Shown here: positions 1 through 64,000 of the stretch, piece by piece
How positions within the stretch are numbered: position 1 is the stretch's first letter
How the letters are laid out: every line of letters begins with the position of its first letter
Assembly (NCBI GenBank): GCA_030697795.1
Contig: JAUYOV010000004.1
Coordinates: 77,886-141,885, forward strand
Source of the DNA: a bacterium
GTDB taxonomy: Bacteria > Patescibacteriota > Minisyncoccia > JACQLN01
Direction: 5' to 3'
DNA: 64,000 bases
Notes under the pieces: model-generated
Database searches by the model: none
Seen by the model: the letters and a program-made list of their open reading frames with translations, nothing else
What the model was told of the DNA's origin: nothing
Position numbers and translations under genes: made by a program

Positions 1-156
1 CCTTATGGGTCCTACACCTTTAGTATCGGCTTTTGAAAGCTGGCCAACAAAATCCAAAATAGCCGACATCTCGGCTTGGTATTTTTCTATTTGATCTTCG
101 GTAACCTCTATCCGCGCCAACTGCGCAATTTTTTTAACTTCTTTTTTGGAGATCAT
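1..156 (-). CDS. gatC: Glu-tRNA(Gln)/Asp-tRNA(Asn) amidotransferase subunit C, N-terminal part (gene runs off window start)
   Basis: Reverse translation from the ATG at 154-156 gives MISKKEVKKIAQLARIEVTEDQIEKYQAEMSAILDFVGQLSKADTKGVGPIR, the typical GatC N-terminus. It is absent from the ORF track because it is truncated. Confidence 0.6.
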   Translation of the reverse strand, partial: MISKKEVKKIAQLARIEVTEDQIEKYQAEMSAILDFVGQLSKADTKGVGPIR

Positions 157-287
157 GCTGTTTATGATAACAGGTTTGAAAAACAGCCGAAACTTGACTT
201 GATTAAATAAGTAAGTAATAGTATTTATAAGCCCGAGTAAGCACACTTAGATTGGATGGGCCTACACCCCAAAAAGGAGGAAGCGAG

Positions 288-518
288 ATGCCAAAATGCA
301 AGAAGTGCAACGACACTGGCTCAATAGAAACCGGTAATAACGATCTACCCTGCGATTGCTCCGCCGGTGCGACAGCCCTCTTCAACACAGCAGGGGTTAA
401 AGGGTCTGTGACTGGACAAGAAGTCCGGCGACATTTTCTAAATGGTTCGCCAGAACCCATCACTACCAGTGGGAATCCAATTCCGGCTTCAAGTTTGCCG
501 GGAAGACAGAAACAATAA
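288..518 (+). CDS. small Cys-rich hypothetical protein (CxxC...CxC), GC-rich relative to surroundings
   Basis: AAGGAGG RBS at 279-285 lies 5 nt before the ATG at 288. A strong intrinsic terminator follows at 543-580. The overlapping minus-strand ORF 203-526 lacks such signals. Confidence 0.45.
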   Translation: MPKCKKCNDTGSIETGNNDLPCDCSAGATALFNTAGVKGSVTGQEVRRHFLNGSPEPITTSGNPIPASSLPGRQKQ

Positions 519-542
519 ACTGTCACATTGTCTACGACAATC

Positions 543-581
543 CCCAGCGGCCAATGCGCCGCTGGGGATTTTTTAAAAAAA
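543..581 (+). terminator. rho-independent terminator (ccccagcggc...gccgctgggg + T-run)
   Basis: 10-bp GC stem followed by attttttaaaaaaa on the plus strand. Confidence 0.55.
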
Positions 582-881
582 TTATTTAATCAAAATCTGT
601 AACTTCTTATTGAAAGTCTCGGCCACTTTATCTAACATTTCTATAGTAAAGTTTTGGCTTCCGCTTTCCATTCTGGCAATATTGCTTTGAGTAGTACCGA
701 TTCTTTTGGCAAATTGTTCTTGAGAAATACGGTTCTTTCTGCGTAATTGTAAAATCTGGTAAGCAATTTCAAGTTGTTTACCATAAGAATGGTAATGTTT
801 CTTTATTTCCTTATTCTTTAATTGCCTCTTTAGATAAACATTAAAATCAGTAGCTTTTGATATCTTGTCTTTTTTATTCAT
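582..881 (-). CDS. HTH XRE-family antitoxin (HigA-like)
   Basis: 99 aa. An HTH motif (QEQFAKRIGTTQSNIARMESG) is present. It overlaps the upstream toxin-like gene by 8 nt. Confidence 0.7.
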   Translation of the reverse strand: MNKKDKISKATDFNVYLKRQLKNKEIKKHYHSYGKQLEIAYQILQLRRKNRISQEQFAKRIGTTQSNIARMESGSQNFTIEMLDKVAETFNKKLQILIK

Positions 882-1236
882 ATAGATTGGGATTGCTTAT
901 AACATCCTTATAATTTTCAACCGCCCTTTTTATTTCCGATAAAGGCGCTTTATTTGTTTTCTTTAAAAAAGCGTGTAATAAAATAATTTTCTTTCCCACA
1001 AAAGTAAAATAGAAGATTCTGTGTCTGTTTCTGGCAAAATCAACCCTTAATTCTCTTATTTTGCCGGTGACGTGTTTAGAGTAAGGTTCGTCTAAATATC
1101 CTTCGTGCTCTCTTAAAAATTCAATGTATTTAAAAACCTTGGCTTTATTCTTAATATCTAATTTAGAAATATACTCTAAAACAGGTTCTCTGCCGTTCAA
1201 ACTATCTCGATAAAATTTAACCTTATATTCGGACAT
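874..1236 (-). CDS. RelE/ParE-superfamily toxin (HigB / phage Gp49-like)
   Basis: 120 aa basic protein sitting upstream of the HTH antitoxin in HigB-HigA order. RelE/Gp49-like sequence character. Confidence 0.55.
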   Translation of the reverse strand: MSEYKVKFYRDSLNGREPVLEYISKLDIKNKAKVFKYIEFLREHEGYLDEPYSKHVTGKIRELRVDFARNRHRIFYFTFVGKKIILLHAFLKKTNKAPLSEIKRAVENYKDVISNPNLYE

Positions 1237-1266
1237 AGAAAGTATATATCATATAAGATATATGAG

Positions 1267-3309
1267 TCAACCGACCATGTTTAAAAACTCACGCTCGGAA
1301 ATTATTTTTACACCAAGCTTCTCTGCTTTATCAAATTTAGACCCTGCATTTTCGCCGGCAATAACGTAATCGGTTTCTTTGGAAACTGACGATGATACAT
1401 CTCCGCCCATTAGGCGGATTTTTTCTTTGGCAGAATCGCGCGACAAAGTTTCCAATGTACCGGTTAAAACAAAAGTTTTACCCGCTAATTTTTTGGAGAT
1501 TTTAGGCGGAGACAAAACAGTAATTTGGCACCTAAGCAACTTGGTAATTAGTTGCCTATTTTCTTTGTTTTCAAACCAAGCTTTAATGCTGGCCGCAGCT
1601 TTCTCGCCCACGCCCGGAACTTTTTTTAAGTCTTCCTCACTAGCTAGGGTTAAATTTTCGATACTATTAAAATATACTGCGAGTAAATTCGCTGTCTCCT
1701 CACCTACGTGAATTATACCCAAAGCATATATAAACCTAGCTAAAGATATTTTTTTAGATTTTTGTATAGAAGCTACTAGTTTATCAGCCGAGATTTCGGC
1801 AAAACCTTCCAAACCTAAAAGATCTTTTGATTCTAATTTAAAAATATCGCTGGAATCTTTAACCAAGCCCTCATCCACCAGCTTATCTACAATCTCGCTA
1901 CCCAAGCCCACCATATTAAAAGCTTTTTTAGAAACAAAGTGATACAAGCCTTCTCTGTGTTGAGCGGGACATTTTTTATTTATGCATTTACGCGTAGCTT
2001 CACCCGCGAGACGCTTAATTTCGCCACTACATACCGGACATTTTCTAGGAAAATAAAATTCTTTAGAATTTTTTGGGCGTAATTTTTTTAAAACATTAAC
2101 TACGTCCGGAATAACATCCCCCGCGCGTTGCACAATAACCGTATCGCCTATTCTAATATCTAATCTTTTTATTTCATCTTCGTTATGAAGCGTGGCTCTA
2201 GTCACATTTACACCGTTAATATCTACCGAATCTAAAACTGCCACCGGCGTTAAAACTCCGGTGCGGCCAACTTGTATAATAATATCTAAAACTTTTGTCG
2301 TGGCTTCCTTGCCCGGAAATTTAAAAGCCACAGCTCCGCGCGGAGCTTTACCTACCACGCCTAATTTAGAAAAAATTTGATTATTGTTAACCGAAATAAC
2401 AAGCCCATCTATCTCCCAAGCCATCTTTTCGCGTTTTTTATAAATCTCGTTCCAAAAATTTGTAACGTCATCTATATTTTTAAGTTCCCTAGCTTCGGAG
2501 TCTGTCTTAAATCCTAAAAGTTTTAAAAGTGAATGTTTTTGGCTGTGTTCAGTTTGACCAAGATCTGTTACCAAATCATAAGCCAAAAAATCTAGTCTGC
2601 GTTTAGCTACAATAGCTGGATCCAGCTGGCGAACCGTGCCGGCCGCAGTGTTTCTAGGATTGGCGTATTCCGAAAGACCCAGCTTTTTTTGTTCTTGGTT
2701 AATTTTCTCAAAAACGGATTTTGTCATAAAAACTTCACCGCGTATTTCAATATCGCCCGCTGAAATTAACTTTAAAACTTCGTTAGAATCTAGCCCAAGT
2801 CTTTTTATTTCCGATTCTTTTAACTCGCGCAATTTTAAAGGTATGGCTTGTATTGTTTTTATATTTTCGGTAACATCTTCGCCTGTTTTACCATCGCCGC
2901 GTGTGGCGCCAATATTTAAAACTCCTTTTTTATAGGTTAAAGACACGGCAAAACCATCTATTTTAAGTTCGCCCAAAAAATCTAATTTCTCGTTTGGCAC
3001 AATTTTTGAAATTCTGGCGAGCCACGCTTCAAATTCTTCGGCAGTAAAAACATCTTGCAAGGAAAGCATAGGGACGTGGTGGCCTACTTTTTTAAAAAAC
3101 GGCAAAGGCTTGCCCCCCACACGCTGTGTGGGAGAATCTGGAGTTATTAAATCTGGGAATTTGCCCTCTAACTCGGAAAGTTCATGCTTTAAGCTATCTA
3201 GAGCTGAATCGGAAATTTCTTGTTTATCTAAAACATGATAAAGATAGCGGTGGCGTTCTACCTCCGTTTTAAGTTTTTCTATCCTAATTTTGGCTTGTTT
3301 TTTGTCCAT
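1267..3309 (-). CDS. ligA: NAD-dependent DNA ligase LigA
   Basis: KxDG adenylation motif (LKIDGFAVSL), Zn-finger cysteines, HhH and a BRCT tail. The likely start is MDKKQAK at 3309; the ORF-track start at 3351 is an upstream extension. Confidence 0.9.
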   Translation of the reverse strand: MDKKQAKIRIEKLKTEVERHRYLYHVLDKQEISDSALDSLKHELSELEGKFPDLITPDSPTQRVGGKPLPFFKKVGHHVPMLSLQDVFTAEEFEAWLARISKIVPNEKLDFLGELKIDGFAVSLTYKKGVLNIGATRGDGKTGEDVTENIKTIQAIPLKLRELKESEIKRLGLDSNEVLKLISAGDIEIRGEVFMTKSVFEKINQEQKKLGLSEYANPRNTAAGTVRQLDPAIVAKRRLDFLAYDLVTDLGQTEHSQKHSLLKLLGFKTDSEARELKNIDDVTNFWNEIYKKREKMAWEIDGLVISVNNNQIFSKLGVVGKAPRGAVAFKFPGKEATTKVLDIIIQVGRTGVLTPVAVLDSVDINGVNVTRATLHNEDEIKRLDIRIGDTVIVQRAGDVIPDVVNVLKKLRPKNSKEFYFPRKCPVCSGEIKRLAGEATRKCINKKCPAQHREGLYHFVSKKAFNMVGLGSEIVDKLVDEGLVKDSSDIFKLESKDLLGLEGFAEISADKLVASIQKSKKISLARFIYALGIIHVGEETANLLAVYFNSIENLTLASEEDLKKVPGVGEKAAASIKAWFENKENRQLITKLLRCQITVLSPPKISKKLAGKTFVLTGTLETLSRDSAKEKIRLMGGDVSSSVSKETDYVIAGENAGSKFDKAEKLGVKIISEREFLNMVG

Positions 3310-3383
3310 AATTGACACTCCTAATATAGCAAACCAAGACAAAAATAGCACCCTTTTTAAGCACGGGTACTATATACGAAAAG

Positions 3384-3752
3384 TTAGTAGGAAGCTTGAA
3401 AAGATCTCTGGACAGAACCCCTGCTACCAGTGCTTTTTACCTTTGTGTCATTACAATTATCAGTATAAGGAGCGATACCATCATCGTCTATATGAACTTC
3501 GTAGCCAGCTCCATTACCCATATCTAAATTTGTAAAACTGGCAGGGCTAGGGTCGGGGCTTATTTTGCCCGAACAAACATAAAACATTTTTTCAGCGCCC
3601 GAATCCGCCGCAAAAATAGCCGAAATAGAATCATCAACCAATCTTGTTACGCCAATTTGGCTTGTAGTTAAAATTGTAACGCCAAGAGCCGTGGCCATTA
3701 TGGTGCCCAGTAACAACATGGTTATTAGTAAAGCTATGCCTTGATTGTTCAT
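3384..3752 (-). CDS. PilX-like minor pilin
   Basis: N-terminal hydrophobic segment MNNQGIALLITMLLLGTIMATALGV, PilX_N-like. Adjacent to other minor pilins. Confidence 0.45.
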   Translation of the reverse strand: MNNQGIALLITMLLLGTIMATALGVTILTTSQIGVTRLVDDSISAIFAADSGAEKMFYVCSGKISPDPSPASFTNLDMGNGAGYEVHIDDDGIAPYTDNCNDTKVKSTGSRGSVQRSFQASY

Positions 3753-4297
3753 TAGAGAGCTTCCAAATTACGCGGGGTAACAGTTGTTTGTAAATTTATT
3801 GAACTCGCTGTACTAACACCAACTTCTGTATTTTTTATAGAAATAATTATCGTAACCCTGGGCTGTTTAAAATCAGATGCGCCCTTGCCCTTTATAATAA
3901 AATCCAATTTCTCTATAGAGACTTCGCTTGAACTTAGGGCCAGAGAAGGGTTAACGCCCGTGCTTTCTTTTATTTGGCTACTATCAAGTTGGTAAGTCAC
4001 AAGACCCTTGGTTGGGTGATTAATAGCCAAAACGGAACTTGTGCCGTCGGCGGTTTGAATTGTGCTTTGCCTTATGGCCCGCGCCATTATTTCTAAAACA
4101 TAACGCGCGTTTTCTAAAACTTCCTGCTGATTGACATTTTTTCTTTGCGAGCCCACCGTGCTTACAAAAATAGAACTGACTATAGTTACTACCGTAGAAA
4201 AAACCGCCATAGCCACAATTAACTCTATGAGGGTGAAGCCCTCTTTAATTTCTAATTTCCAATTTCTAATTTCTAATTTTTTCTTATTTCCAATCAT
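3752..4297 (-). CDS. type IV minor pilin / pseudopilin (PilW-like)
   Basis: Class III signal motif GFTLIELIVAMAVF. The N-terminal leader is encoded by the ctaatttctaat repeat, so the true start is uncertain. Confidence 0.6.
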   Translation of the reverse strand: MIGNKKKLEIRNWKLEIKEGFTLIELIVAMAVFSTVVTIVSSIFVSTVGSQRKNVNQQEVLENARYVLEIMARAIRQSTIQTADGTSSVLAINHPTKGLVTYQLDSSQIKESTGVNPSLALSSSEVSIEKLDFIIKGKGASDFKQPRVTIIISIKNTEVGVSTASSINLQTTVTPRNLEAL

Positions 4298-4808
4298 ATA
4301 GATGCTCTATAACCATTGTACTTTGATTTAAATTTTTCTCTTTCCAGTCCACAATGCTTTTTATCTCCAAATAACTTACATTGTTTCCAGAAATGGTTTC
4401 CATTTTTGTTGTAATTTCTAAATGACTTTTAAAAGAAGTATTGCAAACATAGGCTGGCGACACCGCGTGTTTGTATGTACTACCGCTCCAGTTTAAACAT
4501 TTTCTAGCCTCACTACTATCAGAAGCATCAACCGATATACTATTGTAATCAACTATGCCCGACAATGTATCTGGGATATCGGTTAACCAGGGCGAGCCCT
4601 TTAAATAATTTGTATCCCTAATATTACGAACAACTTCAACACCTTCGGCGGCCAAATGAGCTGCCACCACGCGATCTTTTAAAACCGAGGCTTGCGCCGA
4701 ACTTTTGGAAATCAAAACCAAAGACCCCACAAAGCCAACAGAAATTACACCAATAGCCACAATAGCCTCGACCAGAGAAAAACCACTTGTTTTGAAATTC
4801 CTGTTCAT
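4284..4808 (-). CDS. type IV minor pilin / pseudopilin (PilV-like)
   Basis: MNRNFKTSGFSLVEAIVAIGV prepilin N-terminus. Confidence 0.6.
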   Translation of the reverse strand: MNRNFKTSGFSLVEAIVAIGVISVGFVGSLVLISKSSAQASVLKDRVVAAHLAAEGVEVVRNIRDTNYLKGSPWLTDIPDTLSGIVDYNSISVDASDSSEARKCLNWSGSTYKHAVSPAYVCNTSFKSHLEITTKMETISGNNVSYLEIKSIVDWKEKNLNQSTMVIEHLYDWK

Positions 4809-4938
4809 AAAAATGACAAATGACTAAGCTCAAATTTCTAATCAATGACTAATGTCCAATGACCAATAATAAAAATTTTAGAAATTTGACATTTAATAAT
4901 TTGAAATTGATTTGTCATTAGAAATTAGTAATTAGACA

Positions 4939-5478
4939 TTACTCTACGCTGACTGATCCTTTTGAATTTATATAAATATATTTGCAAAGCGTAATATCTT
5001 TTATACCGCAAAGAGTTATGGTGGCACTGGCCAAATCAAGTTCGCTTGTGTTTATGGCAGTTACAGGTAGGGGCGGAATAAAAAATATTTCTAAGGGGCT
5101 AGCCGGGCTAACCAAGCTTATTTGGCTAGCCGATAAAATAACGGTTGAAAGCAATATGTCGGAACCTGCATTATAAGCTTTATTTTCGTCACAATCGGCC
5201 ACCAAACGATATCTATCCGGCAAGGCTGTACTTAAAATTATACCAGAAGGCACAACTTTATTACCCAAGACCCCACAATCTTGTGCAATAGACGATAAAG
5301 CCATATTCTGAACTTTTCTTATTTCCTCGGCCAAACGCCTAGTCTCTAAGATAATTTTTCGCTGATCCGCTCCTTTATTGCCTCCGGTAATTACCATAGC
5401 CGACAAAAAACCAACTATACCTATAATTATAATTAACTCAATCAAGGTGAAACCGCTTGTTTTGAAATTCATATTCAT
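4939..5478 (-). CDS. type IV minor pilin / pseudopilin (FimT/GspH-like); tandem paralogue of 4284-4808
   Basis: MNMNFKTSGFTLIELIIIIG prepilin N-terminus. Its upstream 50 nt are duplicated at 4801-4850. Confidence 0.6.
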   Translation of the reverse strand: MNMNFKTSGFTLIELIIIIGIVGFLSAMVITGGNKGADQRKIILETRRLAEEIRKVQNMALSSIAQDCGVLGNKVVPSGIILSTALPDRYRLVADCDENKAYNAGSDILLSTVILSASQISLVSPASPLEIFFIPPLPVTAINTSELDLASATITLCGIKDITLCKYIYINSKGSVSVE

Positions 5479-5627
5479 AAAAATGACAAATGACTAAGCT
5501 CAAATTTCTAATCAAATCTAAATGACTAATGTCTAATGATTAAATTAAACTTGGCCTTTAGGCTTTGACATTTGACATTGATTAGTAATTAGAAATTAGG
5601 CATTTTTATACTTCACCTGCAACAAAA

Positions 5628-6383
5628 TTAAAACCATACCAACAATAGTTTCTCGTACCACCTTAAAACCGCGTCTCCCCACAAATACGCTACCCAAGCT
5701 CCAGTTATTAAAAATGGGCCAAATGGAATTTTACTTTTTAAATTAACCAAGCGAAATATTAAAAGAGGTATGCCTACGGCCGAACCCAAGATATAAGCAA
5801 ACAAAAGCCCAATTAAACCCACTGGCCAGCCCAGCCATAAACCCAAAAATAAACCCAATTTGGCATCCCCGCCGCCGACCCATTTCCCTTTTGAAAGAAA
5901 ATATTGCGCAAAGAAAAAGGAAAATATAACCAGCGCCATCAATATATTATTTTCAAAATTCTCTACTTGAAAAAACCATAAGCCAAAAACAACCCATATT
6001 GCACCTAAAAAGATAGATCCATTTAAAATTATTAAATTTTTAAGATCGTAAACAAATATAAAGACTGACAATAAAAATATTCCAGCAAGCCAAATAAATT
6101 CCGCGCCATTAAATTTTGAAGCTAAAAAATATAAGCCTAAACCAGAAACCAATTCTATTAACGGATACTGCCAACTTATCTTTTTATTACAATAACGGCA
6201 TTTGCCCAATAAAAAGATAAAACTTAAAACCGGAATCAAATCTAGAAAACCCAACTTATGCCCGCACTTAACACATTCCGATCTTTCAAAAGAAATATTC
6301 TTATTTCTGGGAATTCGCCAAAGCAGAGCATTTATAAAACTGCCTCCAATCAAACCAAGAACCAGAGCATACAACTTTATCAT
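5628..6383 (-). CDS. pilD: prepilin peptidase (A24 family)
   Basis: Cys tetrad CVKCGH...CRYCNK and the polytopic membrane profile typical of PilD. Confidence 0.85.
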   Translation of the reverse strand: MIKLYALVLGLIGGSFINALLWRIPRNKNISFERSECVKCGHKLGFLDLIPVLSFIFLLGKCRYCNKKISWQYPLIELVSGLGLYFLASKFNGAEFIWLAGIFLLSVFIFVYDLKNLIILNGSIFLGAIWVVFGLWFFQVENFENNILMALVIFSFFFAQYFLSKGKWVGGGDAKLGLFLGLWLGWPVGLIGLLFAYILGSAVGIPLLIFRLVNLKSKIPFGPFLITGAWVAYLWGDAVLRWYEKLLLVWF

Positions 6384-6397
6384 TAATATTATTCTAA

Positions 6398-7690
6398 TTA
6401 TTTAAAAATATTAAATATTTTTTGAAATGACATATCAAAAAAGTTGAATACTCCCGCTGTTCCAGATTTGTTATTGTCCAAAAAAATTACTTTTTTACTT
6501 GGCGTAGCTTGGCTAGGTTTTATTTTAAACAAAACAGCTGCAGAATTATTAGTCTCATTTGATTCATTAACCATATTGGTTGTGTCCACTAAAACTTCTA
6601 TCGTATTGTCCCCCTCTACTGACCAATTGAAATTGGGCATAGTATAAGCAAAATTTAAAACCTTCTTAGGTTTTAAATTGCTTTGTGGTAATTCAGCTAT
6701 TACCGAATTATCATTTTTATTTCTTACAATTACAACATAACTACCCGATTCAGTTTCACCTAAATTTCTAATCGTAGCCCTGACGTTAACTCTGCTATCG
6801 GCTTTGGTATAAGCACTTTTTCGAGGAGATAATGTAATACTATTGATAACTAAATCAGCTGGTTTAGGCAAAATTATATTCAAAGAGACGTTAGTTGAAT
6901 TATCATCTTCCTTGGATTCAATAATATCGTTGTCTGGATCCACTACAATTTCTAAGTTATTTTGGCCTGCATTAGACCCGTTTAGACTCCTAAGAGTATA
7001 AGAAAAATTAACAGATTGACTAGGCTTAAGACCATTCATAATCTGTCGCCCCAAAATAGAACCGTTATTTTTATTCCTAATAACTATTATATAGCTACCT
7101 GAATCTCCTTTATCAGTATTCCTTATGACAGCACTGACCCTAACTTGTTCTGATTTTAAATATGCAGGTTTACTAGGAGAAAGGACGGGGTTAGTAAGAG
7201 TAAGGTTGGCAAAGCTGGAGACAGCAACAACTTTTCCTCTAGCCCTGCTTCTCTTGCCCATTTCAGATTCTGGATTCCAAGGCCTGCCCCAATCGGAAGA
7301 TCGAGGTTGATCTGTATAAGAAAGATCTTTTTCTTGTCGGCCAAATGGCTGAGATTTCCATCTGTTAAAATCTTGCTCGGCCGCTTGACCAAATCCCCCC
7401 CACTGGTTATTTGTATTAGCCGTAGTAGAATAAGGATCCCAAGGTTCCCCCCCCGTCCACACCGAAGCCCTGTCCTTCATCCACTTATATGCCTGATTAT
7501 AAGTTACTGCGTTTGGATGCATACTTGATCCCCCCAACTGATATGTCTTTACTAACTGATATAATTCAAACGGCGTTAAATTATAAATCCAACCCAAAGA
7601 GGGATCGTCTGTACCTATCGGATCGGCAAAAACAGATACGGGTACAAATAAAAACAAACTAACAAACAAAAGGAGAAGTGCTTTTTTCAT
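6398..7690 (-). CDS. secreted protein with two CARDB-like repeat domains
   Basis: Signal peptide MKKALLLLFVSLFLFVPVSVFA. Two internal ~95-aa repeats (VRVSAVIRNTDKGDSGSYIIVIRNKNNGS / VNVRATIRNLGETESGSYVVIVRNKNDNS). Confidence 0.55.
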   Translation of the reverse strand: MKKALLLLFVSLFLFVPVSVFADPIGTDDPSLGWIYNLTPFELYQLVKTYQLGGSSMHPNAVTYNQAYKWMKDRASVWTGGEPWDPYSTTANTNNQWGGFGQAAEQDFNRWKSQPFGRQEKDLSYTDQPRSSDWGRPWNPESEMGKRSRARGKVVAVSSFANLTLTNPVLSPSKPAYLKSEQVRVSAVIRNTDKGDSGSYIIVIRNKNNGSILGRQIMNGLKPSQSVNFSYTLRSLNGSNAGQNNLEIVVDPDNDIIESKEDDNSTNVSLNIILPKPADLVINSITLSPRKSAYTKADSRVNVRATIRNLGETESGSYVVIVRNKNDNSVIAELPQSNLKPKKVLNFAYTMPNFNWSVEGDNTIEVLVDTTNMVNESNETNNSAAVLFKIKPSQATPSKKVIFLDNNKSGTAGVFNFFDMSFQKIFNIFK

Positions 7691-7788
7691 AATTTTTGAA
7701 AATTAGACATTAATACAATCTATTGTAACACAAAAACGCCTTCGATTTTTGGTCAAAGGCGTTTTTAAAAATAAATATTTATCTATAT

Positions 7789-8322
7789 CTATGGCGATAA
7801 ACAATAAACAAAGTCTTCGCAATCAATGCCATAAACCGTGCCGTCCCTATCTGTATTTAAAGCTGAATTTGGCGTTTCTAACAAAGAAGCAATAACGTAT
7901 TTTTGAGGGTTGGAATCGTTATCTACCGCATAAGTGTAGCTATTACCCGAAGAATCGGCCGGCATATTTGTAATATAGGTAGTGCCGCCACAAGCCATTG
8001 GGGTAGCTACCGCTGGAAAAGTAGAGGCCGACAGATATTTGCCTATATCGTTATAGCAAAACTCTAAAGCTAAGGCTATTTGCCTGACATCGCCCAATCT
8101 TTTAGCATCTCTGGCTTTGGCTCTAGCCGAATTTAACGAAACCAAAACCACTGTGGCTAAAATACCAATAATGGTTATAACCACCAAAAGTTCCACCAAA
8201 GTAAACCCAGCACGCGAATAGCGCGCCTGCGCCCTTTGGGCTACGGCAACACGAAAGCGCCCACACGAATTTCTATTCGCGTCATTCGAGTGTATTCGCG
8301 TATTGGTGTCGCGTCTGTTCAT
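7789..8322 (-). CDS. type IV major pilin (PilA-like); N-terminal extension probably spurious
   Basis: GFTLVELLVVITIIGILATVVL class III signal. The annotated N-terminus (to 8322) is translated across an intergenic repeat that is also found at 8934-8970. Confidence 0.65.
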   Translation of the reverse strand: MNRRDTNTRIHSNDANRNSCGRFRVAVAQRAQARYSRAGFTLVELLVVITIIGILATVVLVSLNSARAKARDAKRLGDVRQIALALEFCYNDIGKYLSASTFPAVATPMACGGTTYITNMPADSSGNSYTYAVDNDSNPQKYVIASLLETPNSALNTDRDGTVYGIDCEDFVYCLSP

Positions 8323-8328
8323 TAAAAA

Positions 8329-8844
8329 CTAGGGCTTTACGTCGTAAATAGGATCGGTTCCAGCAAAGTCCGCAGGGCTACCAGTACAAGCAGTACCAGC
8401 TGCAGCATCAGCATCGCTACTAAAAGCAGTGTTACCAGCATTCTCTAAGGTAGAACCTAAATGATAGCTAGAACAAGAATCGCCCGAACCCAAAGCTGCG
8501 TAAGAATAAACAGCGGCGCTTTGAGGATCTTTTGGCACAGCACTAACAAAACCTCCGGTAACCAGAAGAGTTAATGAATCAAGAACTGTGCTACTAATAG
8601 CTGGGTAATCTTGGCCCGTATCGGCGGCAGCGCCGTCATGGCCTTGGTTAGAATCGTAATAGCTTTCTAAAGCCAAAGAAAGTTGGTGCAAATCGGCAAT
8701 TCTTCTAGCATCCCTAGCCTTGGACCGAGCGCTGTTTAACGAAACCAAAACCACCGAAGCCAAAATACCAATAATGGCGATAACAACCAACAACTCGACC
8801 AAAGTGAAACCTAAACCTTTATTTAACTTCATTGACTTATACAT
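8329..8844 (-). CDS. pilA: type IV major pilin PilA
   Basis: Leader MYKSMKLNKGLG followed by FTLVELLVVIAIIGILASVV. Confidence 0.75.
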   Translation of the reverse strand: MYKSMKLNKGLGFTLVELLVVIAIIGILASVVLVSLNSARSKARDARRIADLHQLSLALESYYDSNQGHDGAAADTGQDYPAISSTVLDSLTLLVTGGFVSAVPKDPQSAAVYSYAALGSGDSCSSYHLGSTLENAGNTAFSSDADAAAGTACTGSPADFAGTDPIYDVKP

Positions 8845-8965
8845 TTTATCTTTGTTTAATTTTTTAATTTTGAAAGATTAACCAGCGACACTAATTACTA
8901 ATAACACACGAATCTACGAATGAATTTTATTCGCGTCATTCGAGTGTATTCGCGTATTGGTGTCG

Positions 8966-10174
8966 CTACAGGCTACTGCTTAGATTATATATCGGAAGTA
9001 AAATAGCTGCAACTAAAACCCCTGCGGCAATACCCAAAATCAATATTAAAAGCGGCTGAATAAGCGAGGTTAGGTTTTCCATTATGTTATCCACATCTTT
9101 TTGGAAAAAAGTAGCTATTTTGGTGAGTAAAACGTCTAACTTGCCTGTCTGTTCGCCTATCATAATCATTTGAGAAACTAGGGGCGGTATATCTTTCTCT
9201 GCAGAAAAAACAGAATTTATAGTGTTACCCTTCCTTACTTCTTCCCTAGCTTTTAATATTATAGTTTTAAAAACAAAATTTCCCACTACGTCCGCGGTTA
9301 TAGTTAAAGACTGAATTATGGGAATACCCCCTTTAATTAGCGTGCCTAAGTTTTCTGAAAACCTGGCTAAATAAATTTTCCTAAATATTCCCCCAAAGAT
9401 TGGCAAATGCAACTTAATTTTATCCCAAGTGTCCTGGCCTTTTTTTGTTTGAAGCGTATACCAAGTGCCTACGCCCAGCCCGCTCAATATTAAAAGTGCC
9501 AGCCACCAATAATTTCTCATAAAATCGCTTAGGCCTATTATGGCTCTTGTTATAACAGGTAACTCTTGACCTGATTCCAGCAAAACTCCGGTAAGTTGAG
9601 GAATAACAAAAATCATCATAACAGCTCCCACAATAACCAAAGAGGCCACAACAAAAATTGGATAGGTTAGCGCGCCTTTAACTTTTTTGTTTAAGTCGTA
9701 AGATCTTTCTTCGTGATCCGCCAAATAATTAAGAACCTCTTGCAATCTGCCCGAAACTTCTCCGGCTTTCACCACCGAAACATAAAAAAAAGAAAAAACT
9801 TTAGGAAATTTTTCCAGAGATTGAGAAAAAGCAGTGCCAGAATCAACATCGGAAGCTACTTCTTTAATTATTTTTTTTAAAGCCGGCGCAGACTGTTCCG
9901 ACAATGTTCGTAAAGCCTGAACCAAAGGCACCTGCGCATCAAAAAGAACAGCAAGTTGTCTAGAAAAAATTACGAGGTCCTGATTTTTTACTTTATTAAA
10001 AAAAGGCAACTCACCGCTTAAACTTAAAGCGAAGCCTTTTTTTTCTTCGATGATTTCCAAAATAACCAACCCATAGCGATGCAAGGTTTCTAAAGCTACG
10101 TCTTTATTGGGAGCTTCTACCACACCGGTTTGAATAGCTCCTTGGGCTGTTCTGGCTTGATAATTGAACTTCAT
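8966..10174 (-). CDS. pilC: type IV pilus assembly platform protein PilC (GspF family)
   Basis: 402 aa; two GspF-type repeats; membrane helices. Confidence 0.9.
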   Translation of the reverse strand: MKFNYQARTAQGAIQTGVVEAPNKDVALETLHRYGLVILEIIEEKKGFALSLSGELPFFNKVKNQDLVIFSRQLAVLFDAQVPLVQALRTLSEQSAPALKKIIKEVASDVDSGTAFSQSLEKFPKVFSFFYVSVVKAGEVSGRLQEVLNYLADHEERSYDLNKKVKGALTYPIFVVASLVIVGAVMMIFVIPQLTGVLLESGQELPVITRAIIGLSDFMRNYWWLALLILSGLGVGTWYTLQTKKGQDTWDKIKLHLPIFGGIFRKIYLARFSENLGTLIKGGIPIIQSLTITADVVGNFVFKTIILKAREEVRKGNTINSVFSAEKDIPPLVSQMIMIGEQTGKLDVLLTKIATFFQKDVDNIMENLTSLIQPLLILILGIAAGVLVAAILLPIYNLSSSL

Positions 10175-10290
10175 ATAATATGCTAATCAACAAATTATGC
10201 GAATGATACGAATATTTTATACGAACTTTAATAACCTGTATTCGTTATTTTATTTGTATAATTCGCATACATTCGTATATTGGTATATTA

Positions 10291-11361
10291 TTAACGCGAT
10301 AGTAAAGTAGAGAGTTCGGACGGATTTAGCGAATATATTTCCGCATTTTCTAGCGATATCTGCCCTTGTCTAACTAATTCTGAAAGCGATCTGTTTAAAG
10401 AAATCATACCTTTATCTGTGCTGGTTTCTATAACTAAATCTATTTGATGTATTTTATTTTCTCGAATTAAATTTCTAACGGCATAATTAGCTATCAAAAC
10501 TTCCACGGCCGGCACTAAACCGCCATCTACTTTAGGCACCAAGCGTTGAGAAACTATACCCAAAAGAGCACCAGCTAATTGCAATCTTATTTGAGCTTGT
10601 TGTTCCGGCGGAAAGCTATCTAAAATTCTATCTACAGTCTGCGAGGCTGAATTTGTATGCAACGTGGCAAAAACTAAATGGCCCGTTTCGGCGGCTGTAA
10701 CGGCTGTAGCAATAGTTTCTTTGTCTCTCATTTCGCCTAACATAACCACATCGGCATCCTGCCTAAAAATAGACCTTAACGCCCTGTTAAAACTTAAGGT
10801 ATCCATACCAACTTCGCGCTGTTCTATAATGGCGCGATCCGGCGTAAAAATATATTCTATCGGGTCTTCTATGGTAATTATATGATCCGAACGCTTATGA
10901 TTTATTTCATCTATTAAGGCGGCCAAGGTGGTTGACTTGCCATGCCCTGTGGGGCCAGAAACAATTACGAAGCCTTGGCTGGGCCTAGTAAAATCTTTTA
11001 AAACATGGGGCAAACCCAGTTCATCTATACTTTTTATTTTGTGGGGAATCAGTCTTAAAGCCGCAGAAGTATAACCTTTTTGAATATAAATATTGGTCCT
11101 GAATCTTATTTTATCTTTAAAGCTAAAGGCAAAATCTATTTCCTTAAATTTTTTAAAACGCAGTTTTTTTTCTTCATCCATCAAGGCTAAACACAACCCT
11201 TCGGAACGTTCGGGGGTTACAATCTGTTTTTGAGCCAGTTGAATCAGTTCGCCATCAACACGCAACACCGGCGGACGGCCGGGCGCAATATGCAAATCGG
11301 ACGCCCCTTGTTCGGCCGCCACAAGCATTAACTCTTCTATTTCGCGTTGATAGTTATCCAT
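10291..11361 (-). CDS. pilT: twitching-motility retraction ATPase PilT
   Basis: 356 aa GspE-family ATPase core with Walker A SGPTGHGKST and no N-terminal extension. Confidence 0.8.
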   Translation of the reverse strand: MDNYQREIEELMLVAAEQGASDLHIAPGRPPVLRVDGELIQLAQKQIVTPERSEGLCLALMDEEKKLRFKKFKEIDFAFSFKDKIRFRTNIYIQKGYTSAALRLIPHKIKSIDELGLPHVLKDFTRPSQGFVIVSGPTGHGKSTTLAALIDEINHKRSDHIITIEDPIEYIFTPDRAIIEQREVGMDTLSFNRALRSIFRQDADVVMLGEMRDKETIATAVTAAETGHLVFATLHTNSASQTVDRILDSFPPEQQAQIRLQLAGALLGIVSQRLVPKVDGGLVPAVEVLIANYAVRNLIRENKIHQIDLVIETSTDKGMISLNRSLSELVRQGQISLENAEIYSLNPSELSTLLSR

Positions 11362-11553
11362 GCCAATTTTGTCTGCGAGAGTAGCGAGCAGTTACAAAAT
11401 TGAGCACCCCGCCCTTTAGGTTAATAATATATAATGCGAGTAAATTATTTTTTATCAAACTTGATTTCATATCTAATTATCTAATTAGACTATTTTTATT
11501 CAAAGGGCGGGGTAAGGTTTCGCGACCAATCGCTCCGCTCTTGGGCCAAGCCC

Positions 11554-11922
11554 TTACTTTAAAATATCTTTAACCTTCGCCACTACTTCTGTAGGCGTAA
11601 AATGCGCCTTTATAATATAACTTTGCGCGCCTAGTTCCAAACCTCTTTTAACATCGCTGTCTAAACCTAAATTGGTAAGCATTACCACCGGAATTTTTGC
11701 CATAACAGGATCAGATTTTAATATTTTTAAAACTTCAAAACCATCTTTTTTTGGTAAAACAATATCTAAAAGAATAAGTTCGGGCATAATTTCTTTGGCT
11801 TTAGCCAGACCCATTTCTCCATCTTGAGCCACAACCACATCAAAACCAACCTCTTTAAATTTTGTAGAGTACATATCCAAAAGAAACGGGTCATCCTCCA
11901 CAAGTAATATCTTATGTGACAT
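11554..11922 (-). CDS. single-domain response regulator (CheY/PilH-like receiver)
   Basis: Receiver motifs LLVEDDP...LLDIVLPKKDG...K. Confidence 0.8.
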   Translation of the reverse strand: MSHKILLVEDDPFLLDMYSTKFKEVGFDVVVAQDGEMGLAKAKEIMPELILLDIVLPKKDGFEVLKILKSDPVMAKIPVVMLTNLGLDSDVKRGLELGAQSYIIKAHFTPTEVVAKVKDILK

Positions 11923-12080
11923 ATTATAATATCTAATTCCTAATTTCTAATAAAATGCCTAATATCTAAACCCTAATGACAAATCAATGCCAAACGATTG
12001 AATGTCAAAGAAATAATAATTTATAATTAGTCATTTGGATTTGATTGGACATTTGTTATTAGAAATTTGTCATTTCAAAT

Positions 12081-13820
12081 TTACTCTTCTACTACTCTCA
12101 AAACTTCTTCAATAGAAACCAGCCCCACCAACGCTTTCATTATACCATCCTGTTTCATGGTAATCATCCCCTGTCTTTTGGCCTCTTCAGCTATAATATA
12201 ATCCGATAGTTCCTTGCTTAAAATAACCTTTTCCATTTCTTTATTCATTTCGATAGCTTCAAAAATAGCCAGTCGGCCTTTGGTACCTTTATGACCACAA
12301 GTAGCGCAACCCTTAGCTTCAAAAATCTTATACGGTTTTTTTATTCCATATTTTTCGGCTTCGGCTTCGGGCACCTCGGCCAAGGTTTCGTTAACCACCT
12401 TAGAAAATTTATCTGGCAAAGCCATCGGCTTAGCGCAGTCTTTGCACATCTTTTTAACCAATCTTTGAGCCATGCCGGCCACCAGCGTAGATGGAATCAA
12501 AAATTTATCTACATCCATATCCACCAAGCGGGGTATTATACCCACCGCATTATTAGTGTGAAGCGTAGAAAAAACTAAGTGCCCCGTTAAAGCAGCATGC
12601 GTAGCTAAACCGGCAGTTTCTTTATCGCGAATTTCGCCTACCATAATAATATTAGGATCTTGCCTTAAGATGCTCCTTAAGCCCGAAGCAAAAGTGTACT
12701 CAATTTCGGGTTTGATTTGAGATTGGTTAACGCCCGGAATATAATATTCCACCGGATCTTCCAAAGTAATAATATTGACGCCTTCTTTATTTACATAATT
12801 AAGCGTGGTGTAAAGCGTAGTAGATTTGCCAGAACCAGTGGGACCCGTAATTAAAATAACGCCGAAGGGGTTTTTAATAGCTCTTTCATAAATTTCTAAA
12901 CTTTTTCCAATCAAACCTAAATCCGTAAAATTTCCTACACCCGCGTTGGGATCTAAAATTCTTAGAGCAATTTTTTCACCAAAAGTCGTGGGCAAAGAAG
13001 AAACCCTAAAATCCACATTGTTGGCGCCAACCTTAGTGCGAAACCTACCATCCTGGGGAATTCTAGTTTCATCTATTTTAAGGTTAGATAAAACTTTTAT
13101 ACGGCTGATTATGGCGTTATGCGTGCTTTTGGGCAGTGTCATTGATGAATGCAAAGCGCCATCTAAACGAAAACGAATTCTCGTTTCATTTTCTAGCGGT
13201 TCTATGTGAATATCGGAAGCCTTGCCTTCGACTGCATACCGAAGCATAACCGCCACAACTTTAGTTATGGGAGCTTCGGCGGCTAGCTGTTCAACTTTTT
13301 CGCCGGTAAATTCCTCTGTACCAAGTTTTTCGACATCTTCGATTAATTCTTGATTTAACTGTTCAAGGGCGCTGGTAACCTCTTTACCAAGATTTCTATA
13401 CTTTTGAGAAACATTGGCAAAATCAGAATCTAAAATAACATAAACATTGGGCATGAAACCATTTTTTACAGAAATAAACTTTAAAGCTTCTCTGCCCTCA
13501 ACATCATCCGGATCAACCATGCCCACTATTAAATTGTTGCCATTTTTCTCTACTGGTAAAAACTTATAATGCAAAACGGCGTCTTCGGGCAAAAGCTGTA
13601 GAACCTCTGGCGGAATATTTTTGCCGGTAAGTTCAAGCAGGGGTAAACCCATAATAGCGCTTTTGGCTTTAAGAAATTCCGCTGGTTTTATTAAAAAATT
13701 CTTTAATAAAATTTGCTCTAATTCCGCCACATTGCTAAGCGCAGATAGAGCCAGCGATTTAGCCTGGCTCTCTTTAATTAAATTATTGTCTATAAGATAT
13801 GCAATTAATTTTTCTAGCAT
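12081..13820 (-). CDS. pilB: type IV pilus assembly ATPase PilB (GspE family)
   Basis: 579 aa; N-terminal GspII_E domains; Walker A GPTGSGKST; Cys tetrad. Confidence 0.9.
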   Translation of the reverse strand: MLEKLIAYLIDNNLIKESQAKSLALSALSNVAELEQILLKNFLIKPAEFLKAKSAIMGLPLLELTGKNIPPEVLQLLPEDAVLHYKFLPVEKNGNNLIVGMVDPDDVEGREALKFISVKNGFMPNVYVILDSDFANVSQKYRNLGKEVTSALEQLNQELIEDVEKLGTEEFTGEKVEQLAAEAPITKVVAVMLRYAVEGKASDIHIEPLENETRIRFRLDGALHSSMTLPKSTHNAIISRIKVLSNLKIDETRIPQDGRFRTKVGANNVDFRVSSLPTTFGEKIALRILDPNAGVGNFTDLGLIGKSLEIYERAIKNPFGVILITGPTGSGKSTTLYTTLNYVNKEGVNIITLEDPVEYYIPGVNQSQIKPEIEYTFASGLRSILRQDPNIIMVGEIRDKETAGLATHAALTGHLVFSTLHTNNAVGIIPRLVDMDVDKFLIPSTLVAGMAQRLVKKMCKDCAKPMALPDKFSKVVNETLAEVPEAEAEKYGIKKPYKIFEAKGCATCGHKGTKGRLAIFEAIEMNKEMEKVILSKELSDYIIAEEAKRQGMITMKQDGIMKALVGLVSIEEVLRVVEE

Positions 13821-14038
13821 GTGCCTTTTTTGTCTAAATTTTAGAGCTTCTTTGTAGCGAATAAAATTTAGCTACAAAAGAGAGCACCCCGCCCTTTATA
13901 TCAACTATAATTGTTTTGATTAAATTTATTTTCACTAGATTTGATTTCGTGCTTATTTTTTATATATTTTGCTTAAAGGGCGGGGTTAGGTTTGGCAACC
14001 AAGAAACGTTCACTTCGTTCCGTTTCTTGGGCCAAGCC

Positions 14039-14341
14039 CTAATCTGAGAATGGATTACTTTTTCCTGTTGTTTGCGTTTCTATGGGCACACCTGGGGGTA
14101 TTTGCAAACTTTTAAATCTTTCATCTTCTAAAATTTTAACTTTTAAATCCGAAACCTGATCAGCCACTGTGGCGCTGGGAGTTCCAGCTACAACTGCGCT
14201 TTGTTCTGGTTGAACTGGCGGAGGCGAGCTACTGCCAAAAAAACCAAAGTAAAGAATCCCAAAACTAACCAAAACCAAAACTCCAAAAACTGCTAATAAA
14301 ATCCTTTTCTTTTTTATTTCTTTTGTGACAATTACAGCCAA
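14039..14341 (-). CDS. small membrane-anchored hypothetical protein (possible PilP analogue); TTG start abuts a repeat
   Basis: One N-terminal TM segment, then a Pro/Ser-rich linker. Lies between pilO and pilB. No SD sequence. Confidence 0.3.
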   Translation of the reverse strand: MAVIVTKEIKKKRILLAVFGVLVLVSFGILYFGFFGSSSPPPVQPEQSAVVAGTPSATVADQVSDLKVKILEDERFKSLQIPPGVPIETQTTGKSNPFSD

Positions 14342-14414
14342 GTTAGCTTTTAGCTTTTAGCTTTTAGCTTTCTAGAAAGATTTTCTAAAAAGCTAAGGGG
14401 CTAGGAAGCTAATA

Positions 14415-15008
14415 TTATTTCTTAAGAATATATGTTTTCATGCCGATATTATAATCTATGGCGGGGTCAATATTGGGCAAACTTTCTCCTTCAGCTGTTT
14501 TCTTTTTTGTTATAGAAAAAGAAATCTGGCCGACATCTATGATTCTTAAACTTTTTTGCACCGCCGCCAACCAAGATTTAAAAGAAGAATAAGTGCCCGA
14601 AGCATTTATATTTATGAGCAACTTACTTATGGTTTCTTTGGATACAGTTTGGCCCCTGCGGTTAGAAGTAACACCTGTAGTTTCGTTGGGGGCTTCAATA
14701 TTTACAGAGACCAAGCTAAGACCATTTTGGTTGGCTAAGCTTTCCATAATGCTTATTAATTCCGGCTTAAATTCAGAACTGGGAATAGCTTGCTCTAACC
14801 GCTCCACATTACTTTTTTGAGAATCTAAAACTTGGTTTATAGAATTTAATTTTTCAATAATTTTTTTCTCCAATTCTATAGAGGTCTTTTTTAAACCAAC
14901 CTCTTTTCTTAAAGTTGAAACATCACCCCAGGTTGGTAGAAGCAAGAACCACACAACTAAAAAGGCGCCGGCAAAAACAATTGAATTAATTATTAACTTG
15001 CTATTCAT
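14415..15008 (-). CDS. PilO-like pilus assembly protein
   Basis: N-terminal TM segment plus coiled-coil; position in the pilMNO order. Confidence 0.5.
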   Translation of the reverse strand: MNSKLIINSIVFAGAFLVVWFLLLPTWGDVSTLRKEVGLKKTSIELEKKIIEKLNSINQVLDSQKSNVERLEQAIPSSEFKPELISIMESLANQNGLSLVSVNIEAPNETTGVTSNRRGQTVSKETISKLLININASGTYSSFKSWLAAVQKSLRIIDVGQISFSITKKKTAEGESLPNIDPAIDYNIGMKTYILKK

Positions 15009-15577
15009 TTCTTAATTATAAGGTCTTTAGCAAACACAATCTTTAAACCAAAATTAACTTTGCCCTCGGCCGACAAGGCAATGTTGGAAGACATCACTGA
15101 AACAACATGGGGCGTATCTTCAAGAATTTTGATCTGTTGAGCTAAAGCGGCATAACTGGGAGCCGCACCCGACATATTTATAATATTATCCGCATCGGAA
15201 GCTTCTAATGTTTTAAAAGTTATGGAATTTAGGGTTTTAGCCTCCAATACCTCAAAAAATAACGTCCAGTATTTATGCTCATCTAAAACTCCCTTAAAAA
15301 TTTCTAAAACTGAATTTAAGTTTTTTAAACGATTTTCCAAACTAACATCTCTTTGGCTGGTCAAATTTTGTAATTCGGTATTGAAAGCTTTGGCTTGATT
15401 ACTTAACTGATACTTCCAAAAATAAAGGCCACCGGCCACCACAAGAAGTAAGGCTATAAAACCCAAACCCAACTTTGAAAGAGCACTTAACTCTATATCT
15501 GGTTTTTTAAAAGAAGAAAACTTGGGCAAGCCATCGCCACCCGATTCTTCTTTTGGAATTAATGAAATATTTTCCAT
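15005..15577 (-). CDS. PilN-like pilus assembly protein
   Basis: Single TM segment and coiled-coil; overlaps pilO by 4 nt. Confidence 0.5.
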   Translation of the reverse strand: MENISLIPKEESGGDGLPKFSSFKKPDIELSALSKLGLGFIALLLVVAGGLYFWKYQLSNQAKAFNTELQNLTSQRDVSLENRLKNLNSVLEIFKGVLDEHKYWTLFFEVLEAKTLNSITFKTLEASDADNIINMSGAAPSYAALAQQIKILEDTPHVVSVMSSNIALSAEGKVNFGLKIVFAKDLIIKK

Positions 15578-15664
15578 ACTTTTCGCTAATATACGAATTG
15601 ATTCGAATATACTAATAAGAATTCATTCGCTATATTAGTGTTGATTAGTTATATTGGCGAAAAC

Positions 15665-16777
15665 TCATAGTCCTCGCATAGCCAGTCCAATCGAAACCGC
15701 TAAATTTGAACCCAGCTCACGCCTTAAAGTTTGTTCTAGAACAGCCTCGTATTTAATCTTGCCCAGCGGATTGCCCACGGTCACAACCACGCCCAACTTC
15801 TTGCTAAGATACTCTGCCATCCCCGGCATATTAGCGGTGCCACCTGTTAAAATTATTTTATCTATTTTCCTGTTCTCTTTCTTGCTAAAAATACTCTCCA
15901 TCCTTTCTATTTCGCTAACCAACCTATCCACAAAAGGACCAATCACTTGAGCCAGACCCTTGTCGCTAGCCGCCATGGCTACGCCCGAACCCTTTTTTAG
16001 TTCTTCGGCTCTTTTGGTATCAACATTTAAGCTATGCCCAATGATCTTGGTTAATTCTTTGCCAGAAAGATCAGCACTGTGGCTCATAAAAATAAAACCT
16101 TTATGCAAAATTGTTAAATTTGAACTTCTGGCGCCCATGTCTACTAGCATAATAGAGCTTGGATCGCCTCCAGCCAAAGAGCGGGCCAAACTAAAACTTT
16201 CGGATTCCAATGAGGCAAGTTTTAAACCAGCCCCCACAGCTATTCTTTGATATTTAGAAACAACTTCTTTAGGTACAGCAATAAGCAGCACCATTATTTT
16301 TTCTGGACGATTCTGGTTAACACCCACAGGAGCTTCTCCAGCTTTTAAAGCAGTAGTGGTTTCTTCGTGCGGCAGAACTATCCAATCCAAAACAACTTCC
16401 GATAACGGCACAGGAATATACGACCGAGCTTCAAAGGGTACTGCGCTTTCTAATTCTTTTTTATCCAAATTCGGTAACTCCATAACCGTAAGAAAACTAG
16501 AAAAAATAGGAATAGACATAACTGCTGTATCCGCCTTGATCTTTGTTTTTTCTAAAAGCTGTTTTATTAGCGCAGAAACATCACCCTCGGCTACCTTTAA
16601 ACCAGAGGGAATACTTGAACCATTGGTTATCTCTCCAAAAAAATCGGAATCTGAAATTAATCCGTAATTAGCCAACTTAATGAGGTTATCTTCTTTTTCT
16701 AGTTCGACGATCTTGATGGAGGAAGTACCAACATCAACGCCAAGCTGGCGCCGGATTTTACGACTAAATGGCCACAT
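15665..16777 (-). CDS. pilM: type IV pilus assembly ATPase-like protein PilM (actin fold)
   Basis: LGVDVGTSSIKIVEL N-terminus and the DxG actin-like motifs. Confidence 0.85.
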   Translation of the reverse strand: MWPFSRKIRRQLGVDVGTSSIKIVELEKEDNLIKLANYGLISDSDFFGEITNGSSIPSGLKVAEGDVSALIKQLLEKTKIKADTAVMSIPIFSSFLTVMELPNLDKKELESAVPFEARSYIPVPLSEVVLDWIVLPHEETTTALKAGEAPVGVNQNRPEKIMVLLIAVPKEVVSKYQRIAVGAGLKLASLESESFSLARSLAGGDPSSIMLVDMGARSSNLTILHKGFIFMSHSADLSGKELTKIIGHSLNVDTKRAEELKKGSGVAMAASDKGLAQVIGPFVDRLVSEIERMESIFSKKENRKIDKIILTGGTANMPGMAEYLSKKLGVVVTVGNPLGKIKYEAVLEQTLRRELGSNLAVSIGLAMRGL

Positions 16778-16885
16778 AAATAAAATAGGTTTCCTTGTTA
16801 AAATTATAGCACTATTCCTAAATAAACTTAGGTTACGCGGTTATCCCCAATAGTAAAATTGATGGTATTAGCATATTTTTAAAGC

Positions 16886-17548
16886 ATGATGATATCAAAG
16901 AAGATTGATTCTCTATTATTTCCGTCATTTTGCATAAACTGCAAAAGCGATACACCCGAAGAACCGCCGAGTTTGCGCTGGCTATGTTTAAACTGCCATA
17001 GGTTATTGATAACTAAATGGGAAAAAGTTTCTTTTAAGCCAGATATTAGCGAAAGCTATTATATTTTTGATTACCAAAAAGATAAGCTAGCTAAAAAACT
17101 AATTCATACACTAAAATACGATTTTGTTAAAGAAATCGCCGATACTTTTAATGTAGGTATAGAAAGCGAGCGTATTAATTTTAGAAGGCTAGTGTTTGAT
17201 TTTATTGTGCCGGTTCCCTTACATAGACGACGCTTAAAAGAACGGGGATTTAACCAGAGCGAATTAATTGCTAAAAAAATTAGCGAGATAACAGAAAAAC
17301 CAATAATTGATAATATTTTAAAAAGGAAAAAATACCGTAGGCCCCAAATGGAAGTTAAAAACCGCGAAGCTAGAATAAAAAACACTCAAAATATATTTGA
17401 GTGTGTCCAACACCAGGTGTTGGACAATAAAGTAGTTTTGCTGATAGACGATGTGGCTACAACTGGCGCTACCTTAAAAGAATGTGCCCGCGTTTTAAAA
17501 AACGCAGGCGCACGTAGTATTTTGTCGTTTACACTGGCGCAGGATTAA
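16886..17548 (+). CDS. comFC: competence protein ComFC (phosphoribosyltransferase-like)
   Basis: N-terminal Zn-ribbon (CINCKS...CLNCH) and PRTase motif LLIDDVATTGATL. Confidence 0.8.
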   Translation: MMISKKIDSLLFPSFCINCKSDTPEEPPSLRWLCLNCHRLLITKWEKVSFKPDISESYYIFDYQKDKLAKKLIHTLKYDFVKEIADTFNVGIESERINFRRLVFDFIVPVPLHRRRLKERGFNQSELIAKKISEITEKPIIDNILKRKKYRRPQMEVKNREARIKNTQNIFECVQHQVLDNKVVLLIDDVATTGATLKECARVLKNAGARSILSFTLAQD

Positions 17549-17580
17549 AAAAGAGGCGGTTTGTTTTCCGCCTCCTATCA
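17549..17580 (-). terminator. hairpin gaggcggtttgttttccgcctc followed by a T-run on the minus strand (terminates ORF 17594-18052)
   Basis: seen directly in sequence. Confidence 0.45.
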
Positions 17581-17593
17581 ACTTGGATACTTT

Positions 17594-18052
17594 TTAGGGC
17601 TCAGTATACACACCTTGGGGATAGCGCTCTGACTGAAAAAAAGGAACCGGCATCTCACACTCTTCTGCATGAACTAATTGCGCCGCTCGAGTAATGAGGG
17701 TAGAAGCAATCAATGCCACTGGACGGTGAAGATAAATAAATCCCCTTCGGAATTCCACTTTCATCATATCAAACATTCTACAACCAGATCCATAGCCCCA
17801 TACACCAGTGTTCTGGGGACCAGCCGTTATACATAATTCCCAACTATTGAGCCCCTCTTGACCTAAAGGAGCAGAACATAAAATAAAATGCTTTAGTTCT
17901 TTTTCATCGCAAACAGCTATAATGCCTAACTCTTCTGCTAGTTCCCGAACCCGATAATGTCCATAAAAAATACGCTCGTATTCCTGTCCCACTCCTTGTT
18001 TTTCGGAAAACTCCTCAAAAAGCATCTTGGGAATATCTGTTATAGAATACAC
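17594..18052 (-). CDS. orphan hypothetical protein, cassette A (GTG start, AAGGAG RBS)
   Basis: Higher GC than its flanks. Its leader and hairpin are shared with ORF 18360-18569. Confidence 0.4.
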   Translation of the reverse strand: MYSITDIPKMLFEEFSEKQGVGQEYERIFYGHYRVRELAEELGIIAVCDEKELKHFILCSAPLGQEGLNSWELCITAGPQNTGVWGYGSGCRMFDMMKVEFRRGFIYLHRPVALIASTLITRAAQLVHAEECEMPVPFFQSERYPQGVYTEP

Positions 18053-18170
18053 GGCTATATTCTCCTTGTTTAAAATGAAAAAACTATCCTTTTCTGTTTA
18101 CCAACAAAATACCATCTCCAACCATACCCGTCAATTCAACTTAGCATGAGCTTGCGATCGCAAGCTCGGG

Positions 18171-18317
18171 TGTGTCCAACACCAGGTGTTGGACACTAAA
18201 GTAATTTTGCTGGTGGACGATGTGGCCACCACCGGTGCCACATTAAAAGAGTGCGCCCGCGTTTTAAAAAACGCGGGCGCAGATAGAATATTGTCGTTTA
18301 CATTGGCGCAGGATTAA
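18171..18317 (+). pseudogene. duplicated 3' end of comFC (approx. 147 nt, ~90% identical to 17401-17548)
   Basis: Direct alignment; the fragment encodes ...VQHQVLDTKVILLVDDVATTGATLKECARVLKNAGADRILSFTLAQD*. Confidence 0.75.
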
Positions 18318-18359
18318 AAAGGGATTGCCGTCTTTTTGGCAACCCCCTAGGTTTTACTT

Positions 18360-18569
18360 CTAGCCGTCACCGCGGCAGTCAGGGCAACACTGTTGATCGT
18401 CTAGATGCTCGACACGAATTGCGCGTCCGCATCCTCCTTTGCAACGCTTGGCAAAACGGCTGATCAGCAGAAATCTTTCATCTGCTAATTCATTTTCGCC
18501 AAGCCATTGATTTTTGCTCTGTGCTGGCGACTGTTCATTACTCGTTGGTTGCCTAGTCAAATGACCCAT
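18360..18569 (-). CDS. orphan small Cys-rich protein, cassette B (zinc-ribbon-like CxxxC...CCPDC)
   Basis: aaaAAGGAGG RBS 6 nt before the ATG; GC about 50%; terminator hairpin downstream at 18318-18345. Confidence 0.4.
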   Translation of the reverse strand: MGHLTRQPTSNEQSPAQSKNQWLGENELADERFLLISRFAKRCKGGCGRAIRVEHLDDQQCCPDCRGDG

Positions 18570-18771
18570 ACTTGGCCTCCTTTTTTAGGTTTAAAAAACT
18601 ATCCTCTGCCGTTCCCCAAAAAACTACCACCTCCAACCCCAGCCGTCAAATAGATATACCGAGATAGCGATCGCTATCTCGGTATATACTAAATTTTATT
18701 TTTTATTATTTTTTTCTGTCCAACACCTGGTGTTGGACAATAAAGTAGTTTTACAAAATCGGGACATTGTT

Positions 18772-20909
18772 CTATTTCTTTCTTCCCGAGATTATTTCTT
18801 CTGCAACATTTCTTGGTACTTCTTCATAGTGAGAGAACTCCATCGTATAAGACGCTCGGCCTTCGGAAAGAGAACGTAACTGCGTGGAATAACCAAACAT
18901 TTCTGACAAAGGCACTTTAGCGTCTATAACTTTTAAAGCCGAATCGCCCACCGCGCCAGAACCGCCCCGAGCGGTCATTTGTTCTATGCGAGCGCGCTTA
19001 GAAGATAAATCGCCGGTAACTTCGCCCAAAAACTTTTCGGGTACAATAACTTCTACTTCATAATAGGTTCCAGCAAAACGGGACTGGCTCTTTTAGCGCC
19101 TTCCTGAAAAGCCATACTGCCCGCAATTTTAAAAGCCATTTCCGAAGAGTCTACATCGTGGTAAGAACCATCATAAAGCGTAACTTTAACATCTACCACG
19201 GGGTAACCCGCCATTACGCCCTTATCTTTTGATTCCTTGATGCCTTTTTCAACCGCTGGAATAAATTCTTGAGGAATAGCACCGCCTTTAATGGCATCAA
19301 CAAATTCAAAACCACCGCCACGAGGTAACGGTTCCACTCTTAAACGCACATGGCCATATTGACCACGGCCACCCGACTGGCGAATATATTTGCCTTCGGC
19401 TTCGGCTTCGGCTTTTACAGTTTCTTTATAAGCCACCTGCGGCCGGCCCACATTGGCGTCTACTTTAAATTCCCGTTTCATTCGGTCTACGATAATTTCT
19501 AAATGAAGCTCGCCCATACCGGCAATTAAAGTGTCGCCAGTTTCTTCATCGCCTTTTATTCTAAAGGTTGGATCTTCATCGGCTAGCCTGTGTAACGCCA
19601 AACCCATTTTTTCTTGATCGGCTTTGGTTTTAGGTTCAATCCGCACAGATATAACCGGTTCGGGAAAAACTATTTGTTCTAAAATTATTGGCTGAGCTTC
19701 ATCGCAGAGCGTGTCGCCGGTTTTGGTATATTTTAAACCAACGGCCGCACCGATTTCACCAGCAAAAATTTCTTTAACATCTTCGCGGTGGTTAGCGTGC
19801 ATTCTTAAAATACGGCCTATTCTTTCTTTTTGGTTTTTATTTACGTTTAAAACATAAGAACCCGATTCTAACTTTCCGGAATATACTCTAAAAAAAGTTA
19901 GCTGGCCCACAAATGGATCGCTCGCCACTTTAAAAGCTAAACTCGAAAACGGAGTTTCATCTTTAGCTTCACGCTCTTCTTCGGTATTGGTTTTTGGATT
20001 AACACCTTTTACCGGTGGCAAATCGGATGGGCTGGGTAAATAATACAAAACTGCGTCCAACATAAACTGCACACCTTTATTTTTTAGAGCTGAACCACAC
20101 AAAACTGGAATAATTTGGCCAGAAATTGTAGCTTCGCGCAAAGCTTTTCTTAATTCGGCTAAATTTGGTTTTTCGCCAGCCAAGTAGCGTTCCATTAAAG
20201 CATCATCGGTTTCAACAATTTTTTCTACAAGTTCGGCGTGGTATTTTTCGGTCTCCGCTTTTAAGTTTTCTGGGATTTCTATTTCTACAATTGTTTCACC
20301 ATGTTCGCCTTCAAAATTGTAGGCCTTCATTTTTATTAAATCTATAATACCTTCAAAATTTTCTTCTAGGCCGATGGGAATTTGTATCCTGACAGCTTTG
20401 TCGGTTAACCTATCTAAAATAGAAGCGTAAGAACGCTCAAAAGAAGCTCCCATACGGTCTAGCTTGTTTATAAAACAAACCCTAGGCACTTTATATTTAT
20501 CGGCTTGGCGCCACACAGTTTCGGATTGAGGTTCTACACCGGCCACGCCATCAAACACAACCACAGCACCATCTAGCACTCTTAAAGATCTTTCTACTTC
20601 CACGGTAAAATCCACGTGCCCAGGCGTATCTATAATATTGATACGCATTTCTTTATCTTTATTTTTTGAACCTAATACCCTATCTTCGCTTGGTGTCCAA
20701 AAACAAGTTGTAGCGGCTGCGGTAATGGTAATACCGCGTTCTTGTTCCTGTTCCATCCAGTCCATAATAGCTTCGCCTTCATGAACTTCGCCAATTTTAT
20801 GAGAAACGCCGGTGTAAAACAAAACACGCTCGGAAACAGTTGTTTTTCCGGCATCAATGTGAGCCACAATACCGATATCGCGAGTGCGTTCTATGGGATA
20901 ATCTCTCAT
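18772..20909 (-). CDS. fusA: elongation factor G, interrupted by an apparent -1 frameshift at about 19050-19056 (two ORFs: 19053-20909 and 18772-19029)
   Basis: The N-terminal part (618 aa) ends ...LLEPIMK*. The next frame continues [27 protein letters not shown]..., which is the conserved EF-G C-terminus. The observed ATGAAGTAGAAG should read ATGAAGGTAGAAG. Confidence 0.85.
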
Positions 20910-21027
20910 AAATATACTAATCTACAAATTGATACGAATTATACTAATGATTTAACGAATTCGTTTTATATTCGCATTATTCGTTAAGCTTATTCGTAGC
21001 ATTCGCATAGATTCGTATATTGGTATA

Positions 21028-21495
21028 TTACCAGCTGAAATGCGCAAAAGCCTTATTAGCTTCGGCCATACGATGAGTGTCGTTTCTTTTTCTAATAGCG
21101 TTGCCTTCGTTCTTGGAAGCCAAAATAATTTCTTCGGCTAATTTTTTATCTATAGATTTTCCTTTGCCATTTCGCGCCGCCGTAACCAACCAGCGCATAG
21201 CTAAGGTTAACTTTCTTTCACCCCGAACTTCGCGCGGCACTTGATAATTAGCGCCACCTATTCTACGAGATTTAACCTCTAAATGAGGCATAACATTTTT
21301 AACAGCTGTTTCAAAAATTTCCAAACCCGGTTTGTTTTCTTTCTTTTCTACATTGGCTAAAGCCGTATAAAAAATCTTTTCGGCTACTCTTTTTTCGCCA
21401 TCTTGCATTATTTTATTTATAAATTGAGAAACCAAAACACTGCCGTATTTAATATCCGGCTTAATATCGCGTTTGATGTTTATTTTTCGTCTCAT
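21028..21495 (-). CDS. rpsG: 30S ribosomal protein S7
   Basis: Full-length S7 homology. Confidence 0.95.
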   Translation of the reverse strand: MRRKINIKRDIKPDIKYGSVLVSQFINKIMQDGEKRVAEKIFYTALANVEKKENKPGLEIFETAVKNVMPHLEVKSRRIGGANYQVPREVRGERKLTLAMRWLVTAARNGKGKSIDKKLAEEIILASKNEGNAIRKRNDTHRMAEANKAFAHFSW

Positions 21496-21569
21496 GAACT
21501 AGCTTTTAGCTTTTTAGCTACTAGCTTCTTAGATTTTTCTAAAAAGCTAAAACCTAGAAAGCTAATTTC

Positions 21570-21998
21570 CTATTTGGGAGCTTTGGCTCCATACTTGCTC
21601 CTTCTTTGCATTCGGCCTTCTACACCAGTAGTATCCAATACACCACGCACAATATGATACCTAATACCCGGCAAATCTTTAACCCTACCGCCCCGCATCA
21701 TCACCACCGAGTGTTCTTGCAAATTGTGGCCAATACCTGGGATGTAGGCTGTGACTTCCATACCATTAGATAACCTAACACGGGCAATTTTACGCAAAGC
21801 CGAGTTAGGTTTTTTAGGTGTCATGGTTCTAACCGAGATACACACACCTCTTTTAAAAGGAGAATTAAAATATGAATACCTGTTTTTTAAGCTATTGAAC
21901 GCAAAAGTAAGCGCTGGAGATTTGGATTTGCGCTTAGAAGTTTTTCTATTTCGTTTTATTAACTGATTTATTGTCGGCATATTTTGCTCATGAGACAC
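21570..21998 (-). CDS. rpsL: 30S ribosomal protein S12 (true start probably MPTINQL at 21980)
   Basis: PTINQL...[10 protein letters not shown]...VRGG motifs. Confidence 0.95.
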
Positions 21999-22077
21999 GC
22001 TTGATTATAAAGGCCAGCCCTTGGAATCAAGGTCTGACCTTGGCACTACTTAAATACTAAGGATTTAAACTGAAGTC

Positions 22078-22106
22078 ATTATAGATTAAAAGAGGGCTTG
22101 GCGCAA
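22078..22106 (-). promoter_or_regulatory. candidate sigma70-type promoter of the str operon (-35 TTGCGC, 17-nt spacer, -10 TATAAT, read on the minus strand)
   Basis: Hexamers lie about 90 nt upstream of rpsL. Confidence 0.35.
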
Positions 22107-22215
22107 GGGCTTTCGTACACCGAGCATACGATCGTAAGCTCGGTGTATATATCCAAATAATGTAAAAAATAAAAAAAGATAATAGTAATTAACTAAAAAA
22201 CAAGGTCAAGATACT

Positions 22216-22836
22216 CTATGCCATCAAGGGAAACCCAGTTATAAAGCGAAAAATAATAGGTATTATAGGTGTAACTAGAGGGAATAAAAAAAATATAAAA
22301 ATAAGAACCAAAAACATACCGTATCTTTCTAGCATGTTAAGCTGTCTTTCGTATTTATAAGGCAAAACAGCGGCTAAGATTTTAGAACCATCTAACGGCG
22401 GTATCGGCACTAAATTAAATAAGCCCAAAAGAATGTTTATATAAACTATAAGTGAAATAGCGATAGCTGTTTGAGCCGGAATGATAGGAATAAATCTAAG
22501 GGCCAATCCAAAAGCCAAAGCTATAGTAAAGTTTGATACAGGGCCAATGCCAGCCACCAGTGCCGGACCCCATTTTTGGTTTTTTAAATTATAGGGATTA
22601 TACGGCACAGGTTTAGCCCAGCCAAAAATAAAGCCTCCGCCTATATAAGAAAGTAAGGGCACCAAAAAAGAACCCATAAAATCCAAATGTTTTAAAGGAT
22701 TAAAACTTAAACGGCCGAGATCGCGAGCGGTGTTATCGCCCAATTTTTTAGCCATTAAGCCGTGCGAAACCTCGTGCACCACTACGGACATAATAAGCAC
22801 GGCCAAGTTGAATATTAGAAGCACTGTTTGATCCAT
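22216..22836 (-). CDS. site-2 protease family zinc metalloprotease (M50)
   Basis: HEVSHGLMA (HExxH) in a polytopic membrane protein. Confidence 0.7.
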   Translation of the reverse strand: MDQTVLLIFNLAVLIMSVVVHEVSHGLMAKKLGDNTARDLGRLSFNPLKHLDFMGSFLVPLLSYIGGGFIFGWAKPVPYNPYNLKNQKWGPALVAGIGPVSNFTIALAFGLALRFIPIIPAQTAIAISLIVYINILLGLFNLVPIPPLDGSKILAAVLPYKYERQLNMLERYGMFLVLIFIFFLFPLVTPIIPIIFRFITGFPLMA

Positions 22837-22943
22837 TTTAAAATATATGTTAGTGTAGTTTTCATAATAATAGCATAAGGAGAAAGAAAGTTAGAGTTTT
22901 TGAAACTCTAAACCCTAATTCCTAAAAGCTAAAAGCTATTCGG

Positions 22944-23162
22944 ATGGTTTGTCCAACATGTAAGAAAACCAGTGGTTTTAGAATCAAACGCGTATTGTTA
23001 CGCGGTCATTATAATCCAACCGTAAAACAAAAACAGCACCCTAACCTACAATGGGTTCGTATTGGCATAGGAAAAAGAATTAAAGTTTGCGCCAGCTGTT
23101 TAAAAGCTTCTCAAAAGAATCCAAATTATTTTAGAAAAATAGCCCCAAAGTTGTATAAGTAA
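22944..23162 (+). CDS. rpmB: 50S ribosomal protein L28 (Zn-ribbon variant CPTC...CASC)
   Basis: HPNLQWVRIGIGKRIKVCASCLKA aligns with the L28 core ANLQKVRILVNGK... Confidence 0.65.
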   Translation: MVCPTCKKTSGFRIKRVLLRGHYNPTVKQKQHPNLQWVRIGIGKRIKVCASCLKASQKNPNYFRKIAPKLYK

Positions 23163-23200
23163 AAAAATATCCCGACACCAGTGTCGGGATATTTTTTGTT
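23161..23200. terminator. bidirectional intrinsic terminator (atcccgacaccagtgtcgggat flanked by A/T runs)
   Basis: 10-bp perfect stem with a T-run on both strands. It serves rpmB on the plus strand and the tRNA on the minus strand. Confidence 0.6.
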
Positions 23201-23239
23201 GTTGTCGGGCACATTCACTTTGCTGTGCCAAGTTTGACT

Positions 23240-23282
23240 TGGTCGGGCTGCGGGGAATCGAACCCCGTCTGCAAGTTCCTGG
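23240..23282 (-). other. orphan tRNA 3' fragment (T-arm CGGGG-TTCGATT-CCCCG, acceptor 3' strand, discriminator A and an encoded CCA) with no adjacent 5' half
   Basis: The T-loop consensus is read on the minus strand. The space to the neighbouring tRNA is too short for a full tRNA. Confidence 0.4.
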
Positions 23283-23296
23283 GAATTTTAATTTTG

Positions 23297-23367
23297 TCGG
23301 GGTAGGCGGAATCGAACCGCCGCTACAAACACCCCATGCTCGCGGGCTACCACTACCCCATACCCCG
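23297..23367 (-). tRNA. tRNA-Pro (anticodon GGG), CCA not encoded
   Basis: Manual fold. Acceptor CGGGGTA/TACCCCG; D-arm GGGT-AGTGGTA-GCCC; anticodon stem CGAGC/GUUUG with two G-U pairs; loop AUGGGGU (U33, GGG, G37); T-arm GGCGG-TTCGATT-CCGCC. Confidence 0.7.
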
Positions 23368-23557
23368 TTACCGCCAAAATTACGAAAATAAATTCTCTAA
23401 AATTCCCATTTAAACAAAGACATTTGTTTAAATCCCCCAACTCGCGCCTGCCCTGTAGAGAACCGAAAGTTCTTCAACTGGGGTATTACCTATCGTTTGT
23501 CTCCCAGACAAACGACTACGACAGCCCGAATTCTATTGAAGCCTCACTTCGATAGAA

Positions 23558-24054
23558 TTATTTACCATGCCCGAAGCCACCCACACGTATTGAGAAACTA
23601 TCGGCTATATCAAAACCCCGCCTGTCTCTAACAGGAAAATCTTGAACCAAATTATAAATAGCATCGCCGTTGTCTTTATGCAAAACTACATAAAGCCTTT
23701 GACCTTGTTTATATTCTTTTACTAAGTCCACCGGAACATAGGTGTGCGTGCCTGCTTCCAAAAAACGGCTGGTGCCAACCAAAGTATCGTATTTGTTGTA
23801 AACGTCTTCATATACTGCCACAAACCCTGGCCAATCCAGTGTGGCTTTGTCTACATAGATTCTGTTTTCAATTATAACGTCATCCTTATAAGGTTTTTGA
23901 TCTATAGCTTTAACTATGGGCACTACATCGGCTATGGCCAAATTAGGCGTGGGATTAGCCCATTCGCGTAGTTTGATCACGCCAAAATACAAACCGAGGA
24001 TTATAAGACCGAAAAACAAAGCGTAAAACGGAATTTCAAATCTGATTTTTTTCA
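23558..24054 (-). CDS. membrane-anchored hypothetical protein (likely start MKKIRFEIPF at 24054)
   Basis: The longer ORF to 24229 overlaps the divergent pgi/pmi gene. Confidence 0.45.
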
Positions 24055-24122
24055 TAAGATTTAAGCAAATTATAATACTGTTTCCAGACTTAAGCAAATC
24101 ATATATAATTCGTTTATAAACC

Positions 24123-25094
24123 ATGTTCAAAGAAACTCTCCAAAACTTCCCCCAACAATTCTCTTGGGAACCCGAAGTTATTAATGCGAATAACTTAGCT
24201 AAAAAAGAGAACACTATAGTTGTAGGCATGGGCGGTTCGCATCTTGGCGCAGATTTAGTAGAACTTTGCCTGCCAAATATATTTTTAACTATTCATAGTG
24301 GCTATGGCTTGCCCGATGTTTCGGAAAAACTTTTAAAAAATAGTTTAATTATACTAAGCTCTCATTCTGGCAACACCGAAGAAGTTTTAGATTCTTTTAA
24401 TACAGCGCATAAACAAGGTTTGGCTTTGGCCGTAATTGCAACCGGAGGACAACTTTTAGATTTGGCTATAAAAAATAATATTGCCTATGTAAAAATGCCT
24501 GCCGAAAATATACAGCCCCGCCTAGCCTTGGGTTATAGCTTTAGGGCCATACTTAAACTATTAGACGAAACCAGCACTTTGGGCGAATCCGATGCCTTAG
24601 CCAATAAACTAGACTTAGATGCCATTAAAAACCAAGCTAATAATCTTTCTAAAAAATTACAAAATAAAATTCCTGTAATTTACTCATCTTTAAAAAACAA
24701 GGCTCTAGCTGATATCTGGAAAATAAAATTTAATGAAACCTCTAAAATTCCCGCTTTTTCTAATACATGGCCGGAACTCAATCATAACGAAATGACGGGT
24801 TTTGATTCTAAAGAGAACACAAAAAGTTTAATGGAACAATTTCATTTTGTTTTTCTAAAAGACGAAAAAGATGATGCTAGAATTTTAAAAAGAATAGACG
24901 CTACAAAAAATATTTTAGAACAACAAGGTCTTGAAGTGACTATATTGCCCCTATATGGAGATACAAAAACTGAAAGTATTTTTAATTCTTTGTTGCTCGC
25001 TGACTACATAACCTTGAATCTAGCTGAATATTACGGTAATGATCCGGAACAGGTGCCTCTGGTAGAAAAATTTAAAAAAATAATTTCCACCTAA
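24123..25094 (+). CDS. bifunctional phosphoglucose/phosphomannose isomerase (SIS domain)
   Basis: GMGGSHLGADL and SSHSGNTEE SIS motifs; ~320 aa archaeal-type PGI/PMI. Confidence 0.75.
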   Translation: MFKETLQNFPQQFSWEPEVINANNLAKKENTIVVGMGGSHLGADLVELCLPNIFLTIHSGYGLPDVSEKLLKNSLIILSSHSGNTEEVLDSFNTAHKQGLALAVIATGGQLLDLAIKNNIAYVKMPAENIQPRLALGYSFRAILKLLDETSTLGESDALANKLDLDAIKNQANNLSKKLQNKIPVIYSSLKNKALADIWKIKFNETSKIPAFSNTWPELNHNEMTGFDSKENTKSLMEQFHFVFLKDEKDDARILKRIDATKNILEQQGLEVTILPLYGDTKTESIFNSLLLADYITLNLAEYYGNDPEQVPLVEKFKKIIST

Positions 25095-25154
25095 AAAAAC
25101 TACCCCCGAGCGAAGTCAAGGGGTAGTTTTTAAATAAGAATACTCAACCAAAAA

Positions 25155-25391
25155 TTACATAGAGTCCATGTTGTCTTTTTTGCATGTTTTGCAACCCCTA
25201 GAATGCGTAACCAGTTCAAAAACAGCTGAAAGACCAACTAAAATATAGACGGCCTTAACCAAGGTTGAATCCATACCGCCCAACCAACGGCTAATATCCC
25301 AACCCCAGACGCCTACTAAAAGCCAATTTAAACCTCCGACTACAAGCAGTATAAAAGCAACAAAATGAATAGCTTTCATATTAAAGTTCAA
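25155..25391 (-). CDS. DUF378-family small membrane protein
   Basis: VGGLNWLLVG motif. Confidence 0.55.
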   Translation of the reverse strand: MNFNMKAIHFVAFILLVVGGLNWLLVGVWGWDISRWLGGMDSTLVKAVYILVGLSAVFELVTHSRGCKTCKKDNMDSM

Positions 25392-25444
25392 TATTTAAAT
25401 AAATATAATATAGACCTTTTTATACACCTAGATTGTACCATATT

Positions 25445-26782
25445 TTACCTGCCTAATCCAGCTAAAACTATATTGGCAGTCTTTAAGATTATACCAACAT
25501 CAAATATAAATGAACGATTCTTTAAATAGTAAAAATCGTAAGATAATTTTTCTTTGGTATCTTCCACCGAAGAGCCATAGGTATAATTTATTTGCGCCCA
25601 GCCCGTTAAGCCGGGTTTAACCAAATATCTTCTATCGTAAAAAGGAATTTCTTTAACCAAGAGCTGATGAAATTCGGGGCGTTCGGCTCTGGGGCCCACA
25701 AAAGACATTTCGCCTTTTAATATATTTATAAGTTGAGGCAATTCGTCTAGGCGAGCCTTCCTTAAAAACCTACCCACCTTGGTTACTCTGCTGTCGTTTT
25801 CGATAGTCCACTGCGCGCCATTCTTTTCGGCATCTTGACGCATAGTTCTAAATTTAATTAAATTAAAATTTTTACCTTTATGCCCCACTCTTATTTGACG
25901 GTAAAAAATCGGGCCGTCGCCTTCAATTTTAATAATAAGAATAATAAGCAAGCCCAAAGAAAAAAGAATGGGCGTCAGTAAGATGGCTAGAATAAAATCG
26001 AAAAAACGTTTAGTTGTTTCATAAAAAGATCTTTTACCCGAAACAATATTATTTAAAAACCAAATATGATTAACATTAGCTAAATTAATTTTGCGCCAAA
26101 CTCTTTCGTTAAATTTATCTAACGTAATAACTTCGATCTTATCTATAAAATTGTAAAGCGAAACAGCTAAGCCTTCTTTACTAAAAAACCTATCATCCAC
26201 TATTAAGGCGCCAATTTTTTTTTCTTTTATAGATTCGCCAATACTACTATCAGCATTTATTACAGCCTCTACTCTATAACCTATCTGGGGGTTCTGGTTT
26301 AGTTTAACAGCTAATTTTTCACCTTTTTCGTTATCTGAAATTATAAAAGTTTTTAGCAGTAAATTTTTCTTAAAAATTATATTCACTTGTCCCCGCCATA
26401 GCGTAAAAAGAACAGAAAATATGCCAAAATATATAAATAAATTTGTTTTGGGCGCCACATAAGTAAAGTTGGCAAAATAAAAAAACAGTACCGCTGCCAA
26501 AAAATTTACCGCGAGTGAGCGCGCTAGGCCACTATAAAATTCCAATGAATTTTTGGCCGAAGTAATTTCGTAAAGGTTATGTATATAAAAAACTAAAAGC
26601 CAAATAAGTATCAAGGGGGTGAAGGCCTGAACGTGAATAGAAAAAAGTTGAGAGGTAGTGAAATTAGAACTGGTAGAATCAGCCACATTGCTATATCTTA
26701 AATAAACAGTAACAAACAGCGAGAAATAAAGAATCGCTATGTCTCCAAATAAAATCAATATTTTTTTAGCTTGAGCTGGCAT
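25445..26782 (-). CDS. undecaprenyl-phosphate sugar phosphotransferase (WbaP/EpsB-like initiating transferase)
   Basis: C-terminal bacterial sugar transferase domain (KFRTM...DELPQL...GEMSFVGPRAERPEF). Confidence 0.85.
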   Translation of the reverse strand: MPAQAKKILILFGDIAILYFSLFVTVYLRYSNVADSTSSNFTTSQLFSIHVQAFTPLILIWLLVFYIHNLYEITSAKNSLEFYSGLARSLAVNFLAAVLFFYFANFTYVAPKTNLFIYFGIFSVLFTLWRGQVNIIFKKNLLLKTFIISDNEKGEKLAVKLNQNPQIGYRVEAVINADSSIGESIKEKKIGALIVDDRFFSKEGLAVSLYNFIDKIEVITLDKFNERVWRKINLANVNHIWFLNNIVSGKRSFYETTKRFFDFILAILLTPILFSLGLLIILIIKIEGDGPIFYRQIRVGHKGKNFNLIKFRTMRQDAEKNGAQWTIENDSRVTKVGRFLRKARLDELPQLINILKGEMSFVGPRAERPEFHQLLVKEIPFYDRRYLVKPGLTGWAQINYTYGSSVEDTKEKLSYDFYYLKNRSFIFDVGIILKTANIVLAGLGR

Positions 26783-26800
26783 ATTTAAAAATAAAACTCT

Positions 26801-26899
26801 TTAAGCTCTGCTAGACCTTTCTTTAAATCTATTTTCAGTTATATGTGACCCAATAAACCCAGCTCCGCCCGTAACTATTACTTTTGTTTTTGACATCAT
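26801..26899 (-). pseudogene. 32-aa N-terminal remnant of an NAD-dependent epimerase/dehydratase (MMSKTKVIVTGGAGFIGSHI...)
   Basis: Rossmann GxxGxxG fragment that ends after 32 codons. Confidence 0.5.
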
Positions 26900-27001
26900 C
26901 AATTTAGTCTAAATATACACTCTAATATAACCAGAATTTAAGTCAAAAGTAACCCAAAAACTCCCCCGATTTGATCGGAGGAGTTTTTATTCATTACATC
27001 A

Positions 27002-28447
27002 TTATTGCTTCAGCAGAGCATCTATCTGGGCTTGTATGGCTTTCATCTGATCTTCAATCTGTTTCGTTAAAGCATCGTTTGAGGTGGTTTGTATGGGTGC
27101 TGGAATCGGAGCAACTGGAGCAGTTAAAGAATTAATCTGATCTTGAATGGCTTTGATCTGATTTTCAATCTGCTGGGTTTGTGAAGATTCAGTTGCGGGA
27201 GCTACTGGCAAAGGAGTAACAGGAACAACTATGCTTTCGCCACCCAACACTTCGTTAATTTTTGCCATCGTAGCTGGACCAACTCGGCCTACAGGGTTAA
27301 TACCGTACTTGGTTTGGAATTTTCTTACAGCGGCAGTTGTTTTAGGACCATAGAAACCAGACACTGTACCCTCGGGATAAATTTCGGGATCCCTAGCTAA
27401 CAATTTTTGTAAGTCCATAACTTCGTCGTTACGCGCGCCAGGGTTGAGTTCGGAATTAACACTCACGCCAACAACAGAAGAAACAGCCACAGCGCTACCA
27501 GAAGTCAGAGCTTGTATTTGAGATTGAATGGCTTGAATCTGCGAAGTTATTTGATCTGTTGTTTGATCTTGAACCGAAGGCTGGGCTATTTCTGCCGGTT
27601 TGGAACTTAACACCTCATTTATTTTAGCCAAAGTTGCTGGTCCTACTCTACCCACCACAGGCAAACCATATTTGGCTTGGAACTTTCTTACAGCCGCAAC
27701 TGTTTTTGGACCATAGAAACCGCTAACTGTGCCATCGGGATAAATTTCGGGATCCCTAGCTAACAACTTTTGCAAGTCCATAACTTCATTATTGCGTGCG
27801 CCGGGATTAAGTTCCTTCATTAAAACAGGAGACATACTGACAACGGACGCTGGAACCGACACAACCGGAGCAGGAGCCGTTACGGCTGGAGTTGCTGGTT
27901 TTGGTGCTGTAGTCGTTGTGGTCGTAGTAGTTGGAGTAGTAGCTGTTGTCGTGGTTGTGGTTGTAGGAGAAGCAGATGAGGATGAGGTTGAAGATGTCGT
28001 GGATGTTGTGGTCGTGGTAGTTGGGGTAGCTGTAGTTACTGTGGACGATCCACCACCGCCCGATGTGGAAGCCGCACAGGTGGTTGTATTGGGAGTTACA
28101 AACACCGTCTCTGCTGTTTGACCACTAGCCAAAGAAAGATTTAAAACCGATGAAGCACTGTTGCAGGCAAAACCAGCAATGGTATTTGTTTTAGTATAGC
28201 CAAAAGTAATCTTGTCTGCCGAAGTAAGATCTATAGAAGACCCTCCAGCCAAACCTATACTCAAGCTACTGTCCATAACAGTCATACTCTCAACAGTGCC
28301 ACTAGTAACCGTCAAATCAAGCACCGTACCACCAACAGTCACCCTTAAAGTCGTACCTGTTGTAAGACTAACATCATTATAAGCGGCAAAAGTTAAGACT
28401 GGAGAAAGCAACAAGGCTAGAGCAATTAGAAAATAAGTTAATTTCAT
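27002..28447 (-). CDS. secreted protein with a Thr-rich linker, two peptidoglycan-binding-like (PG_binding_1) repeats and C-terminal coiled repeats
   Basis: Signal peptide; duplicated ~75-aa segment ELNPGARN(N/D)EVMDLQKLLARDPEIYP(D/E)GTVSGFYGPKT..AAVRKFQ.KYG. Confidence 0.6.
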   Translation of the reverse strand: MKLTYFLIALALLLSPVLTFAAYNDVSLTTGTTLRVTVGGTVLDLTVTSGTVESMTVMDSSLSIGLAGGSSIDLTSADKITFGYTKTNTIAGFACNSASSVLNLSLASGQTAETVFVTPNTTTCAASTSGGGGSSTVTTATPTTTTTTSTTSSTSSSSASPTTTTTTTATTPTTTTTTTTAPKPATPAVTAPAPVVSVPASVVSMSPVLMKELNPGARNNEVMDLQKLLARDPEIYPDGTVSGFYGPKTVAAVRKFQAKYGLPVVGRVGPATLAKINEVLSSKPAEIAQPSVQDQTTDQITSQIQAIQSQIQALTSGSAVAVSSVVGVSVNSELNPGARNDEVMDLQKLLARDPEIYPEGTVSGFYGPKTTAAVRKFQTKYGINPVGRVGPATMAKINEVLGGESIVVPVTPLPVAPATESSQTQQIENQIKAIQDQINSLTAPVAPIPAPIQTTSNDALTKQIEDQMKAIQAQIDALLKQ

Positions 28448-28491
28448 AATTATTTATAAAGAATTGGAAAGACCAACGATTAACTTTTAAA

Positions 28492-29217
28492 TTACTCTTG
28501 TCCCGGACAAGTAATAGCATCTGTTTTTAGAACTCCGGTATCAGACGAGATTACTGTGCAAGTATCGCCTTTAGCATCCTTAAGAATTATCGTTCCACCA
28601 TGGTTTTGGTCTCCATAATTAAGACCGGTGCTAATATATATTGTGCTAGTACCAAACTCGTCGTGCACATTGAACTTGGTTCTGGGATTGTTTGTATAAA
28701 AACCAACAGATGATGTCGCTTTAACAATCATCGTTGGAGTACTCGTACCAACATCACTAATCACAAACCTAGGTGTTTCTTCATCCGTTGTACCAACTAC
28801 TCCAGATATCGAATTTAAAGCCCAAGGAGAAGACGTTGATATACCCAGAGCCCCACCAAAACTAGAAGCAACTGTTGATGTAGATTCTAGGGAAGAAGCA
28901 ATAACTCTACCCTCAAACAATGCGCCACCGGCCACTGCAAATTCCGCACCGGGCGAGGTTGTGCCAAAACCAGAAGCCATACTTGTAGATGTGGCTACAA
29001 ACGCATTGGCCCAAACAAAGTCATCTATAATGGCCGCACCTTGAACGCCCAAAGCCGCGCCTGGCGTGGAAGTACCACTACCTAAACCGACATTGCTTAT
29101 AGTCATAGTAGCGCCATAAGCTACCACCGCGACTACAAAAATTGATAATAAGGAAGAAACAACGGTAGTCAAAAAATACCGTTTTGAAAAAAAAGACTTC
29201 ATATTATTTTTACTCAT
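28492..29217 (-). CDS. secreted/anchored Gly-Ser-Thr-rich hypothetical protein
   Basis: N-terminal TM/signal segment; low-complexity surface-protein character. Confidence 0.4.
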   Translation of the reverse strand: MSKNNMKSFFSKRYFLTTVVSSLLSIFVVAVVAYGATMTISNVGLGSGTSTPGAALGVQGAAIIDDFVWANAFVATSTSMASGFGTTSPGAEFAVAGGALFEGRVIASSLESTSTVASSFGGALGISTSSPWALNSISGVVGTTDEETPRFVISDVGTSTPTMIVKATSSVGFYTNNPRTKFNVHDEFGTSTIYISTGLNYGDQNHGGTIILKDAKGDTCTVISSDTGVLKTDAITCPGQE

Positions 29218-29370
29218 TAACTTATTAATTTTTTAATCCAACAAGCCATGTACTTCTTTTTTAAAGAAACACAGAGGTCACTTGTTAGGTTATAAGTCTA
29301 ATACCTATATAACAGACAGTATACTATAAATCTAGGGAATAAAATAAACATAAGTTATCCACAAGAAAAT

Positions 29371-29408
29371 CCCGCACCTTTTTAATCAAAAAGGTGCGGG
29401 ATTAAATG
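29371..29408. terminator. strong intrinsic terminator (aatcccgcacctttt...aaaaggtgcgggatt)
   Basis: 14-bp stem flanked by T/A runs. Confidence 0.6.
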
Positions 29409-29418
29409 TTTTAATATA

Positions 29419-31659
29419 CTATCTTTCTAGTTTTCCACTTTTGATCTGTTTAATAAATGCTTCCCCCTGATTTTTGAAGCTTGGACTAATTTCTATAGCT
29501 TTTTCTAGTTGTTCTATGGCTTTTTTGTCTTGAAAAGTTTTTACATAAGCCGAAGCCAAACCTAAACGATACTGTACACTAGTTGGATTACTTAGCACCA
29601 GCTTTTCCCAGACCAGAGTTAGTTTTTTAAAATCGCCTATGGCCGCGTAAGCATTTAAATATTTTGTATCGGCAATAATTTCCGAGCCAAAATGCTTCTT
29701 GAGCAAACTCTCGGCTAATTCTGGTTTACCAGCAAAAATAGCTATAACCGCATAATTGTTAATAGCGTCGGGATAATCTGGAGAAAGTTCGTAAACTGTT
29801 TTAAGCGTATCTAAAGCTAAGTTTTCTTCGCCGGCTTTAAAATAGGCTTCGGCTAACAAGAAATAAAACTGCTGCCTGCTAGAAGACACTTCCAAACCCT
29901 TTTTAGCGGTAAGTATGGAATTAGCGTGATCGCCCGAGGTACCGTAAAGAGTTGATAAAAAAGCCAAGGCCCGAACATCGTAGGGAAAATTTTCTGCTTG
30001 AATTTTCATCTGCTCTAAAGCCAGTTCAGTAATTTTTTCCTTGTCTTCGGCCGAAGTAACTGGATCTTGATTAATCTTTTCGGAATAAAGGGTCAACTGT
30101 TCTCTAATTTCTTGAGTGCCGAAAGTATTGTAAGCTAAACCCTTTTTAAGCATGTCTACACCTGCGTCTAAATCGCGAATACGGCTACCGTCTTGAGAAT
30201 AAGTTACTAACTGCAAAGAATCAATAATGCTTTTAGCGGCTAAAATGGGCTTAGCATTAAACCAATACAAAGAAAAAACAACCACTACCCCTATAGTAAG
30301 CGTAATAACATATCTAGCAATCTTGGGCACAATCATGGCTTCGAGCAATTTGCTATCCGATAAGTCTGCACTAGTTCTAACATATAACCAGTGCAGATAG
30401 GCCAAAACCGCAAAGAAAACCATATAACTGGTAAAATTATCGAAAACAAAAATATTATGGATAAAGTAAGCCACCAACATTCCCAAAAACACAGTCGCTA
30501 TTTTAGGCGTTATTTTATTTAATCTAAACAGTTTCCACAAAACTAACACCGCTGAGGCAAACATACCTAAATAAGATAACAAACCTACAAGGCCTGTGGC
30601 CGTAAGCCAATCCAAAAAAACATTATGAGCTCTATCAAACCACGGTTCCTGGCGCCACAGTTCCGATTTATAATATTTAGAAAAAATATAAACAAAGTTC
30701 TCCGGACCCCAGCCCAAAATAGGCTTTTCTTGCCAGGCTTGATAAGCCATATTCCAAATAATAAAACGAGATTGGGTTGTAGTTTCACTAAAAGAAATAC
30801 TGGCAAATCGAGTTAAGACGTCGCTACTTTTTACAAAAGAAGTATCTTTAACCGTAATAAAACCTATTACTAAAAATATTATAGCGCCGAGCCCGCCCAG
30901 CGCTAATTTTCGAGTTAGACCGCGACTATAAATAGCATTAACAATTGTGCCGATAAACAACCCCGCAATTAAACCTAGGATAGCCCCACGGGTAGCCGTT
31001 TTATAAACAATGAAGGTTTCAAATAAAATTAGGGCCAACAAACCCATTCTTAAAAAAATGCTTTTCCCTTCTGATTTAAAAAATAACCAAGCTAAAAGGA
31101 AAATATGGAAAACGATATAAATAGCCAAATAAGTGGCATTACCCATAGTAGCATCTATACGATCATCGCCTTGGTGAATATCGGCTAAACCAAATATTTG
31201 AGCAACAGCGTAAAAACTTACTACCAAACTTGTCGCCAAAGACACGCCAAAAAAAGTGACCCAATCGCGCTCTTTTTTAAAAACACTAATAAGCACAAGG
31301 AAATAAATAAAATAATGCCAATAACCCCAAAAACCTTCCATACGTTCAAAACCCGACCAGAAACTCTTATAAGGCGAAACGCTAAAAATTGTGGCTAAAA
31401 ACAATACTCCTAGCCAAGCTATGACGCTATATAAAATAATTGAAGCGCGAGGCCTATAGTTGGCATCAACCATCATCAACCAAACCCATAACACAAAAAT
31501 AATTTCTATAATTATTCTAAAAATAAAATTACGCCCAGTTATGAATGGGAAATAAAGTGATTTAGTAATGACTAAAGGTAAAATGGGAACAGCTAAAAGG
31601 CCAAGCTTGATAATCCAGTTTATATATTTCTTATTCAACATATTAAGTTTATATAACAC
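29419..31659 (-). CDS. O-antigen ligase/polymerase-like polytopic membrane protein with C-terminal TPR repeats
   Basis: ~12 TM segments, then TPR-like repeats in the last 250 aa. Confidence 0.55.
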   Translation of the reverse strand: MLYKLNMLNKKYINWIIKLGLLAVPILPLVITKSLYFPFITGRNFIFRIIIEIIFVLWVWLMMVDANYRPRASIILYSVIAWLGVLFLATIFSVSPYKSFWSGFERMEGFWGYWHYFIYFLVLISVFKKERDWVTFFGVSLATSLVVSFYAVAQIFGLADIHQGDDRIDATMGNATYLAIYIVFHIFLLAWLFFKSEGKSIFLRMGLLALILFETFIVYKTATRGAILGLIAGLFIGTIVNAIYSRGLTRKLALGGLGAIIFLVIGFITVKDTSFVKSSDVLTRFASISFSETTTQSRFIIWNMAYQAWQEKPILGWGPENFVYIFSKYYKSELWRQEPWFDRAHNVFLDWLTATGLVGLLSYLGMFASAVLVLWKLFRLNKITPKIATVFLGMLVAYFIHNIFVFDNFTSYMVFFAVLAYLHWLYVRTSADLSDSKLLEAMIVPKIARYVITLTIGVVVVFSLYWFNAKPILAAKSIIDSLQLVTYSQDGSRIRDLDAGVDMLKKGLAYNTFGTQEIREQLTLYSEKINQDPVTSAEDKEKITELALEQMKIQAENFPYDVRALAFLSTLYGTSGDHANSILTAKKGLEVSSSRQQFYFLLAEAYFKAGEENLALDTLKTVYELSPDYPDAINNYAVIAIFAGKPELAESLLKKHFGSEIIADTKYLNAYAAIGDFKKLTLVWEKLVLSNPTSVQYRLGLASAYVKTFQDKKAIEQLEKAIEISPSFKNQGEAFIKQIKSGKLER

Positions 31660-31683
31660 AAAAACATACCAACAACAATCGTA

Positions 31684-32406
31684 CTACAACTCCATCACCA
31701 TTCTTTCGGCTAAAAGCCAATCTTCGGGACTATCTATATTAACACTGTATTTCTCCGCCATAGGATAAAGAGCTACGTTATTGCCATAAAAATTAGGTTC
31801 ATTTTTATCAAACAATAGCCTTGTTTTAAAAAGATAAATAGCGCCATTATGATAATATACTGGTGTAGGAAAACTTTGGCGGCGGGGAATTCTATGCATT
31901 ATTGAATCTCCATTAAAAAGTTTTCCATAATCATTTTCGTCCTTAATTACAGCCCAATATGGGCTATAATGTCCGGGTATTTCCGAAACACTAACAACGG
32001 AATCAGACAATTTTTCGTCAAATAATTTAATTGCCTCTTTAATATGTTGCGGTTGTCTTAGTGGCGCTGTCGGTTGCAACAACATTACAGCATCGGGCTG
32101 ATAGTTTTGATTCTCCTTGAGCCAAGAAACGGTATGTTGTAACACTGGCAAGTGAGGCGTGTCATCTTGAGCCAGTTCGGCTGGGCGTATAAAAGGTACT
32201 TCTATGCCGTAATTTTTGGCTATATTGGCAATTTTTTCATCGTCTGTACTTAAAATAATACGATCAAAAACACCCGACTTTTGAGCGGCTTCAATAGTGT
32301 GGGCGATCAAAGGCTTACCGCAAAGATCTTTAATATTTTTGCCGGGTATACCCTTAGACCCACCTCGAGCTGTAATAATTCCTAGTATTTTAATCTTAGA
32401 ATTCAT
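31684..32406 (-). CDS. CMP-nonulosonic acid synthetase (acylneuraminate cytidylyltransferase, NeuA-like)
   Basis: ITARGGSKGIPGKNIK...LLQPTAPLR motifs of PF02348. Confidence 0.75.
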   Translation of the reverse strand: MNSKIKILGIITARGGSKGIPGKNIKDLCGKPLIAHTIEAAQKSGVFDRIILSTDDEKIANIAKNYGIEVPFIRPAELAQDDTPHLPVLQHTVSWLKENQNYQPDAVMLLQPTAPLRQPQHIKEAIKLFDEKLSDSVVSVSEIPGHYSPYWAVIKDENDYGKLFNGDSIMHRIPRRQSFPTPVYYHNGAIYLFKTRLLFDKNEPNFYGNNVALYPMAEKYSVNIDSPEDWLLAERMVMEL

Positions 32407-32415
32407 GAAAAAAGA

Positions 32416-33714
32416 TTATGAATACATAAAATCTAACTGATTTTCACCTTTTTTAGTAATGATATGCGGATAAGGCATTGGAAAAAACAACTTACCTCCA
32501 TTTTTTAGGTAATTACGTTCCCTTTTTATTATTTCATCTTTAAAAAACCATATCAAAACAAGCATAGCGCTAGGATTAAGCTCTCTTGCTCTTTCTTCGG
32601 AGATTAGTTCCATATCTGTACCCAAAGTTCTTAGCCCAACCTTTTCTGAATTTCTTTCACTAATAAAAGAAAGCATCTTTTTATTAATACCAAAATACTG
32701 AAGCAAAACGTTGCCTTTTGTGGAAGCACCTAATCCCGTTACTAACCCACCGTTTTTCTTCTCCGAGAGAATAAAATCCTTGGTTATTTCTTTTAGATTA
32801 TCTATCTTGGCTCCAAAAGATTTATAAGTTTCTGGACTGTATAAACCCATCTTTTTTTCAGCTGCATACAACTTTTTAAGACCCACTGAAATCGGCCTGT
32901 TATCGTTCTTATGTGAAATAAAGACTCTTAGACTTCCCCCGTTAACACTATTCAAAGAAGCATCAAAAATCTTCAAATCCTGAGTGGACATTAAGTTGCT
33001 TATAACTCCTAAAGAATAATACCCTAAGTGCTCATGGCAAATGTCATAAAAATTTAATGTCTTTAATGAAGTAGGTAAATAACTTAACTGAATGCACCAA
33101 ACACCGCCTAGTGCCAATACAGACTTAACCTCATTAACAAATGAAATAGGATTATCTAGGTCGTAAAACATTGCTATTGAGGTAACGCATTTAAATAACG
33201 AACCACGGCTAAGCTTTATAGCTTTTTCTTTAGAAAAATAATCTGTTTCAACTGATATAGATTTATCTAGCCAAGATCGATCAATATTGCTTGCAGGATC
33301 AATACCAATTCTTACAGTTTTCTTAGGAAAGTAAGAAAGCATCGTACCATCATTACACCCTATATCTAAAATATGATCACCTTTTTTAAACTCTACTTTT
33401 TCCATAACTTCGTTAACAATATTCTTTAAAGCTTTTTTCATTAAAGGATTAATCGCCGAACGGTAAAAATAATTCTTATATAGCAAATCCCTGTTTACGG
33501 TTTCTCTTAGTTGCACCAAACCACAAGCCAAGTTATTGCGATTTCTATCACATAACAGTAAAGTTAAGGGTATTTTAATCTGACTCATTTTTTCAACGGA
33601 ATTATCTTTAACAAAAGATGAGGATAGATATTGCTTACCCAAGCTCAAGACAGGAGTAAGGTTGCCACTACCGCAAATACGACATTTTTTAATATTTTTA
33701 TAAAAGCCGTTCAT
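32416..33714 (-). CDS. SAM-dependent sugar C-methyltransferase (Zn-ribbon N-terminus plus methyltransferase core, TylCIII-like)
   Basis: CRICGSGNL Zn-ribbon; LDIGCNDG SAM motif. Confidence 0.6.
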   Translation of the reverse strand: MNGFYKNIKKCRICGSGNLTPVLSLGKQYLSSSFVKDNSVEKMSQIKIPLTLLLCDRNRNNLACGLVQLRETVNRDLLYKNYFYRSAINPLMKKALKNIVNEVMEKVEFKKGDHILDIGCNDGTMLSYFPKKTVRIGIDPASNIDRSWLDKSISVETDYFSKEKAIKLSRGSLFKCVTSIAMFYDLDNPISFVNEVKSVLALGGVWCIQLSYLPTSLKTLNFYDICHEHLGYYSLGVISNLMSTQDLKIFDASLNSVNGGSLRVFISHKNDNRPISVGLKKLYAAEKKMGLYSPETYKSFGAKIDNLKEITKDFILSEKKNGGLVTGLGASTKGNVLLQYFGINKKMLSFISERNSEKVGLRTLGTDMELISEERARELNPSAMLVLIWFFKDEIIKRERNYLKNGGKLFFPMPYPHIITKKGENQLDFMYS

Positions 33715-33717
33715 TTT

Positions 33718-34386
33718 CTATTTATTTAAAAATTCTTTTATTAAAAGAGTTAAAATTTTCCAACCGGTTCTAAATGGCAACATTTTACGTTCTCCTCCTA
33801 TGCGCTTAGGTTCATCTACAGGAATTTCAGCAACCTTGAGTTTATTTTTGGCAAATTGGATTGGCATTTGAATAGACCAATCCAAACCAGAGGCATTCAT
33901 CTTTAGTTTACTAAAAGCATCTTTCCTATAGGCTCTAAAACCTATTAAAACATCTGAATAATTAGACCTGAATAAAAGATTTACTAAAAAAGTAAAAATA
34001 CGGTTACCCTTAGAAGTCAAAAAATCGTCATCATAACTTCTGGCTCCTTTAAGATATCGGGAAGCTATTACGAAATCGTAACCTTCGTTTATTTTACTAA
34101 TTAAGTCCAATATCCTTTCGGGCGGAGAATTGCCGTCTGGAGGAAACTCAATAATAATGTCCCCTTGAGCTACATTCATACCTTCTTTCATACCCTGACC
34201 ATACCCCCGCCCTTTTTGTTTATAAACAGAATAGCCATTGTTTTGGCAATATTCTATCGTACCATCGGTAGAACCTCCATCTATAACTAGAATTTCATCT
34301 ACCCACTCTTTTTTAATTTTAGGCAAAACAACCTGAACGGCTTCGATTTCGTTTAAAGTTGGCGCTAATAAAGTTATTTTCATAAT
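33718..34386 (-). CDS. family-2 glycosyltransferase (polyprenyl-phosphate sugar synthase-like)
   Basis: DGGSTDGT ... DxD motifs; probable start MKITLLAP. Confidence 0.75.
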   Translation of the reverse strand: MMKITLLAPTLNEIEAVQVVLPKIKKEWVDEILVIDGGSTDGTIEYCQNNGYSVYKQKGRGYGQGMKEGMNVAQGDIIIEFPPDGNSPPERILDLISKINEGYDFVIASRYLKGARSYDDDFLTSKGNRIFTFLVNLLFRSNYSDVLIGFRAYRKDAFSKLKMNASGLDWSIQMPIQFAKNKLKVAEIPVDEPKRIGGERKMLPFRTGWKILTLLIKEFLNK

Positions 34387-35378
34387 TTTTTTCTTAGTTC
34401 TTTCTCCGTAATATACCAATCAATTGTTTTTTTAAGACCTTGGCGTAACGGAATAGAAGCTTTAAAACCTATTTTTTCTTCGGCTTTCTTGACATTGCAA
34501 GTTCGACGAGGCTGGCCATCTGGCTTTGAAGTATCAAAAACAATTTCTGTTTTTGAACCCGTCAACTCAACCAACAATTTAGCCAAGTCACCTATGGCTG
34601 TTTCCTCTTGTGTTCCAATATTTAACGGATCAGCTACCGGATATTTTTCACAAACCTCTAAAAGTCCCCGGGCAAAATCAGTAGCGTAAACAAATGATCT
34701 TGTCTGCTTTCCGGTACCCCAGACCACTAAAGGATTTTCTCCCCCTAGAATCCTTTTGATCAAACCAGGTATAACATGGCAATATTCGGCAAAAAAATCA
34801 TCTCTAGGGCCATAAGCATTGTAAGGCCGAGCAATAGCAATCTTCATGCCAAACTCATCGGCATAAGCCTGCCCTAAATATTCTTCCATGCGTTTAGACC
34901 AGCCATAGCCCGCGTTAGCCGAATCGGGGGCATCTTTAAAACCCTCTTCTTCCGGAGTAGGATTAGTGGCGTTCTTTGGGTAAACACAAGCCGAACTAAC
35001 CACTAGAAAACGCTCAACATTAGCTAGGCGGGCACTATCTATAACATTCATAAAAGTACTAAGGTTATCACGAAAAAGACTAGCATGGTGTTTCATACTA
35101 TGTTCAATACCGCCACCCTTAGAAGCGGCAAGATTTAGAACTATTTCTTGGTCTTTAATTGTCTTGGCCACGCTATCCCTATCTCTCAAATCAGCTATAA
35201 CGATTTTAATATTATCTTTTACACTATTTAAAAAATTCAAATTTGTGGTAGCTCTTACCGGAACTGTGACATCAGCACCTTGATCAACCAACATTTCTAC
35301 TAAATGACTGCCTACAAACCCAGCTCCGCCAGTAACCAAAACTTTTTTGTTATGATAAAAATTGTTGGCCTGATTCAT
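34380..35378 (-). CDS. NAD-dependent epimerase/dehydratase (GDP-sugar 4-reductase/epimerase candidate)
   Basis: [11 protein letters not shown] and YxxxK motifs. Confidence 0.8.
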
Positions 35379-36358
35379 ATTTTAAGGTTGTGTTCATTTA
35401 AATCGTGCTCCAGCATTATCTTTACTAACTCTTTAAACTTCACTTTGGGTTTCCATTTCAAAACCCTTTTGGCTTTTTTATAGTCCCCTATCAAAGTTGG
35501 AGTTTCTGAAGGCCTGTAATAACGCGGATCTATTTCTACATATTTCTTCCAATCTAAACCTACCAGACGAAAAGTTTCCTCAACAAATTCTTTAACTGTA
35601 TGCGCCTCACCCGTAGCAATAACAAAATCGTCTGGCTTATTTTGCTGTAACATAAGCCACATAGCCTCTACATACTCTGGGGCATAGCCCCAGTCGCGCA
35701 CAGCCTCTAGATTCCCCAAGTAAAGTTTTTTTTCTAAACCTGCCTTAATCCTAGCGACGGTGTGGGTTATTTTTTTAGTAACAAAGTTTTCGCCTCGTCT
35801 TGGCGATTCGTGGTTAAACAAAATACCGTTAGCGGCAAACATGCCATAGGCCTCGCGGTAATTTTTTGTTATCCAATAAGAAAACACCTTGGCGCAAGCA
35901 TAAGGACTGCGAGGATGGAATGAGGTAGTTTCACTTTGGGGAGGTGGAGTCAAACCAAACATTTCAGAAGAAGAAGCTTGATAAAATTTTGTCTTAATTC
36001 CAGTTTCACGTATAGCGTCTAGAAGGCGTAACGAGCCTAAACCAACAACATCGGCCGTATATTCAGGAACATCAAAACTCACCCTGACATGGCTTTGGGC
36101 ACCCAAATTATAAATCTCATTTGGTTTTGTATTTTTTAATATACGATTTATAGAGGCGCCATCTGTTAAATCGCTATAATGTAAAAAAAAATTTCCTTCT
36201 TTCCTAAGCAAGTCTATTGGTATATGAGAAATACGCTTAGTATTGAAAGAACTAGAACGTCGTATAAGACCATGAACTTCATACCCCTTAGATAATAAAA
36301 AATCAGCTAAATACGAACCATCCTGACCAGTTATACCTGTAATTAAAGCTTTTTTCAT
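35375..36358 (-). CDS. gmd: GDP-mannose 4,6-dehydratase
   Basis: [17 protein letters not shown], typical of Gmd. Confidence 0.9.
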
Positions 36359-36414
36359 AAAAATATACTATGAATACTAACAGCTTATAAATCCGATTGT
36401 CTAGTTTAACAAAT

Positions 36415-36447
36415 GAATAAAAAAAGAGTCCGTAAAAACGGACCCTC
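36415..36447 (-). terminator. intrinsic terminator (agggtccgtttttacggac + T7, read on the minus strand)
   Basis: Hairpin with a T-run immediately downstream of the Nudix gene. Confidence 0.5.
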
Positions 36448-36463
36448 TAAACAGTACTATGTC

Positions 36464-37003
36464 TCAAGAAAACACTCGATCGTATAGATCTAGAATTGAA
36501 GGAAAAACTTTCTCGCTGACTAACCGCTCTCGATCAAAGGCGAAAAGGCCAGTATTTTCTTTGTATTCTCTATCCTCAAGATTTGCATAGACAGAGCCCA
36601 ATTCGGCCACTGTGAGCTCGATTGTAAATGTGTAACCGAGCATGTGACAACCAATCTCCTGTGGCAATTGAGCTCGATCTTTCCAGCGATAGTCAAAAAC
36701 CGCTATCAATTCGAAACGATCTTGAGGAAGCTCTAACTTGGTTTCCCGCTGGAAATTTCTCGCCACAGCTTCTTCCTTGGTCTCATGCGGCATCATACCA
36801 CCACCAATCCACCACCAGCCAGTCATGGGTATTGATACTCGCTTTGCAAGATAGATTACTTTCCGATTAGTATCAATTGGGACAACATCTGTACATGCTG
36901 GGACGAAACATTGAAGCCCCCTGCTATACTCATCGTCCGTAAGACGTACCGAAGGAATAGGCTGATACCCATCCTCTGTATAACTGCCAACCAGAATATC
37001 CAA
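36464..37003 (-). CDS. Nudix-like hydrolase (GDP-mannose mannosyl hydrolase candidate); elevated GC; TTG start with GGAGG RBS
   Basis: Partial Nudix box IGGGMMPHETKEEAVARNFQRETKLEL. Position next to gmd, as wcaH is in E. coli. Confidence 0.45.
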   Translation of the reverse strand: MDILVGSYTEDGYQPIPSVRLTDDEYSRGLQCFVPACTDVVPIDTNRKVIYLAKRVSIPMTGWWWIGGGMMPHETKEEAVARNFQRETKLELPQDRFELIAVFDYRWKDRAQLPQEIGCHMLGYTFTIELTVAELGSVYANLEDREYKENTGLFAFDRERLVSEKVFPSILDLYDRVFS

Positions 37004-37224
37004 GGCACACCTCCTTTTTTATTTAATGTACTACTACGGTTTATCAAACCACCTTGGCTTGATTTAAATAAATTTTATCATAAGATAGTGTATAAGTCAA
37101 CCCAGCCGTTATGGCCCAATAGCTTGGAATCACTTAATGGTAAAATCCAAGTATATGACATACACAATTAACTCAGGCAAACACATTTAGACCGTCGCCA
37201 ACTTTTCATTCCTAGCACTGGTCA

Positions 37225-39129
37225 CTATTGCTTCAAAATCTTATACATTGATACCTGAGGATCTTTATAAACTATTTTTAAGCCCCTGTCTGTAATAAAG
37301 TTATTATTACCAGTAATTTGTTCTTCTAACGGCCCCACATAAACATAACCTGTTCCGATCTCTGACCAATCCCTGCGCATTGTTTTGTAACGACCCGACA
37401 ACTCTATTATCTTTTCTTGCCTTTTTTTGGTTACAAAATCTTGATCAGAATTTGAGGAGTAAATACTGTTAAAAGTATTGTATCGGCTAGAAAAATAACC
37501 TCCGTACAAATTACCAAAACTATCGTTAAGATTACTATCCTTGTCGGGAAAACAATCATAAGCTTCGCATTGCGGATCAAGTTTACCAGCTAAACGTTGC
37601 TCTAAAACTTCCGGTCTCACTCCAAATAATTTGTGGCTTAAAAGGTATCTGTCTTCCATTTCTTTGACACTCAACAATGTTATAAAGGCCGTCGGCAAAA
37701 AAGGCCTAGAGAAGGTGTGAGTATTAAGATAAAAAGATGTTAAAGTTGAAGGAGAAACTATCACGCTTTCGGGCGAAAGATTGTGATTGACCCATTTCCA
37801 GGAAACTGCGACCTCACTCGGAAATTTATAGTAATCTACAATATGTTCTTGCAGAGAATAATTTATTAAAACTATATTGATTATTTTTTTGGCAACAATA
37901 AATAAAGATAAAACTACTAAGCCCGTCAAAAAAACTTTTTTTAATCGTAACCGTTTAAGTGTAACTCTACTAGAAAGATCGTGAAGTACAGCAAAAACAA
38001 TTATAAAGATAATCGGAGATATAGACCTCCTAAAAAAATGGGGCACCGGTAAATAACCAACCACCATCTGGATATTCCACACCAGCATCATTCCACCAAT
38101 AAGACCCAAAAACAAAACGAACTTATTGCGGTCATGGTGGCGGTAGACAAAATAAACCACCAAGACTAATAGCAAGTAAACAAAATAGTCCGCAATATTG
38201 TCTCTAGCTACTCCCAAAGAATGTCCAAAAACTACCCCCGCTCTTAAGATAAAATCCTGATATGTATCTAGAGATCTAAAATTGTTATACATCCAAAAAT
38301 AAGGAATAGTGGTAACTGCCAAAGCAGAAAACAAAACAAGGTAAGATTTGATGCGATTTCTATCCCGCGCAACTAGCGCATACAGAAAAAGAACCAGCAA
38401 CACAACCAACCAGTAAACCCAGTGGTGAAAATAAGTATAAAACATTAAACCGGCAAAAAATCCTGAAAATAGGGCAAATTTTAGAGTGGGTCTTGTCCAA
38501 AAAATGAAAAAAGATATAATAGCGGCTAGATAGAACGGATAGGTCAATAAAGGTTCATCCACTCTCGCTAAATAAAGTTGGTCAAATTGAGTCCTAACAA
38601 AAGGCAAAAAATTGTTTATAAAGAAAGCCTGAAATTCCGAGAAGCCCTGCCATTTGTAAAAAGGTAATTTTAAAACAATCGGAGATAAAACGGCAGTTAA
38701 AGAAAAAAACCACGACCAAACTCGCGATCTAAATATGATTTGCCCCAGAACATAAAAAAGGGTAAATATAATACCTGAAAATACAAATTGAGCACCTAAA
38801 TAAGCTAAATCTATATTGCCTTTGAATAGAAAAATAAAAACCGAAAACAATGTGGATGGTATTAAGTTTTGAATAGTCGGCGCGCCAGGGGAACCATAAA
38901 GCTCCGAGGGTGGAAAATGTCCGTCGTAAATTTCTCTAGCTCGAGGCAAATAGGCTTGTAGCGAATCTCGGTAAGTTTTATACTGCGCCAAAACAAAAAC
39001 ATTGTCTGATTTTTCAAAATGTTTCTTTACGAATAGCGGAGGTCCTATATATAGCGCGCCTACCAGTAGAGCGCCTAAAAAAACCAATGCACCGGCAAAA
39101 AAATTATTTTTAAAAATATCATCTATCAT
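37225..39129 (-). CDS. large polytopic membrane protein, GT-C-like glycosyltransferase candidate (paralogue of 49244-51091)
   Basis: Shared N-terminal region ...YLPRAREIYDGHFPP... and >12 TM segments. Confidence 0.45.
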   Translation of the reverse strand: MIDDIFKNNFFAGALVFLGALLVGALYIGPPLFVKKHFEKSDNVFVLAQYKTYRDSLQAYLPRAREIYDGHFPPSELYGSPGAPTIQNLIPSTLFSVFIFLFKGNIDLAYLGAQFVFSGIIFTLFYVLGQIIFRSRVWSWFFSLTAVLSPIVLKLPFYKWQGFSEFQAFFINNFLPFVRTQFDQLYLARVDEPLLTYPFYLAAIISFFIFWTRPTLKFALFSGFFAGLMFYTYFHHWVYWLVVLLVLFLYALVARDRNRIKSYLVLFSALAVTTIPYFWMYNNFRSLDTYQDFILRAGVVFGHSLGVARDNIADYFVYLLLVLVVYFVYRHHDRNKFVLFLGLIGGMMLVWNIQMVVGYLPVPHFFRRSISPIIFIIVFAVLHDLSSRVTLKRLRLKKVFLTGLVVLSLFIVAKKIINIVLINYSLQEHIVDYYKFPSEVAVSWKWVNHNLSPESVIVSPSTLTSFYLNTHTFSRPFLPTAFITLLSVKEMEDRYLLSHKLFGVRPEVLEQRLAGKLDPQCEAYDCFPDKDSNLNDSFGNLYGGYFSSRYNTFNSIYSSNSDQDFVTKKRQEKIIELSGRYKTMRRDWSEIGTGYVYVGPLEEQITGNNNFITDRGLKIVYKDPQVSMYKILKQ

Positions 39130-39152
39130 ATTTTGAATACCCTAACACAATA

Positions 39153-40430
39153 TTAAGCTACTGGAGAAATAAAAATCTCGTGAAAAACTTTTTGAATATC
39201 CAAATCAACTGTGGCAAAAACATCGACTATTTTAAGAGCCGAGTCGCCCCCGCCAAAAATATTACTAACAGGAAACTTCCCTCGGTTAATTTGAGTCAAA
39301 ATTGCTTGTCTTAAAGAATCTTTTTGGTTATCAATGACTTCTAAAATATTATCTCCCCTTTCTCTGTTGTTTTGTCTGGAACCCAGTAAAACCACCGGGG
39401 TACCAAAATAGGCCCCTTCACGAATAAAGCTGGAAGAATTGCCTACGGCACAGGCTGTATATTTTAAATACTTATAAAAATCATCGGGGTGTAATGTTTT
39501 TGTAAAAAAAACATTATTGGGCTTTTCTTTTTCTAACCAATTTTTAATAACACCACCTAAGGCGTCTGAACCGGCATCAATATTAGAACCTAAAATAATT
39601 TTGGGTATTGATATTTCTTTTATAGCAGAGATTAAATTTTGAGCAAATTTAAAATTTTCTTCCGAAGAAATTGTAGTAACGGGATGAGCTAAGATTAAAA
39701 GATAGGGTTTTGATATATCCAGTTTAGAAAAGACATCCGGCCTAATTTTAAAATCCACATTAGCAATAGCATCTATGGCCGGAGAACCCACGTTAAAAAC
39801 TTTCTCTGGATTTTCACCCATTTGTATAACTCTATTTCTGCTAGATTCTGTAGAAGTGAAATGAATATGCGCCAGCTTGGTTATAGCATGTCTTACGCTT
39901 TCATCTATAGTGCCACTCATATCACCGCCTTCATTGTGGGCTATGGGAATGTTTAGATAGGAAGCGACCATGGCCACAGCCATCATTTCAAATCTGTCGG
40001 CATTAACGAAAACCACATCGGGTTTTATTTTTCTAATTTCATCGGTTAGTTTTTCTAGTCCAAACCCTGCGGTTTTAGCCATTGTTTCCGATTTACCGCC
40101 GTCAAAAAAAATTGGCACATATGCTTCTAACTCAAAACCATCTGCTAAAAGATTTCTGGCTAAAAAATCATTTTTAAAAACATATTTTTTACCCAAGAAA
40201 GATCTTATTCGCGCTAACATATACCAAGGCAAAGCTAAAAACCAAGATCTGGGACGGCTATTTATTATATTTTTTAAAAAATAACCATAAGCCGCGGGTA
40301 CACCTACTATTATCTTTAAATCTAAGTTTGGATGATTTTTTATAGCATTAAGAACCGGACGCAACCGACCATAGTGGGCTCGGTTAAATATTGGAACTAA
40401 AATTTTTCTTTTAGGATTCATAACAGTCAA
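39153..40430 (-). CDS. UDP-N-acetylglucosamine 2-epimerase (hydrolysing), NeuC/LegG-like
   Basis: ADRFEMMAVA...HNEGGDMSGTIDESVRHAITKLAHIHF. Confidence 0.7.
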   Translation of the reverse strand: MTVMNPKRKILVPIFNRAHYGRLRPVLNAIKNHPNLDLKIIVGVPAAYGYFLKNIINSRPRSWFLALPWYMLARIRSFLGKKYVFKNDFLARNLLADGFELEAYVPIFFDGGKSETMAKTAGFGLEKLTDEIRKIKPDVVFVNADRFEMMAVAMVASYLNIPIAHNEGGDMSGTIDESVRHAITKLAHIHFTSTESSRNRVIQMGENPEKVFNVGSPAIDAIANVDFKIRPDVFSKLDISKPYLLILAHPVTTISSEENFKFAQNLISAIKEISIPKIILGSNIDAGSDALGGVIKNWLEKEKPNNVFFTKTLHPDDFYKYLKYTACAVGNSSSFIREGAYFGTPVVLLGSRQNNRERGDNILEVIDNQKDSLRQAILTQINRGKFPVSNIFGGGDSALKIVDVFATVDLDIQKVFHEIFISPVA

Positions 40431-41545
40431 ACTATCATTTCTAGAGAAATCGGTTGGTTCTTAGTTATAGCTTGAGAAGCTTTTTTACCAAGAATATTTT
40501 CATATTTTTCGGAAGGCAAGCCGTCCAAATGCAATTGTGGGCGCATAGCTCCCAACATTTCTTGTTTGATCTCTATGCCTGCTGGTATATCTGTTAAAGC
40601 TACCAACGTTTTTCTAAAAAACGGCCTAAACTTAACTTCGCCTTCTTGTAAAACTTTTATGGTTTTACCCATCCCCTCTTTTACAATTTCCTTGTTAAGA
40701 TATTCTTCTTTTTTATTTGGATTTGATTCTATGTTTCTTATCTCTGAAACCATAAGCTTAAGTTCTTCTGGTGTCATAGCCACTTTATGATCCGAACCCC
40801 ATAAATCGCGATTTAAAGAAAAATGTTTTTCTATTATTTTGGCGCCCAGAGCTACAGCCGCTAAAGCCGAATCCATACCGATAGAATGATCGGAAAAACC
40901 TATGGGCACATTATATCTTTCCTTAAAAAAGTTAATCGTTTGCAGCTGAAGTTCTTCGGGTGGGCAGGGATATTTAGAAACACAATGCAACAAAGAAAAA
41001 TCCGCGCCCTTATCTTTTAAAAATTTAACAGCCAGATCCACCTCTGCCAATGTGCTCATGCCCGCCGAGATTATAATCGGCTTTCCGGTTGAAGCCAGAT
41101 AATCTAGCATTACAAAATCCAAAATATCGCCCGAACCTACTTTCCATAAATCTACGCCAACTTCTTCGTTTAAAAGCCTAGCCGCACCGCGACTCATTGG
41201 TGTAGAGAAAAAAATAATACCAAGCTCATCGCAATACTTTTTTAGTTCCTGCCAAAACCAAACTGGCGTAGCACTGGTATTTCTCTTAACCCAACTATAT
41301 CTGTCTGCTCCGTTAAAATGAGGAGCCACAACATTTATATTGGCCTGCTCATCGTCTACGGTGTGAGTTTGAAACTTAACAGCATCAGCACCAGCTTCTT
41401 TGGCCAAACGAACCAGCTCTTTAGCATTAGCTAAATAAACCTCTGGCGTTTGATCGGCTTCGGTCTGTATAAAACCTTTGCCGATTTCGGCTACGACAAA
41501 AACGGAGTTATTTGCGTGTTTTAAATTTTCTATTTTAAACCCCAT
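40427..41545 (-). CDS. nonulosonic (sialic/legionaminic/pseudaminic) acid synthase, NeuB family with SAF domain
   Basis: VVAEIG...GADAVKFQTH...GSGDI; C-terminal SAF domain. Confidence 0.8.
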   Translation of the reverse strand: MGFKIENLKHANNSVFVVAEIGKGFIQTEADQTPEVYLANAKELVRLAKEAGADAVKFQTHTVDDEQANINVVAPHFNGADRYSWVKRNTSATPVWFWQELKKYCDELGIIFFSTPMSRGAARLLNEEVGVDLWKVGSGDILDFVMLDYLASTGKPIIISAGMSTLAEVDLAVKFLKDKGADFSLLHCVSKYPCPPEELQLQTINFFKERYNVPIGFSDHSIGMDSALAAVALGAKIIEKHFSLNRDLWGSDHKVAMTPEELKLMVSEIRNIESNPNKKEEYLNKEIVKEGMGKTIKVLQEGEVKFRPFFRKTLVALTDIPAGIEIKQEMLGAMRPQLHLDGLPSEKYENILGKKASQAITKNQPISLEMIV

Positions 41546-41573
41546 TTTTATGCCTATTACAACAATTTTTAAC

Positions 41574-42533
41574 TTATCTTAGTTTCCCAGACTTGACGAA
41601 CTTTTCAACCTCTTTAGCTATAAAATCTTCAGTTATATGCATAGCCTCAAAAGTAGCTCCGCCTATATGCGGAGTTATTATTAAATTGTCGTGTGCCTTG
41701 GCATACTTCCACAAAAAATCCTGCTTGAGATGGGCGCCATCGGATAATTCGTTATCCATAACATCTATGGCCGATCCGGCTATCATTTTTTGGGACAGAG
41801 CCTTATACAAAGCCTGCTTTTCTATTAACTCTGCCCGTGCAGTATTGATAAAATAAGCCGTGGGTTTCATCAATCTAAAATGCTTCAATTTTAGGAAACT
41901 ATGATTTTTTTCTGTCAAAAGCGCGTGGAGAGAAACAACATCGGAAATTTTTAGCAATTTTTCTAAACTAACAAAATCAACACCTCTTGCAGGCTTCACA
42001 TAAGGATCATAAGCCACTATTTTCATGCCAAGAGCTTTGCCATATCGAGCCATAATTTTTCCAAGCCGACCGTACCCAATAATTCCCAATATCTTTCCAG
42101 AAAGTTGATAACCACGAAAACTCATTCTATCCCACTGACTTTCTTTTTTAATATTTTCAAATGCAGGGTTTATGTTTCTTACTAAAGATATCATTAAACC
42201 AAAAGCTAATTCAGCGGTAGAAGTAATATTTCTTAAAAAACCAGTATGTCCCCTTAAACTAATAATTTCAATTCCTTTTGATTTAGAGTAACCTATATCT
42301 ATATGGTTTAGACCAGTCGTTGGAGTTGCAATTATTTTAAGATTGGGCATCTTATCAATCCAGAATCTATCTATGGCATATTTTAATCTGACCACAAGTA
42401 TATCAGCCAAGAACTTTGGCCCTTGTTTTTTTAAGGCTTCAACTGAAGTACAAAAATAAACCTGCCCCAATTTTTTATACAAAGCAAGGGCTTTTAGAGA
42501 ATAATCCTCTGACTCAACAATTAAAGTTTTCAT
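41574..42533 (-). CDS. D-isomer-specific 2-hydroxyacid dehydrogenase
   Basis: GIIGYGRLGKIMA NAD-binding fingerprint; catalytic His region. Confidence 0.8.
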   Translation of the reverse strand: MKTLIVESEDYSLKALALYKKLGQVYFCTSVEALKKQGPKFLADILVVRLKYAIDRFWIDKMPNLKIIATPTTGLNHIDIGYSKSKGIEIISLRGHTGFLRNITSTAELAFGLMISLVRNINPAFENIKKESQWDRMSFRGYQLSGKILGIIGYGRLGKIMARYGKALGMKIVAYDPYVKPARGVDFVSLEKLLKISDVVSLHALLTEKNHSFLKLKHFRLMKPTAYFINTARAELIEKQALYKALSQKMIAGSAIDVMDNELSDGAHLKQDFLWKYAKAHDNLIITPHIGGATFEAMHITEDFIAKEVEKFVKSGKLR

Positions 42534-42541
42534 GACTTTAG

Positions 42542-43948
42542 CTACCTAAATTTAAACTTTCGCGCGGCAAATAAAGTCATTTTTAGCAAAAGCCAGCCAT
42601 GGCGCCAGCGCTGAATATTGGTATCGCCATAGGTTCTAGCCTGATACCGAATAGGCATTTCTACTATTTTTAAATTCAATTTAGCCGCACCAAAAAGCAA
42701 ATCGAAATCGCCAAAAGGGTCAAAATCGCCAAAGTATTTCCTGTTAGCTGCAATAAATTCGTAATCTTTTTTAAATAAAACTTTAGTGCCACAAAGAGTA
42801 TCTTTTATGCGTTGGCCTAAAATCCAGCTAAACATCAAACTAAAAAATTTATTGCCTAAAATATTTAAAAATCTCATTGACTCGTTTTCTAGCGGATACA
42901 CCAGACGCGAGCCATTTATAAATTCTCCTTTTCCAGAAATTATAGCATTATAAAACTTTGGCAAATCTTCCGGCGGCATAGTTAAATCGGCATCAAGAAT
43001 CATCAGAACTTCTCCCTTGGCTTTTTCAAAGCCCAACCGTACCTTATCTCGTTTGTTATCAATAATTCCTTCATACCAATGTATATTCTGTTTTCCGACA
43101 TATATCTCTGCTACTCGTTTAATTTCTTCAAATGTGCCGTCCGATGATCCTTTTTCAACAAAAATAATCTCTTGATAAGTACCAAATCTAGGTATTCGTT
43201 TAACAGCATCCTCAATATTTCCCTTTTCATTGCGACATGGAATAATAATGGAAACTGATCTTTCTTCTCGATCTTGAGGAATAGGACGAGCAACGACATA
43301 CTGAATTACACCAACTTTTCTAATTAAAGGTAGGTTGCCTATGTAGCGATTTATAATTACCGAAATAAACGGTATATACACAGGTAAAACCAATTGGTTG
43401 TCACTTTTAATAATTTCAAACCCGCTCATGTATAGCAGGTTTTCTACATCTTTTAGTGAAAGCCAATTTTGCAAATGTTGACGATCTTTTATGTGGAGTA
43501 ACTCTGCGAGTCTCAAGATAGGTTCCCAGAGATAGTTGTAATACGTAATAACAAGTTTTGTTTTTGCGTGAGTAACACGTCTTAAATTTGAAAAAACGCA
43601 CTCAACATCATTTACTGAGCCAACTAAATCGGAAAGAATAATATAATCAAAACTCTCTCCAATTTTTAAATCTTCCGCATTATCAACTCGCCACTCTAAA
43701 GAAGGATATTTTGAACGAGCCTTATTCATCATTCGCGAACTTATATCAACCCCCACTCCCCGGCTGGGCATAACAGCATTTAATAAATCTCCCGTACCAG
43801 CACCTATTTCGAGCACAAGCTGTTTTTTAGGTATTAAAAAACATAATAAATTTTCAAGATTTTGGTGATAATACCAATTTCGCTTTTTCCAATAATCTCG
43901 AGTTTCTGCCTTTAAATCAAAATGTTCGGCTAATAATATCTTCGGCAT
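42542..43948 (-). CDS. bifunctional SAM-methyltransferase / family-2 glycosyltransferase
   Basis: N-terminal VLEIGAGTGDL motif; C-terminal IIIPCRNE...DADL GT2 motifs. Confidence 0.7.
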   Translation of the reverse strand: MPKILLAEHFDLKAETRDYWKKRNWYYHQNLENLLCFLIPKKQLVLEIGAGTGDLLNAVMPSRGVGVDISSRMMNKARSKYPSLEWRVDNAEDLKIGESFDYIILSDLVGSVNDVECVFSNLRRVTHAKTKLVITYYNYLWEPILRLAELLHIKDRQHLQNWLSLKDVENLLYMSGFEIIKSDNQLVLPVYIPFISVIINRYIGNLPLIRKVGVIQYVVARPIPQDREERSVSIIIPCRNEKGNIEDAVKRIPRFGTYQEIIFVEKGSSDGTFEEIKRVAEIYVGKQNIHWYEGIIDNKRDKVRLGFEKAKGEVLMILDADLTMPPEDLPKFYNAIISGKGEFINGSRLVYPLENESMRFLNILGNKFFSLMFSWILGQRIKDTLCGTKVLFKKDYEFIAANRKYFGDFDPFGDFDLLFGAAKLNLKIVEMPIRYQARTYGDTNIQRWRHGWLLLKMTLFAARKFKFR

Positions 43949-43951
43949 ATG

Positions 43952-44602
43952 TTATATGTTAAATAATTCTTTGAGTTTGCGTTTAATAAGAGAAACTATC
44001 ATCTCTGGACTAACCTTAAGTCTTTTGGCGATCTCGTTTTCTATAATATGCCCAACCTCTCTTTGGACTTGAAAATAAGTTTTGCCGTTAAAAAGCTTCT
44101 TACCTGATTCATTTAACTCACGATATCGTTCAGCGCTTTCTAGCTCATCTATTCGTTCATCCAAACTAACAACAGCATTGCCAAATGTAATATCATCAAT
44201 ATAGTGCATTACCTGATAAATGAAATCCTTACCAAGGATATTACTTAAAGAAGAATGGCCAACCGATTCAGTAAGCAAAATAACATCATCATAATATCCA
44301 GCTTCTTTCAAAAACTGTGAACTTTCTTTTGCTTTTTTATTGTATTCTTCTGCTCCATATTTATTAACTGCCTCTCGTTCATTGCGTTTAAACCAATCGT
44401 GCAGTATTGCGGCTATTATCAACATATCCTGATCTTTTTCTTTAAACCCAAGTAGTTCCCCTAAAACACTAGCAACAAGCCCTTCTGTAAAACAATGATT
44501 AAAAACATTTATCCAATCGTCTACCAATCTTCCTTTATTTTTTAAAAAATTAAGTTCACGGTTGAATTTTTTTTCAAATTTTTCTTTTTGATCCGTACTC
44601 AT
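43952..44602 (-). CDS. hypothetical protein, possible HD-domain hydrolase
   Basis: H...HDWFK motif only. Confidence 0.3.
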   Translation of the reverse strand: MSTDQKEKFEKKFNRELNFLKNKGRLVDDWINVFNHCFTEGLVASVLGELLGFKEKDQDMLIIAAILHDWFKRNEREAVNKYGAEEYNKKAKESSQFLKEAGYYDDVILLTESVGHSSLSNILGKDFIYQVMHYIDDITFGNAVVSLDERIDELESAERYRELNESGKKLFNGKTYFQVQREVGHIIENEIAKRLKVSPEMIVSLIKRKLKELFNI

Positions 44603-47405
<2,803 letters not shown>

Positions 47406-47409
<4 letters not shown>

Positions 47410-47864
47410 TTAAATAAGTTAAATCGGTAAAAATTGGTTTCCACCAAGTTAAACCCCATTGCTTGATAGAGTTTATTAGCCTCTTCTCTAACCGGGTTAG
47501 TACGTAAACTCAAATGGCGAGCCCTTTTTTGATGGGCTAATTTTATGCCCACCTCCATAAGTAAACGACCTACCCCCCACTTCCGATAGGGCTTATCAAT
47601 CACTAAATCTTCTGACCAGGCAATCAAACCTGTTGGTATTTTTACAAAATAGACACTCAAAACACCGATTATTTTTTCTTGATTTTTGCTAACTTTGCCA
47701 ACTGCTACTATAAAAAATAAATGTTCTTGATTAAGCATTTCTTTGTATTCTGTCATGGTTATGTGTTTAGGTGAAACTTTAGTCAAGCTCATTTGAGAAA
47801 TCAAGTTATTGATATCCACCAGTTCACGCTCTTTGGCTTTTTTAATTATTTTAATTTTTACCAT
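47406..47864 (-). CDS. GNAT acetyltransferase, paralogue 1
   Basis: RKWGVGRLLME acetyl-CoA binding motif. Confidence 0.75.
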
Positions 47865-47865
47865 T

Positions 47866-49230
47866 TTATTTTTGCGATAAAAAACATCTTTCTAGTAAAT
47901 CCACACTTCTTTTGTAGGATAATCCGTCAATAAACTCAACATACCGATCAACGATTTTCTTCCGGTGGCCGCTATCTAATTTTGGACTTTCTAAATATAA
48001 GCTGATTAGTTTTGGCAAATCATCATCTATTTTAACCAATCGAATCGCACCACTTTGATAAATTGGCCGATAATGATCGAAGTCGTAGGCCAGAGCATAA
48101 ACACCTAAGTAACCAATGTTAATAATTGGCTTATCAAAAATACAGGCTTCAATAGAGATAGTTGAAGCATAATTAATATTTAGATCAGTGTACTTAAGTG
48201 AATATTTTAAATTTAAAAGATCTTGATAATTCATTTCTACTCGTCCAGGTACCACCTCTCGACCAGCCATTTCAATGTAAAAATTCGGCAACCCCGTAAA
48301 TTCGGTGTAATTGCCTGGCAGATCTAATGGATGAAGCCGAACAAAAATATTAACATAGGGAATAACTTTTTTCTTTCGAAGCTCAATTAAATCATAGATA
48401 TATTTTTTCTGGAAAGGATAGGCCTTTGTTACGGTAGTATATAAAACTGTAGGATATTTTGGATCCAACCCTTTCGATTTTATAAAGTCGGCCCGAGTTG
48501 GTTCAGATTCTTCTTTTTTAAAATATGGGTCAAAACGCGGTGTGCCTGAAACAAAAACTTGATTCTCTGGATAATTATGGATTGTCTCCGCTTCATGTTT
48601 CATAATTCCATTCCAAGGGATCAAGAAATCAGCTTTACGAATATGTTTAGAATTCATGGTTAAATTATCCCAACTAAAATTAACCGCCACAGTGGATAAA
48701 CCCAGGCGTTTTGACAAAAGAATTATCTCTGCCTCCCAAGGATCAAAACCCGGAGTAGCCGTAATAACCAACTTCGGTCGATATTGTTTTATCAGCGACC
48801 GAAAAAAAACTGAATTCGGCAAAACCATAGCTTCTATAGCCGTAAAAAAATTCACGGTAAGAAACCTTGAAAAAGGTAAACCTATAGTTCTAAACAAACG
48901 TCTCTTCCAATTATTTTTATAATTTGGCCGCTTATAAAAATGCTGAGCGGAAGCTAAATAATCAAATTCATTTACCCAACATATCCTTAAAAATTTAAAC
49001 ACACTCCAAAATTTTGGATTCTCCAACTGCCTCTGAACATAGACAGTATCGGCGGATTGATAATATTGATCCGCCTTATTCTGACCCAAAAAAGGAGTTA
49101 AAACTATAACCCTATACTTAGATGCAAGATATTCAATATATCTTGTCCGCAAAAGATCAGTAGCAAAAACATAATTAGGCACAGCCAGAAACACCGTATT
49201 CTTCATAGTAATTAAACTCAATAAAGGCAA
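47866..49230 (-). CDS. CDP-polyol phosphotransferase, TagF-like, paralogue 2
   Basis: FSWDNLT, GTPRFD, ASTISIEACIFDKP. Confidence 0.65.
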   Translation of the reverse strand: MPLLSLITMKNTVFLAVPNYVFATDLLRTRYIEYLASKYRVIVLTPFLGQNKADQYYQSADTVYVQRQLENPKFWSVFKFLRICWVNEFDYLASAQHFYKRPNYKNNWKRRLFRTIGLPFSRFLTVNFFTAIEAMVLPNSVFFRSLIKQYRPKLVITATPGFDPWEAEIILLSKRLGLSTVAVNFSWDNLTMNSKHIRKADFLIPWNGIMKHEAETIHNYPENQVFVSGTPRFDPYFKKEESEPTRADFIKSKGLDPKYPTVLYTTVTKAYPFQKKYIYDLIELRKKKVIPYVNIFVRLHPLDLPGNYTEFTGLPNFYIEMAGREVVPGRVEMNYQDLLNLKYSLKYTDLNINYASTISIEACIFDKPIINIGYLGVYALAYDFDHYRPIYQSGAIRLVKIDDDLPKLISLYLESPKLDSGHRKKIVDRYVEFIDGLSYKRSVDLLERCFLSQK

Positions 49231-49243
49231 AATGAGTAACCAT

Positions 49244-51091
49244 CTATTTGATAACGCGATAAATCTTGACTAAAGGGTTGTGATAAACCAACTTCAAATT
49301 TCGATCATAGGAGAAATCAACTTGGCCAAACTGTTTCTCCCATGGACCATAATACACGTAATCCGAGTTAGTTTCATACCAACTGGGCAATATATTCTCA
49401 TATTGTTTTAACACCTCCTGCGGATTCTTATAAAAATCACTAATACCATATCCAGCCGACAGAAGGTACCATGGAGTTTTTTCAAAATTTATCTGACTGT
49501 CTTTAGGACACAACTTGTTAGAACAATCAATTTTAAAATAAACATCCAACCGACGAGCTAAAACTTCATTAGAAACTTGAAATAACTTATTGCTAGTCAA
49601 AAATCTATCTTCAATTTCGGAATCAGTTAAGGGCGACAAAAAACCGGAGGCCAAATATGGACGAGCCGAAGTATAAGATGCCAGATATAAAGAAGTAATC
49701 AACGATGACGACACTACACGGGGTTCACCTTCAACACCCTTATTGATCCAACGCCATGAAGAAACAATATCTTGAGGGAAATCATACCTTCTGGAAAGCT
49801 CTAGGGGAGGATTTTTCAAAATAAAAACATTAATTGTGTGCTTGCTTATCAATAATGCCATCAGTACCACCAACACAATATCGATTGCTACTTTTATTTG
49901 TTTAGATTTTTCTTGGCTATAGTTTTTAAAAAAATCATGAACAAGATTAAATAAAATAATATAAATAATCAAACCGATAGGTTTATTGAAATGAGCCAGT
50001 GCAAAACCGAAGCCAAAAAGCGTAGGCGTATACCAAACCAGAAACATTGTGACTACTAGACATATAAAAACACACCCCTTGGCTGGATTGATCTTTTTCT
50101 TAAAGTAAAAGAAATAAACTCCGGTCAAGATTACCAAATAAATTATATGATTGAGAATTAGCGTCCAGCCCCAAGAGGAACTAATATAGTCAAATGTTAA
50201 TAACCGACCAGCTTCCTTACCCAAACGAAAAATGTAATCAGCACTATAGTTGATCTGCGAGAAATTAAAGTAATTAATTACATATGGGATTAGGATCAAA
50301 AAGAACGTTGATAACAGGATCAAATAATTTTTTAATCTGGGTTTGCCCGACTTTCTTGAAAATAAAGTCCATAAAAAACACACACCCAGAAATATCGCCC
50401 AAAAAAGCCAATAGTGCAAATAAGTATAAGCCAGCAAACCAGCAAAAACACCAGCGACAAGGGCGGTAACTTTTTTGGGTCTGACCCAAAAATAATAAAA
50501 TGATATTATGGCCGCTAACAAGACGGGATAAGTTAACATAGGATCGTCTATGCGGGCAAAATACATTTTATCAATAGGGGTTCTAACAATGGGAATAAAT
50601 TTTTTTAAAGTGATGCCCAAAAAATCACGATCATAATATCTAAATATCAGTTGGGGAATTTGAGTTAAAACACCTGTTAACGCAAAAAATATAGCCCACA
50701 ACTTGGAACGAATCATAAGCCAACCCAACCAAAAAAACAGCAAAAAAATTATGATAGCAAACACAAACTGGGCACTGATATAGGCCCAGTTAAGATTGCC
50801 ATTAAATAAAAATAAAAAGGGGGAAAACATGGCCGACGGCAAGGGGTTTAATGGAGATAATCCATTCTCTCCAGAAAAAACATTGCGAGGAGGCCAGTGG
50901 CCATCAAAAACCTCGCGAGCGCGGGGCAAGTATTGGAAAAATTCATCACGGTAGCCGCTTTGCTGGGCTAATAAAAAATCAGTGCCTTTTTGAGCAAGAT
51001 TATGCCAAATTAAAACAGGCGGTAAGATGTTCAGAGCACCCACCACCAAAGCCAAAACAATTAACACTACAATAAATTTGTTATCAATCAC
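49244..51091 (-). CDS. large polytopic membrane protein, GT-C-like candidate (paralogue of 37225-39129)
   Basis: YLPRAREVFDGHWPP shared block. Confidence 0.45.
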   Translation of the reverse strand: MIDNKFIVVLIVLALVVGALNILPPVLIWHNLAQKGTDFLLAQQSGYRDEFFQYLPRAREVFDGHWPPRNVFSGENGLSPLNPLPSAMFSPFLFLFNGNLNWAYISAQFVFAIIIFLLFFWLGWLMIRSKLWAIFFALTGVLTQIPQLIFRYYDRDFLGITLKKFIPIVRTPIDKMYFARIDDPMLTYPVLLAAIISFYYFWVRPKKVTALVAGVFAGLLAYTYLHYWLFWAIFLGVCFLWTLFSRKSGKPRLKNYLILLSTFFLILIPYVINYFNFSQINYSADYIFRLGKEAGRLLTFDYISSSWGWTLILNHIIYLVILTGVYFFYFKKKINPAKGCVFICLVVTMFLVWYTPTLFGFGFALAHFNKPIGLIIYIILFNLVHDFFKNYSQEKSKQIKVAIDIVLVVLMALLISKHTINVFILKNPPLELSRRYDFPQDIVSSWRWINKGVEGEPRVVSSSLITSLYLASYTSARPYLASGFLSPLTDSEIEDRFLTSNKLFQVSNEVLARRLDVYFKIDCSNKLCPKDSQINFEKTPWYLLSAGYGISDFYKNPQEVLKQYENILPSWYETNSDYVYYGPWEKQFGQVDFSYDRNLKLVYHNPLVKIYRVIK

Positions 51092-51209
51092 CCTTATTAA
51101 TGATAAACGAGTTACTTTTCAATTCAGATTCGGCAGTATAATACATGACTTTCCTCAAAAACCTTATTTATTACTGATCCGCGATGTTTCAAATAATTTA
51201 AAACTTAAT

Positions 51210-51458
51210 TTATTGGGAATTATTTTTGTGGATATTGACCCCATGGCGTTTAAGTATTTTTTTTATGTCGCCGACTTTTTTTACAGAAACAATTTCGTCC
51301 AAACTAAATTCTACATTGAAGTTTTTTTCCAATTCCGTTACCAGCACCAACCCATTAAATGAATCCCAACTTTCGATATCCTCTGGTTTGGTTGAGTCAG
51401 ATATGGTTTTAGCACTAATTTTTAAAACTTTTTCTAAAATTTCTTCAACAGTTTTCAT
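51210..51458 (-). CDS. acyl carrier protein
   Basis: ESWDSFNGLVLVTELE with the phosphopantetheine-attachment Ser. Confidence 0.7.
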   Translation of the reverse strand: MKTVEEILEKVLKISAKTISDSTKPEDIESWDSFNGLVLVTELEKNFNVEFSLDEIVSVKKVGDIKKILKRHGVNIHKNNSQ

Positions 51459-53016
51459 AGCTAATCTTTATAAAATCTGGAACTTTATAAGCTTGAGCCA
51501 AACTATGCTTATAGGATGTTACATTATCATTTTCCCTTGTTAAGTTAAAGCCGTTGTTAGGATAGAAATTTTGACAGGGTTGGTTTTTGGCAGTCGGTAT
51601 AAACTCGCCTAAAACAGATGCGGCTCCGCATGTTTTAGCTTGAGCTAAAACATGACCAAGAAAAACTTTTTCTATCTCTCTACCCAAAATTCTGCAACTC
51701 AATAAAAAATTATCTATATACCAAATACTGTCTTTAGGTTCAATCATACAAACACCCACAATACCATAATCTCCAAATTTATCTTTAACTTGTACGGTCC
51801 ACACCTTCCAACCATCGGCCACAAAATCTCCAATTTCTTTTTCTGAATAGCGCCGAGTTGTTAAATTAAACTGATTGGTTTTTTGGGTAAGTTGGGACAC
51901 TCGAGCTAAACTATTAGAGTTGATTGGAGCTATCTCAATTTTTAAATCTAGCTGTTTGAGAAAATCTTCTACACCACCCAAAGAAGATTGTAATTTTTTT
52001 CTTTTATTTTCTTCCGCATACATTTTCCCACGATTTTTATCTTCTTCGGTCAAAGCCGAAGAACTGAAACCTTGATAGCCTTTTAAGCTCTCTGGAGTCA
52101 AAACTGCAACTTCTGGAAACCTGTTTTTAATACTTTCTCTTTGGAAAGAATCATCATCAATAAAAACAAAACTATCTAAACTAATATTTAATTCCGAAGC
52201 CAACTCTATCATATTTTTAGCTTTATCTTCCCAGTTGATTTTCATTGCGATAAAATTGTTAGCCCGAAGAACCATATCCGGATGTTCATTTATTACAGAT
52301 AAAGAATCGTCATAATTATTTCTACTATTTATGGCCAAAATAATACCCTTGTTATAAAGTTCTAAAATATATTTTTGCAGATCTTGTTCGGGTTTTATTT
52401 CTTTATGATCGCTTTCACCTACGATGCCGTTCCACAAAGTATTATCTAAATCAACGACTAGGCATTTTTTTGTTGATCCGCTTATGGCAATTACTTCTGC
52501 AATAAGTTCTTTGTTTGAAAAACTTGGGAACGCTTGAGGCGCCAGCCTTAAATCGCCTAATTCTTTATATTTTGTATACCAATGATCTTTAAATTTTTCC
52601 TTAACAGTGCTGCCCCAAATAAGCTTAGTCTTAAAACCGCCATCGGATAGTTTATTAGCTAATTCTTTTATTTGATTTTTATCTATACCAATTTCATCTA
52701 TTAAAAAATAAACCAAGTCTGGTTTAAATTTATATAATTCACTTTCCAAGTTTAAAATATCTTGTGCATATTGATCATATCCTCCAAGATAAGTATCTGC
52801 CCAAATATTATAAAAAACTGCTTGAACCTTAAGAACTTCCGGCAAAGCCTGCAAAGTAAAGTTACTTAAAAAAGCCACTCTTATTTTTCTAAAATAATGT
52901 GGTTGCTTGTCGGCATAACTAGGTAATTCTTCGGCTAAAGACAAATAATCTGCCACCGAACCACCGCTTTTAGCCATCAAATTTGAAACCTCAAGTTGTA
53001 ATTCACTAAACTGCAT
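51445..53016 (-). CDS. FkbH-like HAD-IIIC phosphatase / acyltransferase (glyceryl-ACP-forming enzyme family)
   Basis: VVDLDNTLWNG HAD motif I plus a C-terminal GNAT-like domain. Confidence 0.7.
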   Translation of the reverse strand: MQFSELQLEVSNLMAKSGGSVADYLSLAEELPSYADKQPHYFRKIRVAFLSNFTLQALPEVLKVQAVFYNIWADTYLGGYDQYAQDILNLESELYKFKPDLVYFLIDEIGIDKNQIKELANKLSDGGFKTKLIWGSTVKEKFKDHWYTKYKELGDLRLAPQAFPSFSNKELIAEVIAISGSTKKCLVVDLDNTLWNGIVGESDHKEIKPEQDLQKYILELYNKGIILAINSRNNYDDSLSVINEHPDMVLRANNFIAMKINWEDKAKNMIELASELNISLDSFVFIDDDSFQRESIKNRFPEVAVLTPESLKGYQGFSSSALTEEDKNRGKMYAEENKRKKLQSSLGGVEDFLKQLDLKIEIAPINSNSLARVSQLTQKTNQFNLTTRRYSEKEIGDFVADGWKVWTVQVKDKFGDYGIVGVCMIEPKDSIWYIDNFLLSCRILGREIEKVFLGHVLAQAKTCGAASVLGEFIPTAKNQPCQNFYPNNGFNLTRENDNVTSYKHSLAQAYKVPDFIKISYENC

Positions 53017-53019
53017 AGT

Positions 53020-54117
53020 TTAATAAGGCCTATCTTGATCACCACAGCCTTTGGTGGTGTACCAATTATCTAAATTCCCTATATCTTTGTTAAAATAATT
53101 TTGATTAATAAGCTTAAAAGCGAAATTGTTCTTTGTTCTTTTTGTTCTGTTTATAGGATTCAACAATGTTGGGATAAACGAGTACGGTTGGATATCAGAA
53201 CTAGCAAAACCTGCTTCTTCTAAGGTTGACAATAAAAAATTTCCTGTAAAGAAGAAATCTACCAGATCCAAATTTTTGCCTCGGCAAAACTCTACTGTCT
53301 TTAACAGCAATTGACTCTCAACTTCTTTGTTGACCACCATATCTACTATTCTTCCAATCTTTATTCCAGTAGTTTTTTTCTCAATACCGCTTGTTACCTC
53401 CTCTATTCTTAAAACAACAAAACCCATCATTTTGTCCCCTTCGGATATGGTAAGAATATCATACTTAACTAAAGGATTATCGGCATAACGCCAGTTTAGA
53501 TACTGGCTAGAGCGATCAATAGAAATAGGATATTTTGACTTAATCTCTGCCCAAAAACTATCAAATTCTTTACCACAGCGGGTCACCACTTTAAACTTTA
53601 AGGATAAAGGATTTGAGGCATGATGGTTTTCATAAACTTTAAAATTCAAATTTTTTTGATCTGTCAGCACTTCCATTGCCCCAGAGTTTAAAATACAAAC
53701 ATATCTTTTAACATTACCAACCTTATAACCCATCTTTTCAAACAATGGCTGGGCCAAAGCATTCACATTATGATCCACCAAAAGATCGAAACCCTTCTCT
53801 GCTTCTTTTAAAAGTAAAACTCCGTAACCTAAAGATCGTAAATTTTCTTTAACAATTAAATTAGCAATCCAGTTACACTTAATTGATTTTCCAAAAAAAT
53901 TACAATCTGCCAAAAATAAACCAACTGTACCAACTAATTCCCTGTCTTTATTAAAAAGACCCAAAGAAGTATAATTTTCTTTACTTGTATTAAAAATATT
54001 ATCAAACTGCCAATCATAATACTCTTTGTTAACTAAAATATGACCATGGCGATACTGTTCTTTATTGAAAGACTCTATAATAGGCCAATCTCTTTTTTTA
54101 AGTAGTCTTATTTCCAT
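53020..54117 (-). CDS. GNAT-fold protein with two acetyltransferase-like halves (FemAB/BioF2-like)
   Basis: Fold-level resemblance only. Confidence 0.3.
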   Translation of the reverse strand: MEIRLLKKRDWPIIESFNKEQYRHGHILVNKEYYDWQFDNIFNTSKENYTSLGLFNKDRELVGTVGLFLADCNFFGKSIKCNWIANLIVKENLRSLGYGVLLLKEAEKGFDLLVDHNVNALAQPLFEKMGYKVGNVKRYVCILNSGAMEVLTDQKNLNFKVYENHHASNPLSLKFKVVTRCGKEFDSFWAEIKSKYPISIDRSSQYLNWRYADNPLVKYDILTISEGDKMMGFVVLRIEEVTSGIEKKTTGIKIGRIVDMVVNKEVESQLLLKTVEFCRGKNLDLVDFFFTGNFLLSTLEEAGFASSDIQPYSFIPTLLNPINRTKRTKNNFAFKLINQNYFNKDIGNLDNWYTTKGCGDQDRPY

Positions 54118-54338
54118 TTTTGAATTGTAGATGCTATATTTTCTACTGAATTAAAGTTATCGGAACCAATTTCTTCCATGTTAACCCTGATACCCAATTC
54201 TGTTTCAATAAAACTAATCAGTCGAATCATATTAAAAGAATCCAATAAACCATTTTTGATTAAATCAGTGTTATCGTCTTCAACCTTCTTTTGAGTTTCT
54301 TTTTCTAAAAATACTTTAATTGTTTCTTTGATATTCAT
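54108..54338 (-). CDS. D-alanyl-carrier-protein-like small carrier protein
   Basis: GLLDSFNMIRLISFIE Ser motif; sits directly downstream of the adenylating enzyme. Confidence 0.65.
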   Translation of the reverse strand: MNIKETIKVFLEKETQKKVEDDNTDLIKNGLLDSFNMIRLISFIETELGIRVNMEEIGSDNFNSVENIASTIQKWK

Positions 54339-55830
54339 CTTTTAATTTAGGGCGATCTATTTTACCAGTGCTAGTGCGAGGCAAAGAAGATCTTAATTCT
54401 ATTGTGTGGGGAATCATATAATCTGGCAATATACGGGCTAGATCGATTTTAATTTCGCTAACTGATTTTGGCTCTTTGATACTAACGTAAGCAACTATTT
54501 TTGTTCCTCCAGTCTCAATCACGCTAACAGCTACTACACCTGCATCTTGCACATACGGTAAAGAATACAAAGCTGATTCTATATCACCAAGCTCAATACG
54601 ATGCCCCATAACTTTTACCTGAAAATCTTTGCGCCCAATAAATTCATAATTACCATCGTTAAGTAATCTAACTAAATCGCCAGTTTTATAAACTCGACCC
54701 TTGCCAGTAAAATTTAAAAAAGAAGTTTTAGTCTTTTCTGGATTATTCCAGTAACCCAAACCAACCCCCAAGCCACCAACATATAATTCTCCTTCTTCCC
54801 CTGCTTTTGCAATGGTGCCATCATCTTTTACTGCAAACACCTCTACACCTCTTTGCGCCTTGCCTATCGGTACTAATTTAGAAAAGTCTATCGGTGGTTG
54901 CTGTATTCTATAGAACGTACACTGGACAGTTGTTTCGGTTGGTCCATACATATTTACAAATTCTTTATCTGGAAAAGTGTTCATCCAACTAGCCAAAAAT
55001 TTGGTGGGAAACCCTTCTCCATTAAAAAATATTTTTTTAATGGAGGGCATACGTCCAACTTTAATCACACCAGCTGTAAACATATAAACCATCACCGACG
55101 GCACTGAATCCCAAATAGTAAGTTTGTTTTCTTCTATAAATTTTAACAACTGGCCGGGGAAAAGAGACAGTTCTTCTGGAACTAAACATAACGTAGCACC
55201 CGACTTGAAAGCACAGTATAGATCAAAAGTAGAAAGATCAAAATGCAAAGGCGGATGCTGGGACATCTTGTCTTCTGGTTTAATATCCAACTCTGCCACC
55301 GCCCAATCTGTGGCGTTTATAATATTGGCATGAGTTATCATCACACCTTTAGGTTTGCCTGTAGAACCAGAAGTATAAAGAATATACGCTAGATCACCGG
55401 AGTTATTCTGATAATCCAATTCTGATTCTGATTGAGAGGTAATAAAACTAGCTTCAGCGTCCAAATTAAGAATGCTACCCAGACCCACAACCAAGCTCGC
55501 AGTATCAGAATCACAGATTATAATTTTGGGTTCAGCATCGGCCACCACCTGCCTCAAACGATCTTTAGGCGAATGTGCGTCTAATGGCACATAAACCGCA
55601 TCCGATTTAAGAATGCCCAAAATAACCTGAATTGACTTAGTAGATTTATGCAGACAGAAAGCCACTCTATCATTTCTTTCTATTTTTTTTATTTTTAAGG
55701 CGCGAGCTAATTGATTACTGGATTTTTCTAATTCGGAAAAAGTCGAATTAACATCACCAAAGTTAACAGTGATTTTGTTAGGATATTTTTTAGCAGATTC
55801 GGAAAAATATTCTTGGACTAATTTAACCAT
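54316..55830 (-). CDS. stand-alone adenylation (AMP-binding) enzyme, DltA-like carrier-protein ligase
   Basis: YTSGSTGKPKGV, YGPTE and YKTGDLVR core motifs. Confidence 0.85.
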   Translation of the reverse strand: MVKLVQEYFSESAKKYPNKITVNFGDVNSTFSELEKSSNQLARALKIKKIERNDRVAFCLHKSTKSIQVILGILKSDAVYVPLDAHSPKDRLRQVVADAEPKIIICDSDTASLVVGLGSILNLDAEASFITSQSESELDYQNNSGDLAYILYTSGSTGKPKGVMITHANIINATDWAVAELDIKPEDKMSQHPPLHFDLSTFDLYCAFKSGATLCLVPEELSLFPGQLLKFIEENKLTIWDSVPSVMVYMFTAGVIKVGRMPSIKKIFFNGEGFPTKFLASWMNTFPDKEFVNMYGPTETTVQCTFYRIQQPPIDFSKLVPIGKAQRGVEVFAVKDDGTIAKAGEEGELYVGGLGVGLGYWNNPEKTKTSFLNFTGKGRVYKTGDLVRLLNDGNYEFIGRKDFQVKVMGHRIELGDIESALYSLPYVQDAGVVAVSVIETGGTKIVAYVSIKEPKSVSEIKIDLARILPDYMIPHTIELRSSLPRTSTGKIDRPKLKDEYQRNN

Positions 55831-56153
55831 AATGCCATAGCTATCGCATGTTTTTTAGTGTGCGACAAAGATATTAAAAACTTGCCTTTTTGACCTTTAA
55901 CTTTTGCGCTGGGAACACCGTCTTGGCTGCTAGTAATTCCTATGTCGATCAAATCTTTTAATCTTAAGCCGACTGCTTTAATAATAGCTTCCTTAACTGC
56001 AAAACGCACAGCAAAATGGGGGTAGGGATCGACTTTAGACAAACAATAATTTATTTCAGCAAAAGTAAAAATCTTTTTATAAAAAGACTGATTGCTTTTA
56101 TACGGCAATTTTCTAAAGCGGCCAACTTCTTCAATATCTATACCTATTTCCAT
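55818..56153 (-). CDS. acpS: 4'-phosphopantetheinyl transferase (holo-ACP synthase, AcpS type)
   Basis: GIDIEEV...FAVKEAIIKA motifs in a 111 aa protein. Confidence 0.75.
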   Translation of the reverse strand: MEIGIDIEEVGRFRKLPYKSNQSFYKKIFTFAEINYCLSKVDPYPHFAVRFAVKEAIIKAVGLRLKDLIDIGITSSQDGVPSAKVKGQKGKFLISLSHTKKHAIAMALWLN

Positions 56154-56602
56154 GGTAAATTTATTCTGTAAAAATTGGTTTCCTTCTTTATAAAGCCCAT
56201 ACTTATATACATAGCATTGGACTCTATTCTAACTGGGTTAGTCCGAACACTGATGTGTTTGGCCTTTTTCGCCATGGCAATCTCTATTAATTTCTCGGTC
56301 AATTTGCGTCCCAAACCTTTGCCACGATAGGCCATATCGACTACAACATCTTCAATAACTGAAATAGCCCCCGTAGGAATATAAACTAAATACACAGTGG
56401 CCATAGCAATAATTCTGGATAACTTTTGGCTAGAATCAACAACCGTAACAAGATAAACATTATTTTGTTTCAGTAAACGCTTGAGTCTAGCGGGCGTAAG
56501 AAGTTTGGGAGGCACGCTTGAAAGCGCCAACTGTGGCAGAAGTTGGTTGATATCTTGAAGAACCTTTGTGCTAAACTTTCTTAAAATTTGTATTTTAAAC
56601 AT
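56144..56602 (-). CDS. GNAT acetyltransferase, paralogue 2
   Basis: YRGKGLGRKLTE motif; collinear with 47406-47864. Confidence 0.75.
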   Translation of the reverse strand: MFKIQILRKFSTKVLQDINQLLPQLALSSVPPKLLTPARLKRLLKQNNVYLVTVVDSSQKLSRIIAMATVYLVYIPTGAISVIEDVVVDMAYRGKGLGRKLTEKLIEIAMAKKAKHISVRTNPVRIESNAMYISMGFIKKETNFYRINLPWK

Positions 56603-56609
56603 ATTTATT

Positions 56610-57962
56610 TTAGCTAAGCCGTTTTATTAAAAAATCAGCTACTCGTCTGCCGGCTTGGCCATCAACACTTAAACATTGTGAACTAACTAATTTCCTCCTA
56701 CCTTCATTATCTAATCTGGGATCATCTAAATAGTTATTCAACCATTTTACTAACTCGTTTTCGTTATTGGCTAAACGAACCCCCCCAGTTTTTAAAATAA
56801 ATTGATAGTGAGCTACTTTATAAGCCCATAAAACAAAATTCATGGGATGGATCTTTCGTTCAAATTTTATATTAATTATAGGCTTATCAAAAATAGCTGC
56901 GTCAATCATCATAGTTGAAGGATAACCCACTACCACATCCGAATAATAAAGAGTATCAGCCAAACTCCTAAAATCGGCAAAATTCATATCCCAATCCATA
57001 CCCCTTTTACTGGAAAATCTCTTACCGGGAATTTGGAATATAAACTTATTTTTATAACTCTTTTTAACCACCACTTCATCATTGGGAGGAAATCTAACAA
57101 TCACTTGACAAGGAAAATTCAAGCGTCCGCTAGATATTATTTCATCAAAAAACTCTAACATATCCCAATCGTCATCACTAGCTGTTCGGCCTACTGGTAA
57201 ATAGAGAATATTTTTTTTATCTCGACTTAAACCTAATTTTTCATAAAACTGATCGGCTGGTGTTCTTTTTTCTTTAAAATAATAATCAAAATGGGGCACA
57301 CCTACTGCAATTATTTGTCTTTCTGGAATATCAATGTATTTTACAGCATCATCTTTAACTAAATCATTATGAACCATCAACCAATCCGGCAGAAGTCTTA
57401 CCATGGCTCGAGCTGTTATTTTATCCCAGGAATTAATAAGGCCTACGGTAGTAACCCCCCTATGTTTAGCTTCACGGAGCATGGCAATTTCAACACCACC
57501 AAAAAGATGCGCCAAAAATACTAGACTGGGTTTATATTTATCAAAGTAAGAAGAGAAAAAATCTTCCGAAATAAGATACCAATCCAGCCAGCGTACAATC
57601 CGACGAAAAAACCTTCTAGCAAAAATACGATTAAAAAAGTATCGATATAGAAACTTAATAAAGCTTTTATCTGAGTTGAATAACAACTTTCTTTTAATAT
57701 CAATTGTGGCAGTGTTAATTAGGTTAAATTTGATAGCACCGAATAACTTTTGTAATAAACCTTTAGCAATATAGTTCTCAATTACTTGATAAACAATATT
57801 TGGACCATTAAATTCTTTCTTATAATATTCTTTCTTGGCTTCGCTATCAACAAATAAAACCAACCTGACATAAGGGGTCTTAGCCAATTTTTTATAAATG
57901 TCGGTGCGTAATATATTTCTAGCTTCTACACCTTGAAAAATTGTTACAAAAATAGTCTTCAC
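56610..57962 (-). CDS. CDP-polyol phosphotransferase, TagF-like, paralogue 3
   Basis: INSWDKIT, GVPHFD, STMMIDAAIFDKP. Confidence 0.65.
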   Translation of the reverse strand: MKTIFVTIFQGVEARNILRTDIYKKLAKTPYVRLVLFVDSEAKKEYYKKEFNGPNIVYQVIENYIAKGLLQKLFGAIKFNLINTATIDIKRKLLFNSDKSFIKFLYRYFFNRIFARRFFRRIVRWLDWYLISEDFFSSYFDKYKPSLVFLAHLFGGVEIAMLREAKHRGVTTVGLINSWDKITARAMVRLLPDWLMVHNDLVKDDAVKYIDIPERQIIAVGVPHFDYYFKEKRTPADQFYEKLGLSRDKKNILYLPVGRTASDDDWDMLEFFDEIISSGRLNFPCQVIVRFPPNDEVVVKKSYKNKFIFQIPGKRFSSKRGMDWDMNFADFRSLADTLYYSDVVVGYPSTMMIDAAIFDKPIINIKFERKIHPMNFVLWAYKVAHYQFILKTGGVRLANNENELVKWLNNYLDDPRLDNEGRRKLVSSQCLSVDGQAGRRVADFLIKRLS

Positions 57963-58069
57963 TTAAATCCCGTTGTGGGCTACAATATAACCTCAACTGA
58001 GTTAAATTTGTCGCAAGTAAAACGAGCATATTCTGCCTCTTAATTAAAATGATAATATACACATAACCT

Positions 58070-58678
58070 ATGAAAATAACCGATATACTGGAGCATCCAG
58101 TCGTTTGGCAACCATTCAGAAAAATCATAGATATTTTGTTTGGTATTTATAGAAAACGACAAGCCATAATAAGACAATTCGGCATTACCAATCAGCTTTC
58201 TGTTGTTGATGTAGCCTGTGGCACTGGTCAATATAGTACTATCACTGATTTTCAGTACTTGGGAATTGACCTCAGCGAAAAATATATAGAAACCGCAAAA
58301 AAATTGTATGGCAAAGACAATAAAACATTTTTATGCGCTGACGCTAACACCTCTAAAATTTCGGACGGCTCTTATGATGTTGCCCTATTAATTGATGCCA
58401 CTCATCACCTTTCTGATGAAGAAAATAGAATCTTAATTAAAACTCTTAATAAAATAGCCTCACAATTTATAGTTATTTGCGATCCAGTTACCCAAAGTAA
58501 GAATAATCTGATTGGAAGATTCTTAGCCTATATGGATAGAGGAGAATACATTAGACCAACTAAAGTGTTATCGGATCTTATCTCGGAAACGCTTGATATA
58601 AAAAAAATAGTTCTACTAAAAATGATGGGAACGGAGAGTGTGTGCATTCTGGCTAAACCCAGAGATAAGACTCGATAA
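58070..58678 (+). CDS. class I SAM-dependent methyltransferase
   Basis: VVDVACGTGQYS motif I. Confidence 0.7.
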   Translation: MKITDILEHPVVWQPFRKIIDILFGIYRKRQAIIRQFGITNQLSVVDVACGTGQYSTITDFQYLGIDLSEKYIETAKKLYGKDNKTFLCADANTSKISDGSYDVALLIDATHHLSDEENRILIKTLNKIASQFIVICDPVTQSKNNLIGRFLAYMDRGEYIRPTKVLSDLISETLDIKKIVLLKMMGTESVCILAKPRDKTR

Positions 58679-58682
58679 AACA

Positions 58683-59993
58683 CTATTTATACTGGTTAAG
58701 AAAAGAACCTAGTACACCAATCATGTAATCCAGCTTGATTTTATCAATACCCTGATACACGCCCACCCAGAAAGAATTATTTAAAACATAATCTGTGTTG
58801 GTTAAATCACCCTGTCTAAACTTAATTTGATAGATACGAAAATAAGGTTGTTTGATAATATTGCCCGTAAAAAGCATCCGAGTGCCAATATTGTGTTGAT
58901 GCAAATAATCCAGCATCTCACGGCGGCTAAAAGGACAGTCGAACTTAAGTGTTATCATAAAACCAAACCAGGAGGGCAAAGAGAATTTTTCTATCCTAGG
59001 TAACAACAAAAATTTATCATAAGCCGACAAAAATTTATATAGTTTTTCGAAATTTGCGGCGCGAATTTTAGCAAATTTATCTAGTTTATCTAATTGCGCT
59101 AAACCCAAAGCCGCCTGAATATCGGTGGTTTTAAGATTATAGCCAACTTCGGAAAAAATAAATTTATCATCATAATCAGCTGGCAATTCGGTATGTTTAT
59201 TAGATGTACCAAGACCAGTGTCCTGACGTTTATCTTCACCGGTCTTAAACCAATACTCTCGCCCCCAGTCACGCAGGGATCTGGTAATTCTAGCTAGTTT
59301 GGGATCATTGGTAACTACAGCCCCGCCTTCGCCGGTAGTTATATGGTGAGCGGCGTAAAAACTAAATGTAGCCAAATCACCAAAGCTACCTACCATTTTA
59401 CCTCTATATTTACCGCCCAAAGCGTCACAACAATCTTCAACCAACCATAGATTATGCTGTCGGCAGATTTTTTTTACAGCATCAACATTAAAAGGATTGC
59501 CTAAGTGATGAGGTAAAAAAATTGCCTTAGTTTTTTTTGAAATCAGCTGGGCCAGTTGTTTGACATCAATATTGTTCGTGCCTAATTCAATATCTATAAA
59601 AACCGGAATCAACTGATGAAGAATCAAAGGGTTAACCGTTGTTGGGAAAGCCGCAGCTAGAGTGATAACCTCATCGCCTGGTTTTAACCTACGTTCATCT
59701 AAGTTAGCAGAGGTTAAAGCTGAAATCGCCAAAAGATTAGCCGAAGAACCGGAATTGGTCATTAAACAATGTTTTACACCGATAAGCTCAGCCAGTTTAT
59801 TTTCAAATTCAGCAGCAAAACGTCCCTCCGTCCACCAACCATCCAAAACTGCTTCGGTCATAGCTAAAAGTTCTTTATGGTCAAAACTCTTACCTGAAGC
59901 CGGTATATGAACTTTACCTGGAATAAACTTTTTTTTGCTTGCCAAAGATTTACGGTAGTGGTCTATAATATTTTTCTTTAGTTCGCTGTTCAT
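58683..59993 (-). CDS. DegT/DnrJ/EryC1/StrS family PLP-dependent sugar aminotransferase/dehydrase
   Basis: Whole-length family resemblance, including the ...HHITTGEGG... block. Confidence 0.85.
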   Translation of the reverse strand: MNSELKKNIIDHYRKSLASKKKFIPGKVHIPASGKSFDHKELLAMTEAVLDGWWTEGRFAAEFENKLAELIGVKHCLMTNSGSSANLLAISALTSANLDERRLKPGDEVITLAAAFPTTVNPLILHQLIPVFIDIELGTNNIDVKQLAQLISKKTKAIFLPHHLGNPFNVDAVKKICRQHNLWLVEDCCDALGGKYRGKMVGSFGDLATFSFYAAHHITTGEGGAVVTNDPKLARITRSLRDWGREYWFKTGEDKRQDTGLGTSNKHTELPADYDDKFIFSEVGYNLKTTDIQAALGLAQLDKLDKFAKIRAANFEKLYKFLSAYDKFLLLPRIEKFSLPSWFGFMITLKFDCPFSRREMLDYLHQHNIGTRMLFTGNIIKQPYFRIYQIKFRQGDLTNTDYVLNNSFWVGVYQGIDKIKLDYMIGVLGSFLNQYK

Positions 59994-59999
59994 AAAAAT

Positions 60000-61175
60000 C
60001 TATACCTTATTATTTAACAATGCGGATAAACGATTAACACCTTCGGTAATTTTGGCTGTAGAAGTTACAAAGGCCAGGCGTACATAGCCCTCACCATTAG
60101 CGCCAAAATCTGTACCTGGTAACACAGCCACGCCAGCTTTATCTAGAGCTAACTTTGAAAACTCTAGACTGGTCATGCCTGTTTCTTTAATATTAACAAA
60201 AGCATAAAAAGCGCCCTCTGGTAAAATACACGATATGCTGGGAATAGCATTTATACCATCAACCAAAATATCTCGGCGTTTTTTAAGTTCAAACAACAAA
60301 GAACTAATGGCTGTCTGATCACCCTTAAGAGCGGCTACTCCAGCATGCTGAATAAATGGGGGCACATTAGATATAACCATCTCAACCATCAAGCCTAGCT
60401 TCTTAGCAATCTCAATAGGGGCAATAGCATAACCTAATCTCCAGCCGGTCATAGCATAAGCTTTAGAAAAACCGTTAAGTATAATGGTTCTTTCTTTGCA
60501 ATGATCGTGAATAGAAATTGATTCGTGAGGTTTATCGTAAACCATTTTAGAATAAATCTCGTCACTTAGACTTAGAATATAAATATTATTTTTCTGACAC
60601 AGCTTATATATCTCCGCCAAATCTTCACCACTTATAACTGCTCCGGTAGGATTTCCTGGCGAGTTTAAAATTAATAAACGACATTCTGGAGTAATAACTT
60701 TTTCTAAGTCGGCTACCTTCATTTTAAAGCTATTTTTTTCGTGTAACGGAACTATTTTAGCTTTAACACCAATAAAGTCAAATGTGGAGAAATAAGATGA
60801 ATAGCTCGGATCAGCCACAATTACCGCCTCGCCGGGATTAACTAAAGCTTTAACTACAAAGTAAATAAACGATTTAGCTGGCGCTACCACCACCTGATCT
60901 ATAGCCGGCTCCCAACCTAAACTATCAAATGTACTTTGGCAGATTGCTTCACGAAGTTCAAAAATCCCGCTAGGATTTACATAATGGGTATCACCCCGCC
61001 TTAAAGAATCAATGGCTGTATCAATAACATGGCTGGGGGTATTAAAATCCGGGTCACCAATTTCAAAATGAATAATATCCAGACCTAAACTTTCTAATTC
61101 TTTAGTTCTAGCCGATATTTTAAATGTGGAACTACCCACAAGTTTTTGAGCATCAGACGAAAAATTGTGATCCAT
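60000..61175 (-). CDS. class I/II PLP-dependent aminotransferase
   Basis: NSPGNPTG and SKAYAMTGWRLGY (PLP-binding Lys) motifs. Confidence 0.8.
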   Translation of the reverse strand: MDHNFSSDAQKLVGSSTFKISARTKELESLGLDIIHFEIGDPDFNTPSHVIDTAIDSLRRGDTHYVNPSGIFELREAICQSTFDSLGWEPAIDQVVVAPAKSFIYFVVKALVNPGEAVIVADPSYSSYFSTFDFIGVKAKIVPLHEKNSFKMKVADLEKVITPECRLLILNSPGNPTGAVISGEDLAEIYKLCQKNNIYILSLSDEIYSKMVYDKPHESISIHDHCKERTIILNGFSKAYAMTGWRLGYAIAPIEIAKKLGLMVEMVISNVPPFIQHAGVAALKGDQTAISSLLFELKKRRDILVDGINAIPSISCILPEGAFYAFVNIKETGMTSLEFSKLALDKAGVAVLPGTDFGANGEGYVRLAFVTSTAKITEGVNRLSALLNNKV

Positions 61176-61195
61176 CAGTTTGTTCCCTAAGATTT

Positions 61196-61681
61196 TTATA
61201 ATCTTATATAGGTTGGATTATTGGTCAAATAACTACTACTAATTATTTCCACAACTTCCTCTGGAGTTTCTGGAATATGAATTTTAAGGTTCGGCAAATG
61301 ACTTAAAATCTTAATATCTTCGTCTGGACTGATATTGTGTGAGAATCCGTAAAACTTATAGTGGACATTGCCTCTCACCCCTAAAACTTTTACATTGGCG
61401 TTGTTATAACAAACATCATTTCGCAACTGCTCAAAATTCCTCATAGTCACAAAAGGCACCATGGAATAAACATACGGTTTCCAACCCGAAAGAGCCAAGC
61501 CGGCCGCCAAGCCCATAAACGATTGTTCGGTTACACCAGCATTGAGAAACTGGTTAGGAAATTCTTTACCGAAATCTTCAATATAGGAAAAACCAACATC
61601 ACCAACTATTAAAATAATTCTATCGTCCTTATAGGCTAATTTGGTTAAAGTTTCTATAAAAGCTTGTCTAGTGTTTGTCAT
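61196..61681 (-). CDS. transketolase, C-terminal (pyrimidine-binding) subunit of a split enzyme
   Basis: Homology; 4-nt overlap with the N-terminal subunit gene. Confidence 0.8.
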   Translation of the reverse strand: MTNTRQAFIETLTKLAYKDDRIILIVGDVGFSYIEDFGKEFPNQFLNAGVTEQSFMGLAAGLALSGWKPYVYSMVPFVTMRNFEQLRNDVCYNNANVKVLGVRGNVHYKFYGFSHNISPDEDIKILSHLPNLKIHIPETPEEVVEIISSSYLTNNPTYIRL

Positions 61682-62490
61682 TTTTGCTTGTCTAGTTCTT
61701 CAAGAGCTAGACTGTATTCTTCATCTGAAGGATTTTTATAGTGATAAATAATTTTGTCCTCCATAAAACTCACCCCTTTACCTTTAACTGTACGGGCAAT
61801 AATAACTACTGGTTTTGTTAGCGGTGAATCAGATAGGACTTTTTCTATGGCTTCAAAATCATGCCCATCAACTTCTCTAACCTCCCAACCAAAAGACCGC
61901 CACTTATCAGTTAACGGTTCTAAATTTAATACTTCGTTGATACGACCGATAGCTTGCCAGCTGTTACAGTCTACAATAACCATTAAATTATCAAGCTGGT
62001 GATGGGCGGCCAGAAGAGCCGATTCCCAAGTAGTACCACAATTCATTTCTCCATCTGACATCAAGACAAAAGTTTTCCATTTTTGACCACTGCGCTTTGC
62101 TCCCAAAGCCATGCCGAGTCCAATCGGCAGGCCGTGGCCCATACTGCCCGTACTAGCCTCAATACCCCTAACCGAACGCTCCACTAAGCCAATATAGGGA
62201 CTACCTGGCTGACAATAAGTTGCTAGATCTTCTTGGGGTATAATTTTTTTTTCTGCTAAAAAAGCATAAGCGGCTGCGGCCGCCCAGCCTTTGGAAAAAA
62301 TGACCCGATCACGATCCTCTTTAAGTTCGCTGTCTAAATTAACAATTTTGTTATAAAGAACCGTCAATAAATCAATGCACGAAAAACATGACCCAATATG
62401 GCTTGCTTTAGCGGCATGAATCATGCCCAGCACAGTACGCCGAACGCGAGTTGAAGTTTGTTTATAGTCAGATAGGGCAGAAGACATCAT
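61678..62490 (-). CDS. transketolase, N-terminal (thiamine-diphosphate-binding) subunit
   Basis: GHGLPIGLGMAL...SDGEMNCG TPP-binding motifs. Confidence 0.85.
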   Translation of the reverse strand: MMSSALSDYKQTSTRVRRTVLGMIHAAKASHIGSCFSCIDLLTVLYNKIVNLDSELKEDRDRVIFSKGWAAAAAYAFLAEKKIIPQEDLATYCQPGSPYIGLVERSVRGIEASTGSMGHGLPIGLGMALGAKRSGQKWKTFVLMSDGEMNCGTTWESALLAAHHQLDNLMVIVDCNSWQAIGRINEVLNLEPLTDKWRSFGWEVREVDGHDFEAIEKVLSDSPLTKPVVIIARTVKGKGVSFMEDKIIYHYKNPSDEEYSLALEELDKQK

Positions 62491-62517
62491 GTTAATAAAA
62501 AGATGAATAATATTATA

Positions 62518-63495
62518 CTATAGATCATCAACCAATGGAATTTCTCGGTCATCATTCAATATTTTTCTAGCAATAAAACGCGGGCGATGTTTCACTTCTT
62601 CAAAAATTTTACCCAAATAATCTCCCATAACTGATATGGCTAGTAATTGAATTCCGCTAAAAAAAAGTATAAATACAATAAGTGTGGGTATACCACTAGG
62701 CGGAGTAGGACCCCAAAAGAACGCCACCATATAAATTATTATGGCCACGAAAGCTAAAACCATTACCAAAAAAGCAAAATTGGAAATCCATTCCAACGGT
62801 TTGTAGGAAAAGTTAATAATGAGTCTTTTGGCATTAAACAATCCCCGAAAAAAGCTTTGGGTTGTTTGGCCACTTAAGCGTAGCGCTCGCTCATACTCAA
62901 TACCAGTTTGTTTAAAGCCAACATAAGGGCGTACACCCCGAATAAATATATCTCTCTCGCCAAATTTAATAATTTCATTAACAACCTTTCTGTCCATTAA
63001 ACCAAAATCACTGGCATCCACCGGCACCGAAATATAGGCCAGTTTTCTAAAAACACGATAAAACAACTTATACAAAATCTGCCATATAATACCGCCTTGG
63101 CGTTTATGGCGAATGCCGTAAACAACATCAAAACCCTCTTGCCATTTTTTTAAAAACTTAGAAATTAATTCCGGTGGATCTTGTAAATCACCGTCCAACA
63201 AAATAGCACAATCCCCAGAACAATATTTTAAACCGGCCAAATAACTGGACTGTGAATAGCCAAAATTTCGACTCATTAAAATTACCTTCACCCGTTTGTC
63301 TTTAGCACATAAATCCTCATAGATTGATAAGGAATTATCATCGGAGTTATTATCTACATAAATTATCTCAAAAGAACAGTTTGCCTGTTCTAATGTTTTT
63401 TTAAGTCGCTCGTACATTGGTACAATGTTGGATTCTTCATTGTAACAAATCGTTATAATAGATATTTTTTTTTGATCGTTAACCATATAGTTCAT
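62518..63495 (-). CDS. family-2 glycosyltransferase with C-terminal TM helices (polyprenyl-phosphate glycosyltransferase type)
   Basis: ISIITICYNEESNI...LDGDLQD. Confidence 0.8.
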   Translation of the reverse strand: MNYMVNDQKKISIITICYNEESNIVPMYERLKKTLEQANCSFEIIYVDNNSDDNSLSIYEDLCAKDKRVKVILMSRNFGYSQSSYLAGLKYCSGDCAILLDGDLQDPPELISKFLKKWQEGFDVVYGIRHKRQGGIIWQILYKLFYRVFRKLAYISVPVDASDFGLMDRKVVNEIIKFGERDIFIRGVRPYVGFKQTGIEYERALRLSGQTTQSFFRGLFNAKRLIINFSYKPLEWISNFAFLVMVLAFVAIIIYMVAFFWGPTPPSGIPTLIVFILFFSGIQLLAISVMGDYLGKIFEEVKHRPRFIARKILNDDREIPLVDDL

Positions 63496-64000
63496 ACCAA
63501 TTTTTGAGCCGGCGTAGACCTTGCTCCAAAGAATTGATTCTGGGAGAATATTTCAATTCATTTCTAAGCTTACTTATATCAGGCGTGGTCTTTTGAGGTG
63601 CGTCAACAATATTGAGTGAGTTATTTTTTTCAATAACCCTTACCTTTATCGCATTATCAAAAATATTAACAAATAACTGAGCCATATCCTTAATAGTAAC
63701 TTCTTCTTCTGATCCGACATTATAGGCCTCGCCACTACGACCCAAAAGCAAGACCCGCCAAAAAGCGGTTATGGTATCGGCCACATAAGCGTATGTCCTT
63801 ATAAAATCTCTGCCATCTCCCAATTCTATATCCTCACCCTTAAAGCCTTTCTTCATATAATCGGGAATGGCTCGGCCATCGTTAAGACTCATACGGGGAC
63901 CATAGGTATGAAAACAGCGAACAATTTTTACCGGAACACCAAAAGATTTCCAAAAAGTATAACATAGGGTTTCACCAAACCGTTTCGCTTCCTGATAAAC
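63479..64000 (-). CDS. NAD-dependent epimerase/dehydratase, C-terminal part (gene continues beyond window end)
   Basis: The reading frame stays open upstream of the internal Met, through ...VRCFHTYGPRMSLNDGRAIP..., to the window edge. Confidence 0.7.
   Translation of the reverse strand, partial: VYQEAKRFGETLCYTFWKSFGVPVKIVRCFHTYGPRMSLNDGRAIPDYMKKGFKGEDIELGDGRDFIRTYAYVADTITAFWRVLLLGRSGEAYNVGSEEEVTIKDMAQLFVNIFDNAIKVRVIEKNNSLNIVDAPQKTTPDISKLRNELKYSPRINSLEQGLRRLKNWYELYG

Follow-up and report, generated by a model that had tools for sequence, protein, structure and literature searches.

What purpose is served by the two related, GC-rich inverted repeats that stand immediately upstream of pilT and pilB in a patescibacterial pilus operon? 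The question arises in a 64,000-nt stretch of DNA, hereafter the window, in which nearly all genes lie on one strand. Homologues of its PilT assign the organism to Parcubacteria/Patescibacteria. Read along the minus strand, the operon comprises pilM, a pilN-like gene, pilO, an ORF of 100 amino acids, copy 2 of the element, pilB, a receiver-only response regulator, copy 1 of the element, pilT, pilC, and the pilin genes. A sequence-only reading of this DNA had called the gene context of pilT, pilB, and the receiver-only regulator correctly. It had further proposed that the elements act specifically on the two ATPase genes, with the regulator coordinating pilus extension against retraction. Comparative data speak against such a dedicated switch, and a pilus-specific regulatory role of the two elements is not supported.

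The inverted repeats themselves are present where they had been described. The 14-mer CACCCCGCCCTTTA, searched with at most two mismatches, occurs four times in the window, and these occurrences are both arms of each copy. They lie on the plus strand at 11405-11418 and 13885-13898, with the inverted partners at 11501-11514 and 13974-13987. Shuffles of the 64 kb window gave an expectation of 0.41 occurrences, and none of 100 shuffles gave four. In plus-strand coordinates, the arms occupy 11407-11417 and 11502-11512 in copy 1 (84 nt between them) and 13887-13897 and 13975-13985 in copy 2 (77 nt between them). The stem that they form, P2, gains one flanking A-T pair in either copy.

Each copy takes up all of the space between the stop codon upstream and the start codon that follows, and it consists of three adjacent hairpins. 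Copy 1 as a whole extends over 11362-11556 and copy 2 over 13821-14041, both on the minus strand. An extent of about 155 nt had been proposed earlier; it took in the 5' domain and P2 but missed a third hairpin domain that reaches the start codon. What had been described as a 3' tail plus short hairpin is really a complete 5' hairpin domain that starts at the upstream stop codon. Covariance models R1 (5' domain) and R2 (3' domain), built from hand-checked flank alignments, find only copies 1 and 2 in the 64 kb window, both in the pil operon.

In copy 1, the 5' domain (11514-11556, minus strand; R1 score 39.9 bits, E = 1.5e-09, and predicted fold) is a bent hairpin made of UAAGG/CCUUA, UUGGC/GCGAA, and an inner hairpin, and it opens with the TAA stop of the response-regulator gene (11554-11556). 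The central hairpin P2 (11406-11513, minus strand), recognized by fold, arm match, and family covariation, has a GC-rich closing stem of 12-13 bp with arms at 11502-11513 and 11406-11417 and an 84-nt AT-rich interior. The 3' domain (11362-11405, minus strand; R2 score 59.9 bits, E = 7e-11) combines an outer stem, UGC(U)CAAUUUUGU/ACAAAAUUGGCA, with an inner hairpin whose loop is UCGCUACUCUC. The final paired base of this domain is the A of the pilT ATG (11359-11361).

Copy 2 repeats this plan. Its 5' domain (13987-14041, minus strand; R1 score 54.7 bits, E = 3e-14, and predicted fold) opens with the TAG stop of the 100-aa ORF (14039-14041) and carries an inner 10-bp hairpin, CCAAGAAACG...CGUUUCUUGG. 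P2 (13886-13986, minus strand), identified by fold and arm match, has closing arms at 13975-13986 and 13886-13897 around a 77-nt AT-rich interior; in both window copies, P2 is closed by CCCCGCCCTTT/AAAGGGCGGGG. The 3' domain (13821-13885, minus strand; R2 score 53.1 bits, E = 2.5e-09) has two sub-hairpins, including GUAGC...GCUAC, and ends immediately 5' of the pilB ATG (13818-13820). The reverse complement of this domain matches the 5'-domain model R1 with 31 bits, which indicates a dyad symmetry at the level of the family.

When aligned on the minus strand, the two copies match from end to end, with 75% mean column identity, and UAAGG/CCUUA in copy 1 against UUAGG/CCUAA in copy 2 is a compensatory change within the window. 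The interiors also align, in the same orientation, with common blocks that include GAAATCAA and AAAATAAATTTA. The window spacers are not unrelated, contrary to the earlier description. Conservation of pairing without that of the interior is nevertheless real. Prediction of the minus-strand fold had been proposed as a check. Compared with shuffled sequence, the transcripts fold more favorably, with z = -3.7 (copy 1) and z = -6.3 (copy 2), and together with stem covariation this upholds the view of a structured element under selection.

Both elements are members of a dispersed family of non-coding, three-hairpin intergenic repeats in Patescibacteria (CPR), here called D-type. The arm pattern CCCCGCCCTTT-N(65-95)-AAAGGGCGGGG, scanned over 185,579 species genomes, matched at least 120 loci, for which a rough chance estimate under uniform composition is about 1. 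The matches listed are heterogeneous, and their treatment as one family was rejected, with unrelated elements mixed in. The same scan returned a cobalamin riboswitch clade whose own stem carries the same 11-mers, as well as Collinsella palindromes of 115 nt, Omnitrophota repeats, and GC-rich actinobacterial hairpins. Permuted arm patterns run as controls in viral contigs gave 1, 0, and 0 matches in a collection too small to inform. Among the arm-scan matches listed, at least 15 copies in 14 Patescibacteria genomes have the flanks of the window copies on both sides (...AAACCTTA, the arms, then TGCTCAATTTT...GGCATG). In other Patescibacteria loci, R1 and R2 identified more copies with entirely different P2 arms; one locus (L029) holds at least four copies within 8 kb.

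Metagenome contigs extend this picture. The 3'-domain pattern GGGTGCTCAAT-N(25-55)-ATTGGCATG matches at least 120 loci there, and the partner P2 arm was located in 82 of the 121 matches listed. Among these listed matches, P2 length is bimodal, with a short class of 28-53 nt and a long class of about 94-113 nt, and at least 68 distinct arm versions occur, mostly starting CCCCG or CCCAG. The arm version of the window also exists in L245, in a short form of 36 nt. Not every P2 interior is AU-rich, short-P2 copies are without such an interior, and modules are combined differently from copy to copy. A typical D-type copy is about 200 nt long and fills the whole gap between co-directional genes. Its 5' hairpin domain usually includes the upstream stop codon (UAAGG paired with CCUUA), and its P2 stem of about 12 bp begins CCCCG/CGGGG, the CCCCGCCCTTT arms of the window being one of many versions. 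The outer stem of its 3' domain stops at position -1 of the next ATG.

The hairpin structure of all three stems is under selection. In the 5' domain, 94.4% of cells are paired and 15 of 21 pairs show compensatory changes, against 32-61% paired in slid-partner controls. The 3' domain has 88.6% of cells paired, with 11 of 16 pairs compensatory. The P2 stem is 92% paired with 12 of 15 pairs covarying, a figure in which the first 10 pairs had been pre-selected for complementarity. The P2 arms vary yet stay complementary, which argues for a nucleic-acid hairpin and not for a protein operator or recombinase site. The suggestion of paired operator sites falls on this point, since arm sequence differs between copies and complementarity stays. 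The suggestion that the arms form a long-range stem in the transcribed strand fares well, as pairing is kept across the family. Hairpins that work as single-stranded DNA in transposition would also lead one to expect such covariation.

Two further structural proposals were rejected. Some copies have complementary loops (GAGCGAAGCGA, UCGCUUCGCUC) that suggest a long-range or kissing contact of the 5' domain with the 3' domain, but the complementarity is not element-specific: 5'-3' duplex energies are -19.5 kcal/mol within elements and -19.1 kcal/mol across elements (p = 0.31). With a tRNA-like reading of the three hairpins, only the topology agrees.

The placement of the family is unusually regular. 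All copies that the strand-symmetric arm pattern brought up run in the same direction as the ORFs on either side and adjoin a start codon. In 113 of the 121 metagenome matches listed, the ATG is the start of an ORF that either has 50 codons or more or runs off the contig. The TAA or TAG of the canonical 5' motif is the in-frame upstream stop in 33 of 40 metagenome copies, with a median stop-to-start distance of 206 nt. A few upstream ORFs extend into the element, among them that of ribosomal protein S3 in L036 and L078, and the upstream gene is apparently on the opposite strand in about 10 of 93 copies. The sense orientation could partly mirror a coupling to replication direction, because nearly all genes here lie on one strand.

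The sequence-only reading had also raised the matter of what the copies precede, and the answer is mostly genes for ribosomal proteins, tRNA synthetases, and other housekeeping functions. Junctions occupied in genomes are rpsC-to-rplP (twice), rpsF-to-ssb, ssb-to-rpsR, smc-to-rpsP, rpsA-to-rpsO, prfB-to-ftsE, tsf-to-unknown, and pilB-to-pilT. Among the metagenome matches listed, the downstream genes encode S3 (5 copies), S18 (4), L2, S8, S11, S19, L6, L24, S5, seryl- and histidyl-tRNA synthetases, MraZ, NusB, Fpg, LigA, EF, SMC, NusA, SecE, and PilC. The family is typical of compact housekeeping operons, and pilus operons are one host among many.

Such placement invites a reading in which the helices bring the upstream stop and the next AUG together as a device for translational coupling or start presentation. 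Ribosomes would then re-initiate across an insert of 200 nt, in the manner of ribosome shunting or of split ribosome-binding sites, or the AU-rich P2 loop would offer a standby site where use of Shine-Dalgarno sequences is rare. The stop-to-start span in 33 of 40 canonical copies and the AUG that in virtually every copy follows directly after the outer 3' stem agree with this, as do the hosts, ribosomal-protein and pilus operons, which usually depend on coupling, and the rarity of Shine-Dalgarno motifs upstream of window genes. The case is one of geometry, however. Some upstream ORFs end inside the element or the upstream gene lies on the other strand, and the AU-rich interior on which a standby site would depend is not constant in P2 and is absent from short-P2 copies. 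We regard a coupling device as quite improbable.

Orthologous junctions bear directly on the proposed pilus switch. The relatives compared have pil loci with PilT proteins 94, 92, 91, 90, 85, 85, 83, and 81% identical to that of the window, a sampling biased by the manner of fetching. Between the regulator and pilT, among relatives with 81-94% identical PilT, the element occurs only in the window and in L251; the junction is without it in L001, L246, L003, L247/L248, L249, L004, and L250. The spacer at this site measures 37-86 nt in all relatives except the most distant and either has no recognisable feature or carries another hairpin, GCGACAC...GTGTCGC with TTTTT after it. The family member at this junction in L251 (81% PilT identity) has a short and different P2, and given this D-type copy the site may be old or a hot spot. 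Between the small ORF and pilB, only the window has the element among the relatives compared. In the closest relative, L001, the two genes overlap as TAATG with zero spacer, and unrelated palindromes occupy the junction in other relatives. The lack of the element at most orthologous pilT and pilB junctions excludes a conserved pilT/pilB leader and indicates that sites turn over quickly.

A covariance-model search in relatives had been proposed earlier, and it did recover further copies. At other pil junctions, members of the family lie between pilB and the regulator in L004 and L251, between the pilin cluster and ligA in L001, at several junctions in L251, ahead of pilB in L046, and between pilB and pilT in L030. 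With copies there in several relatives, some local preference of the family for pil loci is conceivable.

A dedicated pilT/pilB cis-element would consist of operators or of an embedded or invertible promoter, through which the regulator coordinates extension and retraction. This is very improbable, even though the window has no copies besides the two ahead of the ATPase genes, other copies precede pilB or pilT in L030 and L046, and L251 has one at the regulator-to-pilT junction. Both junctions are empty in most close relatives, and the majority of the family precedes unrelated housekeeping genes. Conservation of arm pairing and not of arm sequence argues against an operator or recombinase site. 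Moreover, the regulator is a receiver domain only, without a DNA-binding domain. The comparative data largely rule out the pilus-specific regulator, and with it the pilT/pilB-specific role that had been proposed.

Individual versions of a DNA-level control site fare no better. A scan for sigma-70-type promoters gave 14 matches against 8.3 +/- 3.2 expected, the best interior matches reaching 9/12. Matches at this background level led us to drop the promoter cassette, and they weaken the earlier idea of a promoter-embedding structure in the same way. An inverton has inverted repeats in its favor, but the two interiors are co-oriented with no inverted variant seen in the copies, arm sequence is not conserved, and promoters are at background. 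A pair of protein operators was rejected on the grounds that at least 68 arm versions keep pairing and not sequence and that most orthologous junctions are empty.

Known RNA and recombination classes were likewise considered. Against Rfam 15, tRNA is the only match over the window and none falls at the element; at E <= 10, the region 11300-14400 gives weak unrelated matches only, and nothing appears at D-type positions in 40 loci. ARAGORN finds neither tRNA nor tmRNA at the element. An intrinsic terminator was rejected, with two marginal matches (5-6 bp stem, GGGCGGGG and GCTC) below the shuffle expectation of 3.0; P2 has a loop of 77-84 nt and no adjoining U tract. The core sites R''/R' of integron attC sites follow RYYYAAC ... 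GTTRRRY. Copy 2 has GTTAGGT against GTAAGGT in copy 1, so that the core site differs, and the flanking genes are core operon genes; the attC assignment was rejected.

Mobility is a more serious consideration. MITEs are recognized by terminal inverted repeats, target-site duplication, and a related autonomous IS or transposase. A purely selfish MITE-, REPIN-, or PATE-type DNA element, whose transcript fold is merely tolerated, would be recognized through single-stranded-DNA hairpins by a transposase (Y1/HUH, or an IS targeting hairpin loops), and its sense orientation would be a by-product of replication-coupled insertion. In keeping with such an origin, many short non-coding copies lie at unrelated junctions, and gain and loss are fast among close relatives. 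Identical modules also recur at non-orthologous sites: the 33-nt hairpin CCCAAGAAACGGAACGAAGTGAACGTTTCTTGG is identical at three junctions in three genomes, namely in the 5' domain of window copy 2, before pilB, between pilB and the regulator in L004, and after a cobalamin adenosyltransferase-like gene in L083. Dyad symmetry points the same way, with reverse-complemented 3' domains recognized by the 5'-domain model, as do the GTAG...CTAC inner palindromes of several 3' domains. Copy 2 and several relatives have GTAGC...GCTAC, where copy 1 has GTAAC.

Hairpins of the P2 kind provide a further point for mobility. CCCCG-closed hairpins of about 100 nt occur at the center of an otherwise unrelated 'ACGAAT' palindrome and at hairpin tips of structured RNAs, which resembles hairpin-loop insertion. 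Those with the P2 arms of the window are found at the tip of 16S helix 44 (L071), in P3 of a SAM-I riboswitch (L006), and at P3/P12/P18 of RNase P, with L053 as an RNase P case. The true ends of the element behave differently, however. GGGCTT... and ...TTGGC do not form an inverted-repeat pair, the dyad symmetry of the domains being one of the family, and no direct repeat lies beside either window copy. The sequence-only reading had named scattered copies with target-site duplications, and absence from relatives, as arguments against function. Copies do lie at unrelated loci and are missing in most relatives, yet target-site duplications are not among the findings. In addition, almost all copies adjoin a start codon at their 3' end, and in most cases the 5' motif coincides with the stop codon, an anchoring that random insertion does not predict, and the 5' and 3' domains lack element-specific complementarity (p = 0.31). 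On balance, a purely selfish element seems rather unlikely.

The combined evidence is probably best explained by a co-transcribed, orientation-locked intergenic repeat comparable to BOX, ERIC, and Correia elements, with rapid turnover and no specific tie to pilus genes. We prefer to think that the D-type fold is retained because the transcript demands a structure that does no harm or is of some slight use. Always in sense orientation, D-type would be transcribed together with its operon, and local folding into three adjacent helices would make a 200-nt insert a compact, self-contained spacer. Copies are gained and lost quickly at junctions, presumably through transposition or recombination between copies. 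The fold may act at the RNA level by punctuating the polycistronic mRNA. An RNase specific for double strands could attack the long P2 duplex, and the hairpins on either side could shield the new 3' and 5' RNA ends. The AUG would stand at the base of a helix, in an organism where Shine-Dalgarno sites are seldom used. The effect in the window would at most be to uncouple the stability or translation of pilB and the regulator from that of pilMNO and of pilT-pilC, and it would be generic.

A linked pair of proposals goes beyond this account of a co-transcribed repeat, and we consider the pair unlikely. In it, D-type is a functional module of operon 'punctuation' in CPR, and P2 is a separate mobile module that colonises hairpin tips. 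Punctuation may proceed through processing or re-initiation across the folded stop-to-start cassette, by analogy with the structured punctuation of mitochondrial transcripts. The CCCCG-closed P2 of about 100 nt may in turn be a mobile module that colonises hairpin tips generally, in several phyla. Such hairpins are also present in tRNA-like scaffolds that carry a second tRNA inside and at the centers of other palindromic repeats.

For the window, these results remove a tempting story of an extension-versus-retraction switch. In its place stands a widespread, strongly covarying repeat in the compact housekeeping operons of Patescibacteria MAGs and of metagenome contigs. Groundwater is the origin of many of these contigs, and metagenome samples of the Hainich aquifer (contigs named 'Hain-H41/H43/H51/H52') supplied many of the copies. 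In compact ribosomal-protein and housekeeping operons, a spacer of 200 nt comes as a surprise. Should the fold act on RNA, this would be relevant to the processing and translation of polycistronic mRNA in small genomes that are largely free of Shine-Dalgarno sites. Should the element be purely selfish, its placement from stop to start is unusually precise for mobile DNA, and its sense orientation is strict. For annotation, the family explains odd long spacers as well as C-terminal extensions of S3 that run into the element. A literature search on insertions of the D-type kind in CPR tRNA, rRNA, or intergenic regions found nothing relevant, and the family is apparently undescribed so far.

Several known systems share parts of this design. 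BOX elements are the modular intergenic repeats of pneumococci, arranged as boxA-boxB(n)-boxC. They are, like D-type, non-coding, multi-copy, and intergenic; BOX is co-transcribed with its neighbors, and D-type probably is as well. The likeness extends to three modules of about 45-60 nt with a variable middle one, to stable stem-loops, and to outer modules that are partly complementary. BOX belongs to another host phylum, and a sequence relationship with D-type is not expected. Unlike BOX, D-type is strictly sense and spans exactly from stop to start, and its middle module is one long hairpin with covarying arms, whereas BOX has tandem boxB units.

ERIC/IRU and the Correia (NEMIS) elements of Neisseria, imperfect palindromes some 100-150 nt long, occupy operon spacers that are transcribed. 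They form long RNA hairpins, as D-type would, and resemble D-type in their patchy presence among close relatives. Correia hairpins are substrates of RNase III. Correia elements are further marked by terminal inverted repeats of 26 bp, duplication of a TA target, an IHF site, promoter-forming ends, and both orientations, none of which was found in D-type. Moreover, D-type has three separate hairpins where ERIC and Correia have one.

With REP, BIME, and REPIN sequences, D-type shares the character of extragenic palindromes whose stems are kept by pairing, and some D-type 3' domains contain GTAG...CTAC inner palindromes. GTAG/CGTC-tagged REP superfamilies are described in PMC3733652. REPs measure 20-40 nt and are defined by the GTAG/CGTC tag and a RAYT gene, whereas copy 1 is without the tag and D-type is much larger (about 200 nt) and anchored to the start codon. 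The nesting of the CCCCG-closed hairpin of about 100 nt in palindromes recalls IS1397-type insertion into the loop of a palindromic unit. Intervening sequences of rRNA are likewise helix-closed, non-conserved inserts at hairpin tips of structured RNAs, a placement that fits the same-arm hairpins in L071, L006, and L053. They lie in rRNA and are removed by RNase III, whereas the window copies lie in mRNA spacers. Against this background, D-type is distinctive for its strict orientation, its stop-to-start placement, and a three-domain architecture with a covarying central hairpin.

Upstream of pilB in L251 (L-numbers denote loci from other genomes or metagenomes that were compared with the window), a hairpin of ~107 nt closed by CCCCG (CCCCGTTACTCTC...GAGAGTAACGGGG) lies centred in an ACGAAT/ATTCGT palindromic repeat at 3437-3620. 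The D-type element, the dispersed three-hairpin intergenic repeat found in the window before pilT and pilB, has a central hairpin (P2) with GC-rich closing arms. The occurrence of a CCCCG-closed hairpin inside a different palindromic repeat suggests that P2 can exist as a module apart from the rest of the element.

Repeats built from ATTCGTA/TACGAAT motifs constitute a second intergenic hairpin family in the window (10175-10290, 15578-15664, and 20910-21027), placed directly upstream of the start codons of pilC, a pilN-like gene, and fusA. They are present in relatives as well (L001 9915-10000; L003 1595-1678), where such repeats also occupy the pilT and pilB junctions. Two relatives harbor an inserted PD-(D/E)XK (PDDEXK_3) gene between pilT and pilC (L004 4937-5332; L250 5763-6158), which is absent from the window.

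In another Patescibacteria genome (L046 4956-5361), two tandem D-type units precede a pilB gene, the first with a different central hairpin of 105 nt (CCGAGCACTCAACTTG...) and the second with the arm type seen in the window. Elsewhere, the element separates rpsC and rplP in two different CPR classes (L036 6940-7165; L078 4260-4462). The S3 reading frame extends ~15 codons into the first hairpin, or 5' domain, at both loci, and the S3 C-terminus is thus encoded by the repeat.

A third repeat type consists of AGCTAAAAGCT / GCTAGGAAGC units, partly in tandem. It is found upstream of a 100-aa ORF and of rpsG in the window (14342-14414 and 21496-21569) and in the relative L004 (1415-1495); at 14343-14370, TTAGCTTTTAGCTT is present twice in tandem. 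Identical 30-nt sequences (gaaatttgagcttagtcatttgtcattttt) stand directly before the start codons of two adjacent minus-strand ORFs, at 4809-4838 (-) before ORF 4284-4808 (174 aa) and at 5479-5508 (-) before ORF 4939-5478 (179 aa). Across the whole window, almost no Shine-Dalgarno motifs occur upstream of the ~58 minus-strand ORFs, with clear GGAG-type sites only at the starts of 36464-37003 and 17594-18052. A single strand bears nearly all genes, and the GC skew stays negative over the full window.

The P2 stem recurs in tRNA-like genes of Patescibacteria (L023 3760-3925; L050 7508-7670; L054 3355-3455; L095 1103-1206; L109 3630-3731; L116 5620-5780), where the same CCCCGCCCTTT...AAAGGGCGGGG stem replaces the anticodon arm. 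Inside it lies a complete tRNA in the same orientation, which belongs to the same isoacceptor family (Val, Thr, or Pro) as the outer gene, and this inner tRNA alone is called by ARAGORN and Rfam. The outer scaffold has mostly well-formed acceptor, D, and T arms and lacks a usable anticodon loop.

Other repeats share these arms. Collinsella loci (L010, L019, L035, L059, L060, L065, L088, L107, L108, L118, L120, and L121) contain a conserved, near-perfect palindrome of 115 nt with the P2 arms. Multi-copy repeats of Omnitrophota, several per genome, hold them within longer inverted flanks (GAATTnA...TTCAATTCG; L005, L037, L038, L042, L047, L064, L082, L086, L100, and L106).

Hairpins of ~95-103 nt with the same arms also cap hairpin tips in structured RNAs. 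They include one near the tip of 16S rRNA helix 44 (L071 3792-3894), one that extends P3 of a SAM-I riboswitch by an insert of 84 nt (L006 6968-7066), and three homologous hairpins that fill P3, P12, and the P18 region of one planctomycete RNase P RNA (L053 2322-2417, 2516-2612, and 2789-2883). Native stems at these sites are already CCCC/GGGG-rich. Among cobalamin riboswitches, a clade from Desulfobacterales, Nitrospirota, and others matches the 11-nt arms of P2 (L012, L017, L033, L034, L052, L066, L074, L076, L079, L081, L087, L089, and L112-L114, among others). Here the arms form one of the riboswitch's own stems and surround its conserved GCCACUG...GGGAAGG core; the matches are coincidental and do not represent inserts.

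Follow-up and report, generated by a model that had tools for sequence, protein, structure and literature searches.

The window analysed here, a stretch of 64,000 nucleotides, carries two copies of a strongly structured element, one directly upstream of pilT (copy 1) and the other directly upstream of pilB (copy 2). This raises the question of whether the element serves the type IV pilus ATPase genes in particular, ends the transcript upstream of them or belongs to something more general. We consider copy 2 an instance of a dispersed, modular, nested-palindrome intergenic repeat, REP/BIME- or MITE-like and probably co-transcribed as an intercistronic hairpin block, a reading to which we give a probability of about 0.55. 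The cassette is best read as neither a pil-specific sensor or regulator nor a terminator.

Layout and folding of the two copies

A preliminary description had taken copy 2 for a second copy of an element at 11402-11556, with the same 13-nt arms and the same GGGCCAAGCCC tail, lying on the minus strand between the stop of a 100-aa ORF and pilB. Arms, tail, location and coordinates were all borne out (Table 1). In the pairwise alignment of both copies, mean column identity was 78% across the whole intergenic region and, in line with the strong structure ascribed to the element, both copies folded far below their shuffles (z = -6.7 and -4.6). As an exact 12-mer, ACCCCGCCCTTT is found four times in the window, always within the two arm pairs, and a chance origin of the arms is excluded because 0.00 occurrences were expected (100 shuffles). 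Further, exactly two occurrences of GGGCCAAGCCC were found in the window. Near-matches to the arms at window positions 7180 and 34204, both within coding sequence, were discarded as chance.

Table 1. Positions of the two cassettes, their parts and the adjoining genes in the window.
Feature	Position	Strand	Remarks
Copy 1 cassette	11362-11556	minus	13-nt arms identical to those of copy 2; upstream of pilT
H3 of copy 1	11362..11405	-	GCTCAATTTTGT...ACAAAATTGGC; abuts the pilT ATG (11361); H3 profile E=1e-8
H2 of copy 1	11406..11513	.	same arms as copy 2; 82-nt interior
H1 of copy 1	11514..11556	-	begins at the TAA stop of a response-regulator gene (11554-11922); H1 profile E=3e-6
pilB, type IV pilus assembly ATPase	12081..13820	-	downstream of copy 2; Pfam T2SSE E=3e-121, MshEN 8e-14
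Copy 2 cassette	13821-14041	minus	three hairpins (H1, H2, H3) spanning the entire gap from the 100-aa ORF stop to the pilB ATG
H3 and tail of copy 2	13821..13885	-	hairpin TTTTGTAGC...GCTACAAAG plus a second small palindrome (from the fold); region ends 0 nt from the pilB ATG (13820)
H2 of copy 2, family hallmark	13886..13986	.	perfect 13-bp arms with a 75-nt AT-rich interior between them
Arms of H2 in copy 2	13886-13898 and 13974-13986		ACCCCGCCCTTTA and TAAAGGGCGGGGT; perfect 13-bp inverted repeat, 75 nt apart
H1 of copy 2	13987..14041	-	begins at the TAG stop of the 100-aa ORF (from sequence and fold)
10-bp stem in H1 of copy 2	13999-14008 and 14021-14030		CCAAGAAACG and CGTTTCTTGG; 12-nt loop
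Tail of copy 2	14029-14039		GGGCCAAGCCC; overlaps CTA at 14039-14041, the TAG stop of the 100-aa ORF
100-aa ORF upstream of copy 2	14039..14341	-	

The 10-bp hairpin that had been described as an addition to copy 2 is indeed present, but it is not added to a common core: it represents a longer variant of the H1 module found in every cassette. H1 of copy 2 contains both the GGGCTTGGCCC 'tail' and this stem (13999-14030), and H1 of copy 1 is a shorter CCAA...TTGG hairpin. An H1 profile built solely from other loci recovered H1 of copy 2 at E=0.008, and H3 of copy 2 matched the H3 profile at E=0.03. With regard to the neighbouring genes, pilT downstream of copy 1 matched Pfam T2SSE at 6e-48, and in relatives the position of the 100-aa ORF is taken by a gene call of 94-102 aa.

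The two strands of each outer hairpin covary across the family. Pairing of cognate strands was stronger than that of non-cognate ones both in H1 (-11.2 vs. -7.6 kcal/mol) and in H3 (-11.1 vs. -5.2 kcal/mol; permutation p<0.0002 in each case), compensatory pairs are present in the H1 stem, and variant H2 arms also change together, as in ACCCAGCCCTTT/AAAGGGCTGGGT. The alternative 2-3 and 1-4 pairings showed no excess for cognate strands in the permutation test, and an attenuator-like pairing of the H1 3' strand with the H3 5' strand was rejected as its covariation was absent (p=0.12 and 0.73). The mean minimum free energy of H2 was -38 kcal/mol, compared to -32 kcal/mol with a shuffled interior, and both of its strands folded equally well. 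In H1 the sense strand folds better than the antisense strand and in H3 the reverse holds, a pattern that inverted copies of a single hairpin type would produce. Since there is no net strand preference, the hairpins could matter equally at the DNA level, and selection at the RNA level is not proven. Across the window, 13 of 21 intergenic spacers had a fold z<-2 vs. 7 of 36 coding controls, which suggests either selection for hairpins as such or a general process that makes them.

Extent and gene contexts of the family

The H2 basal stem common to the family is formed by ACCCCGCCCTTT/AAAGGGCGGGGT arms around approximately 75 nt of AT-rich, highly variable interior. The exact arms (12+12 nt), set 65-95 nt apart, were present at 75 loci in genomes and at least 120 in metagenomes, and at least 165 distinct elements, with a peak in total length at 97-101 nt, were obtained from public genomes and metagenomes; variant-arm copies occur beyond these exact-arm counts. 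Among the matches, exact-arm copies numbered 1-6 per MAG, with 2-6 in several MAGs and two in the 64-kb window. That exact copies are few, far below classical REP numbers, weighs against the reading preferred here.

The three-hairpin cassette was found in Patescibacteria, and the central hairpin H2 also in Omnitrophota, where its flanks read GAATTn-H2-nnAATTC. A layout of stop-H1-AACCTT-H2-GCTCAA-H3-ATG is common to 54 Parcubacteria-type elements. H1 begins at the upstream stop codon or 1 nt past it and H3 ends 0-2 nt ahead of the downstream ATG, which places the cassette borders within 0-2 nt of stop and start codons, irrespective of the type of stop codon. As the borders match these codons, a purely selfish insertion fails to explain the positioning. 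Flank orientation agreed with gene direction in 29 cases vs. 1, and nearly all family elements were located between ORFs.

In Parcubacteria-like genomes, the cassette is flanked by co-directional genes of many kinds. Those downstream include SSB, L19, S4, S18, L4, L16, L31, L11, S15, SecY, DnaK, MraZ and aaRS, among others, and about one quarter of the downstream genes encode ribosomal proteins. The 41 downstream genes identified independently of pil matched 54 Pfam families, with T2SSE in two of the 41. Because copies are dispersed between many unrelated genes, housekeeping genes in particular, the cassette is not pilus-specific, and the proposed link to pilB and pilT was not sustained.

The whole window searched against Rfam 15 at the gathering threshold returned tRNA only, as did 12 related loci. 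No match overlapping the H2 hairpins of either element was obtained at E values up to 10, and overlaps with the cassettes were at chance level only (SscA, 20 bits with a threshold of 60; Atu_C9, 14 with a threshold of 40). We found no description of the family in the literature, searched in full text by arm sequence and for CPR repeats, invertons and tRNA introns; the paper on tRNA introns of Patescibacteria deals with group I introns, and the terms nested, hairpin, palindrome and inverted repeat are absent from it. The repeat family therefore appears to be undescribed. Carriage by phages was considered and set aside, with the pattern on just one viral contig.

For the window, these results remove the tempting reading of a dedicated pilB/pilT regulator. 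The gaps that the family fills exactly from stop to start belong to streamlined Patescibacteria genomes, in which Shine-Dalgarno sites are little used. Should the hairpins prove to be signals for processing or stabilisation, they would matter for operon expression in organisms so far beyond culture; if the family is mobile, it would mark DNA exchange between Patescibacteria and Omnitrophota. Wider interest lies in the same 24-nt stem in two phyla, in the dominance of hairpin spacers in the window and in the nesting within tRNA genes described below.

Turnover, orientation and rival explanations

The window has the cassette upstream of both pilB and pilT. A locus at 93% PilB identity (L001) has it upstream of pilB and not of pilT, another at 86% (L010) shows the reverse, and seven loci at 61-77% (L002, L004, L011, L208, L210, L211 and L213) have it at neither junction; in L208, a variant-arm copy lies between pilM and pilN. 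The closest relatives stem from 0.1-um fractions of Hainich groundwater. Close relatives have gained or lost the cassette at these junctions, or carry unrelated palindromic fillers there in its place. Insertion polymorphism between close relatives is present, without a clean empty site: no empty H1-H3 junction was detected in 1.37 Mb of fetched loci, and no direct repeats indicative of a target-site duplication flank H2 or the cassette. Together with the stop/start-precise borders, these two absences count against the best reading, as does the fact that no transposase, RAYT or recombinase has so far been linked to the family (window ORFs being annotated in the pil cluster only).

The outer modules recur at unrelated loci. 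H1 of copy 2 has a counterpart at 94% identity over 65 nt in L045, a locus of another genome where pil homologues are absent, and a 54-nt stretch of H3 of copy 2 is 100% identical in L147, upstream of an unrelated gene. With regard to H2, its orientation relative to the flanks varied at random from locus to locus (30 concordant, 25 discordant) but was constant among near-identical ones (38 to 0). An H2 interior flipped against collinear flanks was observed for L050 vs. L077 and for L172/L178 vs. L182, where the immediate flanks align forward; flips between diverged orthologous loci comprised L050/L077 and L096/L102. A single orientation is common to the eight pil-subfamily members, and even in the closest subfamily H2 interior identity is just 63-85%.

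On the preferred reading, H1, H2 and H3 modules would be copied and recombined among loci and genomes, with H2 behaving as a symmetric module that can face either way. Within the pil operon, the cassette most likely lies within a polycistronic mRNA as a block of stable intercistronic hairpins, in which H1 would cap the 3' end of the upstream cistron and H3 the 5' end of the downstream cistron, and the long H2 duplex might be an endonuclease site. The outcome would be that stability or translation of the adjoining cistrons is uncoupled. Alternatively, the cassettes could be neutral selfish filler, that is, palindromic mobile or duplicative sequence tolerated between genes with no role in expression, which we regard as possible but doubtful. 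Rapid gain, loss and replacement at the same junctions, a hypervariable H2 interior with no preferred orientation and the lack of a promoter excess would suit such filler, but it does not account for the precise placing of the borders, the agreement of H1/H3 orientation with gene direction, the share of ribosomal-protein genes downstream or the presence of a stable hairpin in nearly every operon spacer. It is quite unlikely that copy 2 is an intrinsic terminator for the transcript from pilMNO and the 100-aa ORF, as had been suggested for it. A very stable GC-rich stem does lie shortly past the stop codon, a T-run directly follows H2 in a minority of members (L050, L077, L177 and L181), and a scanner marked a weak terminator-like site at 13895-13881. 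Nevertheless, the loop measures 75 nt and the stem is followed by GCUCUCUUUUG, with a run of four U beginning only 7 nt away; the scan returned two terminator-like sites vs. 3.0 expected, and the family sits between co-directional genes, those for ribosomal proteins included. By comparison, terminator-like hairpins of the canonical type, in which a U-tract directly follows a stem with a 3-4-nt loop, stand in two other spacers of the window (at 29368-29403 and within 26783-27001).

The idea of a pilus-specific cis-regulatory RNA, a riboswitch or leader governing pilB and pilT, has next to no probability and is largely refuted by the gene distribution. Both window cassettes precede T4P ATPase genes, the independently found L022 and L057 precede pilT-/pilB-like genes, and two of 41 exceeds what gene frequency alone predicts; against this stand the other 39 of the 41, unrelated to pili, the seven related loci whose pilB and pilT junctions lack the cassette, the failure to match Rfam even at E up to 10, and a would-be ligand-binding H2 interior as variable as noted above and inverted between members. 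An AT-rich segment bracketed by inverted repeats upstream of pilus genes also recalls an inverton, in which the arms would be recombination sites and the 75-nt interior an invertible promoter for phase-variable pilus expression, and the flipped interiors of L050 vs. L077 and L172/L178 vs. L182 would fit. This explanation is very improbable nonetheless: sigma-70-like promoters were found inside 41 of 165 elements vs. 49 +/- 5 in shuffled interiors, the zero flips in 38 pairs with near-identical flanks reject a fast inversion switch, the pil subfamily is uniform in orientation (eight of eight), and the family precedes housekeeping genes. We likewise consider it improbable that the element is a ribosome landing pad, with a GC stem holding open an AU-rich loop that contains a start codon, from which a short ORF running through the 3' arm (K-G-G-V-L) and H3 to end at the downstream start would deliver ribosomes without Shine-Dalgarno sites. 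A conserved ATGAAAT does open an ORF of 33-45 codons in copy 1, L001, L010, L035 and L147, which ends between 7 nt before and 8 nt after the main ATG (13 nt before it in L147); all five aligned members keep this frame open (column-shuffle p=0.016), a hint confined to the pil subfamily, the one indel between members is of 3 nt, and an SD-like motif precedes only three of 59 window genes. Copy 2, however, has ACG instead of ATG, variable sites by codon position number 9, 10 and 11 with no third-position excess, antisense open frames through the arm are equally common family-wide, and the orientation of the H2 interior varies between loci.

Known repeats and tRNA-nested members

Like the REP/BIME elements and REPINs of E. 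coli and Pseudomonas, which are mobilised by RAYT transposases, the cassettes are short imperfect palindromes in intergenic regions, often between genes that are co-transcribed (probably so for the cassettes), and both are mosaics of hairpin units in alternating orientation. The repeated intergenic palindromes occur in several copies and in related genomes, and H2 has the conserved inverted ends and more variable middle of a REPIN, folding as one long hairpin of about 100 nt. REP elements act as stabilisers of mRNA 3' ends. The cassette family differs in lacking a GTAG-type motif and in its apparently low copy number. Moreover, REPs are lineage-specific, whereas the cassette arms (24 nt) occur in two phyla and the cassette spans the gap from stop codon to start codon exactly. 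Identity of 24 nt of arms between two phyla is unusual for lineage-specific REP-like elements, and this also weighs against the preferred reading.

The Correia elements (CREE) of Neisseria and other MITEs (ERIC, RUP, BOX and the Rickettsia palindromic elements) resemble the cassette in their size of around 100-150 bp and their terminal inverted repeats, which in both window copies are 13-bp perfect repeats on a short non-coding element. They are likewise intergenic, polymorphic in presence or absence among close relatives, found in both orientations and co-transcribed, the last being probable for the cassette. In RNA, the paired repeats of Correia elements are substrates of RNase III. However, Correia elements duplicate TA and the cassette has no target-site duplication, and MITEs have a conserved interior, in contrast to the hypervariable one observed here, which is accompanied by H1 and H3 modules of fixed polarity. 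We know of no full-length IS related to the cassette family. Invertons such as fimS and the Bacteroides invertible promoters share with it the inverted repeats around a short, AT-rich stretch that precedes surface-structure genes, and both orientations across the family; they differ in that H2 shows no promoter enrichment and only rare flips at orthologous loci, is far shorter and in most members precedes housekeeping genes.

Some members invite comparison with rRNA intervening sequences and with the split or intron-bearing tRNA genes of Archaea, as H2 within a tRNA resembles a helix-extending insert. In Nanoarchaeum, split tRNA halves are joined through GC-rich complementary leaders of 12-14 nt. 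Archaeal tRNA introns and split tRNAs differ from the elements described here, where the H2 stem is perfect and so offers no bulge-helix-bulge, the hosts are bacterial and copy 2 lies outside a tRNA. A broader reading would hold that the H2 hairpin, whose 12-bp GC clamp encloses a cargo of about 75 nt, represents a bacterial class of intervening or mobile elements that has so far gone undescribed and is common to Patescibacteria and Omnitrophota, able to sit in the anticodon arm of a tRNA gene and to carry a whole tRNA for the same amino acid, and, jointly, that the stop-to-start cassette is a punctuation site cut by a dedicated endonuclease or by RNase P, Z or III. Such a cut would leave the upstream mRNA capped by a hairpin and the downstream mRNA nearly leaderless, for which the tRNA punctuation of mitochondria is the proposed analogue, here in a lineage nearly devoid of Shine-Dalgarno sites. 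We consider this combined reading unlikely. Simple excision of the tRNA-located H2 restored no recognisable anticodon. In seven family members, a 12-bp GC-rich duplex stands in place of the tRNA anticodon loop, and a few of the tRNA-located members, L170 (2420-2580) and L204 (4505-4660) among them, enclose a second complete tRNA.

Anatomy of the cassettes upstream of pilB and pilT

The element upstream of pilB (copy 2) belongs to a dispersed family of modular, palindromic intergenic cassettes. It lies within a type IV pilus cluster read from the minus strand, which carries 57 of the 59 long ORFs of the AT-rich window (GC approximately 37%). The top PilB homologues were patescibacterial, with source names including 'Patescibacteria group bacterium' and 'Candidatus Sungbacteria'. 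All sequence features that the preliminary description reported for copy 2 were found where it had placed them. In line with its view of copy 2 as a structured duplicate of the element upstream of pilT (copy 1), both share their arms, fold strongly and align with 78% identity over the whole spacer. The exact 12-mer ACCCCGCCCTTT, of which none is expected by chance in 64 kb, occurred four times, always within the two arm pairs of these copies. Folding was far better than that of shuffled sequence (z = -6.7 and -4.6 for the two copies). Profiles built from other loci found no further cassette in the window; two near-matches to the arm, both inside coding sequence, were discarded as chance.

On the gene-sense strand, each copy folds as three hairpins end to end (H1, H2 and H3). 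The upstream gene's stop codon forms the start of H1, which in copy 2 extends from TAG, followed by GGCTTGGCCC, to AAACCTA. The 'tail' and the '10-bp hairpin' previously described for copy 2 both belong to H1. H2, whose stem strands are the arms, has a GC-rich stem of 13 bp that encloses an AT-rich interior of 75 nt in copy 2 and 82 nt in copy 1. H3 starts with GCTC..TTTTGTA and is directly followed by the pilB or pilT ATG.

Features of the window and of loci fetched from public genomes and metagenomes (L numbers)
Feature	Position	Strand
pilM	15665-16777	minus
190-aa ORF, unannotated	15005-15577	minus
pilO	14415-15008	minus
100-aa ORF	14039-14341	minus
Element copy 2	13821-14038	minus
pilB	12081-13820	minus
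Receiver-domain protein	11554-11922	minus
Element copy 1	11362-11553	minus
pilT	10291-11361	minus
pilC	8966-10174	minus
Pilins, two	8329-8844 and 7789-8322	minus
Terminator-like hairpin AATCCCGCACCTTTTT-GATT-AAAAAGGTGCGGGATTTT	29368-29403	
Terminator-like hairpin AAAAACTCCTCCGATCAAATCGGGGGAGTTTTT	within 26783-27001 spacer	
Filler spacers	8271-8312, 8925-8966, 10248-10289, 20988-21029; 14343-14378, 21497-21567; 11923-12080; 17404-17431, 18173-18200, 18712-18739	
Direct repeat	17401-17551 / 18170-18320	
tRNA-like segments, two (repeat D19)	23230-23367 (second, 23297-23367)	
GTTGTGGTC-like repeat tract	27879-28044	
481-aa ORF	27002-28447	
tRNA-bearing elements	L170:2420-2580, L055:3600-3760, L142:3550-3710, L204:4505-4660 (= L132, L164), L089:11780-11960, L099:2930-3070, L122:8200-8370	
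Nested tRNA-Gly(CCC)	L170:2100-2280	
Variant-arm H2	L208:2081-2184	
H2-like stem	L211:3493-3534	
Poly-lysine ORF	L050:~290-335, L077:~300-343, L093:~1885-1925, L177:~8180-8222	
Poly-lysine ORF	L179	reverse

Distribution and layout of the family

Public collections were scanned for ACCCCGCCCTTT-N65-95-AAAGGGCGGGGT with exact arms, a requirement by which arm invariance is partly a matter of construction. Matches comprised 75 loci in one-genome-per-species bacterial genomes, at least 120 loci in metagenomes and a single viral contig. Among the matches listed, 165 distinct elements remained after duplicate removal, with a sharp length peak at 97-101 nt and a second at 109 nt. Hosts among these matches were mainly Patescibacteria and Omnitrophota, and included an 811-kb contig and a 1.8-Mb chromosome. 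Contigs labelled as other phyla were mostly short and possibly mis-binned, and one Streptomyces match looks like an unrelated GC-rich palindrome. Variant arms, seen as by-catch in the fetched loci, nearly always changed on both sides together, as in the covarying pairs ACCCAGCCCTTT/AAAGGGCTGGGT and ACCCCGCCCTCT/AGAGGGCGGGGT. Groundwater Omnitrophota and Patescibacteria have been reported to exchange genes (PMC12455944), which offers a possible route for an element common to both phyla.

Window-type flanks were shared by 54 elements of Parcubacteria-type genomes, in the order stop codon, (A)GGGCTTTG...CAAAACCTT(T), H2, GCTCAATTTTGT...ACAAAATTGGC and ATG. H1 started 0-1 nt past TAA, TAG or TGA, or shared the last G of the stop codon, H3 ended 0-2 nt before the downstream ATG, and flank polarity agreed with the direction of the flanking genes in 29 cases vs. 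1. H1 and H3 are real hairpins; their cognate strands paired much better than strands from different cassettes (p<0.0002), and compensatory changes were detected in H1 (RNAalifold, eight close relatives). This strand-pairing test gave no support for attenuator-like alternative pairing. The Omnitrophota copies shared this overall plan but had different flanks, namely GAATT.. and ..AATTC on either side of H2 together with ACTTACG-type hairpins.

In kind, the cassette is nearest to REP/BIME-REPIN and Correia-type elements, although it departs, at least in part, from their definition, with an apparently low copy number, no target duplication and no known transposase. Its position and structure point, as the preferred mechanism, to a putatively co-transcribed intercistronic hairpin block, which may cap or process the neighbouring cistrons.

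Neighbouring genes and alternative roles

Copy 2 is not a pilB/pilT device. A Pfam scan of the genes downstream of 41 cassettes, chosen by arm pattern alone, recovered 54 families, including SSB, SecY, Hsp70, MraZ, class I tRNA synthetases, an ABC transporter and ribosomal proteins such as L19, S4, S18, L4, L16, L31, L11 and S15. T2SSE ATPases followed 2/41 cassettes, somewhat above the expectation from gene frequency alone, but pilus genes are clearly an exception. Conversely, when loci were sampled by PilB homology and their pilB and pilT junctions inspected, the window had a cassette upstream of both genes, L001 (PilB 93%) only upstream of pilB, L010 (86%) only upstream of pilT, and L002, L011, L004, L208, L210, L211 and L213 (61-77%) upstream of neither. 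The pil clusters of two of the more distant relatives had related structures elsewhere: a variant-arm H2 (ACCCCGCCCTCT/AGAGGGCGGGAT) was located between pilM and pilN in L208, and in L211 an H2-like stem whose arms are only ~18 nt apart was located between pilO and the small ORF. Cassette modules travel between loci: the long H1 of copy 2 was found again, at 94% identity, in L045, a locus of the MAG that also contains L002, which itself has no cassette before pilB or pilT, and 54 nt from the H3 and tail of copy 2 recurred at 100% identity in L147, upstream of an unrelated gene.

The suggestion that copy 2 terminates the upstream transcript probably does not hold. The 75-nt loop of H2, a first U-run beginning 7 nt past the stem and the presence of cassettes upstream of ribosomal-protein genes make intrinsic termination by the usual mechanism unlikely; canonical terminator-like hairpins do occur in two other spacers of the window. 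A small ORF reading from the H2 loop through the 3' arm and H3 has a low probability. A conserved ATGAAAT in the loop opens a frame of 33-45 codons in copy 1, L001, L010, L035 and L147, which spans the 3' arm (K-G-G-V-L) and H3, stops near the main start codon and is open in 5/5 aligned members (column-shuffle p=0.016). However, its variable sites had no codon-position bias, copy 2 has ACG where the others have ATG, such frames were equally common on the antisense strand family-wide, and interior orientation varies between loci.

A conserved tiny poly-lysine ORF, ATGGCAAAGAAAAAAAAGAAGAAGAAATAA (MAKKKKKKK*), was observed ~10 nt upstream of an H2 hairpin in L050, L077, L093, L177 and L179. In L050, L077, L177 and L179, a T-run comes after this hairpin and gives it a terminator-like look.

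Orientation and cargo of H2

In 24 of 119 pairs with alignable interiors, the two elements carried the interior in opposite orientations with respect to their flanks; L050 and L077, for instance, are collinear contigs of ~85% identity with the element flipped. Pairs with near-identical flanks were concordant in 38 cases and discordant in none, compared to 30 and 25 where flanks were similar at class level only. H2 orientation is therefore random between loci and flips are rare at a given locus, which argues against a fast phase switch and, family-wide, against strand-specific interior content (promoter or coding). Promoter-like sites were not enriched in H2 interiors, and neither H2 strand folded better than the other.

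Among the matches listed, the ACCCCGCCCTTT/AAAGGGCGGGGT arms of 7/165 elements enclosed an entire tRNA, which was Thr-CGU in four elements and Glu-CUC, Leu-UAG and Ile-GAU in one each. Five of these elements were in turn embedded in another tRNA body that resembles the same amino-acid type: its two halves flanked the arms, and H2 took the position of its anticodon loop. In the remaining two, L122 has an outer 5' half that looks truncated, and the contig of L099 ends within the structure. ARAGORN accepted the outer body in 4/7 once H2 was replaced by a 5-bp stem and 7-nt loop, and no recognisable anticodon was found that simple excision of H2 would restore. A tRNA-Gly(CCC) in L170 was nested likewise within different 12-nt arms (CCCCCACACCAA/TTGGTGTGGGGG), inside an apparent second tRNA-Gly with CAAG on each side of the insertion. 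A recent paper on tRNA introns of Patescibacteria describes only those of group I (PMC13011429).

Hairpin-rich spacers of the window

Folding with z<-2 was observed in 13/21 intergenic spacers vs. 7/36 coding controls, and most spacers of the pil cluster contained strong palindromes. Together with Shine-Dalgarno-like motifs at only 3 of the 59 window genes, this indicates that intercistronic hairpins appear to be a general property of this genome, the GC-clamped cassette being one recurrent type among several. Where relatives' pil junctions were without the cassette, the gap was filled by other palindromic sequences of the ATACGAAT-, TAAGACC- and AGCTAAAAGC-types. Intergenic spacers of the window contain further families of repeated palindromic fillers, namely ATACGAAT-, AGCTAAAAGC- and TAATTTCTAAT-type sequences as well as TGTCCAACACCAGGTGTTGGACA, a perfect palindrome; such filler types take the cassette's place at those junctions.

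TATA-like hexamers were present 1-10 nt before many window ORF starts and, with the scarcity of Shine-Dalgarno motifs, suggest leaderless or short-leader mRNAs. The window further contains a 150-nt direct repeat (88% identity, copies 769 nt apart), a 9-nt-periodic tract within the 481-aa ORF, and two tRNA-like segments 54 nt apart, of which the second alone passes the Rfam tRNA threshold.

Follow-up and report, generated by a model that had tools for sequence, protein, structure and literature searches.

CPR bacteria (Patescibacteria) have tiny genomes with few recognised mobile elements, and gene shuffling in them is poorly known. Among the described systems in which short palindromic sites accompany gene movement, the attC sites of integrons are imperfect palindromes of 57–141 bp with R''/L'' and L'/R' boxes and extrahelical bases, and dif is a 28-bp site of 11-6-11 layout that is recombined by XerC/D. 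The ends of IS200/IS605 elements are imperfect, non-identical subterminal hairpins, and cleavage is directed by guide/target motifs of 4–5 nt. Such elements occur at several unrelated sites, each time 3' of a fixed target of that length, and do not duplicate the target. Y1 enzymes act beside hairpins, where they cleave single-stranded DNA and join it again (PMC3333891, PMC3479197, PMC5027513), and such single-strand 'peel and paste' would let any segment between two hairpins move (PMC5027513). RAYTs show a single-copy pattern in conserved contexts (PMC5581495; also PMC3333891). No paper joining RAYTs or REPINs with CPR bacteria was found in the literature searched, a search by palindrome sequence returned unrelated primer matches only, and a REP/RAYT-like system has apparently not yet been described in CPR. 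The locus described below, where one copy of a perfect palindrome lies inside comFC and two more lie between it and the convergent fusA, was compared with these systems in turn. All coordinates refer to the window, i.e., the whole stretch of DNA that was analysed (64,000 nt).

Architecture of the fusA–comFC interval

The features of the interval are as follows.

16886–17548, plus strand: comFC, 220 aa, phosphoribosyltransferase-type ComF (Pfam Pribosyltran 1.9e-8, weak PRTase ComF-like match), with orthologues in the relatives L014 and L022
17401–17551, plus strand: copy 1 of the comFC 3' end, the functional end, with an imperfect terminator-like hairpin (17486–17509) read on the minus strand
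17404–17426: palindrome 1, REP-like, inside comFC; central base A; 10-bp hairpin with a 3-nt loop, -9.9 kcal/mol
17551–17576, minus strand: intrinsic terminator of ORF152
17594–18052, minus strand: ORF152, a conserved, resident coding gene whose family is uncharacterised
18053–18147, minus strand: leader 1, with -35 TTGACG (18134–18129), 17-nt spacer, -10 TATTTT (18111–18106), 5' UTR and AAGGAG ribosome-binding site
18148–18167: hairpin A, GAGCTTGCGATCGCAAGCTC, belonging to the intergenic family GAG-N3-RCGATCGY-N3-CTC
18170–18752: accreted unit, 583 bp, from GTG plus palindrome 2 through palindrome 3 plus 13 nt (repeat families D1, D2)
18173–18195: palindrome 2, central base A; extended by its flanks to a 25-bp perfect palindrome (18172–18196)
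18196–18320, plus strand: copy 2 of the comFC 3' end, in frame and without stop codons, closest to the comFC of L022 (88.5%)
18314–18345, minus strand: putative terminator, a terminator-like hairpin plus T-run downstream of ORF69, read directly from the sequence
18360–18569, minus strand: ORF69, a small Cys4 zinc-ribbon-like protein with a weak Pfam Zn_ribbon match
18570–18653, minus strand: leader 2, a paralogue of leader 1, with -35 TTGACG (18649–18644), -10 TAGTTT (18626–18621) and AAGGAGG
18654–18687: hairpin B, a 34-nt perfect palindrome
18717–18739: palindrome 3, central base T, polarity opposite to palindromes 1 and 2
18740–18752, plus strand: 13-nt comFC remnant ATAAAGTAGTTTT directly after palindrome 3, identical to copy 1 and not to copy 2
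18772–20909, minus strand: fusA, convergent with comFC and the other border of the island, with a 1-nt deletion near 19040–19050 in the window copy

The sequence TGTCCAACACCWGGTGTTGGACA is a 23-bp perfect palindrome of 11-1-11 layout (11-nt arms around a single central base, full symmetry), present in three exact copies at 17404–17426, 18173–18195 and 18717–18739, where chance would give none (100 shuffles). With up to three mismatches allowed, no further match was found within the 64 kb beyond these three. The preliminary description of this DNA had likewise listed three perfect copies, the third one base off (18718–18740). The predicted DNA hairpins of the palindrome are stable (-9.7 to -11.7 kcal/mol), and this 1.3 kb holds 6 of the window's 16 perfect palindromes whose arms reach 9 nt or more. 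Palindrome 1 is translated in frame within comFC as VQHQVLD; the orthologous 23-mers of L014 and L022 are of equal length, partly symmetric and identical at 17/23 and 16/23 positions, respectively. One arm of palindrome 3 provides a -35-like TGGACA facing the ORF69 unit. A role of the palindrome as DNA uptake sequence was considered and rejected because its half-sites occur nowhere else in the 64 kb, solitary ones being absent. Read directly, the palindrome contains RYYYAAC (GTCCAAC) and GTTRRRY (GTTGGAC), and it can alternatively be parsed as 8-bp arms around a 7-bp overlap.

Alignment of the three comFC 3' regions, as the preliminary description had proposed, showed that 17401–17551 and 18170–18320 are 88% identical over 151 nt, so that the full copy of the comFC 3' end postulated there (147 nt at 18171–18317, about 90%) is present with slightly different limits. 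Its homology begins 3 nt ahead of palindrome 2. The third region begins its homology at palindrome 3 and shares with copy 1 the palindrome plus 13 nt, after which the sequences diverge. The palindrome marks each boundary of homology, and the comFC-derived breakpoints lie at the palindrome foot. Composition and distances suggest that copy 1 is the native comFC 3' end. Copy 2 has the appearance of a sequence that has only lately ceased to code: of its 18 differences from copy 1, 12 are at third codon positions, and it contains no stop and no frameshift. Changes unique to copy 2 number only four (three at third positions, p ~0.1), and with so few informative sites the direction of transfer is thinly based. 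Copy 2 also holds a perfect palindrome with 14-nt arms (18252–18281, -18.7 kcal/mol) that is terminator-like on the minus strand.

Both units share one layout on the minus strand (hairpin, promoter/leader, AAGGAG, ORF, terminator, comFC 3' end), which bears out the modular architecture first described. Each leader carries TTGACG, then 17 nt and TAnTTT, with AAGGAG at its end; the homologous segments 18062–18134 and 18577–18649 are 78% identical, which is closer than either leader is to the orthologous leaders of L014 and L022 (64–69%). A comparison of the leaders with Rfam gave no match other than a chance snoRNA match (E = 0.11). The flanks of the units are paralogous (comFC 3' end at 85–88% identity, leader, hairpin family), whereas their centres are unrelated from the ribosome-binding site to the terminator. 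The GCGATCGC-centred hairpins are both present, the second being longer (18654–18687) than the 18659–18682 given before; its outer arms agree with those of a hairpin after fusA in L014, and the changes further in compensate one another. As cassette recombination sites these hairpins were rejected, and as a cassette-specific feature they did not hold up: the family GAG-N3-RCGATCGY-N3-CTC also has members at other intergenic sites, ahead of rpsL in the window and at further places in L014, and these hairpins behave as general intergenic, terminator-like structures.

Direct repeats of about 36 nt bound the accreted unit (18170–18208 and 18714–18752). Because collinearity with L014 and L022 breaks at 18170–18752, this ORF69 unit is the only extra DNA beyond a single-unit layout, and in searches of other sequences it was found at this locus only. 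The insertion had been said to sit where tuf would follow fusA; the relatives likewise lack tuf after fusA, and therefore nothing was displaced here.

ORF152 and ORF69

ORF152 belongs to a family of ~150–200 aa with the motifs AGPxxxGxWAYGxG and YWExxRxP, for which 35 remote full-length relatives were found. Its leader, gene and terminator form one collinear block with comFC and pilM in L014 and L022 (76–78% nucleotide identity). Neither relative has a perfect palindrome, and L014 is free of comFC repeats as well. The dN/dS against orthologues of related species is ~0.13–0.16, indicative of purifying selection, and the composition (42.5% GC, GC3 0.33) resembles that of fusA and pilM. Since it is collinear in both relatives, shows this dN/dS and has a native GC3, ORF152 is a resident, vertically inherited gene and not a recently integrated cassette, contrary to what was proposed at first. 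For this ORF, the very finding that the preliminary description had named as refuting its proposal was obtained. The AlphaFold2 model reached a pLDDT of 93.9 with 29 remote homologues (34 with 4 sequences). The follow-up by structure prediction suggested earlier accordingly gave a confidently predicted fold without a significant structural match; searches of Pfam, PADLOC, PHROG and PDB returned no match, a profile search of PDB sequences being empty as well. The family, conserved, of ~150 aa and defined here, combines a confident predicted fold with the lack of any known relative.

ORF69 has no orthologue at this locus in L014 or L022. Its only homologue found, P0005, is 57% identical, keeps the four Cys positions and lies in an unrelated context. 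The two ORFs had been described as unrelated to each other, and no similarity between them was detected. Both had also been called clearly richer in GC than the genome, which applies to ORF69 (50% GC, GC3 0.43; window 37%) but not to ORF152, whose GC content is like that of fusA and pilM. A toxin, immunity, phage or defence annotation finds no support for either ORF, neither having a match to such proteins in Pfam, PADLOC or PHROGs.

The palindrome and Y1 transposase genes in other CPR genomes

A link between the palindrome and Y1 genes was observed in other genomes, not within this window. In L005, the canonical palindrome lies on both sides of a gene for a 222-aa Y1_Tnp protein (Pfam 2.8e-8), and in L011 two tandem copies lie directly upstream of a Y1_Tnp homologue. 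Variants of the palindrome occupy both flanks of Y1 genes in L026 (TGTTCAAAGCCWGGCTTTGAACA), L027/L030 (TGTTCAACACCWGGTGTTGAACA, plus TGTGCAACACCTGGTGTTGCACA), L042–L046 (TGTCAAACACCWGGTGTTTGACA) and L008/L009 (GATGTTAATGTCGGACATTAACATC). Flanking palindromes are thus perfect in six gene lineages (L005, L011, L026, L027/L030, L008/L009 and L042–L046) and imperfect in two (L033, L036). Across 12 variants, 7 of the 11 arm positions are changed on both sides with 93.9% of cells paired, a covariation score reached by 0 of 500 shuffles. The palindrome is tied to Y1 genes, and variant and gene lineage change together. All variants begin with TGT and finish with ACA; a conserved flanking tetranucleotide (GTAG/CGTC head) was not found around the palindromes. 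The symmetric covariation fits a dimeric protein binding double-stranded DNA and a hairpin equally well.

The Y1 genes P0052, P0099, P0081 and P0029 have identical neighbours in many samples, recurrent ones being PIF1 and PMM, RNase HII and dnaE, pheT, and RF-1. Judged from these apparently single-copy contexts, the CPR Y1 genes look domesticated. The palindrome moves from site to site: among related MAGs it forms an in-frame part of fmt (L001, from the MAG that also contains L022) and of a 960-aa uvrA that is intact (L004/L006), and it turns up in assorted intergenic positions. Linker lengths around the palindrome in comFC and uvrA look normal compared with the E. coli and B. subtilis homologues, and the palindrome may be either a net insertion there or an overwriting of existing sequence. 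The MAGs hold 1–3 exact copies each according to the scans, and several of these copies are intragenic. Tandem doublets were observed exclusively beside transposase genes (L011, L027), and viral contigs yielded no copy.

In the distant genome L005, the palindrome–tnpA–palindrome arrangement sits at the junction of a tandem duplication of 1.6–1.7 kb, in which a 95%-identical copy of the 3' end of a SIMPL gene stops no more than 2 nt from the palindrome. The breakpoint offsets (-3/+13 here, approximately -2/+12 in L005) were considered as a cleavage signature, which was dropped because the right-hand boundary in L005 is too diverged to place.

As with REPs or REPINs and their RAYTs, a short palindrome lies on both sides of a Y1 HUH gene, its sequence covaries with the enzyme lineage, the genes occupy conserved, apparently single-copy contexts, and extra palindromes are scattered in the genome. 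Unlike REPs, the palindrome is a perfect 23-mer of the form TGT...ACA without GTAG/CGTC head or bulges, its copies are very few (three in 64 kb, all at one locus; 1–3 exact ones per MAG) where REPs are numerous and extragenic, often in doublets (REPINs/BIMEs), some of them reside in the reading frames of essential genes (comFC, uvrA, fmt) and not between genes, and the copies here bracket gene-sized units. IS200/IS605 elements and PATEs resemble the ~0.73–0.75-kb elements of L005, L026, L027 and L042, each with one Y1 tnpA between two hairpins. They differ in that their ends, like E. coli REPs, form imperfect, bulged hairpins whereas the palindrome here is perfect, and in that the CPR Y1 genes have fixed contexts and no sign of multicopy transposition; a flanking target motif of 4–5 nt could not be defined around the palindromes here, and the units of the window have only the palindrome in common with the L005 element.

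Origin of the tandem arrangement

The explanation that we prefer, and to which we would give about an even chance, is that two alleles of a variable gene slot were stacked in tandem through joining at a REP-like palindrome that comFC had long harboured; the locus would then be a rearrangement hot spot driven by the palindrome and not an integron. The palindrome would be the REP-like cognate hairpin, or a symmetric binding site, of CPR-wide IS200-type Y1 (HUH) RAYT-like transposases, and one copy would have lain in frame within comFC before the split from L014 and L022. The interval between the convergent fusA and comFC would constitute the slot, laid out as hairpin, promoter plus leader, gene, terminator and comFC 3' end, with ORF152 as its vertically inherited occupant. 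A second slot version, having the same leader and comFC 3' end and the foreign-looking ORF69 with its own terminator, would have been joined in tandem with joints at the palindrome foot, giving palindrome, unit, palindrome, unit, palindrome; the fusA-side palindrome and its 13-nt comFC remnant may be the residue of an earlier event of this type. Joining would probably involve palindrome-specific cutting and strand transfer on single-stranded DNA, with a Y1 transposase acting in trans and encoded outside the window as the likeliest catalyst. The donor may have been a palindrome-to-palindrome segment from the sister chromosome or from the DNA of a close relative, possibly imported via the competence machinery encoded next door. 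Against this explanation, searches turned up no donor, i.e., no strain in which ORF69 is the sole gene of the slot; the perfect palindrome also departs from the imperfect hairpins of characterised IS200/IS605 ends and E. coli REPs, and tblastn detected no Y1 gene in the 64-kb window.

A passive origin without any enzyme is less probable, and we consider it unlikely though worth weighing. The palindromes would then act as direct repeats or fork-stalling hairpins, and the unit would be duplicated by unequal crossing-over or replication slippage between the copy in comFC and one near fusA. ORF152 and its terminator would later be swapped for ORF69 and its terminator by homologous recombination with a relative's DNA, the leader and the comFC 3' end serving as arms. 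The arrangement has just the topology expected when direct repeats give rise to a tandem duplication, the swapped segment is flanked by homology on both sides and runs neatly from ribosome-binding site to terminator, the two leaders are mutual closest relatives, a Y1 transposase gene was not detected in the 64-kb window by tblastn, and REPs have been reported at enterobacterial duplication and F' junctions (PMC1428787, citing Kofoid et al. 2003). However, copy 2 differs mostly at third positions and is nearer the comFC of another species, unlike a pseudo-copy decaying in situ; palindrome 3 has its central base in the opposite polarity to palindromes 1 and 2; in L005, an unrelated case, the duplication junction holds the Y1 gene itself; and amplification junctions in E. 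coli make no preferential use of REPs (PMC1428787). Palindromic repeats at tandem duplication joins are shared with REP-mediated duplications and F' formation (discussed in PMC1428787), but those involve identical DNA and imperfect REPs, whereas here the genes differ and one comFC end looks imported. In L022, a 72-nt comFC 3' fragment lies beside fusA together with a different extra gene; its sequence agrees at 100% with L022's own comFC and does not end at a palindrome, and therefore not every duplication at this locus needs one. In any case, identical 23-bp repeats 0.5–0.8 kb apart could recombine without a dedicated enzyme. A supposed leader remnant in the L014 spacer, pointing to a two-unit ancestral state, was dropped, as 27–45 of 500 shuffles scored equally high.

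It is improbable that the additional comFC 3' fragments are simply kept as terminators, with the palindrome boundaries incidental. In that case, the hairpin of the comFC 3' end and its opposite-strand T-run would end convergent transcription, persisting after ORF69 here and after fusA in L022. Minus-strand terminator-like sites do exist at 18281–18252 and 17509–17486, the hairpin of copy 2 is perfect (-18.7 kcal/mol), and the fragment next to fusA in L022 retains exactly that hairpin followed by the T-run. This would account for retention but not for origin or for breakpoints at the palindrome; moreover, ORF69 already has its own terminator-like hairpin, and the 13-nt remnant after palindrome 3 carries no terminator. 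Lower still we place a tyrosine or serine recombinase (integron-integrase, Xer/IMEX or island-integrase) that would repeatedly insert circular cassettes into a comFC attachment site, each cassette bringing a replacement 3' end, which is close to the integron- or IMEX-like accretion proposed in the preliminary description. Of that proposal, the island bracketed by comFC and the nature of the ORF69 unit as added DNA are retained, whereas ORF152 is resident and the site is unlike integron sites or dif. Comparable to 3'-end islands, dif/pdif modules and IMEX are the duplicated gene 3' end, the border repeats (~36 nt, plus the 151-nt copy) and the comFC that is intact and regenerated afterwards; a comFC fragment lies on the fusA side in L022 also, and RYYYAAC/GTTRRRY within the palindrome would permit a parse as 8-bp arms and 7-bp overlap. 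On the other side, the insert measures only 583 bp, the site is 11-1-11 and not 11-6-11, and viral contigs gave no matches. No integrase or other recombinase was recognised in the window, in agreement with the first description: ten unclear ORFs lack a recombinase domain, the others were judged by eye and by Pfam hits, and no Xer-type gene was found among the window ORFs examined. Integron cassettes and CALINs likewise consist of single-gene units of one orientation, typically of 0.5–0.8 kb as here, with a recurring palindromic site. They differ in possessing intI and attI, which were not seen here, and in a longer site with L boxes and extrahelical bases, the 23-bp site being symmetric. The present units also bring their own promoters and terminators, one of them is an old resident, and every enzyme gene linked to the palindrome encodes a Y1 HUH transposase and not a tyrosine recombinase.

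An assembly artefact, i.e., strain variants collapsed or misjoined at the palindrome, is scarcely credible. Assemblies do break at such sites (L004 and L006 end at the palindrome; L017–L021 and L025 start inside hairpins), at least one indel is present in the fusA of the window, and palindrome 3 lies outside the independent Logan contig L025 (run SRR13727529). Against this, L025 is 100% identical to positions 16797–18683 of the window over 1,887 bp, spanning palindromes 1 and 2 and both ORFs, and relatives have a similar kind of locus. L015, considered as a variant with truncated comFC, was discarded as a coverage-1 contig full of homopolymer errors.

What is unusual about the palindrome is the combination of perfect 23-mers, in-frame copies in essential genes, and a position at the joints of gene-sized tandem rearrangements in at least two distant genomes. 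Should a Y1 enzyme join DNA here, as in our preferred explanation, this would provide a concrete mechanism by which organisms reliant on DNA uptake gain genes on a small scale beside their core genes, and a function for domesticated RAYT-type transposases, a long open question. Should no enzyme be involved, the locus would be a clean natural case of palindrome-mediated tandem duplication and allele stacking. More far-reaching, and doubtful at present, is the idea of a CPR gene-cassette system that would run on an HUH (Y1) single-strand transposase in place of a tyrosine recombinase. A palindrome-to-palindrome segment would become a single-stranded circle and be pasted beside another copy, targets would include the in-frame copies in the core genes comFC, uvrA and fmt, and the system could act on single-stranded DNA arriving through the competence apparatus; the fusA–comFC array and the duplicated DGR-like cassette of L005 would be two of its products.

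Neither an excision circle nor an empty site was seen; an exchange between palindromes 1 and 2 would remove 769 bp and leave an intact comFC using copy 2.

Layout of the array between fusA and comFC

The palindrome TGTCCAACACCWGGTGTTGGACA (23 bp) was found in three copies, at 17404-17426, 18173-18195 and 18717-18739 (palindromes 1 to 3); further matches with up to 3 mismatches were absent from the 64 kb, as expected from shuffling, and no solitary 11-nt half-site was found in the window. A second comFC 3′ end of 151 nt (copy 2, 18170-18320) was 88% identical to 17401-17551 (copy 1), and the 13 nt after palindrome 3 were the same as those after palindrome 1 in comFC. The features around these copies were as follows.

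16886-17548 (+): comFC, with palindrome 1 in frame, reading VQHQVLD
17486-17509: comFC 3′ hairpin, terminator-like on the strand opposite to comFC
18252-18281: comFC 3′ hairpin, perfect (−18.7 kcal/mol), likewise on the opposite strand
18148-18167, 18654-18687 and 22122-22141: GATC-family hairpins, the last upstream of rpsL
L014 160-179, 5616-5635 and 5774-5793: GATC-family hairpins in a contig of a related species
L022 5166-5185 and 5805-5824: GATC-family hairpins in a contig of a second related species

Two units with a common layout were read on the minus strand: a GCGATCGC-centred hairpin, a leader, an ORF (ORF152 or ORF69), a terminator, and a comFC 3′ end. The leaders (18062-18134 and 18577-18649) start with TTGACG-17 nt-TAnTTT, end with AAGGAG, and are 78% identical to each other; no similarity was detected between ORF152 and ORF69. 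The whole window has 16 perfect palindromes whose arms reach 9 nt or more, and 6 of them fell within the 1.3 kb of the array. An independent Logan contig (L025, run SRR13727529) was 100% identical to 16797-18683, so that the tandem order over palindromes 1 and 2 is not specific to one assembly; this support ends before palindrome 3. Apart from small coordinate corrections, the preliminary description of the sequence was borne out.

The neighbouring fusA was split into ORFs of 618 and 85 aa by a 1-nt deletion in an A-run (19030-19055, minus strand), which reads ATGAAAGTAG in L014 and L022 but ATGAAGTAG in the window. An assembly indel in this essential gene is the probable cause, and the window may therefore contain other homopolymer errors.

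The GATC hairpins form a family (GAG-N3-RCGATCGY-N3-CTC) with a conserved core and N3 positions that vary in a compensatory way; GCGATCGC itself occurred only twice in the window. As members were also located upstream of rpsL and at other sites in L014, the GATC hairpins are general intergenic hairpins, probably terminators or insulators ahead of promoters, and not specific to the units. Short-read unitigs (L017-L021 and L025) begin within hairpins of this family. Within the 3′ coding region of comFC, the opposite strand has a strong hairpin and, after it, a T-run; this structure could terminate the converging gene and may help explain why comFC-end fragments persisted after ORF69 in the window and after fusA in L022. 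At 18693-18722 (minus strand), the palindrome arm GTTGGACA provides a −35-like TGGACA, followed after 18 nt by TAAAAT, and a similar −35/−10 pair precedes a Y1 (IS200-like HUH) transposase gene in a distant CPR genome (L005, 5067-5119; about 16-17 nt to TATTAT, judged by eye); the palindrome may double as an outward-facing promoter element. A further perfect palindrome with 17-nt arms, AAAAAATATCCCGACACCAGTGTCGGGATATTTTTT at 23162-23197, is probably a bidirectional terminator.

ORF152, ORF69 and the locus in related species

Close homologues of ORF152 (76-82% amino acid identity) were identified in two related uncultured CPR species, represented by a groundwater contig from Hainich (L014) and by a MAG labelled Candidatus Saccharibacteria (L022). 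In both, genes are arranged as rpsL, rpsG, fusA, [island], comFC (convergent), pilM, pilN/O, pilB, and the leader, ORF152, terminator, comFC and pilM form one block collinear with the relatives at 76-78% nucleotide identity. ORF152 had a dN/dS of 0.13-0.16 (dS about 0.8-0.9), and its GC content (42.5%) and GC3 (0.33) were the same as those of fusA and pilM. Collinearity, constraint and native composition argue strongly for ORF152 being an old resident gene and refute its earlier interpretation as a recent cassette; confidence on this point is much higher than in the overall explanation of the array offered below. The absence of tuf after fusA, mentioned in the preliminary description, is common to the window, L014 and L022.

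The ORF152 family is uncharacterised and comprised 35 representatives at 50% clustering with full-length matches and conserved motifs (AGPxxxGxWAYGxG and YWExxRxP); an AlphaFold2 model based on the family alignment was a confident alpha+beta fold (pLDDT 93.9). ORF69 encodes a GC-rich (50%) Cys4 zinc-ribbon-like peptide, whose sole detectable homologue was 57% identical, kept the four Cys positions, and lay in an unrelated context. Nothing supported the toxin, immunity or defence role proposed for these two proteins. A poly-T tract in the ORF152 homologue was T9 in one and T7 in the other of two assemblies of the same species (L014 5960-5975 and L015 2100-2115), with only T7 keeping the full-length frame; either a sequencing error or slipped-strand variation accounts for the difference.

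L014 carries a single unit, with neither a comFC repeat nor a perfect palindrome. At the position orthologous to the palindrome, its comFC reads TGTCAAACATCCAACGTTGGACA (17/23 identical, equal length) and that of L022 reads TATTGAACACCGAGTGTTTGATA (16/23 identical, 8/11 still self-complementary). Majority rule across the window, L014 and L022 restored the canonical palindrome at no fewer than 20 of 23 positions, from which we infer that it was present in comFC of their common ancestor. The excess of the window over its relatives, determined by collinearity, was 18170-18752 and contains GTG plus palindrome 2, comFC 3′ copy 2, a terminator, ORF69, leader 2, hairpin B, an AT-rich spacer, and palindrome 3 plus 13 nt. 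The island of L022 differs, with a 72-nt comFC 3′ fragment beside fusA and then a PaaX-like ORF203 bordered by two copies of one hairpin. This fragment (5033-5105) begins 20 nt past the fusA stop, matches the functional copy, 1.4 kb distant, at 100% identity, and keeps the hairpin and T-run that could terminate fusA.

The palindrome and Y1 transposase genes in CPR genomes

By exact-match scanning, the 23-mer was recovered from another 13 contigs, each either CPR or unassigned metagenome; viral contigs contained no copy of it. In L005, two copies 727 bp apart bracket a 222-aa Y1_Tnp (IS200-like) gene, and in L011 two tandem copies lie directly upstream of a Y1_Tnp homologue. The CPR Y1 protein family is large (665 clusters at E 1e-5 or better), and all lineages inspected were bordered by a 23-bp palindrome of one design (TGT...ACA, single central base) that differed symmetrically from one lineage to another:

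L026: TGTTCAAAGCCWGGCTTTGAACA
L027/L030: TGTTCAACACCWGGTGTTGAACA and TGTGCAACACCTGGTGTTGCACA
L042-L046: TGTCAAACACCWGGTGTTTGACA
L008/L009: GATGTTAATGTCGGACATTAACATC
L033 and L036: imperfect palindromes

Across 12 variants, two-sided changes occurred at 7 of 11 arm positions, 93.9% of cells were still complementary, and the covariation score was reached by no shuffle. The Y1 genes kept the same neighbours across many samples, which is how domesticated single-copy RAYTs (REP-associated tyrosine transposases) behave, unlike jumping insertion sequences (PMC5581495). Y1 enzymes of this class bind single-stranded DNA hairpins and cut and rejoin beside them (PMC3333891, PMC3479197, PMC5027513). Given this biochemistry, the flanking of Y1 genes and their stable neighbourhoods, the palindrome is interpreted as a REP-like site belonging to a family of Y1 transposases in CPR bacteria; its link to Y1 genes is held with much higher confidence than the overall explanation of the array.

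Several features of the palindrome are unusual: it is perfectly symmetric, open in all reading frames, and of very low copy number, and it was located in frame within intact genes, namely comFC (window), uvrA (JACQLN01, 960 aa, with the same translation as in comFC) and fmt (MAG of L022). One Y1 transposase gene (L036/L041, 771-793) contains a near-palindrome, TGTTAAACACCGAGTGTTTAACA, within its own coding sequence; the CCGAG centre of this near-palindrome is shared with the comFC site of L022, a hint that in the L022 lineage the comFC site may follow another subfamily of palindromes. A further apparent array of small genes punctuated by the palindrome is seen in two other contigs (L002 500-3260, and L010). 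There, several short Cys-rich ORFs and a gene for a MazF-like toxin are set apart by a 168-nt repeat that comprises the palindrome, one additional half-site and a long compound hairpin; a 27-nt piece is present four times, in one case inverted.

Formation of the array and comparison with known systems

Both flanks of the two units are paralogous (comFC 3′ ends 85-88%, leaders 78%, hairpins of one family), but the stretch from the ribosome-binding site to the terminator is unrelated, as is typical of two alleles of a single variable slot placed in tandem. As the leaders resemble one another more than they do those of L014 or L022 (64-69%), the second unit would stem from the window lineage or a close relative. 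Between copies 1 and 2 there are 18 differences, of which 12 fall at third codon positions; the frame of copy 2 is open, and copy 2 is nearer to the comFC of L022 (88.5%) than to copy 1. These observations suggest that copy 2 served as a functional gene end until recently, though the number of informative sites is very small. Both comFC-derived fragments start 0-3 nt from a palindrome foot. A second, independent case was found in L005, where a DGR-like cassette is duplicated in tandem with pal-tnpA-pal at the junction, and a 95% identical copy of the 3′ end of a SIMPL gene breaks off no more than 2 nt from the palindrome. This cassette (2238-7291) includes a bAvd-like gene and two TR/VR-like repeat pairs (2764-2895/3223-3354 and 5232-5329/5672-5769).

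In the simplest account, two versions of the locus would have recombined at the palindrome, and an earlier similar event would have left palindrome 3 and the 13-nt comFC remnant beside fusA; we consider this explanation about evenly balanced between right and wrong. The most specific candidate for the joining enzyme is a Y1 transposase acting in trans, although its role in making the joints is held with less confidence than the Y1-gene link or the residency of ORF152. Passive recombination between identical 23-bp repeats could also have made them. No Y1 gene was found in the 64-kb window. The sequence itself implies that recombination of palindrome 1 with palindrome 2 would delete 769 bp and keep comFC intact, ending in copy 2.

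The closest known system is REP/RAYT, with which the palindrome shares the link to a Y1 gene (seen in other CPR genomes) but not the high copy number, extragenic location or GTAG/CGTC head; the recurring neighbourhoods suggest that the Y1 genes may also have the conserved, apparently single-copy context. IS200-type elements are alike in size and layout, whereas signs of multicopy transposition were absent here. The defining features behind the preliminary reading as integron- or IMEX-like cassettes are missing: for integrons, the site has no attC structure and no intI was seen among the window ORFs examined; for dif/IMEX systems, the site is 11-1-11 and those ORFs showed no Xer. With 3′-end-integrating islands, only the duplicated gene end is shared. 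A domain scan of ten window ORFs with unclear identity revealed no recombinase domain, and the remaining ORFs were assessed by eye from translations and earlier domain matches. Papers connecting RAYTs or REPINs with CPR bacteria were not found in the literature searched.

Elsewhere in the window, a Gp49/HigB-like toxin gene (874-1236) and an HTH (XRE-type) antitoxin gene (582-881) lie beside ligA. A large glycan-synthesis cluster contains three paralogous CDP-glycerol glycerophosphotransferase-like genes (46048-49230 and 56144-57962), at least two of which adjoin a small GNAT-like ORF.

Follow-up and report, generated by a model that had tools for sequence, protein, structure and literature searches.

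A one-base frameshift in fusA of a Patescibacteria contig, probably an artefact of the deposited sequence

The gene for elongation factor G (EF-G), fusA, is interrupted by a -1 frameshift in the window, by which we mean the whole 64-kb stretch of DNA that was analysed (G+C = 37%). Exactly one base is absent, and we consider it probable that the missing base is an artefact of sequencing, consensus calling or assembly. According to this reading, the real DNA would keep the third A of an AAA run and the living cell would encode an intact EF-G of 712 amino acids; in the deposited sequence, the absence of this A creates an immediate TAG and shifts the frame of domain V. We regard the result as ordinary and of use mainly for annotation. 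Its main value is one of quality control: the locus should be entered as an intact fusA that carries a probable sequence error, or else be flagged, and the lesion is not to be counted as a gene loss in a reduced CPR genome.

The split gene and its context

By comparison with the NCBIfam models, the 618-residue fragment alone scored 999.3 bits against the EF-G equivalog TIGR00484 (cut-off 659.4), covering profile positions 3-605 of 691. The score against the EF-G2 model NF009377 was 454.5, under its cut-off of 890, and TIGR00484 outscored the EF-G2, Tet(M), RF3, LepA, and TypA models. The order rpsL-rpsG-fusA, on the same strand, was found both in the window and in the relatives, the nearest of which are metagenome-assembled genomes of Patescibacteria (CPR), mostly from Hainich groundwater. 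The broken gene is the canonical EF-G, that is, the ordinary housekeeping fusA of a Patescibacteria/CPR bacterium. The coordinates of these genes and of the other features described are collected in Table 1.

A single uninterrupted frame of about 700 codons is expected of a canonical EF-G. It is absent here, the frame being closed by TAG after codon 618, directly after the residues LLEPIMK, and the rest of the gene lying in the -1 frame. The minus strand at the site reads CTG GAA CCT ATT ATG AAG TAG AAG TTA (ATG 19061-19059, AAG 19058-19056, TAG 19055-19053), and the lesion is located 283 nt upstream of the fusA stop. The Pfam domains GTP_EFTU, EF-G_D2, EFG_III, and EFG_IV were all found within the 618-residue ORF, which covers domains G, II, III, and IV together with the opening 7-8 residues of domain V. 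Domain V carries on unbroken in the -1 frame, where the translation of 19056 to 18772 matched EFG_C over profile positions 9-88 of 89 (E=1e-24). It abuts the 0-frame G-II-III-IV part at the exact residue and completes the five-domain order of EF-G. With the AAA run one base short, G19056 must serve both as the third base of the lysine codon and as the first base of the valine codon; when it is read twice, the two parts fuse into a protein of 712 residues with no internal stops. The original prediction had placed a -1 frameshift in fusA between an ORF at 19053-20909 and an ORF at 18772-19029 (85 residues, minus strand, in the neighbouring frame of the ORF list). Both coordinates and frames were confirmed by the ORF list, by Pfam, and by the repaired protein.

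Table 1. Coordinates of fusA, of its operon neighbours, and of other features of the window.
Feature	Position	Strand	Description	Basis
fusA 5′ part	19053..20909	(-)	618 codons, premature TAG 19055-19053	ORF list, Pfam, NCBIfam
fusA lesion	19056..19058	(-)	AAG (Lys618) vs AAA-GTA of relatives	Sequence, nucleotide and codon alignments with L001-L005, L009, L010
fusA 3′ part, -1 frame	18772..19056	(-)	Rest of domain V and C-terminus ...ISGRKK, stop	Translation, Pfam EFG_C
rpsG (ribosomal protein S7)	21028..21495	(-)	Directly upstream of fusA	ORF list; relatives' syntenic gene annotated PF00177, same 155-aa length
rpsL (ribosomal protein S12)	21570..21998	(-)	First gene of str-type operon	ORF list; relatives' syntenic gene annotated PF00164
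Cassette-like array	17401-18752		From fusA stop to comF-like gene	
comF 3′ end	17401-17551		True gene end	
comF 3′-end duplicate	18170-18320		151 nt	
comF 3′-end stub	18717-18752		36 nt, ~20 nt from fusA stop	
Palindromes TGTCCAACACCWGGTGTTGGACA	17404, 18173, 18717		23 nt, each opening a comF 3′-end copy	
Array ORF, 152 aa	17594..18052	(-)		
Array ORF, 69 aa	18360..18569	(-)	Cys-rich	
Leaders of array ORFs	18682-18577, 18169-18062		Promoter-like	
Interval without the relatives' two small genes	22147-22222			
Gp49-like and HTH_3 ORFs	582-1236	(-)	120 aa (PF05973) and 99 aa	
DNA ligase gene	1267..3351		NAD-dependent	
Pilus or competence-type cluster	3384-16777	(-)	Part nearest comF: ~10733-16777	
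Surface polymer cluster	29419-63892	(-)	One strand	
CDP-glycerol glycerophosphotransferase-like genes	46048..47409, 47866..49230, 56610..57962		Three paralogues in surface polymer cluster	
Large ORFs of surface polymer cluster	37225..39129, 49244..51091, 51445..53016		No Pfam match	

Comparison with the relatives and selection

Orthologous loci (n=7) were compared from two lineages, the Hainich contigs L001-L005 and L010 and the NCBI assembly GCA_964373235 (L009). The original prediction had pointed to fusA of close relatives as a check, and all seven loci proved to be intact, with ATG AAA GTA GAA (GTT) at the site. The relatives carry ATGAAAGTAGAAGTT and the window the form with two A, ATGAAGTAGAAG, so that ATG AAA GTA of the relatives is found as ATG AAG TAG in the deposited window. 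The nucleotide identity to the orthologous fusA was about 86%. The 30 nt flanking the lesion are identical to the Hainich orthologues, and the change from AAA to AA is a single-base length change in a homopolymer with respect to all the relatives. In the nucleotide alignment with five orthologous genes there was a lone 1-nt gap, exactly at the lesion, and besides it a 3-nt in-frame gap at codon 2. A single 1-nt gap at exactly this position is far beyond chance. The difference at codon 2 is harmless: a Thr codon (20903-20909) is absent in the window and in L009 and present in the Hainich orthologues (MRDYP vs MTRDYP).

The original prediction took the lost base for one G of a GG pair. Considering that the relatives have AAA GTA, the lost base would most simply be one A of the AAA run; this history is the most parsimonious because the loss of a G from AAGG needs an extra substitution. 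The correction leaves the protein effect as it was, since K-V is obtained at the site whichever base, A or G, is restored. When the repaired protein was scored with 8000 EF-G homologues, the best of them were 93-94% identical in amino acids over 100% of the query and 712-713 residues long. No truncated EF-G was seen among the 120 best of the 8000 matches, all 120 being in frame.

Nei-Gojobori counts were made from a codon alignment in which the window was compared with four relatives. After the shift, the 94 codons showed 35-41 synonymous and 8-9 nonsynonymous differences (dN/dS 0.03-0.04), and the 618 codons before the shift gave a dN/dS of 0.05-0.07. The part after the shift was 95-97% identical in amino acids to the relatives. 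Further stops or indels were looked for after the shift in the alignment and none was found, so there was no decay and selection was not relaxed. By these estimates, purifying selection acts on the codons after the shift with no less strength than on those before it; the out-of-frame part has therefore been fully constrained for nearly all of the time since the split from the relatives. Accordingly, the lesion is either absent from the real DNA or extremely recent, and the dN/dS test fits both equally.

Origin of the missing base

Several observations taken together lead us to infer that the real DNA retains the base. The single 1-nt gap falls at a short homopolymer that is followed by the same codon in 7/7 orthologous loci of two lineages; the repaired EF-G is full length and closely similar to intact EF-G; the gene is the canonical one at its conserved operon position; the codons after the shift are as constrained as those before it; and recoding signals were not found. 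Moreover, EF-G is essential and its domain V is required for its action on the ribosome, which also argues for an artefact. Exact look-ups of four proteins of the window (the 618-residue fragment, the comF-like product, a 579-residue secretion ATPase, and S7) gave no match on record. Pattern scans of genome and metagenome contig collections, in which both forms of the site were allowed, found the site in its intact form only, and this in the 86%-identical relatives from Hainich.

Many of the frameshift "pseudogenes" of bacterial assemblies are artefacts of assembly (Cooley and Wright 2024, PMC11017572), a general result with which an artefact in fusA is in line. The fusA lesion resembles those spurious cases in being a single-base indel in a conserved essential gene, with intact relatives and no further decay. 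It differs from them in that the cases of PMC11017572 were proven by reassembly from reads, while the fusA lesion is known from the deposited sequence alone, and in that error-rich assemblies usually hold many such lesions, while this window has one in 64 kb. No other split gene was found in the 64 kb by Pfam scans of about 55 ORFs and by length comparison with orthologues: the ORFs scanned either carried Pfam domains end to end or had orthologue-like lengths, and in a 14-kb block syntenic with the relatives every gene matched the length of its orthologue. Two apparent exceptions were resolved. The epimerase at 63479-63892 is cut by the window end, and the 354-nt gap at 51091-51445 holds an ORF of 82 residues that by eye is acyl-carrier-protein-like. 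The window has 321 homopolymers of at least 6 nt, none of which breaks a gene. A platform prone to homopolymer errors would not be expected to leave just one error, at a run of 3 nt, and the isolation of the lesion in an otherwise clean window gives a real variant somewhat more weight.

The deletion could be real and a very recent null allele, namely, a defective or minor variant taken by the assembler, a lesion of a single amplified cell, or a young pseudogene accompanied by a second fusA in another part of the genome. We regard this as unlikely. In its favour, the assembly is otherwise clean, so a random error is a priori rare; the adjacent 152-residue gene of the relatives has reproducible 1-nt frameshifts, the same lesion being present in three separately assembled records; and the absence of decay after the shift suits a very recent event as well as an artefact. 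On the other hand, the broken copy of this essential gene is the canonical operon copy, a fixed null allele would be lethal, and only one lesion and no relaxation of selection were seen. Small CPR genomes usually have one fusA, which also weighs against a real deletion. The search for a second fusA, another check set out with the original prediction, gave a negative answer within the 64-kb window, where tblastn with the repaired EF-G matched this locus only, in its two frames. The original prediction had ranked a sequencing or assembly artefact above a pseudogene with a second fusA, and the latter above programmed frameshifting. That ranking held on everything testable, an error and a very recent deletion not being separated.

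A real deletion might also be compensated in translation by corrective -1 frameshifting, with some full-length EF-G being made, which we find very improbable. The tRNA-Lys in the P site on AAG, with the slow UAG in the A site, would slip from AAG to GAA (G-U at the first position), and GUA would be read next. Such a slip would give exactly the conserved K-V junction; the 0-frame stop is the codon next to the shift codon, and the frame beyond it is preserved throughout. A tRNA-Lys on AAG is known to be shift-prone, as in the ribosomal -1 frameshifting at CGA AAG of Bacillus subtilis cdd (Mejlhede, Atkins and Neuhard 1999, as cited in PMC5009743), which shares with fusA the AAG lysine codon and the -1 direction. 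In contrast to fusA, cdd reportedly has AAA as its -1 codon (A AAG) and an upstream Shine-Dalgarno-like stimulator, whereas the fusA site has GAA as the -1 codon, no stimulator, and a shift that is not conserved in the orthologues. The slippery heptamer X XXY YYZ is absent from the site (U AUG AAG UAG), so tandem re-pairing is possible for neither tRNA, and the G located 5′ of AAG makes for poor re-pairing. The 20 nt upstream (GUUUUGCUGGAACCUAUUAUG) are without a GGAGG-like motif, that is, without an internal Shine-Dalgarno element. A segment of 136 nt that includes the site and the sequence downstream of it (19075 to 18940) folds at -38.3 kcal/mol, no better than shuffles (mean -38.7, z = 0.11), and an Rfam scan of the window detected tRNA only. 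The frameshift was conserved neither in the fetched orthologous loci nor in the best 120 protein matches, and the relatives are in frame with nearly identical flanks, so that no shift-promoting context has evolved. No report of programmed frameshifting in fusA was found in the literature. EF-G is needed in large amounts, beyond what background slippage could supply. The stricter version of this explanation, in which the deletion is real and fixed, fusA is the sole copy, and full-length EF-G arises by -1 slippage of the P-site tRNA-Lys at AAG-UAG without classical stimulators, is slightly less probable still. An essential translation factor would then depend on recoding, which would be remarkable, and the sequence gives no support to it.

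Rescue by transcriptional slippage was rejected. Frameshifted genes of insect endosymbionts are reportedly rescued in this way at long poly(A) tracts (Tamas et al. 2008), and runs of roughly 9 or more A are said to be needed. The likeness to fusA lies in an essential gene with a 1-nt indel in an A run and in a small AT-rich genome. The difference lies in the run itself, which has two A in the window and three in the relatives, with no long A/T tract at the site; such a run is far too short for a process that needs roughly 8-9 nt or more. Finally, two polypeptides might assemble into a working EF-G, one with domains G-IV and one with domain V that is initiated on its own. Each has an open reading frame, but translation of the second could begin at TTG 19029 at the earliest, which drops the first nine residues of domain V (VEVIVPEKF) and is not preceded by a Shine-Dalgarno sequence, whereas the neighbouring small genes have AAGGAG. 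Considering also that no split EF-G was present among the 8000 homologues scored, this is the least probable of the explanations and hardly credible.

Cassette array and other neighbouring features

A small cassette-like array occupies the interval from the fusA stop to the comF-like gene, with copies of the comF 3′ end as its boundaries. Three copies of the palindrome TGTCCAACACCWGGTGTTGGACA are present in the window, with 0 expected by chance. The duplicate of the comF 3′ end is 88% identical to the true end and in frame to the stop codon. Between the copies there is one small minus-strand ORF each, and neither of the two gave a Pfam, NCBIfam, or PADLOC match. Both are preceded by promoter-like leaders that are 74% identical and contain TTGACG and then AAGGAG. 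A perfect palindrome centred on GCGATCGC lies before each array ORF, and GCGATCGC occurs only twice in the window. Of the modules, that of the 152-residue ORF is the only one present in the Hainich relatives, and L009 has a comF-3′ fragment after fusA with a different cargo. By this comparison, the interval looks like an insertion hot spot with the comF 3′ end as the repeat. Local misassembly by the repeats of the array, including the frameshift, was considered and rejected, the fusA lesion being outside every repeat at its distance from the stop.

Orthologues of the 152-residue gene were located at 8428-8882 in both L001 and L002, at 1076-1530 in L008, and at 8477-8928 in L009. Both the window and the Hainich H41 contigs have an intact copy (AAAATTTTTTTTTATG). 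The H51/H52 strain has it frameshifted near codon 28-29 (AAATTTTTTTTTATG), which is the lesion shared by the three records mentioned above, and L009 has a different 1-nt gap. These frameshifts adjoin a T9 run and may be real decay or phase variation at the A4/T9 tract.

On the other side of the operon, the relatives have a stretch of about 900 bp between the gene of an M50 peptidase and rpsL (L001 3742-4644); it encodes two small proteins (64 and 89 residues, no Pfam match) and is missing from the window. The Gp49-like and HTH_3 ORFs are adjacent with an 8-nt overlap, which is the layout of a putative HigB/HigA-type toxin-antitoxin pair, and adjoin the DNA ligase gene. Another long cluster is one for the synthesis of a surface glycan or teichoic-acid-like polymer. 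Besides the genes listed in Table 1, it includes those of a Wzy_C/TPR protein, NeuB, UDP-GlcNAc 2-epimerase, GDP-mannose dehydratase, several epimerases, an AMP-binding enzyme, a probable carrier protein (by eye), ACPS, and split transketolase-like subunits. Directly past the comF-like gene there is a type IV pilus or competence-type cluster with PilM/PilO-like genes, two T2SSE ATPases, T2SSF, a prepilin peptidase, several N_methyl pseudopilins, and a CARDB protein, and the part of it nearest comF is syntenic with the relatives.
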